From Nitrosopumilus sp. (lineage in GTDB: Archaea > Thermoproteota > Nitrososphaeria > Nitrososphaerales > Nitrosopumilaceae): a stretch of DNA of 64,000 nucleotides. This document shows, piece by piece, positions 1 through 64,000 of this stretch (within the stretch, counting starts at the first letter, position 1; each line of letters opens with the position of its first letter). Below the pieces are notes generated by a model. The model saw only the letters and a list, made by a program, of their open reading frames with translations. It was not told where the DNA came from and did not search any database. Location of the stretch: the NCBI GenBank assembly GCA_965207075.1, contig CBDBLO010000002.1, positions 736,001 through 800,000 of the forward strand. The letters run 5' to 3'. Both the position numbers and the translations under genes were made by a program.

Positions 1-12
1 GAAGCATAGCCC

Positions 13-1563
13 ATGCACGGCGTCATGGTGAGCCTGGCACCGTTCTGGTGGCGGTTCAGGGAGTCCGCGGCTGCCACTGCCGTCGTCTCCACCCCCCCCG
101 CCGTCACCTGCATCTGCCCCTTTTATCTTGGTCGCACGTGTGACGCCGTGAAGGACAGGCCCGCGTTCCTGCTGCAGGGACCAGCAATCTTGGGCATGAT
201 GCTGCTCGGCTTTGTCGTATACGTGGGGGTGATGACCGCGTTCACGGGCGTAATACAGGGCAGCCTGGCAGACGCCATAACGGAGGTCCCCACGATGCAC
301 GCGTACGACGATGACGGCAACCGCGTCTCTGCCGTGTCTGAGGAGGTCGCCATGGCCGCGCAGCCGCACCTTGAGCGCCGCGGCGAGCTGCGCGAACTGG
401 CCGCACTCCACATGCAGAACGCCGACTATGAGGCGCTGACGAAAACGGACGAGGAGATCGATGCCATAAACGAGGAACTCTTAAGGATGGGATACCGCGA
501 CACCGACAGTAGCATCGCGGCCATGTACTGGTGGTTCGCCTACCCCGCAGCTGCCATACTGGTCGCGATGACCATGTTCTCGGGCGCGGGGCACTTTTGG
601 GAGAAGGGGTTCGGCATATGGCGCCGCGGCGCGTCCCTTGAGATGTTCCGCGCGTCTATCTTCGGGCTGGTGGCCATATTTCTGGTGCCTGAGGTATGGG
701 ACGTGTTTGCCATATACATGACCGAGTTTGCCAGATACATGATGAACCCCGGCGGCGACCCGCATACGGTAATTGACTCGCTCTGGTGCAAGATGGGGGC
801 CTCTGCCGCGTGCATGTACGACTTTGCCGGCGTCCTCGACCCTATATCGTGGAGCACGGCGCTCGCAAGCCCCAACGACTTCGGGCAGAGCCTGATGGGC
901 GAGGTGCTCATGCCGTTCTTCAAGCTGATGCCGGCGCTCGTCGTGTCCCTCGTGGTGTTCGTGACGGCAAAGGTGCGCGTGCTGTTCATCAGTATAGTGC
1001 TGATCACCCTGCCGATGTGGCTCGTCCTGCGGAACGTCCCGTACCTCCAAAAGCACGCCAAGAACATGATGGACAACATGGTGGGCGCCTCGTTTGCTCC
1101 ATTTCTGTCGGCCGTAACGCTGTACGTGGGCTGGACACACGTCTCAAACGCTCCGATGCCGTCGCTGGAGGAGTGGGTCTCCGTGCTGGGGATAGTGACA
1201 CTTGCGGGCCTCTGGCCGCTCATCCTGGCCCCGTTCCTGAGCAACGTGACGGGCACCATACAGGGCGCGATTCAGACGGCTGTCGTCAGCAGCAGCAACA
1301 TGGCCATGCAGATCGGGATGGGGGGCGCCGTGGGCGCGGCCGGCGGCGCGGCGACAGGCGGGCTGGGCGGCTCCCTCAGGGGCCTTGCCACGGGGGCGGG
1401 GCAGGGCGCAATCAGGGGCATGCCGGCAGTCGACAAGCTGGTGAAGGGAGGCAGCAGCACGGACATGTTGGCCGGGGCGGACAACGGCGAGGAGGACGGC
1501 CCTGCTCCCGGAGACAGCCTCGGCGGTTTCTCCTCCGAGAAGCCTGCCGCGGGCGCAAGATGA
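13..1563 (+). CDS. VirB6/TrbL-like polytopic membrane protein of a conjugation/DNA-transfer system (true start probably downstream, ~197)
   Basis: Multiple hydrophobic TM segments, central 'KVRVLFISIVLITLPMWLVL..P' and a Gly/Ala-rich tail (GGAVGAAGGAATGGLGG) typical of VirB6/TrbL; VirB4-like gene in the same region. Confidence 0.7.
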   Translation: MHGVMVSLAPFWWRFRESAAATAVVSTPPAVTCICPFYLGRTCDAVKDRPAFLLQGPAILGMMLLGFVVYVGVMTAFTGVIQGSLADAITEVPTMHAYDDDGNRVSAVSEEVAMAAQPHLERRGELRELAALHMQNADYEALTKTDEEIDAINEELLRMGYRDTDSSIAAMYWWFAYPAAAILVAMTMFSGAGHFWEKGFGIWRRGASLEMFRASIFGLVAIFLVPEVWDVFAIYMTEFARYMMNPGGDPHTVIDSLWCKMGASAACMYDFAGVLDPISWSTALASPNDFGQSLMGEVLMPFFKLMPALVVSLVVFVTAKVRVLFISIVLITLPMWLVLRNVPYLQKHAKNMMDNMVGASFAPFLSAVTLYVGWTHVSNAPMPSLEEWVSVLGIVTLAGLWPLILAPFLSNVTGTIQGAIQTAVVSSSNMAMQIGMGGAVGAAGGAATGGLGGSLRGLATGAGQGAIRGMPAVDKLVKGGSSTDMLAGADNGEEDGPAPGDSLGGFSSEKPAAGAR

Positions 1564-1618
1564 ACTGAAACAGGACGGAGGACCGCGCGGAAAACCACGG
1601 GCGGAGCCAGACCGGCAC

Positions 1619-2698
1619 GTGCAGAAAAACATGCGGGGCAAGCCTGATGCAGCCGGATGTCCAGTCCGCCCGGGGACATCCACAATAATAAAAGCATATA
1701 AGGTACTATACCGTACATACAACATGCCGGTAATACTGCGGAGAGGCGAGACTATGGAGTCCCAGCACAAGGTAAGCACCAAGTTTGGCGGCGGCATGCT
1801 GCACGTCACCGACAGGGCCCTGATAATAGAGATCAAAAAGAAGGGAATAATATTCCACAGGTTCCACAGCCAGATGTCGGGAATAAAGGCAAGGGGGATC
1901 AGAAAGATAAGGCTGCAGTGGCCCGAGGGCTCCGGCCTGTTTGACTTTGAGTTCAAGGCGTGGGGCGCGGGAAGCATCGTGCGCGCCATCATCGAGAAAC
2001 ACGACTATGCAAAAAACTACTCGCTTGACGGCGTCAGCAGGGTGATATTTACAGAACGGCAGAGAAAGGAAATGCGCAAAGCCCGCGAAAAGTGGGCCGC
2101 AAGGCAGATCCGTATCGCGGAGAAGAGGGGCGACGGGCAGGCGGCCGACGCGTGGAGGTGGCTCCTGCTCTACGCGCACGGCATATCGTGCAGCCGCTCC
2201 GTGCGGATACCGGGCCGCGTCGAGGACCACGCGTGCTGGAACGACTCCTGGATTGACGACAGGTACGCGTACACGTTCAACCACTACTGGACAAGCGGCA
2301 TGTTCGAAAAGGCCCCCGTACGCGGGGGCGGGACGGACACGGAGACGGGGGCATACCGCATACCGGTCGAACACGTGCGGTTCTTTCACGGGTACCCGTA
2401 CGTCAGCGGCGACGCGTTTGTAGACCCGGTGTACGAGCAGGGCTTTCTGGTTCCGACCATGCTGGAGTCGATGATCGACGGCGAGATGATAGTGAAGAGG
2501 TACAGGCCCCGCGACAGGCTCAAGATGGGGGTAGGGCTGGACGTCGTGGATCCCACATCCATACTGGGGTACCTCAACGATCCAAAGGAGGCTACCGTAG
2601 GGGGCAGAAGCGACTCCCCGCTCACCCCGGCCGAGGCCAGGGTTCTTCACGGGCATGGTCTTGTTCCAGACGAGGCAATCCGGCAGGTTGGCCGGTGA
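1619..2698 (+). CDS. Hypothetical protein (start probably 1723 or 1754)
   Basis: Long ORF with protein-like composition directly after the VirB6-like gene; AT-rich promoter-like stretch at ~1684-1702. Confidence 0.6.
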   Translation: MQKNMRGKPDAAGCPVRPGTSTIIKAYKVLYRTYNMPVILRRGETMESQHKVSTKFGGGMLHVTDRALIIEIKKKGIIFHRFHSQMSGIKARGIRKIRLQWPEGSGLFDFEFKAWGAGSIVRAIIEKHDYAKNYSLDGVSRVIFTERQRKEMRKAREKWAARQIRIAEKRGDGQAADAWRWLLLYAHGISCSRSVRIPGRVEDHACWNDSWIDDRYAYTFNHYWTSGMFEKAPVRGGGTDTETGAYRIPVEHVRFFHGYPYVSGDAFVDPVYEQGFLVPTMLESMIDGEMIVKRYRPRDRLKMGVGLDVVDPTSILGYLNDPKEATVGGRSDSPLTPAEARVLHGHGLVPDEAIRQVGR

Positions 2699-3052
2699 TG
2701 CACAGAACTAGAACATATTCCCACCCCTGGGAACATGCCGATAGGCGTAACGTCATACATGGGCGAGAAGGGAATGCACGAAGTGGTCTCAAAACCGGTG
2801 AAATTTTTCAAGGATTCCGTGGTTGCGGTGGAAGGGCATTATGACATCAAAAAATGTATATGTTTGCGCCGGACAAGTACGTGTGTTCCGCCGAAATGGC
2901 ATCAAACCACGCCGTCGAAGGCAATATGCGCCGCTTTGCTAGCAGGCGCGGAGCGGGCGCTCCACGGCCGCTACTTGTGGAGCCCGTTCTGAGAAGACTG
3001 TTTGCGGAGTTCGTTCCGGATCGGAACATGGCGTTTGAGATGAGCGAAGGTA

Positions 3053-3562
3053 TTGCCGTGGTCAAGGCGGCACTCGGTTCTGGCCGAAACAAGCATGGCC
3101 GTTAGGGAGTGTTATGTTTTGAACAGCATCATCTATCTGGTTTTCACTGCATCCTTGGCGTTGTGTGTTTTTGATACTCCGGCGTATGCTGAGGATGACT
3201 GGGACAAAAAACCGTCAAAGATTGAAGTGGACCGCAACGTCGTATACATGAGTGGGGCAACCATCATAAGCCTAGCAACGTTTGGATCCATTTTGGGCAT
3301 AAGGGTAAGGACAAACCGCAAGACCTTCAGAAGTCAATCAATTGCATTCGGGATGATTTGGTTGGGCACCATCGCTATAATCTGGATTCAAGGATCGCTT
3401 ATGATATACGCATGTTGTCTCAAACTAGATCCTTCTTTGCTCCATTTCTTCCTTCTTGGTACGTGTGCTACTTTAGTTGCCATAATCACGGGAGTTGTAA
3501 TTATTCATGGCCCGTCACGTGATCAAGCCTCGGATCTAGCCAAATCCGGTTCAACCTCCTAG
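3053..3562 (+). CDS. Hypothetical membrane protein (lower GC; start probably 3095)
   Basis: Signal-like segment (…TPAYA-EDD) followed by three hydrophobic helices. Confidence 0.55.
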   Translation: MPWSRRHSVLAETSMAVRECYVLNSIIYLVFTASLALCVFDTPAYAEDDWDKKPSKIEVDRNVVYMSGATIISLATFGSILGIRVRTNRKTFRSQSIAFGMIWLGTIAIIWIQGSLMIYACCLKLDPSLLHFFLLGTCATLVAIITGVVIIHGPSRDQASDLAKSGSTS

Positions 3563-4005
3563 GGCCCATCAGATATGTATTCCGGATACAGCGCCCTGTA
3601 TATCTGCCGTCTGGCCGGCGCGTGCCTGTGCGCATCGGTACCTTCCTGATTACTGATGGCATCAATGTAGTATTGCAGCCACTTGCCGACCTGCTTGTAC
3701 ACCACACTGGATAGCCGCCGAATCTCCCAACACCCCTGTCCCGTACTATTTGCAAAGCCTCGCATGCAGGTTCGCGGTACCTGTCGCCGAACCACCGGGC
3801 CTTGATCCGTTCCAATACGCCCACATTCACAATGATTTGCGGTCTGCAAAGGCCGAACATTTGAAGCCTAGCTTGACACGGCGATTGTCCTAGCTAAAAG
3901 AGAACAAGAGGCGGCATAAGGAGATGACCTCATGAGCGTTGGATGGTGTGGTTGCGTGCGGGTACCGGTGGCGCGACATAAAAGGAGGAGCGCACACGTA
4001 ACAGC

Positions 4006-4089
4006 ATGACGCAACTCAAGAAAGGACCGGGTGGACGGCCTAGCACGAAGCCGGGCAAGCCATCCGGAGGCGGCAGGGACAACTACTAG
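4006..4089 (+). CDS. Small Gly/Pro/Lys-rich peptide MTQLKKGPGGRPSTKPGKPSGGGRDNY (27 aa)
   Basis: ATG at 4006, TAG at 4087-4089, AAAGGAGG ~20 nt upstream, immediately followed by hairpin + T-tract. Confidence 0.5.
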   Translation: MTQLKKGPGGRPSTKPGKPSGGGRDNY

Positions 4090-4099
4090 GACACTCTTT

Positions 4100-4128
4100 C
4101 CCGCATGGGGCGGGCTTTCCTTTTTTTA
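4100..4128 (+). terminator. Hairpin plus oligo-T terminator
   Basis: CCCGC-ATGGG-GCGGG followed by CTTTCCTTTTTTT. Confidence 0.55.
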
Positions 4129-4301
4129 TCTGGTGTGGGCTTTGCTTGGTTGCAACCCTGACTGCCGCTAATCCTCATCTTTGTGGACCGGCCAAAAGTA
4201 CTCTTTCTTGTGAGCCCCAATCTGTACGACCTTGGACTGACAGAGCCACAGCCGGACCACAAACAGATATTCATAAATTGTAGCGCGGAGATCGTTTTTT
4301 C

Positions 4302-4712
4302 ATGGTCACCCTGACCGCACACACGGTGCCGGAAATCGTTGGCACGGCCAGGCGCCTAGGGTTCGACGAGATTGCGGACAGGCTGGACTACCTGCACAAA
4401 CTTCCGCTGGAGAACGGCGCCGATCCGATGAGCCCGGACTCTGCAAGATCGCTCGTGTTCTTTCTGATAAGGTACCACAAGGAATTGCCAGAGACCGCTA
4501 TAACGATGAACCCGGAAGGGCACGTGCACGGGGATTGGGAATTTACAAAGGACAGTAACTTGGCAGCCCAGTTCCTGCCCTCCGGGGATGTCTGGTTTGA
4601 TTATGCATCAAGGGACAAAGATACCGGGCACTTTAGGTCGCGAGAGACAGGAACGGCTGCACCTGATGACATGCTCAAAAAAGTTATTCCACTTGTTGGC
4701 CGTGCGATGTAA
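4302..4712 (+). CDS. Hypothetical protein, possible antitoxin/partner of the downstream gene
   Basis: 136-aa ORF, stop 3 nt before the next ATG. Confidence 0.6.
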   Translation: MVTLTAHTVPEIVGTARRLGFDEIADRLDYLHKLPLENGADPMSPDSARSLVFFLIRYHKELPETAITMNPEGHVHGDWEFTKDSNLAAQFLPSGDVWFDYASRDKDTGHFRSRETGTAAPDDMLKKVIPLVGRAM

Positions 4713-4715
4713 ACC

Positions 4716-5156
4716 ATGACCGATGTCAGCAGCCTCTCCTTTTTAGGCCGGTATTGCAGTCCAAGCACTGTCAAAGACGGCGTGCCAACAGCAGACGCCT
4801 TTTGGGTTCGCCCCATCGAGGAATACCTCTCCGTCAACGTCCTGCCCGGTGACCTCGGAGTGGAGGAGGGGCTTGCGCAGATCAGAGAGATACTTGGCAA
4901 AAAGAGGTTTGGCACGAGCCCAAACGGTCGGTTTGCAGTCTTCAATGCGGGGCGCATCATACAGTACATACGAGACTACAGGCGCGTGGATGTCAGAATA
5001 GAGCACATGCCCTCGCCTGACGATCCGACCCACGCAGGCATCGCGCCTGCAGAAATAGACGACTCGAATGCACGGTATGAATCGACACGCCTCATGGCGC
5101 GAGCATTGTCACAGTTTTTCAGAGAAAATCCCGACTCTGTGTATCCGGCACGATGA
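4716..5156 (+). CDS. Putative RES/ADP-ribosyltransferase-fold toxin-like protein
   Basis: Motif pattern R..(AF)..LSV ... P..DP.HA.I recalled from RES-like small proteins. Confidence 0.45.
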   Translation: MTDVSSLSFLGRYCSPSTVKDGVPTADAFWVRPIEEYLSVNVLPGDLGVEEGLAQIREILGKKRFGTSPNGRFAVFNAGRIIQYIRDYRRVDVRIEHMPSPDDPTHAGIAPAEIDDSNARYESTRLMARALSQFFRENPDSVYPAR

Positions 5157-5287
5157 CCCCACGCCGGCACTGCACGGCCATCCCGCTTTTCTGGATCGGC
5201 CGGATCCCCCAACTAATCTAGATTTACGTACTGCCGGCGTCCTTCCGCCGGGAAGAAAAAGAAGAAAAAAGGTGGGGATGCCGCAGG

Positions 5288-5812
5288 CTACTGCGGCGAT
5301 ATTATCTTGGTCTGGGAGTACGTGCCTCCTCCGGCAATGTCGGCCCTGACCTCGACCAGATACTTTTGGCCAATGGTGAGGCGGTGGTCGCCGTCGTTCT
5401 CTGCGCTTGCCGTCGGGTTTGCCGAGCGGTCCTCCGTGTCCCCGACAAAGATCTTTTCGTTTACGGTTGCAGTGACCCCGGAGTGTATGCTGGCAGGCTC
5501 AAACGCTGCTATGAACAGGTCGTCCTCGTCGACTGTGTCGTCTCCGATGTCAAGCGTGACTATGACTACGGCGTTGCTGATGTCCGTGTTGCCGGAGTTC
5601 TTGATCATGCCCGTGATGTACGAGGTGCTGCCGGTGTTCTGGATGTTGAGGCGTTTTACCTCCACCGCATCCAAGATCAGTCCGGTCGTTACGATGTCGG
5701 TTGTGGTGGCGGCCAGGATGCCTCCGATCGACACCACTATACCGATCAGTATTATGGTGACGATCATACCGGAGATAGCCTGGCGCGGTTGGTTCTTCAC
5801 GCTACGTACCAT
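5288..5812 (-). CDS. Archaeal type IV pilin/archaellin-like protein with class III signal peptide
   Basis: MVRSVKNQPRQA|ISGMIVTIILIGIVVSIGGILA: basic leader, cleavage site, hydrophobic helix; IKNSGN motif; T-rich terminator on minus strand at ~5253-5272. Confidence 0.8.
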   Translation of the reverse strand: MVRSVKNQPRQAISGMIVTIILIGIVVSIGGILAATTTDIVTTGLILDAVEVKRLNIQNTGSTSYITGMIKNSGNTDISNAVVIVTLDIGDDTVDEDDLFIAAFEPASIHSGVTATVNEKIFVGDTEDRSANPTASAENDGDHRLTIGQKYLVEVRADIAGGGTYSQTKIISPQ

Positions 5813-5927
5813 CTGATTTGGATAAAAGGCGCAAATGCCCGACTGCAAGGGGGCGCCAGAGCGCGCGTAAGAAAAGACGCTGCACCCCCCCCCAAACGGC
5901 TCATCGGCATGCCGCCGAAGAAAAACC

Positions 5928-7616
5928 TCAGAACGGGAGCGACGGCATCCCGGCGACTCCCGCAAGCCTGTCATAGTATAATATGCCCGCTATGACTGCC
6001 AGCAGCACCCCCGTGTGCAGGCTGTGCAGTATGGTCGCATACCTGATCTGAGAGACCAATACCATGGAGCAGAACGCCCCCACCACGACGAGCACCAGGT
6101 TCAGCTCCGCAAGCAGCCCGCCCGTGTCGTATCCCAGGTACGGGGCATCCGGTGCAGTGTCGCCCGCCAGAACGTCGAGCGCGGCGAACTGGTCAAAGCT
6201 CATCACCGGGATCATGATGATCATCATCACGACTATGACGGCCCCCATGTACCCTGTCATCAGCGGCGTTGTAGTCTTGGCGGACATCTCCCTTTTCGTC
6301 TCGATGTGGTGCGACGAAAACAGCGCCAGCCTGTCCAAAACGGCGGGCGTCACGGAGCCGCTGCGCGCCGCCTGCGCCATCAGTGTCATGACGCAGTCGG
6401 CAAGCCACGAGCCCGTCCGCACCTCCTGCAGCGCCTTTGATATCTCGACGCCCAAAAGGACGCGGGACCTGACGCCCCGCAGGACATCGTTGAACTGGGT
6501 AGTGTACGGGGCCATGGCTTCCGCGGACGCAAACGCCGCAAAAAAGCTCGGGTTTGAGCGCATCTTCTGGTTTATGTCGCGCACGAACGAGGGAACCGAC
6601 CGCTCCAAGCCCGACATGCCGGCAAGGTGCCTGCGGGACATGCAGTGGTTTGCGATGCACCACGTGGCAAGCGGGAATGCCGCAATCTCCCACCACGACA
6701 TGCCAATCAGGAGGCAGGTGATGCCGACCGCGCCCGCCGCCGCCACGGGTATCCTGCTGACGGGTATTTTGCCCGCCGGCACGGGGGATGCCGCCGCCGC
6801 CCTTGCCACCAGGGCCATAGTGATGGCAGGCACCGCCAAAATGCCGAACCCACACAGGAACAAAAGGGTGTACTGGTCCATCATTATCCCCCCCACCACG
6901 ACGAATATCGGGAACATCGCGAGCCCGAACGACCCGATGGTGGCAAGCATCTCGGCAGTCGACGCGTACGCGTCCATGCGCTGTTTGGCGGCCGTGTGGT
7001 ACTCCCGCAGCCTCTCGTGCAGGTATGCAGCCGTACCGACGCCGCCGGTTGTCTGCGATACCGCATAGCCGCGCAAAAAATCCCGGAACGCGACAGACGG
7101 GTGCGCCGTGCCGAGGCTGTGCAGCACGTCGGCAAACGATCTCGAGAACACCCGCATCTCACGCCGTATTATCAGGGACTCGCGGTACATGGCCGGGAAC
7201 ATCGAGCCGCCGCTACCGCTACCGAGCGCCTCAAAGGCCCCGTGCAGCCCGCGGCCGGTCTTTTCCATGATGTCGCAGTATATGGCAAAAAAGAAGAGCT
7301 CCGCGTCCGCGCCGGCCGCCCTTTTTCGCGCGGCATCCCGGAGCCCCATGCCCTTTATGAAAAACATGGCCGGGGGAGCCGCCAGAAACAAGAGCGAGTA
7401 CGGCGCCCCGGTGGCGGCATACAGTATAATCGAGATGCAGGCAGCCGGGATTGCACCGAGAAGCGTGGCGCCGACAGACTCCGTGGCTTTCTGGCGCGGG
7501 GAGGCAGCTATGCCGGCCGCGGGGATGTCCCGCGAGTAGCGCCCCGCCAGATATCGGTGCATCCTCCTGACAGCGCCAAACCTCAGCATGGCGTGGCCCG
7601 TTCTACCCGTAATCAT
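5928..7616 (-). CDS. TadB/TadC (T2SS F-domain) pilus assembly platform membrane protein
   Basis: Two duplicated GspF-like domains (DAELFFFAIY…HPSVAFRDFL; ERSVPSFVRDI…) each followed by TM helices; adjacent to pilin. Confidence 0.8.
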   Translation of the reverse strand: MITGRTGHAMLRFGAVRRMHRYLAGRYSRDIPAAGIAASPRQKATESVGATLLGAIPAACISIILYAATGAPYSLLFLAAPPAMFFIKGMGLRDAARKRAAGADAELFFFAIYCDIMEKTGRGLHGAFEALGSGSGGSMFPAMYRESLIIRREMRVFSRSFADVLHSLGTAHPSVAFRDFLRGYAVSQTTGGVGTAAYLHERLREYHTAAKQRMDAYASTAEMLATIGSFGLAMFPIFVVVGGIMMDQYTLLFLCGFGILAVPAITMALVARAAAASPVPAGKIPVSRIPVAAAGAVGITCLLIGMSWWEIAAFPLATWCIANHCMSRRHLAGMSGLERSVPSFVRDINQKMRSNPSFFAAFASAEAMAPYTTQFNDVLRGVRSRVLLGVEISKALQEVRTGSWLADCVMTLMAQAARSGSVTPAVLDRLALFSSHHIETKREMSAKTTTPLMTGYMGAVIVVMMIIMIPVMSFDQFAALDVLAGDTAPDAPYLGYDTGGLLAELNLVLVVVGAFCSMVLVSQIRYATILHSLHTGVLLAVIAGILYYDRLAGVAGMPSLPF

Positions 7617-10600
7617 TTTGGCGCCTTTCCTCCTTCTTGGTGCCCCGCGCCGTTGTGGCCGTCCGGGACGTTATCTCCCGCCCCACCCTTGCCATCCCGT
7701 CTAGCGCGCCGCCGATCACGTACGATATGCGCGAGCCCGCCTTCCTGTATGCGATGTATCCGGTCGCCGCCGCCACGCCTGCCAGTATAACGGACATCAC
7801 GCGCGCATAGTCCGGCTCGTATACGGCTGCCAGCTCCGTGTCGCGGTGGGCCTGCATGACAAACGAGGACGGCTTGCCGGGAGCCCCCTCCCAGTATGCC
7901 AGGCGCTCCGGTATGAGGTGCGGCACTATATGGCCCGGCTCCGCCCGTATCTGGACGTCGGCCCCGTACGGGTATATGCCGCCGCCCGAGCCGCCCGTCA
8001 CGAACACCTGCACGCTCCTCTCGTATGTGGCGGTGACCGTTATGGCGTCGTCTCCGGGCCCCACGCGTATCCCGTCGTAGGCGCCGTCGCCATTTTCGTC
8101 AGCCAGGTATCCGCCTCCTCCCCCATATGCCACGTCAAGCAGGCCGTACCCCGAGTCGAGGGCCTCGGGAAACACAAACTGCAGGTGCTCCGGGTGCCGC
8201 AATGTAGTCTCAAACGGCGTGACGAGCTTGGTGCCGTTGCCCAGCGAGAATTCTATTTCGAGCCCGCTGCCGCCGTCGTCTGATACGGCGTCGACCCTGA
8301 GGAGGACCGCCATCTCCGAATGTATGGGCACCGACACGGTGCCGGGCTCGAACCCGTCTATGTGGCCCCGCACCACAATGGTGGCGTCGCCCGGGGTGGC
8401 GGGGGTGACCCGGAACACCCCGGGCGCGGCCTGCTCCACGGGCCAGGGCGAGTCCGCCACTTCATATGATGTGTACGGGAGGGCGCGGTCGGCACTTGCC
8501 GCGGCGCCACTGCCACTACTATCATCATCATCATCATCATTGTTGTTGTTGCCACCCGCAGGCAGCAAGACATCAGGCGCAACCAGCGACGACGACACGC
8601 GGATCTCAAACGGCTCGCCCGCGGCGACCCGCGGCGGGGCGTCTGCCGTGAGGTTCATGTAGTTGAGAAACGAGACTATTTCATTCTGGACGCCGCCCCC
8701 CAGGGAATGCAGGACACCCACCAGGTGGGAACCGGCGCCGGACACTGCACCTACCGTCCCGCCGTGGTATAGGAAACCCGTGGCGGCAGCAGCAGGCGGC
8801 ACCCCGCCGCCTCCCCCTCCCCCTCCCTGCTTTGTCGACGCAGCCGCCATGTCCACCCTCTCCACCGGTATCCCGAACGGGTCGACCGTATGGATGGCAA
8901 ACGGAAAGTCCTCGCCCGAGTGCACTACAGACGGCACGGCCATCTCTACCGAGACCGGGACGCCGCCCGGCGTGACGGTGCCGTATGCGGGGCCCGCGGC
9001 CCCGGGGCTGCCCTCCAGCGTGGCTACCACGCCGGTCTCCCCCGTGACTACACCGTATATGACGGCCGTATTCGATGATGACGACGTGGATGCGCCGATC
9101 GCCACGTTCTCGACGCGGCCGTCCCCGAACGCCACGGATATGGTCCTGTCCCGCCCGAACTCGCCGCGCACGTCTATTATGCGGCCCTTGCCGTCGATGA
9201 TGCTTGCCACGTACAGCGGCTGCGCCGTGGCGCCGAGCATGGCCGGAACCGGGACGAGCTGCAGGCGGTAGCCGGTCTCGTACGGGGCGGCGACGCGGAG
9301 CGTGCCGGTGGCCGTATGCCCCCCCGAGGTCACGCCTATGTCGTACGTCCCCTCCCGGCCCGCCGCAATCGGAAAGTCGTACGCGTTGGTGTACCTGGTC
9401 GGGTGGGCGACGTGGACGGGCTGGACGAGCACGTCCCCGTGCGGGGCCGCCACCGTCACGCGGTGGTAGTCCGCCCTTACCGGGATCAGCCGCGTGTACT
9501 CGGATTCCGTGTCAATCTTGGTGCCGTTCTCGTCGTATGTGACGGTATGCGCGGTCTCCGTCTCCAGGTGGTAAAAACCGACCGTCCCGCGCGCGGCGTG
9601 GCCGGTCACGTCGGGATAGACCCAGAACCGTATGTGGTTTGCAGGCGGCTTTTCTGGCAGCTCCCGCGGAAGCTGCGGGATGCCCTGGTGCCCGCCATGT
9701 ATGGCGGCGCGGGCGTGCTCGTCCACTATGCGCTGCGCGTATTCCCGGAACGTCTCGGCCTTGCCGCCGCCGCCGCCGCCGCACCCGACCGGCTCTGCCG
9801 CCGCCGCACTGCCGGCTTCCGCTACACCGGCATCGCGCGCCGTGCCGTTTTCGGGGATCTGCAGAGTGCCGCCGCCGTTGCGGTCTATATCGCCGCCGCC
9901 GCCACTGTTGCTGCTACTGCCACCACCACCACCACTGTCCTTGACATCCCCAAACACGACCGCGCCGACGCAGACGGGCACGGACGCGACGCCGTACCCG
10001 GGTATCGTCGCGGTCAGGACGACGTGTCCGGGTTCCAGCCCCGCGTAGGCAGTACCCTGCGCCACGCCGTTGCGCACTACAACCGTGCCGGAGCTTGAAT
10101 CCTTGTTTGCAGGGACGTTTTCCGTCAGCCGGACCGCGTCCACGTTGGTGGTCTGAATCTCGCCGCGTATCACGCGCGGCGGGTGGAAGGGGCTGCCCTG
10201 CACATCATAGTCATCATCATCATCGTAATTTCCGCCCTTTTCCATCCATATCGTATAGTGTACGACTCCCCCCTGCAGGATCACGTCCGGGACTGCGGCC
10301 ATGTGGACCGTGACCGCGTCCCGGTCGTATACTATGTGTTCGGTATCGGCATCCAGTCCCGCGGCCGCCGCCGTCACGGAGCCGGACCCGTTGACCTGCA
10401 GTGCGAATGCCGCGTAGGTCTGCCCCTCCGCTATGGGGACGATACGGGGGGCGCCTATCATGCCCGATGCCACGATGCGCACGTCCGTGTCGCGGACTGC
10501 CTGCACCGGGTACCCGTTGCCGTCAAGCACCACCACGACTGCGGTGATGTCCGATGCCGACGTTACATTGCCCGGCATTACCAGATCCAGGCCGCTCGGG

Positions 10601-11013
10601 CCGGCCGAGGGGGAGAACACGGTGCCTCCTGCCAGCCCCACGTCGCCCGCGTGGGTGGCGTGCACCTCGGCGGGGCCGCTCCGGACCGCCTGGATCTCAA
10701 AGAGGCCGTGGTTCATGCCGGGAGGTATGACGGCAATGGCCGGTATGCCGACAGACACGGAGCCCGTCGCCAAGTACACGGTGCGGTCCGACATAGCTCC
10801 GAATGGCGCGGGCCTGTCGGTTACGGCCACTCCCTGATACGTCTGGCCCGCGATCATCTTGTCGGGTATGTGCAGGTAGAGCGCGGCCTCTGCCGGGGTC
10901 GCGCCAAACGGCGCGGCGCGCCCGCCCTCCGCAACTACATCCATGATAGCAAGAAAAGAGACCGCGGCGGCGCCCATTGCCATCAAAAAGTACGCTGCCT
11001 GCCGCGATCTCAC
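7603..11013 (-). CDS. Large secreted, C-terminally anchored surface protein (Ig-like beta-rich) with low-complexity linkers
   Basis: N-terminal signal peptide, C-terminal TM + basic tail, poly-D/N/S/G linkers; overlaps TadC-like start. Confidence 0.75.
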   Translation of the reverse strand: MRSRQAAYFLMAMGAAAVSFLAIMDVVAEGGRAAPFGATPAEAALYLHIPDKMIAGQTYQGVAVTDRPAPFGAMSDRTVYLATGSVSVGIPAIAVIPPGMNHGLFEIQAVRSGPAEVHATHAGDVGLAGGTVFSPSAGPSGLDLVMPGNVTSASDITAVVVVLDGNGYPVQAVRDTDVRIVASGMIGAPRIVPIAEGQTYAAFALQVNGSGSVTAAAAGLDADTEHIVYDRDAVTVHMAAVPDVILQGGVVHYTIWMEKGGNYDDDDDYDVQGSPFHPPRVIRGEIQTTNVDAVRLTENVPANKDSSSGTVVVRNGVAQGTAYAGLEPGHVVLTATIPGYGVASVPVCVGAVVFGDVKDSGGGGGSSSNSGGGGDIDRNGGGTLQIPENGTARDAGVAEAGSAAAAEPVGCGGGGGGKAETFREYAQRIVDEHARAAIHGGHQGIPQLPRELPEKPPANHIRFWVYPDVTGHAARGTVGFYHLETETAHTVTYDENGTKIDTESEYTRLIPVRADYHRVTVAAPHGDVLVQPVHVAHPTRYTNAYDFPIAAGREGTYDIGVTSGGHTATGTLRVAAPYETGYRLQLVPVPAMLGATAQPLYVASIIDGKGRIIDVRGEFGRDRTISVAFGDGRVENVAIGASTSSSSNTAVIYGVVTGETGVVATLEGSPGAAGPAYGTVTPGGVPVSVEMAVPSVVHSGEDFPFAIHTVDPFGIPVERVDMAAASTKQGGGGGGGGVPPAAAATGFLYHGGTVGAVSGAGSHLVGVLHSLGGGVQNEIVSFLNYMNLTADAPPRVAAGEPFEIRVSSSLVAPDVLLPAGGNNNNDDDDDDSSGSGAAASADRALPYTSYEVADSPWPVEQAAPGVFRVTPATPGDATIVVRGHIDGFEPGTVSVPIHSEMAVLLRVDAVSDDGGSGLEIEFSLGNGTKLVTPFETTLRHPEHLQFVFPEALDSGYGLLDVAYGGGGGYLADENGDGAYDGIRVGPGDDAITVTATYERSVQVFVTGGSGGGIYPYGADVQIRAEPGHIVPHLIPERLAYWEGAPGKPSSFVMQAHRDTELAAVYEPDYARVMSVILAGVAAATGYIAYRKAGSRISYVIGGALDGMARVGREITSRTATTARGTKKEERRQNDYG

Positions 11014-11859
11014 GACATGTCAATTGCGGATTTGATAAAAGGCGGCATGCGCGCATGTGCTTGCATTCACGTGACGGTGCCGTGGCCGCGGCGTGGCCGA
11101 TCTGCTCTATGGCAGCGCCAAGCCCAGCACTTGAACAGCTGCCCGAAATGCAACAAGCGCATGGCGCCCTCCCCCTGTTGCCCGCCCTGCATGGATCGGG
11201 GCGCTCCGGCATTACGACCGTTATCAGTGCACGTGGCAATGGAGCAAGTGTGACGCCCGGCATGATACTTGACACGTTCGAGCTGCGGGGCCGCGGCAAG
11301 GTTGCAAAGGAGTCAGTCGGGATGATATCCCAAAAGATAATGTCTGGCCAGGCAGGCGCCGTCGTGGGCGCCGCGGGGCCAATGATGCAGGGCATGAAGC
11401 AGGACGAGCAGCCATCATACGGGGCGACATACGGGGCAGCATCGACATCATCAAAGACAGGGGGAAGCGCGCCGCGGGCCCGCTCGTGTGAACCGTGGTG
11501 AAGAGGCTCGGGGGCGGGGCGTCGGGCAGGGCGGTAAACGCGCTCGTGGCTGACGGCGTCTCAAAGATACCCGGGGAACCGACATAGGAATCATGGGCGC
11601 GATCCTCCACCTCTCCTCTCCTCCCTCTTTCCCGCACCACGCGCCAGGATGGGCGACTTGCCCATGTCCGGCAGCGCACGGGCCAGACCTGGCCGCCGGA
11701 GCCGGTTCACAGCAAGTTCAGATCCCAGACGCGTCGCACGCCATGAGGGGGTGGGGGGCCTGCTCACGAGAAGCCAGCGCCCCCACGCACGCCGCTGGTA
11801 TCCGAATCTGCGGGGAGTCTGAAATTGAAATTTATTTATAGTATCATGGGTAATATAAC

Positions 11860-11950
11860 AATGTCAAAGGGCGGAGCACCCCCGTGGTGAGTAGCATGCC
11901 GCCTATGGAATGTGCTAGTGGAGGGTTCTCGGCTACACATTCTTGACATT
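11860..11950 (-). ncRNA. Predicted structured RNA (three-way junction) immediately 3' of DUF3800 gene 1
   Basis: Closing stem AATGTCAA(11860-67)/TTGACATT(11943-50); hairpin GAATGTG…CACATTC; hairpin GGCGG…CCGCC. Confidence 0.6.
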
Positions 11951-11951
11951 A

Positions 11952-12659
11952 TTATGGATACACCTTGTAGCCGTGGCCTCGGACCGCGCCAGAACTGCTC
12001 TTGAGAAGCTTGGCGCGTACGATGTCCCAGTACCGTACAAATTGATCGTTGGTCGCCCAGTGCTTCAGGGCGCAGTATGCGAATGCGTCGGCCACCTGTA
12101 TTCCATACACCCCTGCCGAGTCGGCAAAGGCGGGCTGCGTGATGCGGGTCAGTCGCTGATAACCCATTCCATGATTTGTCAGCTTGCTGTACGTTCTGAG
12201 TATTGCACTCCGCGTCCTGTTGGGACCGGTGTCGGCCTTTATGTGCCCGGATGCCATGCGGTTTTCCCTCAGAAACATGTCATACCTTTCCAGGAGAAGC
12301 GACCAGGCCATATCCAGCGGCGACTTGGCGGGTTTTTCTGATTGGAGCTTGTTTTTGTCGATTATGATCAATATTCCTGTGCATTCGGTCTTCGCGATCA
12401 TCTCATACAATTTGTCTAGCAGGTCGGTTTTTGTGTCGAGACTTATGGAGCCAAAATTGTTTTTGGAACCGTAGATATCATGCGTGTGTATCTCAGAATC
12501 AACAAAACCCCCAATAAAGTTGGACTGCTTGTATTCGAAGACCATTCTTTGTAACTTTTTGATGTGTTCGTCTCGCGCTATGACGCCCGACAAGACAAAA
12601 TGTTTTGTATGATCGGCACGGCTTGGAGAGCCGGAATCGTCCACATACATAACTGGCAT
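11952..12659 (-). CDS. DUF3800 family RNase H-like protein
   Basis: N-terminal MYVDDSG, FVLSGV, EIH, C-terminal DS…GIQVADAFAY; lower GC than flanks. Confidence 0.85.
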   Translation of the reverse strand: MPVMYVDDSGSPSRADHTKHFVLSGVIARDEHIKKLQRMVFEYKQSNFIGGFVDSEIHTHDIYGSKNNFGSISLDTKTDLLDKLYEMIAKTECTGILIIIDKNKLQSEKPAKSPLDMAWSLLLERYDMFLRENRMASGHIKADTGPNRTRSAILRTYSKLTNHGMGYQRLTRITQPAFADSAGVYGIQVADAFAYCALKHWATNDQFVRYWDIVRAKLLKSSSGAVRGHGYKVYP

Positions 12660-13388
12660 GTATTTGTATTGGAAATTCTCGTATTTATACCCGTCGATAT
12701 ATGAACAATTGGTGAATATTGCATTAAGCAAGTAATTATGAACTAATTGAGTGTGTTTTTAGTAAGACAATGCAAAAGTTGAAGATTAGGCGCTTATGCA
12801 CGTTAATGTAGTAAAACAAAACCAGGTTGCAGTCATAGGGAAATTATTGCCAAGGATTGGAAAATTAAACTATGGAAACATGGGATAAAATGTGAATACG
12901 GAGCTCAAACTTATCACATGACAAAATAATATAGTTAGAAAAAGAGATGAAGTGGCAGAAAATGGCGGTAAGAGCATTCCCGACATCCTTGTGATCTGTA
13001 TGCCGGGGGCGCGACTGCATCGATGTCCATGCGCGCCCGGAGCAGCCTCGAAGCCGCAGTAAACTATGATGGCATGTCGTGGCGCACCGCATCAACATCA
13101 GAAGGAGGGTTTGACGGTGTGCGCCGCAGGCTCATGGCATGTCACAGAAGGGCTTGGTACTGTTTTGTGAGGGCGGCGGCCCGTACCCCGAGACAGGCGC
13201 AGGCTGTCGTGGGTTCGGATAGGTATGCGTCCAAGAGGATCGGCGCGCTTGGGCGGCCGGTCAACGGGCCGCCGAAGACGCTGACCCCGGACGGGCCGCT
13301 GACGTTGGTGCGGTGAAGAGCGATGCCGCCTGCAGTTGTCCCGTGTACCGTCGCCGCCTCCGCCACTGCCGCCGGCCCCGCAGCGGCG

Positions 13389-14867
13389 CTACTCGTTCAG
13401 CCTTCCCACGGTAAGTATGGTGTCGCCCACGTCCACGCCCGCGTGCGACGCGGCCGGGACGCCGCCTGAGAACCCGTCCGGGCTGTACGACACGGAGATC
13501 TCGCCGTCGACCGTTATGACGTCGCCTGCATCCACGTCTGCCTCAAGCCACACGTCCAGCTGCCCCCCGTACGCCCACGCGGCGCCTATGTCCCCGGTCA
13601 GCCTGTATACGCAGTTGTAATAGTACGTGTCAAAGCCCGTGCGGGCCAGCTCCACGTCCCTTGCAAGGGACTCGGCAGGCGCCGCAGTCCCCAGCGGGAC
13701 GGACTGGACGGTCCGGCCGTCGTTCTGCACCCGTATGGACGCCGAGAACGAGGGCCTGGGCATCTGCTCCTCCCACGCTGTCATCTGGTCGTCCACCGTA
13801 TCGTGGAACTCGGAGAGGCAGTCGCACGGGTTGGTCGAGTGGGCCCTGCTGTCTGTACAGCGGAATTCCGAGTCAAAGCCGTACGTGGCGCCTGCCTGTC
13901 CCGTGTACGGGGTCTCGACGCGTACTGCCATCTTGCCCGTGTACGGAACCGTTATGCTGCCGCTTATCGGGAATGTCACCCCGACGCCGTAGTCTGCGCT
14001 GCTCTGGACCACTTGGAACACGTCGGGGTGGCCCTGCAGCGGCGCAATGTCCTCCGGATGGGCCGGCGCGCCCGGGTCGTACCCGAAGTTGGCGCAGGGC
14101 TCGTACTGGTCGTGGTGGCCGGGCTTGATCTTCTCGCCCTCCACCCAGTAGTACCACGAGGGGCTTCCGGCGGGCTTTGGCGTCGCGCCCCCGAGCCCGC
14201 TGTCGGACACCAGGAAGGGACTGTCGTATATGATGTGCTTTTCCCACTTGGTGTACCACGACTCCCCGGGCTTGGAGAACAGGACCTTGCAGTATATGCT
14301 GCTGTCCGAGTGGTGGTACGCGATCACCGTGTCGGCCCCCCTCTGGCTTGCCGAGCCTCCGTCGAGCCCCATGACGGCCACGTACCCGAACGTGTCTGCG
14401 GGGGCGGCCAGCGACTGCGGCGGCGGGGCGGCCCTGTCGATCGCGAATATGGCACCCCGCGCCGTCACTCCCCGGAACATGTGGTCCTCGTCGCCTAGCA
14501 GGGCCGCCATGCTGTTCGGGAGGGGTGGCGGGTCCGTCCCGCCGCCACTGCCCGTCAGGTTCTGCGCCTGGTACGCGTGCACCGTATAGTTGACGTGCCA
14601 CGCCCCGGACAGCGCCCCGTCCTCGTAGCCCCTGAACTGTATCACTGTGACGTCCCTTGCGATGTTGTTGGTGAGTGTGATATGTGTGCCGTCATATATC
14701 TCGCCCCGCACATGTGACGACGACAGCGACGGGCTGGACGCCCCGGTGCGCTCCAGCATGTCCCGCTGGATCTCCCCGAGCTCGGCCTGCTGCTCCAGCC
14801 CCGAGTATATGCCGTACAGCCCCAGGGCGACCAGCGACACCATTCCGATTACGATTATGGGGTTCAT
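13389..14867 (-). CDS. Membrane-anchored/secreted protein, possible minor pilin or adhesin
   Basis: Start MNPIIVIGMVSLVALGLYGIY (hydrophobic N-terminus), followed by 'ITLTNN…DVTVIQ' pilin-like segment and Cys-containing beta-rich domain. Confidence 0.65.
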   Translation of the reverse strand: MNPIIVIGMVSLVALGLYGIYSGLEQQAELGEIQRDMLERTGASSPSLSSSHVRGEIYDGTHITLTNNIARDVTVIQFRGYEDGALSGAWHVNYTVHAYQAQNLTGSGGGTDPPPLPNSMAALLGDEDHMFRGVTARGAIFAIDRAAPPPQSLAAPADTFGYVAVMGLDGGSASQRGADTVIAYHHSDSSIYCKVLFSKPGESWYTKWEKHIIYDSPFLVSDSGLGGATPKPAGSPSWYYWVEGEKIKPGHHDQYEPCANFGYDPGAPAHPEDIAPLQGHPDVFQVVQSSADYGVGVTFPISGSITVPYTGKMAVRVETPYTGQAGATYGFDSEFRCTDSRAHSTNPCDCLSEFHDTVDDQMTAWEEQMPRPSFSASIRVQNDGRTVQSVPLGTAAPAESLARDVELARTGFDTYYYNCVYRLTGDIGAAWAYGGQLDVWLEADVDAGDVITVDGEISVSYSPDGFSGGVPAASHAGVDVGDTILTVGRLNE

Positions 14868-14877
14868 GAAAACATGC

Positions 14878-15513
14878 TCACCTGACAAGCGTATACTCGT
14901 GCACGATCCTCGGGTCCGCGGATATGCTGTGTGAGTCGTACCACCTGCTATACTCTGGAAACGGCATGTCCGGCATAATGACGGTCCGAGACTCTGCGGC
15001 CGTGTCGTATCCCAGCACGAACCTGTCCCCGGCCTGGGAGGTGATCGAGAGGGGCACGCTGTAAAAGTATGTATCGATCTCACCCCAGTACGCCCCCACC
15101 TCCAGGCCCTGCTCCCCGTACGGGGCAAGGTGCAGGACGGTGTCCTGTATGGAGTCTGCGAGCCATACATCCCACGCCGACGTGGGGCGTACGGTCATCG
15201 TGTTATAATCAAGGAGCATCACGGTGCCCCTGCCGTCAAAATCCACCGCAACTATCCAGACGGGGCCGTACGCGTGGTGTGTCATCCGGTGCACAAAATC
15301 CATGCGCAGCGTATAGCAGGGGTCCGGATAGGTCGCCTCCGCGGCATGCACGCTGTGGCATATTTCGTACGTGTATGAGTCGCCTGTCTCCAGGTTCTCG
15401 CCCAGGCGCCAGGTCGGCGGCAGGGAGGCGGCGGCAGGCTGGGCGGCCTCCTCTGCTGCTACCGCCGCAGCCCCGCCAGCGCCAAGGCACAGCACGGCCG
15501 CAACCACGGCCAT
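14878..15513 (-). CDS. Secreted hypothetical protein
   Basis: Signal peptide MAVVAAVLCLGAGGAAAVAA; 'W.LGENL..GD…Y.IC' domain. Confidence 0.65.
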   Translation of the reverse strand: MAVVAAVLCLGAGGAAAVAAEEAAQPAAASLPPTWRLGENLETGDSYTYEICHSVHAAEATYPDPCYTLRMDFVHRMTHHAYGPVWIVAVDFDGRGTVMLLDYNTMTVRPTSAWDVWLADSIQDTVLHLAPYGEQGLEVGAYWGEIDTYFYSVPLSITSQAGDRFVLGYDTAAESRTVIMPDMPFPEYSRWYDSHSISADPRIVHEYTLVR

Positions 15514-15774
15514 GCAGGCAGGGAGTAAAAGGAGGAGGATGGGGCGGCGGTAGCAGCAGTCTAGGACGCGGGGCGTCCCGAACGCCCCCCTCAATGGGCA
15601 CATGACGTCGGGCTGTTGGTTCACTGTCTGCAAGGCCGCTTTTTGTTAAAAGCGTGAATTTTCAAATGCAGGCGGGCGGCCGGTTCGCGGCAGCTGCGCG
15701 CCGGCGGCATCCTGGCGCCACGCGGCGCGGCCTTGGCGCCAGTCCCAAAAGCCGCGTGCCCTGACGGGGCCAAA

Positions 15775-15822
15775 AGTTACCCGAAAACAATCATAGAGCT
15801 CTATGATTGTTTCCGGGTAACT
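15775..15822. repeat. 48-bp loopless palindrome (1 mismatch)
   Basis: AGTTACCCGAAAACAATCATAGAG|CTCTATGATTGTTTCCGGGTAACT. Confidence 0.95.
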
Positions 15823-16020
15823 AGCCGAATCCCGCATGCGGGAGACCCGTTCCGGAATGATGCACGCGAGCTCGGCGCCAGCCGCTGCATCCTGTGGCGG
15901 CGGCAAAGGTCACGTCGGCAGGGTCGCGCCCCGTCAAAATCTGTATAGCCGGGATCCGGCGGCCCGGTACGAGGAGTCCCCGCACGCAGGCGGTACATAA
16001 CGGATGCAGGACCGCGTGGA

Positions 16021-16197
16021 TCACTTGTCGGGGGCGGCAACAACGTCCGGCACGGCCCGCAGCACCAGGGACCCGTTCCTGGTCTTCTGGACGTAGACAT
16101 AGGTGTGTCTTTTCCACCCGAGTTCCCTGACGAGCTCCGCGGGAAGGCTCACGCCCCACGACCCCCCGTTCTTTTGGATTATCTTGCGAATCAGCAC
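16021..16197 (-). CDS. AbrB/MazE/SpoVT-family DNA-binding protein
   Basis: RKIIQKNGGSWGVSLPAELVRELGWK…VYV…GSLVLR consensus; GTG start inferred. Confidence 0.8.
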   Translation of the reverse strand: MLIRKIIQKNGGSWGVSLPAELVRELGWKRHTYVYVQKTRNGSLVLRAVPDVVAAPDK

Positions 16198-16382
16198 CGC
16201 CGTCACAAATACGGAAAGCGTAAAAGGGCAAAAGGGCGGGCGCGCACCCTCCGGCACACTTGCCCCCGTTATGGCAATTCCGTGATGTGGGCCGTATGTG
16301 TGGGGAGCATAATACGGTAATCTACCCATATGGCAAGTAAATTACGAAAACATCAAATACAAAAAGCACCATTGTCACGTGC

Positions 16383-17258
16383 ATGAGCACAATCGCCCCC
16401 GAACGCACTGCGCGCGACACGTCCCCCGAACGCCCCGAGGGGAGAAAGGCGGATGCGTGCACGCACAGCACCCTGCATGAGACGACCACCCCCGAGGGGG
16501 AGATCGTCTGCCGCGCGTGCGGGGTGGTAAAGGGGGAGGACGAGCAGCACATGTACGGGGATCCCGCGGCGCTTCCGCGCACCCGGACCAACCTGTACCT
16601 GGAGATGGAGGTGGGAGGCAAGCCGGACCGCAGGCTGCGTGCCGACAGATTCGTGCGCCGCAGGCACGACATGGCGGCAGTCAGCAACATATCGCAAAAG
16701 CTCGGCATCCCGAACAGCGTGGGGAGGGACGTGTGGGCGTGGTATCTCAAGCTGCGCCGCGCGCCCGGCATGCGCATGACAAAGGCAAAGGCCATGGTCC
16801 TGGCGTTCCACGGCGTCTGCAGGATGCGGGGCTGCCCGCTGAACGAGGCCAGGCTGCGGGACGCCATACGCATGGAACTGGGGGTGAGGCACGCGCACTC
16901 GTACCTCCACGTCGTAATGGAGGCCTCGTCGTACGTCGACGAGAAAACCGGGGAGCACGTGCTGCGCAGGATAGGGTTCCTTGATCTGGTCGGGCATACA
17001 ATACATGACGGCGGCTGTCGTGACGACGGTACTGGTGCCGCCATGACCGCGCCGCCGCCGCCATCGCAGTCCCCGAGCACGTTTTCCATAAGCACCGAGA
17101 TCCAGTCACTGGCGTACGAGTACGAGCCCGGAATCGCGGAGGCACTGGCGCGCGAGGCCCGCGCCATCCTTCCCGTACTGGAGCACAAGGAGTCCAACCG
17201 GGCGCGGGCGGCGCGGGCGGCCATACGGATAGCAAAGAGGAGGTACGGGGCGCGGTGA
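16383..17258 (+). CDS. Transcription factor B (TFIIB)-like protein
   Basis: Zn-ribbon C-x-H…GEIVCRACGVV, followed by cyclin-like 'ISQKLGIPNSV…' and 'CRMRGCPL..ARL'. Confidence 0.7.
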   Translation: MSTIAPERTARDTSPERPEGRKADACTHSTLHETTTPEGEIVCRACGVVKGEDEQHMYGDPAALPRTRTNLYLEMEVGGKPDRRLRADRFVRRRHDMAAVSNISQKLGIPNSVGRDVWAWYLKLRRAPGMRMTKAKAMVLAFHGVCRMRGCPLNEARLRDAIRMELGVRHAHSYLHVVMEASSYVDEKTGEHVLRRIGFLDLVGHTIHDGGCRDDGTGAAMTAPPPPSQSPSTFSISTEIQSLAYEYEPGIAEALAREARAILPVLEHKESNRARAARAAIRIAKRRYGAR

Positions 17259-18382
17259 CCGGCGGCCAGAGCCCCCGGGGGCGGATGCAGCATGTCCGCA
17301 CCGCGTCCATACGGCGGCACGAGCTTGACGTTACGGTCCCCCTGCAAAAGCAGGTGGACGCGTACAGGCTCATGTTTGCAGAGGCGGGGGCCGGGCAGCA
17401 GCAGCAGCAGCCCAGCCATACAGGCGACATCCCGGCAGTCAGGGTGGGCAGCGTAGGCGACACCACATACCTGATGGCAGACGGCGACGTATACCGTGGG
17501 GCCCTGGCGGCGGGCGCGGAATCGATCAAATGTACGGTCATAAAATGCGCCGACGTATCGGACTTTCTTGTAAGGCACGTCCAGTACAACCACAGGCCCA
17601 CGGGGATCAACCCGCTTCTCCTGCGCAGGGTGTCGGACTACGTGGCGGAGCACGGAAGCGAGGAGGAGTCCGCGGCCCTGTCGCGCGCGTGCAGGGGGAC
17701 TGTACACCAAAAGTTCATCGCGCTCGACCTGGATCCCGGGGCCGCGGCGGTACTCGGCGAGCTCTGCGGGTTTCTGGGCGCAAGGCTGTCACAGTTCGCG
17801 CTGCCGTACTACATACCGTACCACATAGCAAGGAAGAGGCCCGACATGCAGGGGGAGCTGGCCCAGAAGGTGTCGGGGCTGGTAAGAGCGCGCCCCGTAA
17901 CCGACGCCCGCTTTGCGTGGCCCAGCTTTGAGGAGGTAAAGACGCTCTCCGACTCCCCCAGATACCGCAGGGAGGGGGAGTCCGCAGTCGTAACGCCGGA
18001 CGGCGAGCGGGCCGCCCCCAAGGAGGTGCGGCGCGCCAGACAGCTGATCAAGAACGCGCGCGATATCATAGCCATCCCGGGCACGGACGCGCACCCCCCA
18101 TATCTGGTGGACCTCAAGACAAAGCGCGCCTCCATAGTGGAGGACCGCAAGCTGGTCACGGTCCTCCGGGACGCGGATCCGGAGGGCGCGGGGGCCGCCA
18201 TGACGTACCTGTTCCCGCAAGAGGCCGGCAGGTGGCTGGGGCTTTCGGGCGGGAAGCGGGACGGCGCGGACATCGAGATGGAGCAGTTTGACGCCGCCAC
18301 CACCCTTGAGGAGTTTGCGCAAAAGCACCGCGGCGCGCGCGGGGTCGTGTTTTACAGGAGGACAGATGCCGCAGACAGGTGA
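17255..18382 (+). CDS. ParB/Srx-like N-terminal domain protein (divergent)
   Basis: IPAVRV…TYLMADGDVYRGAL…IKCTV…HVQYN pattern resembles the ParB 'P..V…Y.IIDG..R..A…I.C.V…N' motif; overlaps TFB-like stop. Confidence 0.5.
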   Translation: MTGGQSPRGRMQHVRTASIRRHELDVTVPLQKQVDAYRLMFAEAGAGQQQQQPSHTGDIPAVRVGSVGDTTYLMADGDVYRGALAAGAESIKCTVIKCADVSDFLVRHVQYNHRPTGINPLLLRRVSDYVAEHGSEEESAALSRACRGTVHQKFIALDLDPGAAAVLGELCGFLGARLSQFALPYYIPYHIARKRPDMQGELAQKVSGLVRARPVTDARFAWPSFEEVKTLSDSPRYRREGESAVVTPDGERAAPKEVRRARQLIKNARDIIAIPGTDAHPPYLVDLKTKRASIVEDRKLVTVLRDADPEGAGAAMTYLFPQEAGRWLGLSGGKRDGADIEMEQFDAATTLEEFAQKHRGARGVVFYRRTDAADR

Positions 18383-18992
18383 CCGCGACGCCGTGTCCGC
18401 CATATACGAGCTGTCGAGGCGCTCGCGCTCTACCCGGACCACCAAGCTAAAGATTGTGCAGGGCGGCAGGGCGAAACAGAAGGGCATCAGGCGCATAGCC
18501 CACATACACTCGGACTCGCGGCGCCGCACGCGGGTCGGCAAGATGGACCTGGAGGATATGGAGCGCCTGGCCGGATCGGGGCTGATATCTAGCGCGGGAG
18601 GCGGCCCGCCGGCAGTCACGCAGGTGGGCCGCTGGTCGGCCACGGCGTCCGGGCTGGACATGACGTTCTTTGAGTTGTGCGTGCTGGCAAAGGTGTACGG
18701 GGTTGCGCGCAGCATGGCGGGCATAACAGGGGGAGGGGGACTTGAGCACACCGAGACGATCCCGCTCAGGACCGTCCAGTACATTTTTGAGGACTGGCCC
18801 GTCTATCCGGGACGCGTCAACCACGCGCTGTCCCGCCTGCGCAGCCGCGGATTACTCCCGAGGTCGCGCCCCAAGAGGGTCGCGTGCGACATGGCGCGGC
18901 TAGACCACATGCGCGGGGAGCTCTCGGAGGTGGGCAAGTGGGTGGACGACACGGGGGAGGAGATACGCCGCGTACTCTTACATGGAGACTGA
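18366..18992 (+). CDS. Winged-helix-like hypothetical protein
   Basis: Translationally coupled; two segments ending in 'L…GLI' / 'LSRLRSRGLL' typical of wHTH. Confidence 0.55.
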   Translation: MPQTGDRDAVSAIYELSRRSRSTRTTKLKIVQGGRAKQKGIRRIAHIHSDSRRRTRVGKMDLEDMERLAGSGLISSAGGGPPAVTQVGRWSATASGLDMTFFELCVLAKVYGVARSMAGITGGGGLEHTETIPLRTVQYIFEDWPVYPGRVNHALSRLRSRGLLPRSRPKRVACDMARLDHMRGELSEVGKWVDDTGEEIRRVLLHGD

Positions 18993-19680
18993 GCTGGTCC
19001 GGCTGCTCGTGGTGCTGGGCGTGCTGGCGGCAAACTCGTACACGGACGTCAGATATAGAACCATACTCGGGGGCGACCGGCACTATGCGTGTGTGGGCGG
19101 CGCAGGCTTTGCGCTGTTCTTGCTGGACGGCGGGTGGGCAGATATAGGAGCGCTGTTCGGGATGGCGGCCGGCGTCACGCTGGCCCTCGTGCTGTACAGG
19201 TGCAGGGCGGTGGCGTCAGGCGACTGCGTGATTCTGCTGGTCATTTCTGTCACCCTGCCCGCCGCGTTTGGCGTGCCGTTTCTGCCCGTTCTGGCAGGCC
19301 TGCTTGCCGTCACCATGCTGGCGTTTGCGGTGGTGGGGTACAACGTGGCGCTCAACGTGTCACACGCGGCGGGGCTGTACCGGCACCCTGCCGCGGGAAG
19401 GCGGCCCTTTGTCGCGTGCGATGCCGCGAACACTCTCAAAAAGGCGGCCGCGTTCTTTACGGCGCACCACCGGAGGCCGTGGGAAAAACACGTTGTCCGC
19501 ATCGACGACGGGCGGGGCGGCCTCTCGCTGCGCGCGACGCCCGTAGGCACAAGGGAATGGGAAAGGGGCGGCGCGGAAGGGCATCCCGTGATGGTGGCCG
19601 CCCCCGTGATCCCGTTCCTGCTGGTGTCGATGATCCTGCTGCTGCTGCTGTTGCTGCCACCCGCGGCGCCTGTGGCCTAG
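18982..19680 (+). CDS. Prepilin peptidase (A24 family, PibD/FlaK-like)
   Basis: TM protein with catalytic Asp motifs SYTDVRYRTI and ASGD; C-terminal P.IPFL. Confidence 0.75.
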   Translation: METELVRLLVVLGVLAANSYTDVRYRTILGGDRHYACVGGAGFALFLLDGGWADIGALFGMAAGVTLALVLYRCRAVASGDCVILLVISVTLPAAFGVPFLPVLAGLLAVTMLAFAVVGYNVALNVSHAAGLYRHPAAGRRPFVACDAANTLKKAAAFFTAHHRRPWEKHVVRIDDGRGGLSLRATPVGTREWERGGAEGHPVMVAAPVIPFLLVSMILLLLLLLPPAAPVA

Positions 19681-19975
19681 CCCCGCGCCCCCCCTGTCCC
19701 CTCGGAGGGGCGGCGGTTCAGGAGACCTGCGCAGGACGCACAGCCTGCGTTTTTTCCAACAGCCCTTGTTGCAGGAATGCCCTTCTCGGGAAGAAACTGT
19801 GGCGCGGATTTTGCAGGTTGTGGTTCCGATGCGGGGCATTGACGGGCCGCACCGTGCCGCACCGGGTCTGGACGGCCCCGGGGTACACCCGAAGGGTCAT
19901 GGCAACAGTACGCGCCGCGGGGGACGCGCCCCCAAGGCATGGAATATTTATTAGATTAGCACGGCGTTCTGGATT

Positions 19976-29633: not shown

Positions 29634-30716
29634 TTGCACGGCACTATACATCGATATGTTATTATATATGAACTACAATCCAGTATTGTGTCTACAATAA
29701 CTACAGAATTTATAGAGTTCTATATCCCAGAATATTGTATACAAGGAGATCGGATTCCGTTCTACGTACTTTGGGATCAGTCTCAAGATATTAAAATTTC
29801 ATTATCATTGCCGAGTGGTTTAGAACTACATGAAGTATACAACATTAATTCAAAAGAACTAAGAAAAGAAAAAGATTTGATTGTTGCACAAAATTTTGAA
29901 ATAGCAGGTTATTTTGGTGGAGTAATAAAATCGAAATTATACGATGAAGCATCTACTACCAAACTGGTGAAATTTCTTATTTACGAAAATTCTTATCCAA
30001 TTAAATCTTTTGAACAAATGATAGAATTGTTTAGACCAGATATGAAAATCCACGAGAATACCTCATCTATTACAGTTTTTCATACTAAAAATAAACAAAT
30101 TACAAATAAGCAACTGCCTCTTGTAAATCACGGTAAAGGTACGGGAATTGTTAGAATTAATATCTCCGATGAGAGCGAAATCAAAGAGGGAATTCCTGAG
30201 GGATTTCAAGAATTTAAAGAAAAATTTCTAAAAGACTTAAAGGAAGTCTTTGTTGAATTGATGTCTAAATTTCCTCAATATAAGGAAATTATAGGTGATT
30301 TGATGATATTTGTTGATGATCCCTTGCCGTTCAAATCTGACAAATTAAATCATCTAAAAACAACGACTCGCAACTTAGAACGAGCTTTTGACAACAATAA
30401 TGAATTTCTAGAAGAATTTTCCCAGAGTGTTACAACCGCCTTTTTGAAAAATGTGTCAATACTAACTAATGTTACTTCATTTTTAGCATTCATAAAATCT
30501 ATAAGTAAAAATAAAATAATTTTTATTGATGCAATGAAAGTACTAAAGATTTCAACTAAACCACAAAAATTAAAAGCTAGTTTACTTGTGACTGATCTGA
30601 CTAAAAATATATATGAACCAATTAATTTACCTGACCTCACTTTGAAAGCAGACAAAGAATGTACAATTCCAATTTATCAGATTTTTAATACAATGGAGGG
30701 AACAAATGATGGATGA
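29634..30716 (+). CDS. AT-rich hypothetical protein (start probably GTG 29688)
   Basis: Long uninterrupted ORF in very AT-rich DNA; overlaps next gene. Confidence 0.75.
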   Translation: MHGTIHRYVIIYELQSSIVSTITTEFIEFYIPEYCIQGDRIPFYVLWDQSQDIKISLSLPSGLELHEVYNINSKELRKEKDLIVAQNFEIAGYFGGVIKSKLYDEASTTKLVKFLIYENSYPIKSFEQMIELFRPDMKIHENTSSITVFHTKNKQITNKQLPLVNHGKGTGIVRINISDESEIKEGIPEGFQEFKEKFLKDLKEVFVELMSKFPQYKEIIGDLMIFVDDPLPFKSDKLNHLKTTTRNLERAFDNNNEFLEEFSQSVTTAFLKNVSILTNVTSFLAFIKSISKNKIIFIDAMKVLKISTKPQKLKASLLVTDLTKNIYEPINLPDLTLKADKECTIPIYQIFNTMEGTNDG

Positions 30717-31689
30717 TACCATAATCGATGTTGGTAAAGCTACTGCACCTCTGATAGGATCAGCTGCAAAACCCATAATTAAGCAAGGTGTTGAAAAAAT
30801 ACTCCGACGTGCAGATGGTGTCGACAACAATATTTCTGACGCATTTAATATTCAAGGTCGAGAAATGACTATTGTTTGCCCTGAATCTATTCAAGAATAT
30901 TCACTTTCGCTGAAGGCAAAACAAACTGGCTTTTTTACCAAAAAAGTAAAAATTGAGCTGGGAAAAGTCAAGCGTGCAAAAATCACATCAGTTATGGGAT
31001 TGCAGTCTATTAAGGCAGCCATTACACCATTAGAAAATGGGTTTGAAGTAAACCTAAACCGTCTTACACCCGGTGAACAATATGTTCTTGATGTGGAATA
31101 CTTTCTAGAAGACGCAAACTTTATTGACAGCTTAGTAAATCGAGAGGTCGTCAGTGAATCCCCCGAAGGTGACTCGACAAAATATTGGATGGTTGCCCAA
31201 TTGAAACATCTCGAATCATTAAAGAGTGAATATTGTAAAATAGATCTTCGTGATGTAGATTTTAATGTAGATGTAGGAATTCATCAAGATGTCAGTGCAA
31301 AAATTCCGGATTCATTTAAAGAACAATTAGAGACAATTGCTGAATTAACAAAACGAAAAGGAAGGAGTGAAAAATTTGCGCTTTACCATAAGCTCCTCCG
31401 TATTCAGAATGCTAAATATGGAGGAAGTGAGCATCAATTATTGAGCGCAATAATGAATCTTTTTTCGCCACCGTCTTTTAGAAAATATGTAGATGTTGAA
31501 AAAGATTTTCATTATTCTACATGTGAAAAAGGAACTAGTGTATATGACTTCCCAATGGTAACGTGGCCTAAATTTATGAAAGTTACTTCGCGTACGGATC
31601 TCGATTTGGATAAACCTGCTTCAAATGGCCATTTAATTTACAAACGTGGCGATTTTATGGCCAAGCTAGAAAAAATATTTGAATTATAG
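30706..31689 (+). CDS. AT-rich hypothetical protein
   Basis: 327-aa ORF, coupled to the upstream gene with a GGAGG RBS. Confidence 0.8.
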   Translation: MMDDTIIDVGKATAPLIGSAAKPIIKQGVEKILRRADGVDNNISDAFNIQGREMTIVCPESIQEYSLSLKAKQTGFFTKKVKIELGKVKRAKITSVMGLQSIKAAITPLENGFEVNLNRLTPGEQYVLDVEYFLEDANFIDSLVNREVVSESPEGDSTKYWMVAQLKHLESLKSEYCKIDLRDVDFNVDVGIHQDVSAKIPDSFKEQLETIAELTKRKGRSEKFALYHKLLRIQNAKYGGSEHQLLSAIMNLFSPPSFRKYVDVEKDFHYSTCEKGTSVYDFPMVTWPKFMKVTSRTDLDLDKPASNGHLIYKRGDFMAKLEKIFEL

Positions 31690-31830
31690 TGCCGAACAAG
31701 GCCTTTGTTATCATCCGGCTGATGAACACAACTTTTTTGATCACTTGACATCACATCTAGTATGAATGAGAGACAAAAATCTGTTGACTTGGGCCTGCGA
31801 GAGCAAGAAACCCCGTCACAAGCTGCTTGT
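31685..31830 (+). pseudogene. IS630 left-end remnant
   Basis: TATAGTGCCG end, TTTTTTGATCAC and ATGAATGAGAGAC…GGGCCT similar to 27958-28030. Confidence 0.55.
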
Positions 31831-32635
31831 AGTATCCGTCAAACGCCCTTTCGAGCAGATAATGTGTGTCAAGATATGCTCTAGAGGTACTACGAGCGCG
31901 TGAACACAGGGGCATGAAACACTTGGCAGACACGCTGGCGCGCTTGATAATAGAAAGTCCGCACCCGGGCCGCGAGCAGCCCGACAGGGGCCGCCCGCCG
32001 CCGGACGGAGAGCACACGCGGGATGCCGGTGTCGACACACCCAGCGCATCAGCAGGTCATTGCATACGTATTGTTCTGCGGGTCCTACTCCGATATGAGC
32101 TGAAGATAACGCAGGCGGTCGCCACAGTACGGGCAATACTTGCGTGACTTTGTGCCGTTGCGGTTCTGGAACATTATTTTTGGCGCATCCCCCCGAATAT
32201 CGCGCGGTCTTTGGCCTCCAGCTTGTCCATGCTTTCTAGAGTCCGCATTATGCCTGCGTCTTCCTGCGAGCCGTGCCTGTCGGCCAGCTCTTTGAAGATG
32301 TCGGGGGTAGCCGCAAAATACTTTTTCGGCAGGCTGTCCGTAATGTAAACGAGGCATTGCACGAACGTCTTATCGTCGATGCTGACTATCAGGTGGTGCC
32401 ACTCCTCCAGAATCTCGACGATGTCGCGCTGGGGCGTGCGTCGCTCATTCTGCGCGCCTCTCCCTCTGCCGGATCTCCGAACATTGGCACTTTACTATCT
32501 TGCCGCGGTTCATGTAGAGGTAGCCGCACGTCTCGCCCCCGTGAAACTATGAACCTGTCAGAGATGCTCGCAGACGTTGCAGACGCTGCCGTGCCGCTGG
32601 CGCTTCAATTGGAGCCGCTACCTGCGGGCCCGCGC

Positions 32636-32830
32636 CAGCCCGAATAATCCCAGAAAATCAGCACCTCGGAAGGCCCTGCCAACTTATGCACCCCACGCGT
32701 TCCTATGGTACACGGTCCTGGCCAGGCGCGTCGCACGGTGGCGCCAGGAAGAAGGAATCACCGTCCCTGCCTCAAGACACATACAAGTCACCACATGCAA
32801 TCACGCGCGTTTTGTTTTAAACCGTTTTTT
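32636..32830. repeat. Diverged direct repeat, copy 2 (truncated VirB3-like 5' end + promoter)
   Basis: Encodes LAGPSEVLIFWDYSGW on minus strand vs LAEPSEVLIFRDYSGW in copy 1. Confidence 0.85.
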
Positions 32831-32929
32831 GGTATCGCCCCTGCGTGCGACACGAAGGTATCAGTCGAGCCAACATCAGCCCCAAATGACATAGAAGTGG
32901 CTTCGGTGACGGCCTTGGTACGTGTTCCT

Positions 32930-33652
32930 TCAAGTTTGAAGTTTATTATTTATGATTTTGATCAACTTTTCGCATATTGTGACGCAATCGTTCATCCATT
33001 CAATTGCGTTCCTGTTTGTCCCGTCAAAATTTACGACCCCATTGTTTACAGGGTAATAGCGAAGATCGTTTACATGGATTGTGTGCTTAGGAGTTACAAT
33101 TTTAGAATTTTGTATTTTTACTGACGCACCCTTTTCTGCATGTATGAAATCGCCTATGTCCATACTTCCATCAGGATTCATATGTATGGGATTTTCACTC
33201 TGAGTTGTTAGCAACGAATATTCCAGATTTTGATCCTTCATACTGTGTACCTTTGTGTTAACATTGTGTTTTTCTTTTGACGTAAGTAAAGAAATTGCCT
33301 GCCGATGATCTTGGTTTATGTCGAAGATTTGAAGTAAGAATCTTCGTAACGAACTAGTGATTATTATAGGTTTTTTTGATTTGCGTTTTTTTAACTTAGG
33401 TATTTTTTTAAGTCTATTAATATACTCTGCCTTAGATTCATTTAATTTGGGCCGTGGATAGAAGTCATCATTATTAGTCCCTGGATATTTATTAAATGAG
33501 TTATCCAAAATAATAAGAATACAATCTGTGAAAGTTACTAATGTGGCTTGGTTGTCATTATCTGATTTAGATAAATCAAACTCCCTTATGTGGTCTTTTG
33601 CTTTATTTAAAAATGAATTTAATATCGTCAAATCGTTGTTTTGTCGTATCAT
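32930..33652 (-). CDS. AT-rich hypothetical protein
   Basis: 240-aa ORF in an AT-rich island. Confidence 0.65.
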   Translation of the reverse strand: MIRQNNDLTILNSFLNKAKDHIREFDLSKSDNDNQATLVTFTDCILIILDNSFNKYPGTNNDDFYPRPKLNESKAEYINRLKKIPKLKKRKSKKPIIITSSLRRFLLQIFDINQDHRQAISLLTSKEKHNVNTKVHSMKDQNLEYSLLTTQSENPIHMNPDGSMDIGDFIHAEKGASVKIQNSKIVTPKHTIHVNDLRYYPVNNGVVNFDGTNRNAIEWMNDCVTICEKLIKIINNKLQT

Positions 33653-34301
33653 TTTGTTTGTTTTGCGTTGATTGTTAAAAAATATTTTGATGTGTGGGGA
33701 GTGTCAAGCTCGTGTGTGATTACATGGATGGAAGCAGAACCCGCCAACCAAGCTCAATTTCTTGGAAACTATGAATGGGATGCAAGACGCCAAGCATGGT
33801 GCCTGGGATTTGGTACCGGCAGCTAGGACAGGGCCTGGACGCGGGCTTGGGCAGTTACTACTGGGTCGATGCCACGACAACCGTAAACATGTCGTTCCAC
33901 GCGCCGTTGGGGCTGCCGTCGCAGCGGGCGCGCACCTGCACAAGTGGTCTCCTTGGGAGTATGCATCGGCGACCGATGACGACAGGACGGTGACAGTTGA
34001 TGTCTCGAGCGGACAGGACGGCGACGCGATAACGCCCAAGGCAAGGTTCAAGCTGACGAAATCCGGAAGCGCCGAGTTTGGTGTCACGAGTCGTATCGTC
34101 AATGAGGACGGCGAACTGGCCCGGCAGCCGGACGGCAGCAACGTCGTCCTCCCCGGTACCGGCACGTACACCAACCGTACAGGGTGCTCGATCCCGCCGC
34201 CGAATACGACGAGTTGATAATCCGAGTGCAGATTACTGCCATACAGTAGGACAGACTGATTCTGCCTCTTTTTCTTTTATATCCGGACGCTGTCCGGGAG
34301 C

Positions 34302-34697
34302 ATGATCGACATTCTGTTGTTGCTGATAACATACAATCCGCCGTTTACGGATTTCAGAGTGCAGGTGCTCGACGACGATGCCTTTCTGATGGACGTGGCG
34401 GCAGTGGGGCGGTCCGACTTTTCAAAGCTGGCGCACCGCATACAGGAGCTCGGACGCCCAGCATTCCTGACCAAGAACGTCAGGAAGCCGTGAACGGATC
34501 CCCACAGGGGCGCGTCGGTCGGACAGATCATAGTGTCTTTGACGGACTACGGCCTACCGACGGTCGCCCTGAGCGCCTACGTTTCCGGGTTCAGGACGCC
34601 CGAGTGCGATGCCCTCGGGGACAGCAAGCTGTATCCGGCGCTGAAAAAATACGCGTCCCGCGTCGTCGGGCCTGTAGATGGCACTATTTTCGATTGA
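34302..34697 (+). pseudogene. Hypothetical gene with in-frame TGA at 34491
   Basis: Frame stays open with protein-like sequence (…GQIIVSLTDYGLPTVALSAY…) after the TGA until 34697. Confidence 0.4.
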
Positions 34698-35168
34698 AGG
34701 CATGCCGTACCATGATCATACTGTCGATTCTGTTTCCATCTATAGCTGCACGCCAAAATTCGTTCCAAGTTTAATCATACGAGCTAAGGCTTTGACGATC
34801 GGGAGATTCCCAATCTTGTCATGAACAAGACGATGTGGAGGATCTCAAAACGGCATCATCGTGAGCCGGTCCGCAATATTCTCCAGCGTGTTAGTGGGCG
34901 TTGAGCCGATCCTTGATGCCTGCGATATCGTTCTTCAGAACCTCGACGTCCTTATATGAGCCATACATGTTTATCCAAAAGCCGCCCCGATCGGCACTCT
35001 TGGACGGTTCGGGTTCAGGGTCACGGACAGGTTCGTCAAGGCATGATCCGGCACAATGTATGCACAGACTGGCCTTTGTCTGGCATGCCTTGTGATGGAT
35101 CCATCACTTGCGTCCATAGGCCTGCTACCGTCTTTCTGAACACCAGTCACTGCCGGCAGAACTCGGTC

Positions 35169-35612
35169 TTATTCGCGCAGGATTTCCTTCACCGTCTTCA
35201 CGAACCTGTCTGCCTTGCTGATCAGATCCTCTGCCTCCGAGTGTGAAACGGCCCCCGGCACGTCATACTGCAGCGTGTGGCGCGTCTGCCTTGCATGGCC
35301 AAATATGTTTATGATGTCCCCCTCAAACGCCCCGGCATACTCTGCCTCTATGAATTGCTGGGTAACGAGGTGGTGGGATCCCCTGTCCCTTGCCTTGTAC
35401 CCCCTGCTGTACATCAGTGCCGTGGCTGCCTCCAGTATCGCATTATAGGCTTCCTTGTATGCAGTGTCGTCTACGTCCGGATGATTTATCGGCACGATCT
35501 GTTTGCACGACCTCAGGTTGGCGTCCGCGATGTTGATCTTCGAGTCAATCTCTGCACGGCTGCTTTGATAGCGCTCTATCTTCCTATTCTGCAATAGCCT
35601 GTTTAAATCCAT
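35169..35612 (-). CDS. HEPN-domain toxin (RNase)
   Basis: AYNAILEAATAL, 'SHH', R-x4-Y (RHTLQY), 'EAEDLI..A..FV' HEPN consensus; coupled to MNT. Confidence 0.85.
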   Translation of the reverse strand: MDLNRLLQNRKIERYQSSRAEIDSKINIADANLRSCKQIVPINHPDVDDTAYKEAYNAILEAATALMYSRGYKARDRGSHHLVTQQFIEAEYAGAFEGDIINIFGHARQTRHTLQYDVPGAVSHSEAEDLISKADRFVKTVKEILRE

Positions 35613-36606
35613 CCTCGTCCCCCCTTACCATGATTATCTCATTGAGCTTTATGTGGCCTAACAGCGACGATCTCTCCTTGCTGCTAAACTGCTGGTCGTC
35701 CCACACGACCGCGTTGATCTCCCTCCCTATCCTGCTTTCTAGGGACGAGACTGACTCATAAATCCTGTCCCTCGATACCTGGCCTATGACCAGCAGGTCT
35801 ATGTCGCTTGACTCTGTCTCCGTCCCCTTGGCAAACGAGCCGTAGATCAGCGCGTACCTTATGTCGTACTGTGCAAGCTCCCCTGCGATGATCTTGTCTG
35901 CAAGCTCGAACTTTAGAAATATCCGCCTTAGCTCCTCGTGGATTATGCAGTCCCTGTTTATCCTGTAAAACACTGCCGTGCCCTTCCTGGTCTTGGCGAT
36001 GATGTCCAATGGCTCCACCCTGTTCAGCTCCCTCAGGACGGTCGATGGAGCCAGTCCTGCCCTCCGTGCCAGATCGTTCAGGTAAAACTCGCCTGTCTGG
36101 TTCAGCAGCAGAAAGCCCAGTACGTGCACGAGCGTCTTTGACCGGAACAGCGTATGCAAGAGGCTCTTCCTTCTGGTTGCCGGCCGCTTTTTCTCCACAT
36201 GAAGGATCCTGCTCCTTACCGAGTCCAGCGCCTCTGTTTCCTGTGGGTGTACTGCTTCCCTGACGTCGCCGTCTATGGTAATCAGGCCCACTCCCAGCTC
36301 CCTGCACATGTTTTCCATTCCTCGGCCCGGGGCGCCGGGGATTGCCAGGTATGCGTAATTTGCAGCATTCTTAAAATGCAGGGCGGCCCGGATGGCATTG
36401 TCCAAGTTCCCTCCCTTCCCCCTTACCTCGATTATTGCCAGTTTTCCGTTCTTCTCGGCCACCAGATCCGCTATTCTGCCCCGGATCATCCGTTCGTAAT
36501 GAAGCGTCCAGCCGGCATCCTCAAAGTGTCGTGCCACCCTCTCCTCACTCTCCCTAAGCTTGAATTCATGATTCAAAACCCCTATTTCCTTATGTACAAC
36601 CATCAT
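35584..36606 (-). CDS. Fusion: restriction-endonuclease-like domain + wHTH + minimal nucleotidyltransferase (MNT) antitoxin
   Basis: IADLVAEKNG…IIEVR; FYLNDLARRAGLAPSTVLRELNR; YGSFAKG…SDIDLLVIG. Confidence 0.85.
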   Translation of the reverse strand: MMVVHKEIGVLNHEFKLRESEERVARHFEDAGWTLHYERMIRGRIADLVAEKNGKLAIIEVRGKGGNLDNAIRAALHFKNAANYAYLAIPGAPGRGMENMCRELGVGLITIDGDVREAVHPQETEALDSVRSRILHVEKKRPATRRKSLLHTLFRSKTLVHVLGFLLLNQTGEFYLNDLARRAGLAPSTVLRELNRVEPLDIIAKTRKGTAVFYRINRDCIIHEELRRIFLKFELADKIIAGELAQYDIRYALIYGSFAKGTETESSDIDLLVIGQVSRDRIYESVSSLESRIGREINAVVWDDQQFSSKERSSLLGHIKLNEIIMVRGDEDGFKQAIAE

Positions 36607-36719
36607 TCGCTAATAGGAAATGCCATTTTTAAGTGTTTAAACTTGACCAGTAGACTGGCGTGATGCACAGTTCTTCATCCCGCCCCGCTCAAGGGGTGCG
36701 GCTCTGCAGCATGGCACAG

Positions 36720-37315
36720 GCCGTTCTACTGCCCTGCAAACCGGACAGGAAGAAGCACCCTAGGTTCCGAGGACTGAACCTGGTTACGTACCCGGACGAC
36801 GCCTCCACGTGCGCCGTAGCGGCCCGGCTCTTCAGGGAGGCTGCTTCGGAGAACACCGTCAGGCCCTGAGGAAGGCCGTAAGGCAGTTCGGGACGCCCGC
36901 GATCATACTGTCTGACAGCAGGTCGTATTTCACCGGCGCGATGACCAGAGGCAGGAGGGAGAGGAAGGAGGGCAGGGCCCCCGAGATCCTCGTGGACGCC
37001 CACCGCGTTCGAGGCGGAGCTTCTCGACCGCGGAATCGAGCTGATAAACGCGAGGCCGTCCACCCCCAGACCAACGGCAAGCTGGAGAGGTTCCACCGCA
37101 GCCTGGAGGGGAGATAGGGCACTACGAGAGCCTGTCCGCATACATCGAGTACTACAACGAGGACAGGCTGCACTGGTCCCTCGACATCGACAACTACCAA
37201 ACCCCGCTCAAGGCGTTCTCGGACAAGAAGGCCACAAAGGCGATCAGGAGAGGCAACCCCAAATGGATGGAGAGCGAGTCAGAATGACGGTGCGACATAA
37301 TTTTCATATAATACA
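36720..37315 (+). pseudogene. IS481-family transposase remnant
   Basis: Frameshifted DDAS, FGTPAIILSD, HPQTNGKLERFHRSL, YYNEDRLH; end …ATAATACA. Confidence 0.8.
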
Positions 37316-37333
37316 GTCAACGTATAGCCTCAA

Positions 37334-37582
37334 ATGGCAATCAGGGGTGCTGTAATAGAGGCTCTCAGGCATCATGGCGGCACGGCTAGGATGTCACAGA
37401 TCGTAGGCTACATCAGCCAAAAATACCCCGGCATCCTCCCAAACTCAGTCAGGCGCGAACTATACTATGGTTCCAACACAAACCCCCGAACCGGCTTCAG
37501 ATACACGCGTGTCAGCTACGGCGTTTACAAACTAAACGAGGATGCCATCCCTAAAAAGATGGATCAGGCACGGAACCACTAG
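37334..37582 (+). CDS. Small winged-helix (HARE-HTH/Mrr-N-like) protein
   Basis: AVIEAL..HGG.A…I..YI…SVR..L…F.R…G.Y.L pattern. Confidence 0.6.
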   Translation: MAIRGAVIEALRHHGGTARMSQIVGYISQKYPGILPNSVRRELYYGSNTNPRTGFRYTRVSYGVYKLNEDAIPKKMDQARNH

Positions 37583-39256
37583 ACAATATGCGTAATTAAA
37601 GAAAAAATTCACACAGGCATGCATAATGACCACATGCCGGGGCAATTTGCGAAGTTTTTTGGAATTAATTACATGTGTGTGAGTGCAACGTGGGCCGCGA
37701 ATTAATCATGGCGCCAAAAATGCCGGAAAAATACGTGACATGCAATTAATTACGGCAACTGCGGCCGCGGAAAAAACCCGGGCAAGAGCCGGCCTTTTCC
37801 GCGATGTGTTCTGGGTGGCTGCCGCCGGCGGCAGGCTGCCGCCGGCCCCGCGTTAGCGGCCCTTCCCGCCGCCGCCTAGGACGGACTGCCAGTGGCCGTA
37901 GGTGCCGTTTCGGAGCATGAGCCTCGCGTTGGCAAGCCCGCATGCGACGTTGAACTCGGTGTTGAAGTCCTCGAGGGTCCCCTCGTATACGGAGGATACG
38001 CGCCGGTAGTGCTTGACGGACGCGATGGCGTTCTCCACTACGACCCTCTCCTTGGACAGCCTTTTGTTGTGCGCCTTCTGCTTCTTGGTGAGCTGCCCGC
38101 CCCTCGGCTTTCTTATCGGGGTCACCACCTCGGCGCCCGGCAGGTCCTTGTCCAGCCCCTGGAACCCGGAGTCCCCGAGCACGCGGAGCGCCATCCTGCC
38201 CGCCCCCTTGGGCAGGTCCGCCCCGAGCACGTCCTCCGCGAACGACCCCAGGTCGCCGAGGAACTCCCGGGTTATCGTAATGTCGTGCACGCTGCCCTGG
38301 AGCGTGCGGCTGATCGCGATCACCATGCCGTCTGGCATGGTCATGACCACGGTGTTGCCGGTGTACGCCTTCTTCTTGCCCGAGTACATGGCGTCGCGCA
38401 CCTCCTTGTCCCCCGCCCTGACGAACCGGACGTGGGTGCCGTCAAGCAGTATGGTGTCGGCCCCGGCGCCCCCGGGGAACAGTGCGGCGAACTCCCTTGG
38501 CGAGTGGACGTGCCGCAGGATGTCCATGAACCTGTGCGGGGCGGGCAGCATGGTGGCAAGTATGCGGTCCGCGACCCTGACGTACCTGCACACGGCGGCC
38601 TGGTCGATGCCGAAGATGACGCCCAACTGGTCCTGGCAGTTGTTGCGGTATTTGCGTGTCAGGTCTAGCAGCAGCACGTACGCGGGATGGAGCGCGCACC
38701 GGTTGCCCGGCTCCGACGCCCTGACCGGGTCGTCGCGTACGAGCGGAACGTTCCTGATATAGTCCTCGTACGCGTCCGCGGCCGGGCGCGGGCCCCTCTT
38801 CCCTGCGCGCGCCTTTTCGTACTGGCGCCGCCTCTCGATCTCCTCGGCCTCCATGGCCTCCCACCCCGCCGCAAAGGCGCGGTACAGCATCCCGAACTCT
38901 TTACTGCTGTACCCGGTCATCGCGTGCAGCTTTGCATCGGACGCCAGCACTCTTCTCATATTCGCAAGACACAGTTCCGTGTCTCCGGCGCTTTCCAGCA
39001 GGGTTGAATCATCAACGACGGGCACGTCAGACAGCCAGTCCTTTTCTTCCTTGTCGTCGCTGACGCAGAAATATTGATCATCATTTTTCCCCTTGGCCTT
39101 CCCCGCGGCCTTTAACATCCGCATTCCCATGCCGCATTATCGCGGGAGTTTGTTTATAGATCTTTTGATTGAGATCACTTAACCCGTTTTCCGGGCAGAT
39201 CCTAGGCACGAAAATGTTTATGTTCATTAAAAATATGCCGATTACGCATATTGTCT
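37581..39256 (-). mobile_element. IS5-family (ISL2/Harbinger-like, DDE_Tnp_4) insertion sequence
   Basis: Perfect 16-bp TIR AGACAATATGCGTAAT; 3-bp TSD ACT. Confidence 0.88.
37853..39130 (-). CDS. IS5/ISL2-like transposase
   Basis: LDGTH, YSGKKK, HD, GDSGFQG, RVVVENAIASVK. Confidence 0.9.
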   Translation of the reverse strand: MGMRMLKAAGKAKGKNDDQYFCVSDDKEEKDWLSDVPVVDDSTLLESAGDTELCLANMRRVLASDAKLHAMTGYSSKEFGMLYRAFAAGWEAMEAEEIERRRQYEKARAGKRGPRPAADAYEDYIRNVPLVRDDPVRASEPGNRCALHPAYVLLLDLTRKYRNNCQDQLGVIFGIDQAAVCRYVRVADRILATMLPAPHRFMDILRHVHSPREFAALFPGGAGADTILLDGTHVRFVRAGDKEVRDAMYSGKKKAYTGNTVVMTMPDGMVIAISRTLQGSVHDITITREFLGDLGSFAEDVLGADLPKGAGRMALRVLGDSGFQGLDKDLPGAEVVTPIRKPRGGQLTKKQKAHNKRLSKERVVVENAIASVKHYRRVSSVYEGTLEDFNTEFNVACGLANARLMLRNGTYGHWQSVLGGGGKGR

Positions 39257-40079
39257 ACTGAATCTACACCTTGGAGAGTTCGAATCGAAAACAGCTCGAA
39301 CTCGGTACTGCTGCAAATTCGTGATATGGGCACGGCGGTTTTCGGATCTTCTCTGAAAGCGACGCGCAGTCATTCTGATCCCAATTGCGCCTGACCGCTG
39401 CCAGCAGCTCTAACATGCAGTCATGCAACTCCTTGTGCCTTTCAAGTTCGGCCAAGTATTCTTTGACTGCAGTCACGTGGGCTACAAGCGTCGAGTCGTC
39501 CGAGTTGAATCCTGCCCAAAAATCCTCAAACAGTCTGTTCAGCCTGTCGTGTATTTTTCCGGGCTACTTCATCGCGTTCTCAGCATGACAAAGGTTTCGT
39601 TGGTTTCGGCAATATCATTATTTATGATCTCAAGGACCTCTTTGGATACCGTGAAGGTCTTAGTGAATGCGGTGAACTCATGTCGTTATTTCTCAAAGGT
39701 AGCCTTGAGTTGTTCGTCCATGTCTCCGTCCGTGCTGGAGATATTAACTTCTGGATTGCTGCGGGTTTTGTCAAATCTGTGTCTGTCTGTGATCCTCCGA
39801 TTGTACTGACTTTGTTATATACGAACTTCGAGATACTGGAACGTGTGTCAGGCCGCAATCTTGCTGATATTTGGAGCGGCCCTCTCCGTAGCAGGGGTTA
39901 TGGCGATGGGTGTTGATGATTCCGGAGTAGTCGTTGGACTGCCGCTCTTGCTAGGGGGATTCTTGGCAGGCGGTGTGGGTGCAGTCCTTCTCATCAAAGG
40001 CGGTTGACTGTTCGTTTCAGAGAAGATTCAGAATCCACACCGTGCCAATCTCACGAATCCACAGCAATGCCGATTCTCA

Positions 40080-40151
40080 GGCGCTGGTGCGAATTCATGA
40101 TACGGATCAGAGTCTCGACTGAAATCCATATCACAAATTCGTACCCACGCC
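40080..40151. repeat. 72-bp imperfect hairpin repeat, copy A
   Basis: GGTGCGAATTC…GGATCAGAGTCTCGACT…AATTCGTACC; direct repeat of 41039-41110. Confidence 0.85.
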
Positions 40152-40467
40152 CCTAAACGAAACCTTTGTTGATCATACTAATTGGCACACCGCATGGTTG
40201 CAACATCCAAGGAGTTCCAAACAGGTTCACGTACGAGAGGAGCTCCTGGCCTTGGGGACAAACGTGACTGGGAGGGGATGGTTCCTGACCATGTACGTGG
40301 GCGCGTCTGCTGATTTCGAACGTAGTGTCGGCAGGGCCTCGGTAGCTCCAGGCGAAAACCGCATACAGGATCAAGGGATTGTACGCGGCCGTCTCGACCC
40401 AAAAAAACTATTTTCCACCTATCAACTTGTCCCGAGTGGAATTATCTACTGCGAATGTTCCAGTTTC

Positions 40468-40992
40468 TTATTTTTCGTTTAGTTTTGTGGATAGGTTTTT
40501 GATCTCCGTTTCAATTAGTTCTAGTAACGTTTCCTTTATGTCGTTAAATTTTTGATTAAATTCATATTCATATCTTTCTACCGGCGGTAAACTCTCAATA
40601 TATTCTTGCGTTTTCATCATCTCTTCTTCAATCTTTTCATCGGGATAATCCTCTTGTTCTGGTTCTTGAATATAATACGGGTGCTGTTTTTCAAATTCTT
40701 CTATTTCTTGTGATTTGACATCTACAAACTGTTTAACTTTATCATCAATCCAAACTCCTTTGTCTGAATTAAAAAATGCCTGCAAATCAGAAAAAGCTTC
40801 ATGACCCTTTTCGGATTTCTTAATAATATACCTCATGCGCATATAAGATTCAACAAAGTACTGCTGTTTTGACATGTTAAGAATTTTTGTAGAATTAGTA
40901 ATCGCTTTCCTATGAAAATATACTGAAACGCCTAGAATTGCCCCAGATACAACTAAAGCGAATACAGAAATAATAGAAGTAAACGATTCCAT
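40468..40992 (-). CDS. AT-rich hypothetical protein with N-terminal TM
   Basis: 174-aa ORF between the two hairpin repeats. Confidence 0.7.
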   Translation of the reverse strand: MESFTSIISVFALVVSGAILGVSVYFHRKAITNSTKILNMSKQQYFVESYMRMRYIIKKSEKGHEAFSDLQAFFNSDKGVWIDDKVKQFVDVKSQEIEEFEKQHPYYIQEPEQEDYPDEKIEEEMMKTQEYIESLPPVERYEYEFNQKFNDIKETLLELIETEIKNLSTKLNEK

Positions 40993-41038
40993 CAGTATAG
41001 TCCGTCATGGATTGATGTATTTGAATGATCTGTCGACG

Positions 41039-41110
41039 GGTGCGGGTGCGATTTCATGATATGGATCAGAGTCTCGACTAAAATCCATGTCACGAATTCA
41101 CACCAGCACC
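41039..41110. repeat. 72-bp imperfect hairpin repeat, copy B
   Basis: GGTGCGGGTGCG…GGATCAGAGTCTCGACT…CACACCAGCACC. Confidence 0.85.
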
Positions 41111-41153
41111 GATTCTCATATACTTTAAATATCTCTAGTTACATCACTTGTGA

Positions 41154-41444
41154 TTGCGAAAAGGGAGATATTTTCACTATAAGCTAGTTCTGTTACAATA
41201 TCTGATGGACAGCAATTTCATTATAAAAATAGGTGAAGATTTCACTGAATCTACTGGCCTGGCACAAGAACTATGCATTCCTATTAGCTCGTGGTATGAT
41301 ATAACGCGCGATCTAGCAAAATCTTGCCAGATCATAATAAGGCGTAAAAACCGTCAAGTTGCAGGAAGGAGTGTTTACATGGTTCATGAAATACAGCTTA
41401 CAAAGGATGGGCTAGAGTTTTTAACTCGTTTTAGTCATGCGTAA
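41154..41444 (+). CDS. Small winged-helix-like protein (possibly truncated)
   Basis: LAQELCIP.SSWYDITRDL…IQLTKDGLEFL, MarR-like ending. Confidence 0.5.
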   Translation: MRKGRYFHYKLVLLQYLMDSNFIIKIGEDFTESTGLAQELCIPISSWYDITRDLAKSCQIIIRRKNRQVAGRSVYMVHEIQLTKDGLEFLTRFSHA

Positions 41445-41931
41445 AAATTGCATGATCGTTACGAGTTATCTGATTTTTTATTAATGCATAAAGTGCCGCA
41501 CCAGAACATGCCAGTGTTAGACTCTCACTATAATTTAGAATCAAGTCTGCGTATGGAAATGTAATATCAAAGTAATTCTCAATAACCATGCCTATAATTC
41601 TTCTATCGGACTAATATATTTTCTTAGTTGGGTACTAGTGCAAGTTCGGGATATGGAATCTAGGCACGGCATTGTTACCTTATTTTAATCCTATTGTTGA
41701 CAGGGACTGTGAAGTCTACGTGAGTCGGGACAGGCTGTAAAGTACGTGAGTTGCGGATTTCTCTGAGGTGCTGGAGCAGTCATTAAACAGGCACGATCTT
41801 AAACCTCAATTTCCTCAGCCTCATAACTGGAAACAGATGGCAGTTCTTGTATGCCGCTATGTATCCCGACACCTGATAACTCTACTACCACGAGTCCAGA
41901 AGTTAATATACAACGTCCCTGTAGGCGTGAC

Positions 41932-42228
41932 ATGAACAAGGACACAATCATCAGCCAGATAAACGACAAGGTAGACAATACAGGCATAGAGAACAAACCC
42001 AACCTGACGCGGAAAGAAAAATATCCCTACTGGTACATTGGCATCACAGACGATCCGGATAGGCGAAAGCAGGAGCACATAGATAACAAAAAGAATGTTA
42101 AATTCTGGACAGAGTGGCCCGTGGATAACGAGGATGATGCTGGCGAGATAGAGAAGCACTTCCATGATCTCCGCATGAAGGGTAGCGGCGGCGGTAGCAA
42201 GAATCCTACACACGTTTACATCTATTGA
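41932..42228 (+). CDS. Small GIY-YIG-like (permuted) protein
   Basis: WYIGITDDPDRR..EH, A..IE..F, C-terminal VYIY. Confidence 0.6.
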   Translation: MNKDTIISQINDKVDNTGIENKPNLTRKEKYPYWYIGITDDPDRRKQEHIDNKKNVKFWTEWPVDNEDDAGEIEKHFHDLRMKGSGGGSKNPTHVYIY

Positions 42229-42657
42229 CAGTCCACAAAAACCGGGTATTGTTTTCAATTCAGTGGGTCGGCGGTAGGCACGGGGATATACCACATTATC
42301 GCACCCCTCCGGGCGGCCCGGGGTGCCTGACAAACGTGAACGGATCTCGCCTTTCGGGCCTGGTACTCAACACCATAGCCAGGATCGTGGGCGAGCTTAA
42401 AAACGACTCGCGAAAGGAGGTAGCGGGCCCGCGCCGGCCCGCGCCGTTATGATGCCTGAGGACGCGAACCGGCCGCGGGACGGCCCGCGGGGGGCGCCGC
42501 CGTGCCGGGCAGGGACGATCGCGGGCGGGGAAGATATTCTCTCAGGCGCCGCATGCGGGCGTAGCCCGGCAGGGACGCGCCCGGCTGCGGGTTCCTGATC
42601 GGGCGCAGGTGGGGCGGCGCCCGGGCGGCGGGGCCGCATTCCGCAGGTGTTATTAAG

Positions 42658-45600
42658 GTGTCTTTTCAACAAGTTTCGTTGATGCACGCACCGTTCGAGC
42701 GCGACGGCCTCTTGCATGCGCGTGCAAGCCGCCGTCCCCGGGGGGGGGGGGGTGCAACAAAGGCGTCCTGCATAATTGTACTCCTTGCGGTCCTGGTGGC
42801 CTTGGGGTCTGCCGACCATTCCTACGCGCAGACCAGCGTTTCAGACAGGGACGTCGTTCTTCCGGGCAACGACGCCCCCCGCGGCATCTGGTCCGACGGC
42901 ACCACCATGTGGGTCGCAGACGATACTGATGACAAGATCTACGCCTACACGCTCGCCGACGGGACCCGCGACGACACCAAGGAGTTCGACCTCGACCCGG
43001 AAAACGCCGACCCTGCCGAGATCTGGTCCGACGAGACCACCATGTGGGTCGCAGACTATATTGACGGCAAGCTCTACGCCTATACGCTCGCCGGGGGCGC
43101 CCGCGACGTGGACAAGGACATCACCCTTGCCGACAGCGACACCCCTGCAGAGGACAACGGCAGTCCCTGGGGCATCTGGTCCGACGGCACCACCATGTGG
43201 GTCTCAGACTATGCTGACGGCAAGCTCTTCGCCTACACGCTCGCCAACGGCACCCGCGACACCTCAAGGGAGTTTGACCTCCACGCCGACAACGCCGTCC
43301 CTTATGAAATCTTGTCCGACGGCACCACCATGTGGGTCACAGACATTTTTGATGGGAAGCTCTTCGCCTATACCATATCCACCAAGGCCCGCGACGCCGC
43401 CAAGGACATAGACCTCCACAGTGACAACGTTTCTCCTTACGGCACCTGGTCCGACGACACCACCATGTGGGTCGCAGACGATGTCGCTGACAAGCTCTTC
43501 GCCTATACCATATCCACCAAGGCCCGCGACCCTTCCAAGGACATGGACCTCCACGGCGACAGCGGCGACCCGTGGGGCATCTGGTCCGACGGCACCACCA
43601 TGTGGGTCTCAGACTGGCGTGACGACAAGCTCTACGCCTACGCGCTCGACGGCGGCGCCCGCGACGACACCAAGGACATGGACCTCGCTGCGGCCAACGA
43701 AGACCCACGCGGCATCTGGTCCGACCGCACCACGATCTGGGTCGCGGACGCTGTTGCTGCCAAGATCTACGCCTATACGCTCGCCGACGGAACCCGCGAC
43801 CAACCAAGGGAGTTTGACCTCCACGCCGACAACGACGCCCCCCGCGGCATCTGGTCCGACGGCACCACCATGTGGGTCGCAGACTTAAATGATGACAATC
43901 TGTACGCCTATACGCTCGCCAACGGCACCCGCGACGGCACCAGGGACGTCGACCTCGCCGCCGGCAACTCCGATCCTCACGGCATCTGGTCCGACGGCAC
44001 CACCATGTGGGTCGCAGACTTACTTGATGACAGGCTCTACGCCTATACACTCGGCGGGGGCGCCCGCAGCGACACCAAGGACATAGACCTCCACGGCGAC
44101 AACGGTTCTCCTGCCGGCCTCTGGTCCGACGGCACCACCATGTGGGTGGCAGACCATGGTTCTGACAGGCTCTTCGCCTATGCGTTCCCAAGCGGCGGCG
44201 TGCCGGACGGCTCCCGCGACTCCGCAAAGGACGTCGGCCTTGACGACGTCAACGCCAACCCAGAAGGCATCTGGTCCGACGGCACCACCATGTGGGTCGC
44301 GGACTTGGCTGAAGAAAAGCTCTACGCCTATACGCTCGCCGACGGCACCCGCGACACCTCAAAGGACGTCGACCTCTACGCCGACCCCCGCGGCATCTGG
44401 TCCGACGGCACCACCATGTGGGCCGCAAACTCTATTGACGACAGGCTCTACGCCTATACGCTCGCCAACGGCACCCGCGACACCTCAAGGGAGTTCGACC
44501 TCCACAGCGCCAATACCAACCCCGCCGGCATCTGGTCCGACGGCACCACCATGTGGGTCGCAGACAATCACGATGACAAGCTCTACGCCTACAAGCTCTC
44601 AGACGGCACCCGCGACACCTCAAAGGAGTTCAACCTCCACAGCGCCAATGACAACCCCCGCGGCATCTGGTCCGACGGCACCACCGTGTGGGTCGTCGAC
44701 GATGGTGACGACAAGCTCTACGCCTACAGGCTGTCAGACGGCAGCAGGGACGCGTTGCGGGATTTCGACCTCCACGGCGCCAACGTCGATCCTTTCGGAG
44801 TCTGGTCCGACGGCACCACCGTGTGGGTCGCAGACAATACTGATGACAAGCTCTTCGCCTACGAGCTCCCGGACAGCAGGGACGCCGCAAAGGAGTTCGG
44901 CCTCGTCCACGACAACCCCCGCGGCCTCTGGTCCGACGGCACCACCATGTGGGTCGCAGACATTGTTGATGCCAAGCTCTTCGCCTACAAGATCTCCAAC
45001 GGATTCCGCGACCCCGGCAGGGACGTCGACCTCCACGCCGACAACTTCGCGCCCTACGGCATCTGGTCCGACGGCATAACGATGTGGGTATCAGGCGAGG
45101 ATGGTGACAATCTCTTCGCCTACACCATGTCCACCAAGGCCCGCGACTCTTCCAAGGAGTTCGACTTCGCCGCCGACAACAACGATTCCGCCGGCATCTG
45201 GTCCGACGGCACCACCATGTGGGTCTCAGACTGGCGTGACGACAAGCTCTACGCCTATACGCTCGCCAACGGCACCCGCGATGCCGGCAAGGACATAACG
45301 CTCCACGCCGACAACGCCGACCCCCGCGGCCTCTGGTCCGACCGCACCACGATCTGGGTCGCGGACGTTGATGATGACAAGCTGTACGCCTACAAGCTCT
45401 CAGACGGGAGCCGCGACCAGTCAAGGGAGTTTCCCCTCCACGGCTCCAACGCCGACTCCTCCGGCGCCTGGTTCGACGGCACCACCATGTGGGTCTCAGA
45501 CTGGGGTGACGACAAGCTCTACGCCTACGCGGCCAGGAGCGTCGTCGACGCCGGCGCCGCCCCGGCAGTCGACGCCGGCCCTGACCTGGCAGTCGACGAG

Positions 45601-48600
45601 GGCGGCTCGGTCACCCTGAACGGCACGGCGACCGACCCCGACGGCGACGACCTTACGTACTTTTGGACCGCCGGCCCCGGCGCGCCCGGCGGCGCCATAA
45701 CCGACGGCACCGCGCTCAACGCCACGTTTGTCGCGCCGCTGGTCGCCGCCGACACAGAGTTCGCCCTCACGCTTACGGCCAGCGACGGCGCGGACGCGGC
45801 ATCGGACACCGTCACCGTGACGGTCAGGGACGACGGGTTCAAGCTCGACCCGGAAAACGGCATAGCCACCGGCCTCTGGTCCGACGGCACCACGATGTGG
45901 GTCGCAGACCTTGCCGATGAGAGGCTCTACGCCTACGCGCTCGACGGGACCCGCGACTCTTCCAGGGACGTCCAATTTACCACATCCACGACCAATGCCC
46001 TACAAATCTGGTCCGACGGCACCACGGTGTGGGTCGCAGACGAGGTTTTTGGCAACATCGAAGCTTATGAGTTCTCGACCGGCGAGCCCGACGACGACAA
46101 GGACATAGACGTCGACACCGTCACCTACGGCGCACCCGGGGGGGTCTGGTCCGACGGCACCACGATGTGGGCCGCATCTGATAGCAGGCACCTCATCGCC
46201 TACGCGCTGGCCGACGGCACCGTCGACGCCGGCAGGGGGTTCGCCTTAGCCGAAAGCGCCATTCCTTCAGATGACAACGGCGATCCAACCGGCATCTGGT
46301 CCGACAACACCACCATGTGGGTCGTCGACGATAGTGACGACAAGCTCTTCGCCTACACGCTCGACGGGGGAGCCCGCGACCCCGGCAGGGAGTTCGACCT
46401 CGACCCAGGCAACGACGATCCCAAAGGCATCTGGTCCGACGGCACCACCGTGTGGGTCTCAGACAGTATTGATGACAGGCTCTACGAATACCCCCTGCCG
46501 GACAACGCGCTCCCGCAGGTAGACGCCGGATCAGACCGCACGGCCTACGAGGGCGACACGGTCACCCTGGCGGCCATAGCGACGGACAGCGACGCCGGCG
46601 ACGCCCTTACGCACTACTGGACCGTCAGCCCGGCCACGCCGGCCGTCGCCATAGGCAACGGCACCGCGCTGAGCACCGCGTTCGTCGCGCCGGACGTCGA
46701 CGCGGACACCGCGTTCACCTTCACGCTTACCGCAAACGACGGCACGGCAGACGCCACCGACACCCTTACCGTGACGGTCCGCGACGGCGCGCCGCCTGAC
46801 GGCCCACGCGACATCGCGAGGGAGCTTGACCTCGCCGAAAGCGCCTTTCTCATAGAGGACAACGGCGATCCTGCCGGCGTCTGGTCCGACGGCACCACCG
46901 CGTGGGTCGCGGACTGGGGTGAAGATAAGCTCTACGCCTACACGCTCGGCGGGGGCGCCCGCGACCAATCAAGGGAGTTCGACCTCGACAGCGCCAACGT
47001 TTTACCCGGAGGCGTCTGGTCCGACGGCACCACCGTGTGGGTCGCAGAAACGTCTGTTGCCAAACTCTTCGCCTACTCGCTCTCAAACGGCACCCGCGAC
47101 ACCGCAAAGGAGTTCGACGCCGACGGCCACTTTTTTATCAGTGGCATCTGGTCCGACGGCGCCACGATGTGGATCTCAGACTCGAACATGGGCAAGCTCT
47201 TCGCCTACTCGCTCTCAAACGGCACCCGCGACGGCACCAAGGACGTCGGCCTCGCCGCCGGCAACTCCGATCCTTACGGCATCTGGTCCGACGGCACCAC
47301 CATGTGGGTCGTAGACCAACTTGGTGATAAGAAGCTCTTCGCCTACACGCTCGCCGACGGCGCCCGCGACCCCGGCAGGGACGTCGACCTCCACGAGGAC
47401 AACGCCGACCCTTACGGTGTCTGGTCTAATGGCACCACCGTGTGGGTCGTGGACAACGCTGATGACAAGCTCTACGCCTATGCCCTGCCGGACAACGCGC
47501 TCCCGCAGGTAGACGCCGGATCAGACCGCACGGCCTACGAGGGCGACACGGTCACCCTGGCGGGCATAGCGACGGACAGCGACGCCGGCGACGCCCTGAC
47601 GTACTCTTGGACCGTCAGCCCGGCCACGCCGGCCGTCGCCATAGGCAACGGCACCGCGCTGAGCACCGCGTTCGTCGCGCCGGACGTCGACGCGGACACC
47701 GCGTTCACCTTCACGCTTACCGCAAACGACGGCACGGCAACCGTAACCGACACCCTTACCGTGACGGTCCGCGACGGCGCGCCGCCTGACGGCCCCCGCG
47801 ACATCGCGAAGGAGTTTGACCTCGCCGAAAGCACCTCTATTGAAGAGGACAACGGCGATCCTTACGGCATCTGGTCCGACGGCACCACCGTGTGGGTCGC
47901 AGACAAGGGTGATGAGAAGCTCTACGCCTACACGCTCGGCGGGGGCGCCCGCGACCAACCAAGGGAGTTCGACCTCTACGAGGACACCATCAATTTTTCC
48001 GGGTATAACCAATCTCCTTTCGGCATCTGGTCCGACGGCACCACCGTGTGGGTCGCAGACTATACTGATGACAAGCTCTACGCCTACGCGCTCGCCGACG
48101 GCGCCCGCGACCAACCAAGGGAGTTTGACCTCCATGCCGACAACGCCGATCCCACCGGCGTCTGGTCCGACGGCACCACCGTGTGGGTCGCAGACAATGG
48201 TGATGACAGGTTCTTTGCCTACGCGCTCGCCGACGGCACCCGCGACCAACCAAGGGAGTTTGACCTCCACGCCAACAGCACCGCTCCTGCCGAGGACAAC
48301 GCCGATCCAACCGGCATCTGGTCCGACGGCACCACCGTGTGGGTCGCAGACGGTACTGATGCCAAGCTCTACGCCTACACGCTCGCCGACGGAACCCGTG
48401 ATGCCGCCAAGGATGTTAGCCTCGACTCCGACAACGCCGATCCCACCGGCATCTGGTCCGACGGCGCCACCGCGTGGGTCGCAGACTTAAGTGATGACAG
48501 GCTCTACGCCTACACGCTCCATCCCAACGATCCCCCTGCAGTCGACGCCGGCTCAGACCAGACAGTCGACGAGGGCGACGCGGTCGCGCTGGCCGGCACG

Positions 48601-50127
48601 GCGACTGACCCCGACGGCGACGACCTCACGTACTCCTGGGCCGTCAGCCCCCCCACCCCGGACATCACGATAAACGGCGGCGACACCCTGAGCCCCACCT
48701 TTACGGCCCCAGAGGTCGACGCGGACACCGAGTTCGCCTTCACGCTCACCGCCAGCGACGGCACGGCCGCGGCGTCAGACGCGGTAACGGTAACAGTCCG
48801 GCACGCCAACGCGCCCCCGCAGGTAGACGCCGGGGCGGACCGCACGGCCTACGAGGGCGACGCGGTCGCGCTGGCCGGCACGGCGACTGACCCCGACGGC
48901 GACGACCTCACGTACTCCTGGGCCGTCAGCCCCCCCACGCCCGCCATCACGGTAAGCGGCGGCGACACCCTGAACCCCACCTTTACGGCGCCGGGCGTCG
49001 ACGCCGACACGGCCTTCACCTTCACGCTCACCGCCAGCGACGGCACTGTAGATGCCGCCGACGCCCTCATAGTGACGGTCCGCAACGTCGGCGCGCAGGA
49101 GCCCGTCGCCGACGACACGCCGGAAAGCGCCCTCACGGTCAGGGCGGGGCCGGCCCAGGTGGTGCCGGAGGGCGGCACGGTGGTGCTGTCGGGCGCCGCC
49201 GCGTCCCCGGGCGGAGGAGACATCGCGTACGCGTGGAGCCACAACGGCCCCCCAGCACTGGCGCTCTCCGGCGCCGCCTCCCAGACCGCCAGCTTTACGG
49301 CGCCCCGGGTGGACCGCGACTGGCACGTCACCTTCAGGCTGACGGCAAGCGACGGCGAGCACTCGGCGTATGACACCGTGCTGGTCATAATCAGGGACAT
49401 GCAGGCGGCGCGGCAGCAGAACGCGGCGCCGTCCCTCGCCCTCCCGGGCGGCCCGTACGTGCAGCTCATGAGGGGCGCCGCCTACCAGGGCCCCTCGTGC
49501 CACGACGCCGAGGACGGGATTATCGCGGGCATCTCCTCCACGGGCGCGGTCGACACCGGGACCCCGGGCACCTATACGGTCACGTACACCTGCACCGACA
49601 GCGGCGGCCTCTCGGACTCCGCGTCGCAGACCGTGGTGGTACACGCCTACAGGGCCCAGGTCGTCATGGGCCCGCCGAACCCCGCGATACTCGAGGTGGG
49701 CGCCCCCTACTCGGACCCCGGAGCCTCCTGCGAGTTCCCCGACGGCTCAAGCGGCCCCGCCGCCGTGGCGCGCAGCACCGTGGACACGTCGAGGCCCGGC
49801 ACGTACCTGGTCTCGTACGCGTGCAGCGGCCCGGAAGGCGAGGTCCTTGCCGCCGAGTCCAGGCGCGTCATAGTCAAGAGCCCCGGCGCCGACCTGGCGC
49901 CGGTCATACACCCCCCGTCGCCGATGACCATAACCGCGGGCCAGGCGTGGACCGACCCCGGCATAACCTGCACCGACGACCTCGACCCGGACCCCGTCGT
50001 GAGGGTGGCGGCCACGGACCTCGACATCTGGACGCCGGGCGAGTACCGCGTATACTACACGTGCACCGACGACGCCGGGAACGGGGCCACGGCCTCCCGG
50101 GTAGTCACGGTCGCGCCGCGGCAGTAG
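42658..50127 (+). CDS. Giant secreted surface protein: 35 'GIWSDGTTMWV' beta-propeller blades, PKD/REJ-like domains, C-terminal Ig-like (DUF5011-like) domains
   Basis: Signal peptide …LVALGSADHSYA; ~45-aa repeats in blocks of 20+5+5+5 separated by P.VDAG.D..V.EG..V.L domains; VDT..PGTY.V.Y.C.D repeats. Confidence 0.9.
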   Translation: MSFQQVSLMHAPFERDGLLHARASRRPRGGGGATKASCIIVLLAVLVALGSADHSYAQTSVSDRDVVLPGNDAPRGIWSDGTTMWVADDTDDKIYAYTLADGTRDDTKEFDLDPENADPAEIWSDETTMWVADYIDGKLYAYTLAGGARDVDKDITLADSDTPAEDNGSPWGIWSDGTTMWVSDYADGKLFAYTLANGTRDTSREFDLHADNAVPYEILSDGTTMWVTDIFDGKLFAYTISTKARDAAKDIDLHSDNVSPYGTWSDDTTMWVADDVADKLFAYTISTKARDPSKDMDLHGDSGDPWGIWSDGTTMWVSDWRDDKLYAYALDGGARDDTKDMDLAAANEDPRGIWSDRTTIWVADAVAAKIYAYTLADGTRDQPREFDLHADNDAPRGIWSDGTTMWVADLNDDNLYAYTLANGTRDGTRDVDLAAGNSDPHGIWSDGTTMWVADLLDDRLYAYTLGGGARSDTKDIDLHGDNGSPAGLWSDGTTMWVADHGSDRLFAYAFPSGGVPDGSRDSAKDVGLDDVNANPEGIWSDGTTMWVADLAEEKLYAYTLADGTRDTSKDVDLYADPRGIWSDGTTMWAANSIDDRLYAYTLANGTRDTSREFDLHSANTNPAGIWSDGTTMWVADNHDDKLYAYKLSDGTRDTSKEFNLHSANDNPRGIWSDGTTVWVVDDGDDKLYAYRLSDGSRDALRDFDLHGANVDPFGVWSDGTTVWVADNTDDKLFAYELPDSRDAAKEFGLVHDNPRGLWSDGTTMWVADIVDAKLFAYKISNGFRDPGRDVDLHADNFAPYGIWSDGITMWVSGEDGDNLFAYTMSTKARDSSKEFDFAADNNDSAGIWSDGTTMWVSDWRDDKLYAYTLANGTRDAGKDITLHADNADPRGLWSDRTTIWVADVDDDKLYAYKLSDGSRDQSREFPLHGSNADSSGAWFDGTTMWVSDWGDDKLYAYAARSVVDAGAAPAVDAGPDLAVDEGGSVTLNGTATDPDGDDLTYFWTAGPGAPGGAITDGTALNATFVAPLVAADTEFALTLTASDGADAASDTVTVTVRDDGFKLDPENGIATGLWSDGTTMWVADLADERLYAYALDGTRDSSRDVQFTTSTTNALQIWSDGTTVWVADEVFGNIEAYEFSTGEPDDDKDIDVDTVTYGAPGGVWSDGTTMWAASDSRHLIAYALADGTVDAGRGFALAESAIPSDDNGDPTGIWSDNTTMWVVDDSDDKLFAYTLDGGARDPGREFDLDPGNDDPKGIWSDGTTVWVSDSIDDRLYEYPLPDNALPQVDAGSDRTAYEGDTVTLAAIATDSDAGDALTHYWTVSPATPAVAIGNGTALSTAFVAPDVDADTAFTFTLTANDGTADATDTLTVTVRDGAPPDGPRDIARELDLAESAFLIEDNGDPAGVWSDGTTAWVADWGEDKLYAYTLGGGARDQSREFDLDSANVLPGGVWSDGTTVWVAETSVAKLFAYSLSNGTRDTAKEFDADGHFFISGIWSDGATMWISDSNMGKLFAYSLSNGTRDGTKDVGLAAGNSDPYGIWSDGTTMWVVDQLGDKKLFAYTLADGARDPGRDVDLHEDNADPYGVWSNGTTVWVVDNADDKLYAYALPDNALPQVDAGSDRTAYEGDTVTLAGIATDSDAGDALTYSWTVSPATPAVAIGNGTALSTAFVAPDVDADTAFTFTLTANDGTATVTDTLTVTVRDGAPPDGPRDIAKEFDLAESTSIEEDNGDPYGIWSDGTTVWVADKGDEKLYAYTLGGGARDQPREFDLYEDTINFSGYNQSPFGIWSDGTTVWVADYTDDKLYAYALADGARDQPREFDLHADNADPTGVWSDGTTVWVADNGDDRFFAYALADGTRDQPREFDLHANSTAPAEDNADPTGIWSDGTTVWVADGTDAKLYAYTLADGTRDAAKDVSLDSDNADPTGIWSDGATAWVADLSDDRLYAYTLHPNDPPAVDAGSDQTVDEGDAVALAGTATDPDGDDLTYSWAVSPPTPDITINGGDTLSPTFTAPEVDADTEFAFTLTASDGTAAASDAVTVTVRHANAPPQVDAGADRTAYEGDAVALAGTATDPDGDDLTYSWAVSPPTPAITVSGGDTLNPTFTAPGVDADTAFTFTLTASDGTVDAADALIVTVRNVGAQEPVADDTPESALTVRAGPAQVVPEGGTVVLSGAAASPGGGDIAYAWSHNGPPALALSGAASQTASFTAPRVDRDWHVTFRLTASDGEHSAYDTVLVIIRDMQAARQQNAAPSLALPGGPYVQLMRGAAYQGPSCHDAEDGIIAGISSTGAVDTGTPGTYTVTYTCTDSGGLSDSASQTVVVHAYRAQVVMGPPNPAILEVGAPYSDPGASCEFPDGSSGPAAVARSTVDTSRPGTYLVSYACSGPEGEVLAAESRRVIVKSPGADLAPVIHPPSPMTITAGQAWTDPGITCTDDLDPDPVVRVAATDLDIWTPGEYRVYYTCTDDAGNGATASRVVTVAPRQ
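42740..42752 (+). repeat. G13 homopolymer in 5' coding region
   Basis: CCCC-G13-TGCA upstream of the signal peptide codons. Confidence 0.9.
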
Positions 50128-50373
50128 CGCGCCGCCGCCCATCACGCCGGTCCGCGAGGCGGCGCTCATGCCCGGGGCAGGCCGGACCCCCCCAGGAATC
50201 CGGACCGGCGCATCCAAAGAAGGGAGCCCCCCCACGCCGGCGGGCTCGCGCCGCCGGCATAAAGATCACATGACCAACCCTGCAGTCTGGGAAGGGCGCC
50301 GAGTTCATACGTATGCGCCCCCCACCCCGCCCATACCTTGGCGCACCGGTTGCGGCTCTGGACGGCCCTCCCC

Positions 50374-51009
50374 GTAACTGGTTGGGTTGAGCACGAGGCC
50401 AGACTTTCCAGATCATCAGATCTATCGTACTGGGCACGCACAGACGCAGTGTCAAGCCCCTCCGGGGTCAAGCTGCTGCGAGACGAGCTCGCACGGGTCA
50501 CGGCGGGGGTCAAAGAGGGATGCGGCCCTGGAGCAGCTGAACATACAGAACGAGCGGATGAGGGGTCAGCTGGGCGGGGGAGGCGGGCGCATCACATGCT
50601 ACGAGAGCCCGCACAGCCCGCCGTCTGCCAGCCCCATCCCCGAGAGGCGGAAGAAGGCGGCCCCAAGGAAGGACCCGGCGGACTACAGGAGGCCCGGGCG
50701 GAGGCCGGGGCGCGGGGGCGTCTCGCGCGGCCGCAGGCCGTCGCCGACCGTACACCACGTCCCCGGCAAGTGCGGGGGTGCGGCCGCGTCACGGAGGCCC
50801 CGTCGCTGTACGAGGACGGCGTCGGGGTTGCAGTCAGGGGGACGTCACTCGGGCCCGTCCTCGCCTCAAGGGCGGTGCAGATGTGGGAGAAGCACGTGAG
50901 CACGAGCGGGATCGCGGACATACTGAACGACGCCTTCGGGATTCAACTCGGGAGGGCCGCGGCGCAGGGCGCGCTGGCGGCCGCGGCGCACGAATTGGCA
51001 CCAGCGCCT
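50374..51009 (+). pseudogene. Truncated IS66 copy (left part)
   Basis: Starts GTAACTGGTTGGGTTGAGC; near-identical to the reverse complement of ~53150-53814. Confidence 0.85.
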
Positions 51010-51028
51010 GTAACTGGTTAGAATACCT

Positions 51029-52425
51029 GATAACCCCTTCGACGTACCAGCCGTGATGAAGCGACCCCTGGCGGACTATGGGACAATGCACCCTTTGGTT
51101 AGAATGGGGCAATCCGAGCTGCTGTATGACTGGGCTGCGAGCCCTGATAGGAGTGTGCAGCTTCCGTTTCGTCAAAAATGCATCCGACCAGGAGGTGATG
51201 GCAAAGGATGAAGATGGGCATAGGAATCGACATCAGCAAGAAAAAGTGTGACTATTGCATAATCAACGGCAGGGGAAGGGTCCTCTAGCGTGGACAGTAT
51301 CTTAACACGCAAAAGGATGCAGGGCGGTGTGCGCGGACCATACTTGCCAAGTATGGCAGGATGGGAAACTGCACGGCCGCGTGTGGGACCACCGCCAACA
51401 TGTGGATTGCGACGGCCGACGCATTTGAGCGCGCCGGCATTGGGATCAAGCTTGCCAACTCATACAAGATGGCGCTGATCAACAAGACCGGAAAAAAGAC
51501 CGACAAGATCGACGCCGAGAAGATAGCGCAGATACTCAGGATGGGCTCGATACCGGAGTGCTACGTGCCGCCGGCGCGCACGCGCGGCGTCAGGAACATG
51601 GTGCGGCAGCATGTCCGTCTGGTGCAGGCAAGGACCAGGGTGGTAAACCGGGTACACAGCCTGCTTGACGCGCACGGCAAGACCGTGCATGCGGCCAACA
51701 TGTACTCGCACAAGGCACTGTCCTACCCGGACTCGCTCAGTCTTGGCGACGCGCAGGACGACTTTGTGCTGAGGCAGTGTGTCAGAAGGATGAGGCACTA
51801 CACAAGCGAGATTACGGAGATCGACAGGCAGTTGGAGGCAGAGGCAGCGCAGAACGAGGATGCAAAGCTGCTTGCCAGCATGACCGGCATTGGAATCTAC
51901 ACGGCCATGCTCCTGGCATCTGAGATATCCGAAATATCAAGGTTTGAGACTCCAAAACAGATGATCTCGTGGGCGGGACTGTGTCCGACCGTCAGGCAGT
52001 CCGGCAACGAGATGCGCCTTGGAAGGATAAAGAAGCTTGGCACCGACGGCCTGGTCAACTGGGCGGTGTGCGAGGCGGCCAACGTGGCAGTCAAGTACGA
52101 CGCGAGGATGAAGGCCGCATACGAGGCCGCATGCAGGCGGCACGCTGGCAAGCACATGCTTGGGATCGTTGTGGTGGCCCACAAGATGGTCACCATAATG
52201 TGGCACATGCTGAAAAACCGAACCCCATACGAGTCGCGCAACGATGATCTGTACAGGCGCAAGCTGGCCAGACTGGAGAAAAGACGGCAGGGCAAGGCAT
52301 AGCCACTGCACATGCACGTGTACATACCAACCTCTAGCGTTAGCTATAAACAGCATGTCCCCCTCCTAGGCGTGAGACGGATGGAATATCGGAAAGATCC
52401 GGCTCGTACGTTCAGGGGTTATCAT
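51029..52425 (+). mobile_element. IS110-family element
   Basis: Terminal inverted repeats GATAACCCCT..ACGTAC.AGCCG; DEDD recombinase gene; no TSD. Confidence 0.85.
51208..52302 (+). pseudogene. IS110 DEDD recombinase with in-frame TAG at 51286
   Basis: GIDISK, KTDKIDA, GIG..TA, SWAGLCP…QSG; stop at 51286-88 and expected catalytic Glu appears as Gly (ACGTT). Confidence 0.85.
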
Positions 52426-53893
52426 AGGAGGAGGTTCCGCTCAGGATATTCGGCGGCATGCCCGACACGTTGAGGCCCCGCTTCCTCCACGTCGGCACGC
52501 ACGTCACTATGTATGAGAACGTCCTGGCGCCCTCCAGGCTGGCGATCCTGAACCGGATCTTCCGGGCCATGTCCACCTTCCTCAGCATCCGCTCGGACTC
52601 GTTGTTGGTCGGGTCCACCCCCGGGCAGTTGACGAACGTGAACAGGAAGGGCGCGGCGTTGGCAGGCTTCGTGGCAAACGTTGCGCCCGCGGCGCGCAGG
52701 CCGAACCGCCGCGCGATGGCAGCGGCGGCCGCGGCCGCTTCCATGGGCCCCGTGCCCACCTCGGGGCCGCCGGGGCCGCGCCGCCCGAGCTTGGCGTCGC
52801 GGTACAGCCGTACCAGAGCCGTGCAGCGCGGCCAGCTCCGGGGCCGCTTCCCCGTGCTCCCTGGCCGGCGCGCCGGACTCGCGCAGTATGTGGGCCCGGC
52901 ACCGCTGCCTGGCGGCATACCCGGCATACCCGGAGTACCCGTCGCACGCCGGGGGCTTGTCGCGGTACGGCTCGACGCGGTCCATCACGACGCCTGCGCG
53001 CGACGGCGGGGCGTGCACGACAACGGAGTCCCCGCCAATGACGGCCCACACGTAGCCGCCCCCGCGCGGGAACCCGTACGTCGTCTCGTCGGCCTTGAGG
53101 TTCGGGGCCCCGCCCAGCGACCCCGCGATGCCGTCCCTCTCGGCCTGCAGCGCCCTGCCCGCGGCCGCCAGCGCGCCCTGCACCGCGGCCCTTCCGAGGT
53201 TTGTCCCGAAGGCGTCGTTCAGAATGTCCGCGATCCCGCTCGTGCTCACGTGCTTCTCCCACATCTGCACCGCCCTTGATACGCGGACGGGCCCGAGGGA
53301 CGTCCCCCTGACTGCAACCCCGACGCCGTCCTCGTACAGCGACGGGGCCTCCGTGGCGCGGCCGCACCCCCCGCACTTGCCGGGGACGTGGTGTACGGTC
53401 GGCGACGGCCTGCGGCCGCGCGAGACGCCCCTGCGCCCCGGCCTCCGCCCGGGCCTCTTGCAGTCCGCCGGGTCCTTCCTTGGGGCCGCCTTCTTCCGCC
53501 TCTCGGGGATGGGGCTGGCAGACGGCGGGCTGTGCTGGCTCTCGTAGCATGTGATGCGCCCGCCTCCCCCGCCCAGCTGCCCACTCGGCTGCCCGTTCTG
53601 CACCTTCAGCTGCCCAATCTCGATCCTCGTCTGCCCGTTCTGCACCTTCAGCTGCTCCGGGGCCGCATCCCTCTTTGACCCCCGCCGTGACCCGTGCGAG
53701 CTCGTCTCGCAGCAGCTTGACCCCGGAGGGGCTTGACACTGCGTCTGTGCGTTCCCAGTACGATAGATCTGATGATCTGGAAAGTCTGGCCTCGTGCTCA
53801 ACCCAACCAGTTACAGCAAAATGGGGGACAGGCGGGTTCTGGTCCGCACCTGCAATGGCGGCCCGCTCATACTGAAACCGCCGCAGCCGCATC

Positions 53894-56800
53894 CTACGAC
53901 TGGGTGGATAGCCTGACGAAGTTGGAGGCGCCCGACTCGCCGTGCCCGTTGATTGCGATTATCCTGAAGACGTAGACGGTCTCCGGGTCGAGGCCGGCGA
54001 CCGCGTAGGAGGTGCCCGGCGCGCCGGTGTCCTCGACCAGCACCGAGAGCCGGTCCTCGGTGGCCGGCGTCCTGGACATTATCTTGTAGCCGGTTATCGA
54101 GCCGTCACCGGGGTCGTCCCAGGTCAGGGTGATGGTCGCGTTGGCGGAGGTCGCCTGGAGGTTCCGGGGGGCGGCCGGCGGGCTGGCCGGGATGTCGTTT
54201 GTGGCGGCGACCGCCGCCGTGCCGGAAGACAGCCTGACGAAGTTGGAGGCGCCCGACTCGCCGTGCCCGTTGATTGCGATTATCCTGAAGACGTAGACGG
54301 TCTCCGGGTCGAGGCCGGCGACCGCGTAGGAGGTGCCCGGCGCGCCGGTGTCCTCGACCAGCACCGAGAGCCGGTCCTCGGTGGCCGGCGTCCTGGACAT
54401 TATCTTGTAGCCGGTTATCGAGCCGTCACCGGGGTCGTCCCAGGTCAGGGTGATGGTCGCGTTGGCGGAGGTCGCCTGGAGGTTCCGGGGGGCGGCCGGC
54501 GGGCTGGCCGGGATGTCGTTTGTGGCGGCGACCGCCGCCGTGCCGGAAGACAGCCTGACGAAGTTGGAGGCGCCCGACTCGCCGTGCCCGTTGATTGCGA
54601 TTATCCTGAAGACGTAGACGGTCTCCGGGTCGAGGCCGGCGACCGCGTAGGAGGTGCCCGGCGCGCCGGTGTCCTCGACCAGCACCGAGAGCCGGTCCTC
54701 GGTGGCCGGCGTCCTGGACATTATCTTGTAGCCGGTTATCGAGCCGTCACCGGGGTCGTCCCAGGTCAGGGTGATGGTCGCGTTGGCGGAGGTCGCCTGG
54801 AGGTTCCGGGGGGCGGCCGGCGGGCTGGCCGGGATGTCGTTTGTGGCGGCGACCGCCGCCGTGCCGGAAGACAGCCTGACGAAGTTGGAGGCGCCCGATT
54901 CGCCGTGCCCGTTGATTGCGATTATCCTGAAGACGTAGACGGTCTCCGGGTCGAGGCCGGCGACCGCGTAGGAGGTGCCCGGCGCGCCGGTGTCCTCGAC
55001 CAGCACCGAGAGCCGGTCCTCGGTGGCCGGCGTCCTGGACATTATCTTGTAGCCGGTTATCGAGCCGTCACCGGGGTCGTCCCAGGTCAGGGTGATGGTC
55101 GCGTTGGCGGAGGTCGCCTGGAGGTTCCGGGGGGCGGCCGGCGGGCTGGCCGGGATGTCGTTTGTGGCGGCGACCGCCGCCGTGCCGGAAGACAGCCTGA
55201 CGAAGTTGGAGGCGCCCGATTCGCCGTGCCCGTTGATTGCGATTATCCTGAAGACGTAGACGGTCTCCGGGTCGAGGCCGGCGACCGCGTAGGAGGTGCC
55301 CGGCGCGCCGGTGTCCTCGACCAGCACCGAGAGCCGGTCCTCGGTGGCCGGCGTCCTGGACATTATCTTGTAGCCGGTTATCGAGCCGTCACCGGGGTCG
55401 TCCCAGGTCAGGGTGATGGTCGCGTTGGCGGAGGTCGCCTGGAGGTTCCGGGGGGCGGCCGGCGGGCTGGCCGGGATGTCGGTTATGGTGACGACCGCCG
55501 TGTCGGAGGCGGAGGCGCCGTGTTGGTCGGTGGCCGTCAGCGTCAGGGAGACTGCGGCAGTCGAGTTGACCTGCGGGGCGGCAAAGCTGGTGGCCGGCGA
55601 GGTGGCGTTCTCAAGCTGTATGGCCGGGCCGGTGGCGTTGTGGGTCCACAGGTAGGCCAGGCCGTCGCCGTCCCGGTCGGTGGCGCCGCCCGACAGGGCG
55701 ACCGTCTCGCCCTCGTTGACGGACTGGTCGGGGCCCGCGTCGACTGACGGCGGGGAGTTGTAGCCGCGGACCGCGCCGAGGGCGGCCGCGTCCACCACGT
55801 ACGACTGGTCCTCGCCGGTGGGAGCGAGGGCGGCCAGCGGATTGCCCGCCAGGTCGGCCACGGCGCCGTACGGGGCGATGCCCAGGCCGTAGGTGCCGTT
55901 CCGGGCGGCCGAGACGGTCACGGTATACTCGCTGCCGCCGCCGGTCAGGCCGGTCACGGCGGCGCCGGCGTCGTCGTACCCGACCTCCAGTGTCCATTCG
56001 TTGAGGACTCCCGTATCGGCCTCCACAAGGTCGTGCACGCGCAGCGTCCAGTCTCCCGCGGTCCGGGCGCCGGCAAGGTCCGGCGCGTACGTGCCCGCGA
56101 TGCCGCCTGCGCCTGCGCCGGCTGGATCGTGCAGCAGCGCGGCCCTTCCGTCCGGCGAGATCAGATCGATCCTGAGATCGCTGGCGTAGGGGTGCGTTAC
56201 GTTCAGGCGGACCGAGACGGCCTTGGCGGGTCCGAGGTCGGGGACGCTGATCGCGTCGAGCACGGGGCTTCCGGCATCGTACTGCCTCGGATTGCCCGGG
56301 CCCTTCTGGTGCAGGGGCGGGATGGACGGGTGCGTGGAACGGCTGGCGTCCGGTATGGCGAGCGACGGCGCCGACGTCTGCGAGAACCGCCCGGGCGTGA
56401 CCGCGTCGCCGGACACGGCCAGAAAGTCGGCCATGTCCACGCCGGCGACCGGCTCGCTGAAGGACACGTCGAATGACAGCAGGCGGTCCGGGGCGGCCTG
56501 CGCCGCCCCGCCGCTCCGCGTGAAGGACTTGACGGTCGGGGGGCCGGTGAGCACCGTGTACGACTGGTCCTCGCCGGCGGGGGCGGTCCCGGCCAGCCGG
56601 TTGCCCTCCGGGTCGGCTATGCCGTTGTCCGGGGCGACGTCCAGGCCGTAGGTGCCGTCCCGGGCGGCCGAGACGGCCACGGCGTACTCGCTGCCGCCGC
56701 CGGTCAGGCCGGTCACGGCGGCGCCGGTGTCGTTGTAGGAGACCGTGACGGTCCACCCGTTCAGCACGCCCGAGTCCTGCCGGTCAAGGTCGCGCACGTG

Positions 56801-59800
56801 GAGCGTCCAGTCGCCTGCCGCCTCCACGCCGGCAAAGTCCGGCTCGTACGTCCGGCGCAGGTCCTGGCCCGCCGCGCCCGCGCGGTCGTGCAGCGCCCTG
56901 GAGGTTCCGTCCGGCGAGACCAGGCTCACCCTGAGATCGCCTATGAACGAGTGCGTTATGTCGAGGTCGACGGATACGGAGGCGACTGCGCCCGGGCGCC
57001 CAACCGCGACGGCGTCGCGGATCGTCGTCCCGAACGGTATGGGCGCAGACGGCGTGCTGGAATAGGCGGATCTCTCGTATTCGAGCGGCTCCTCGAGGAC
57101 CGGCACAAAGTCGCCCCGGTCCACCCCGGTGACCGGCCTGCTGAAGTTGACGTGGAACACCACGTCCCCGCTGCCGGTGATCCGGCCCTCGGGGGATCCC
57201 TTGGTGATGGACTCCACGGCGGCGGCGGGTGCCTCCGGTTCGTCGGCGGCGACCTCGATGGCCAGGTCGGCGGTGGCGGCGGCAATCCCGCTGCCGCCGA
57301 CGCCGTAGACCGCGCCCCGTCCGATGTCCAGCTGCGGGGACGCCATCAGGGCAAGGTCGGCCCGCTGCCGGGCGGAGAGCGTGGCCGTGACGGTCGGGCC
57401 CGAGGATCCCCCGGGCAGGGCCCCGTCCAGCGCGATGCCCCCCTCGGACCGGCCGGCGTCCCTGATGTGGAGGCGGTCGTAGTGGACGGTCCCGTTGAGC
57501 GGCTCGCTGAAGGTGATGGACAGCCGTCCGGTCGCGGCCGAGTATGCGGCCGAGGAGAACTTTGGCCCTCCGGCCGACCCTCCCGCCCCCTCGAAGGCCA
57601 CCTCGAGCACGTTGGAGGCGGTGTTGGCGTTGCCGGCCGGGTCGGAGACGAGGCCGGCCGGTATCCGGGCGGCGACCAGGCCGTCGCCGGCCGGGGTCAG
57701 CGTGAAGGCGAAGGTGAGGTTGCCCGAGACGTGCCGCAGGCCCGAGGCGGTGCCGCCGGTGACGGACACGTCGTCGCCCAGGTCGAAGGTGGCCGCGTCG
57801 ATGGCCTCGCCGAAGTCGACGTCCACCCGGACGGAGCCGGCGCTGGTCGGGGAGGGGGAGGCGGTGCTCAGCGACGGCGCCGGCCCTGTCGTGTCACGGA
57901 CGGCTATCGGGTTGCCGGCCGAGGCCGCTATCGGGTTGCCGGAGGCGTCGGAGACGGCGCCCGCGTCGATGTCCAGCTGCGGCGCCGCCAGGTCCGCGAG
58001 GGATGCGCGCTGCGGGCCGGTGAGGGTGACGGCCAGGGAGCGGCCGTCGACTGACGGGGCGGCCCCGGCCAGGGTCACGCCGCCGCTGCCGCCGGACCGG
58101 CCGGCGTCCCTGATGTGGAGGCGGTCTAGGTGGACGGTCCCGTTGAGCGGCTCGCTGAAGGCGATCGCCAGCGTGCCGTTGGCCGCGTGGTATGCGGCCC
58201 AGAGCGGGGCGGGCGGGGACGAGTCGCCCCCCACGGTGACCAGGACGGTCCGTGAGTGGGTCGCGGCGCCGGCCCCCTCCCCCAGGACGCCCCTGGCGGT
58301 GATGGTGACGTTGTAGCTGCCCGGCGCGGGGTCCAGGCCGGCCTTGACTGCCAGCGCCCCGTCGGCCACCACGAAGAGGCCGCCGCCCTCCGCGGACTCG
58401 TCCACCGCGTAGGCGGGGCCCCGGCCGTCCAGCCAGGCGTTCTGCGCCCGTATGGGCAGCGCGTCGCCGGCGGCCGAGATGGTTGTGTCGTCCAGCACTA
58501 TGTACCAGCCGCCCAGGTTCCGGGCGAAGCTGCCGGCTACAAGGAGCATCTCGGACATGTCGGCGGCCGCCGAGACGTTCCATCCGGATATGTCGCCGTT
58601 GAAGGCGCCGGCGCCGCTGAACATCCGGCTCATGTCCGTCACCGAGGAGACGTCCCAGTCCGAGAGGCTGCCGTTGAACTGGGAGGCGAACCTGAACATC
58701 CCGGACGCGTCCGTCACGGCGGACAGGTCGGGGGCGTCGGTCGCCCTGTACACCATGTTTGACGCGCCGGCAAACGCGCCGCTCATCGACCTCCACCTGA
58801 TGTCGCCCCACTGCTCTATCGACTTGAGCTTTAGCGCGTTGGCGGGATGGTGTGGCAGGTGGATGCTGGCAAGGTCCCCGTATATGCTGACGGTGTAGGT
58901 CCCGGGCGACTCGTACACGTGCGAACTGTCCCCGGAGACGTCGGTGTCGACGCTGGCGTCGCCCCAGGTGACCGTGTAGGTGCCCGCGGCGTCCCCCACC
59001 GTGATTACCACGTACTCGTCGTCTCCGGTCGTCTGCCAGGTGGTGACGAACGCGGCGTCGGGCGCGGTGCCGGCCGGGGCGGCCGTGACGGTGAGGGCCA
59101 GCAGGTTTGACGCGGTGTTGCTGTTGCCCGCCGGGTCCAGCACGGCGCCCTCGGGGATGGAGACCGTCAGGTTGCCCGCCGCCAGCCCGTACACCTCGAA
59201 GGTGAACTCCCTGGCGGTGCCCGCAGCCGGCGCGGGGGCCGACACAGTCCCGCCCGACGCCGACACGTCCGAGCTGCCGAACGTGGCCGCGTCCACCGGC
59301 TCGCCAAAGTCCACCGAGAAGGCGACGCGGTCGGCGCTGGTCGGGGACGGCTCGGCGGTGGAGATCGAGGGGGACGGGCGGGTCCGCTCCACGAGCATCA
59401 CGTACGGGTCCGACGCGGTGTTGCTGTTGCCCGCCGGGTCCAGCACGGCGCCCTCGGGGATGGAGACCGTCAGGTTGCCCGCCGCCAGCCCGTACACCTC
59501 GAAGGTGAACTCCCTGGCGGTGCCCGCAGCCGGCGCGGGGGCCGACACCGTCCCGCCCGACGCCGACACGTCCGAGCTGCCGAACGTGGCCGCGTCCACC
59601 GGCTCGCCAAAGTCCACCGAGAAGGCGACGCGGTCGGCGCTGGTCGGGGACGGCTCGGCGGTGGAGATCGAGGGGGACGGGCGGGGCCGCTCCACGAGCA
59701 TCACGTACGGGTCCGACGCGGTGTTGCTGTTGCCCGCCGGGTCCAGCACGGCGCCCTCGGGGATGGAGACCGTCAGGTTGCCCGCCGCCAGCCCGTACAC

Positions 59801-64000: not shown

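Follow-up and report, generated by a model that had tools for sequence, protein, structure and literature searches.

The stretch of Nitrosopumilus sp. DNA analyzed here (64,000 nt, referred to as the window) contains at 51022-52428 what is very probably a decayed IS110/IS1111-family insertion sequence of a Nitrosopumilaceae archaeon, the left end of which, judged from its letters, would encode a bridge (seek) RNA. This copy, here named c1, interrupts an IS66-like element (copy B) within its right terminal repeat. The coordinates of the features are compiled in Table 1.

Two Pfam domains found within 51361-52302 place c1 in the family: DEDD_Tnp_IS110 (PF01548, E 1e-13) and Transposase_20 (PF02371, E 1.8e-20). 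The recombinase sequence also matched two solved recombinases, those of ISCro4 and IS621, the similarity to the latter being weak (E about 1e-11), and its closest annotated matches were haloarchaeal transposases of the ISHvo10 family with about 33% identity. The gene is broken by an in-frame TAG and carries GGG (Gly) at the codon where relatives have the catalytic Glu; the role of this Glu and of the other catalytic residues is taken from PMC11208158. An intact relative (locus L045, 363-aa gene) carries D, E, D, D and the SG serine in alignment with IS621. The lineage thus possesses the full catalytic set, whereas the window copy does not; c1 is dead and cannot move by itself.

IS66 ends begin with GTAA. 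The terminal repeat of the IS66-like elements found here, GTAACTGGTT(A/G)G, recurred on the plus strand at 50374, on the minus strand at 53814 and in a second copy at another place of the genome. The ORFs flanking c1 matched DDE_Tnp_IS66 (PF03050, E 2.1e-13), and the transposase frame of copy B is broken, with matches to this domain in two differing frames. In another copy the right repeat is uninterrupted and reads GTTACCGGTT-AG-GTTCCGCTC, i.e. GTTACCGGTTAG|GTTCCGCTC, so that the uninterrupted end GTAACTGGTTAG of this copy runs directly into the IS66 interior. The original prediction of an archaeal IS110-family element in an IS66-like terminal repeat is borne out. A tRNA D-arm as the origin of the left flank (a match with 2 mismatches in a tRNA-like sequence) was ruled out, since the flank is the IS66 repeat at three other ends.

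Table 1. Features of element c1 and its surroundings in the window
Feature	Position	Strand	Basis or remark
IS110/IS1111-family element, copy c1	51022..52428	+	homology to relatives with uninterrupted target, subterminal repeat, diverging contigs
Left extension AATACC	51022-27	+	inside c1
Subterminal repeat TGATAACCCCT	51028-38	+	11 bp, perfect match to the right one
Putative bridge/seek-RNA scaffold, two loops	51055..51173	+	RNAalifold, covariance model, compensatory changes
Outer stem	51055-63 with 51165-73	+	part of scaffold
Target-loop stems	51065-68/51106-09 and 51080-82/51091-93	+	part of scaffold
Right-target guide, target loop 5' strand	51069..51079	+	complementary to right flank in relatives
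Left-target guide, target loop 3' strand TTTGGTTAGAAT	51094..51105	+	identical to 51015-51024; co-varies with flank
Donor-loop stems	51116-22/51157-63 and 51132-35/51141-44	+	part of scaffold
Right-donor guide, donor loop 5' strand TGTATGACT	51123..51131	+	TGTAT complementary to ATAC(C) at 51023-27
Left-donor guide, donor loop 3' strand TGATAGGAGTGT	51145..51156	+	ATAGG-AG = right end ATAGG (52424-28) and AG core
Recombinase pseudogene	51208..52302	+	TAG 51286-88; Gly codon 51385-87
TATA-like box GCTATAAA (52343-50), then conserved CTAGGCGTGAG about 25 nt on	52343..52376	+	box in relatives; candidate promoter
Matching subterminal repeat AGGGGTTATCA	52414-24	+	11-bp perfect pair
Right extension TAGG	52425-28	+	inside c1
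Second AG core copy	52429..52430	+	window letters; contig divergence
Truncated IS66-like copy A, left terminal repeat GTAACTGGTTGGG at 50374	50374..50986	+	90% identical to 53159-53814, inverted
IS66-like copy B right terminal repeat, outer 12 nt (GTAACTGGTT-AG) = left target and core AG (51020-21)	51010..51021	+	12-mer type at other IS66 ends
IS66-like copy B body, left terminal repeat 53814-53801	52431..53814	-	96% identical to second copy

The ends of c1 were set by homology. In the genome of a relative (G001) the uninterrupted target reads TAGTCTGTTG|CACAACT and the occupied target TAGTCTGT-TG-AACACATGATAACC...GGTTAACATAGG-TG-CACAACT. A 2-nt core, TG, is present once in the empty site and is duplicated on both sides of the insert. 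Comparison of the two targets places the start of c1 7 nt left of 51029 and its end 3 nt past 52425, the boundaries proposed originally, and gives AG as the core in the window (51020-21 and 52429-30). The right end was common to contigs of public runs as far as 52430 or 52431, beyond which their flanks differed. This divergence and the uninterrupted target in G001 rule out an AT core as well as a right end at 52431 with AG at 52432-33. The inverted repeats GATAACCCCT (51029-38) and AGGGGTTATC (52414-23), previously regarded as truly terminal, occupy a subterminal position as in the IS1111 group. Outside the repeat, 6 bp are left over on the left and 4 bp on the right without the 2-nt core, values which depend on the core assignment.

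Since the ends had been mis-set, the empty site (...AATACCT|AGGAGG) and the palindromic circle junction derived from them were wrong as well. The uninterrupted IS66 copy described above reads differently, and by the corrected boundaries the joined ends would read ...TTATCATAGG-AG-AATACCTGATAA... instead of ...TTATCAT|GATAA.... Among the contigs of four public sequencing runs, neither a circle junction nor a contig skipping the element was found.

The left end of c1, upstream of the recombinase gene, contains all four guide segments. RNAalifold predicted the three closing stems of the scaffold unaided, and the covariance model R1 scored the window copy with 131.5 bits. In 23 sequences, whose alignments had been fitted to the model, compensatory changes on both sides were found in 18 of the 27 scaffold pairs and 95.6% of the cells were paired. 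None of 500 shuffles equalled the observed value, and slid controls were paired to 30-51%. The relatives in all counts given here are kin and not independent samples. Folds of single sequences from three copies were no better than shuffles (z -0.8 to -1.2) and are therefore uninformative alone, and an Rfam scan of four loci with E up to 1 yielded zero matches. Judged by its DNA sequence and co-variation, the region has the composition of a two-loop RNA with strands matching target and donor, core included.

The left-target guide is composed of TGGTT (left flank), AG (core) and AAT (the first 3 nt of the element). Its segment TGGTTAGAAT (51096-51105) has the same letters as 51015-51024, as pointed out in the original prediction, and the co-variation with insertion sites for which a test was proposed there was indeed found: in relatives the guide changes in step with the left flank. 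For 18 elements the guide agreed with its own flank at 117 of 126 positions, compared to a mean of 3.28 out of 7 after cross-pairing, and none of 100,000 permutations did equally well. In one comparison of guides and flanks the flank register had been taken as the best match at a distance of 70-112 nt, although this register falls at the start of the element, which is conserved. Sorted into 8 target classes, 54 of 56 positions matched, and only the identity among 40,320 permutations reached this value. A 7-nt guide with at most 1 mismatch was present within 70 nt upstream in 18 of the 24 loci found later with the model (permuted guides: mean 1.99, maximum 8), and the remaining 6 had 2-3 mismatches. 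The match of flank and loop across the relatives is far beyond chance. Single deviations occurred: L125 and L126 have the same flank, yet their guides differ, and L061, which is outside the counted sets, has the guide CGCCATG at the flank TCTGTTG.

The right-target guide was complementary to the right flank at 63 of 96 positions in 16 element-target pairs, with a mean of 28.2 and a maximum of 56 in 20,000 permutations. A right-target guide downstream of the donor loop (TGTGCA) was ruled out, because TGTGCA is conserved whatever the target.

Both donor guides vary with the element itself. The right-donor guide follows the element start in relatives (TGTAT/AATACA, TGTGT/AACACA, TGTTT/AAACA), and the left-donor guide (ATAGG/ATAGA) together with the core tracks the right end. 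The string TGATAGGAG at 51145-53, correctly located in the original prediction and interpreted there as a target match, matches the right end and core of c1 itself and is therefore a donor guide. The core in the target loop was the same as in the donor loop in 36/36 parsed rows (of 49 rows), namely AG within the window lineage and TG outside it. In copies c2 and c3 the donor loop was degenerate.

It appears highly improbable that the protein alone chooses the site, e.g. via the subterminal repeats, and that the internal copies are DNA features such as binding-site mimics or recombination relics. In its favour, no RNA run was found among the public runs containing the stretch, and the right half of the window copy mismatches its own site. 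Nevertheless, the segments lie in the loops of a scaffold kept by compensatory changes, co-variation with target and donor extends to all four of them as well as to the core, and the recombinase is homologous to recombinases for which PMC11208160 and PMC11187229 report the use of such RNAs.

The claim that c1 is programmed against IS66 ends held for the left half of the target. At its own site the window copy has a left-target guide matching at 7/7 positions and a right-target guide matching at 1/6, the complement TCCGC(C) of the latter being present in the IS66 interior 5 nt further in, off register. It is conceivable, if rather doubtful, that the same RNA-guided element has in the IS66 repeat a non-cognate target, having either landed at a half-matching site or had its right-target guide drift after its death. 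The unequal halves speak for this, as do a close variant in public contigs with a different right-target loop, TGGTCAACTAT, the existence of other right flanks, and a half-match insertion reported in the preprint 10.64898/2026.08.31.748434. However, IS66-type repeats border at least three separate insertions of the lineage, namely that of the window copy, that of L049 and one on a contig running into the interior of the IS66 left repeat, and the loop complement lies a few bases off register.

The right non-coding end of 126 nt carries the TATA-like box GCTATAAA noticed before. In 7 of 14 relatives, each of these 7 belonging to the high-GC group, a box was found by pattern 84-88 nt from the right end. 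The box and CTAGGCGTGAG are candidates for an archaeal promoter that faces outward and for its start of transcription. The string CCTCCTAGG at 52362-70 is present as well, and had been read as a match to the target junction. It overlaps the motif CCTAGG/CTAGGC, placed between the TATA-like box and the expected start. As this motif is kept in relatives with other targets, the match is coincidental; moreover, the junction with which it had been compared is not a real empty site.

All strings quoted in the original prediction were thus found in place, and the IS110 element in an IS66 end, the target guide on the 5' side and the stop in the recombinase were retained. The arrangement built on them, with true terminal inverted repeats bounding 51029-52425, target matches in the 5' end (TGGTTAGAAT, TGATAGGAG) as well as in the 3' end (CCTCCTAGG) and a palindromic circle junction, is very unlikely indeed: the uninterrupted target shifts both ends, TGATAGGAG tracks the right end of the element and not the target, and the motif at CCTCCTAGG persists at other targets.

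In the mechanism which we propose instead, a bridge RNA of about 120 nt would form an outer stem around two arms with an internal loop in each. Within the target loop, left flank and core are repeated by the 3' strand (TGGTT-AG-AAT), which would thus pair with the bottom strand, and the right flank is the complement of the 5' strand. Within the donor loop, the first bases of the element are complementary to the 5' strand, the 3' strand (ATAGG-AG) corresponding to the last bases and the core. The DEDD/Ser recombinase, bound to the RNA, would bring the joined ends of the circular element into register with the target and carry out strand exchange at the core, so that a copy of the core would end up on either side of the insert. 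Only after end joining would the outward-facing TATA-like box of the right end promote transcription of the RNA and of the recombinase gene.

The model detected the RNA in 28 of 151 genomes of the family and in 11 of 27 genera (27 of 150 genomes without the unpublished G078), with up to 24 copies in some genomes. This distribution suggests a real place for the RNA in the mobile DNA of these genomes. Relatives were found in repeats of archaeal IS66-like, IS4/IS5-like (DDE_Tnp_1) and IS6-like elements; by inserting into the terminal repeats of other insertion sequences, members of the lineage disable other transposons or ride on them. Recombination guided by bridge/seek RNAs, so far worked out in bacterial elements, would extend to ammonia-oxidising archaea, the basis being over 20 differing guide/target pairs that form a natural series, together with a changed core dinucleotide. 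Intact relatives such as L045 are candidate compact recombinases with a different loop layout and core. A literature search yielded no paper describing such RNAs in Nitrosopumilaceae; the supplementary tables of PMC11208160, which were outside this search, may list such elements.

Compared to IS621, as described in PMC11208160 and PMC11208158, the window lineage is alike in the DEDD and Ser recombinase, in the location of the RNA, whose coding region precedes the gene at the left end, in two internal loops each pairing with both strands of target or donor, and in a core dinucleotide which lies within the guides and on both sides after insertion. The narrow layout of the IS110 group (IS621-like) was not found, given the 11-bp repeat and the bottom-strand guides on the 3' side. 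In IS621, the bottom strand is paired by the 5' strand of each loop, whereas it would be the 3' strand here; the subterminal repeats have 2-3 bp instead of 11 bp, the core is CT instead of TG or AG, and a sigma-70 promoter is assembled across the joined ends, whereas the putative promoter of the window lineage has its whole TATA-like box in the right end.

The likeness to ISEc11, ISKpn4 and ISPa11 of the IS1111 group (seekRNA), as described in PMC11187229, lies in short, asymmetric terminal extensions outside subterminal inverted repeats of about 11-13 bp and in a top-strand complement preceding the bottom-strand match in the RNA. The perfect 11-bp repeat of c1 is within the 7-17 bp of the IS1111 group. 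The loop strands follow the order given in that paper, right-target before left-target and right-donor before left-donor. The extensions of the group are published as 7 and 3 bp, compared to 6 and 4 bp in the window with the 2-nt core uncounted. In contrast, the RNA of these elements is encoded downstream of the transposase gene and that of the window lineage upstream, and the long non-coding region with an RNA downstream of the gene is absent here. PMC11187229 also names as exceptions among the IS1111 relatives ISMtsp17, with a long non-coding region upstream, and ISHvo10 and ISAcp5, with long non-coding regions on both sides. These three have a long upstream non-coding region in common with c1 but come from other hosts and share about a third of residues.

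We tentatively suggest, as one possibility, that a lineage widespread in Nitrosopumilaceae mixes these layouts. It would combine long subterminal repeats and a guide order of the IS1111 type with a whole bridge RNA on the left, including an outer stem, and with a right end whose archaeal promoter is complete and active only after end joining. It would be specialised on the terminal repeats of other transposons, and its four guides and core would have undergone natural reprogramming, the core from TG to AG within the window lineage. Partridge and Hall are said to have described in 2003 that IS4321 and IS5075 insert into the 38-bp terminal inverted repeats of the Tn21 family. These family members resemble the window lineage in their subterminal repeats and in the insertion into terminal inverted repeats of other transposons; they differ in being bacterial and directed to Tn21-family 38-bp repeats, whereas the window lineage is found in the repeats of archaeal insertion sequences.

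Protein searches found relatives of c1, the IS110/IS1111-family element of the window, in Nitrosopumilaceae assemblies and metagenome contigs. In one relative's genome (G001) a DDE_Tnp_1 element of 1.27 kb carries many such insertions in its terminal repeat, and many DDE_Tnp_1 ends without insertion are present too. The uninterrupted end reads TAGTCTGTTG directly followed by CACAACT and the occupied end TAGTCTGT-TG-AACACATGATAACC...GGTTAACATAGG-TG-CACAACT. Hence, 6–7 nt of the element lie outside its left repeat and 4 nt outside its right one, and each side bears the 2-nt core. By homology, c1 extends from 51022 to 52428 with AG at 51020-21 and 52429-30, and its perfect 11-bp repeats (TGATAACCCCT / AGGGGTTATCA) are subterminal. 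Contigs from public runs joined a c1-type right end to other flanks, with divergence beyond 52430 or 52431, and one contig ran on from such an end into the interior of the IS66 left repeat. Moreover, the right repeat of another IS66 copy without insertion was found to be GTTACCGGTT-AG-GTTCCGCTC. Thus, neither the empty site nor the palindromic circle junction of the original prediction can be maintained.

The sequence 51010-51021 is the outer portion of an IS66-like element's right terminal repeat, since the same motif, GTAACTGGTT(A/G)G, starts three other IS66-like ends (window 50374, plus strand; window 53814, minus strand; a second copy in another part of the genome). Fragments of IS66-type transposases were encoded in the flanks of c1. 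The transposase of copy B, the IS66-like element interrupted by c1 (52412-53892, minus strand), was broken over at least two frames, with DDE_Tnp_IS66 profile positions 13-164 and 237-283 falling into different ORFs. The recombinase of c1 carried the Pfam domains DEDD_Tnp_IS110 and Transposase_20 on ORF 51361-52302; read from the ATG at 51208, an in-frame TAG at 51286-88 confirmed its predicted inactivation. As judged from these reading frames, copy B is probably dead as well as c1. The insertion-sequence cluster is bordered by two giant ORFs, 42658-50127 (2489 aa), a chain of dozens of GIWSDGTTMWVAD-motif repeats, and 53894-62293 (2799 aa, minus strand). Within the latter, five near-identical 321-bp direct repeats (54129-55655) show up as repeated identical 55-aa plus-strand ORFs and as repeated BLAST matches.

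In the left non-coding end (51055-51173), RNAalifold alone, applied to 18 aligned left ends, yielded three stems closing two loops, here referred to as target loop and donor loop. Seven high-GC copies, together with a structure written by hand, served to build a covariance model. With 23 sequences aligned to this model, 95.6% of the cells paired and 18 of 27 pairs showed changes on both sides, in an alignment which was itself fitted to the model and favours the structure. None of 500 shuffles reached these values, and sliding the partners reduced pairing to 30-51%. Single-sequence folds of the scaffold were without significance.

Features of c1, its surroundings and related copies (window coordinates unless stated)
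Feature	Position	Sequence or state
Outer stem	51055-63 with 51165-73	
Target-loop closing stems	51065-68/51106-09 and 51080-82/51091-93	
Donor-loop closing stems	51116-22/51157-63 and 51132-35/51141-44	
Target loop 3' strand, c1		TGGTT-AG-AAT
Target loop 3' strand, c2		TCGCAAC-AG-AAT
Target loop 3' strand, G001		TCTGT-TG-AAT
Truncated second IS66 copy	50374-50986	
IS66-like copy B body (minus strand)	resumes at 52431	
c1 (window copy)		stop codon; Gly in place of the DEDD Glu of relatives and IS621
c2 (same genome)		stop codons, frameshifted stretch, Asn replacing one Asp
c3 (same genome)		internal deletion
c5 (same genome)		right-end fragment only
Remnant (same genome, G000)	contig C1:22632-22750 (L110 1501-1619)	diverged; fourth match to the bridge-RNA model (43 bits)

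The left-target guide, on the 3' strand of the target loop, consists of the left flank, the core and AAT. For 18 elements picked from distinct left ends, excluding duplicates of L045 (L046, L051, L062) and cut ends (L082, L093, L080, L089), guide and own flank matched at 117 of 126 comparisons over 7 variable positions. Cross-pairings gave a mean of 3.28 of 7, and the observed sum was reached by none of 100,000 permutations. The flank register was set by a best-match search, yet it agrees with the conserved start of the element. Restricted to one element for each of eight target classes, 54 of 56 positions matched, a value equalled by only the identity among 40,320 permutations. Later, to test this on new data, the model was run over 151 family genomes with one locus per genome, and 24 of 26 loci were counted, leaving aside L120 (cut flank) and L114 (repeat of L081). 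The 7-nt guide occurred within one mismatch in the upstream 70 nt at 18 of these, nine times exactly and mostly 40-44 nt ahead of the model start; permuted guides reached 1.99 on average and 8 at most. The predicted change of the loop segment with the left flank was seen in both sets. No such match was found in the 70 nt upstream of L113, L125, L127, L128, L132 and L134, and the guide of L061, a locus in neither counted set, disagrees with its own flank. L125 (G146) and L126 (G066) share identical flanks over more than 40 nt with different guides (AATTGTG vs CCTACTG), so the flank is matched by only one of the two; the common flank suggests an inherited insertion.

The right-target guide, on the opposite (5') strand of this loop, was highly variable among relatives. 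In 16 distinct element-target pairs, each with a single exact right end between 1000 and 1600 nt downstream, 63 of 96 positions were complementary between this strand and the hexamer that follows the core (permutations: mean 28.2, maximum 56 in 20,000). The fit was 5 or 6 of 6 in nine pairs and low in L095 (0), L121 (1) and L135 (2). The window copy scored only 1 of 6: its strand would pair with TCCGCC, and TCCGC sits 5 nt deeper in the IS66 sequence. Therefore, this copy would either fit its site on the left half only or have a guide which drifted after the copy's death.

The donor loop follows the ends of the element itself. Its 3' strand is ATAG(G/A) plus core, i.e. the right-end sequence plus core: ATAGG-AG for c1 and, tracking the respective right ends, ATAGG-TG or ATAGA-TG for relatives. 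Its 5' strand starts with TGTAT, TGTGT or TGTTT where the element starts with AATACA, AACACA or AAACA. Accordingly, TGATAGGAG, initially regarded as a target match, is a donor guide. The cores of both loops were identical in all 36 rows with both parsed (49 rows in total). The window copy and L049 had AG as their core, c2 and c3 had AG in the target loop only, and all other rows had TG. L049 (2670-2721), of the window type with AG guides, and L091 (1448-1488), a 58%-identical TG type, are different elements with the same right end and right flank (...TTAACCATATGTGGCAATCACATCGCGC). L049 looks recombinant or mis-assembled, because its right junction carries TG instead of AG.

A further proposed target match, CCTCCTAGG in the 3' end, is present as a string; it does not hold as a target match, as CCTAGG/CTAGGC recurs in copies with other targets. 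A pattern search placed a TATA-like box 84-88 nt from the right end for 7 of 14 relatives, all of the high-GC group; by eye, three more carried TTTAAG or CTTAAG there. About 25 nt past the box, at the distance expected for an archaeal start, lies a conserved CTAGGC(A/G)(C/T)GGA. The right end thus holds a candidate outward promoter, which would read into the left end after the ends join.

The copies c2 and c3 were inserted in the motif ...CACGAATTCGCAAC-AG-TACC, with 16 occurrences by strict pattern, often in inverted pairs around segments with varied cargo, one with a DDE_Tnp_IS240/rve transposase. We take this motif to resemble an IS6-family end. Together with IS66 and the DDE_Tnp_1 element, the targets comprise three sorts of transposon ends. 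A motif of about 25-45 nt (...ATATCACGAATT(C/T/G)GCANCAGTACC) is dispersed across the genome, frequently in inverted pairs around 0.15-4.6 kb segments, with copies at window 50989-51008 and ~39320-41700 (C2:775323-777650). At 51009/51010 one of its copies directly adjoins the right repeat of IS66. The motif looks like a terminal repeat belonging to an IS6-like or MITE-like family.

Among the copies in the window's genome (2.23 Mb, 2 contigs), of which c2 is 82% identical, none was found with an intact recombinase gene of the family; locus L045 carries an intact gene of 363 aa. In the contig C1 remnant, guide and flank do not match, the 140 nt read after the model match held no recombinase gene, and a CATAGA-like end is located some 100 nt downstream. 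This remnant may be a miniature derivative lacking a recombinase gene. The genome G081 gave 24 matches to the model; at L116 an exact right-end motif lies only about 210 nt past the RNA, and the flank behind this motif is complementary to the right-target loop (CTGCGTAA vs loop TTACGCGACAT). This suggests short non-autonomous derivatives.

The best annotated protein matches were haloarchaeal, the ISHvo10 family among them, with about 33% identity. Archaeal IS110 recombinases are numerous (662 in 2,835 genomes according to a passage of 10.1101/2024.06.21.599552). According to passages of PMC11208160, IS621 encodes its RNA in the left end, and the 5' strand of each loop pairs with the bottom strand; for IS1111 members, long subterminal repeats and a right-end location of the RNA are described. 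Passages of PMC11187229 give IS1111 subterminal repeats of 11-13 bp, extensions of 7 and 3 bp and a guide order in which the complement of the top strand comes first, and upstream non-coding regions in a few relatives (ISMtsp17, ISHvo10, ISAcp5). Compared with these descriptions, the window lineage resembles IS1111 in its repeats and guide order but differs in its upstream RNA, a layout which they present only as an exception.
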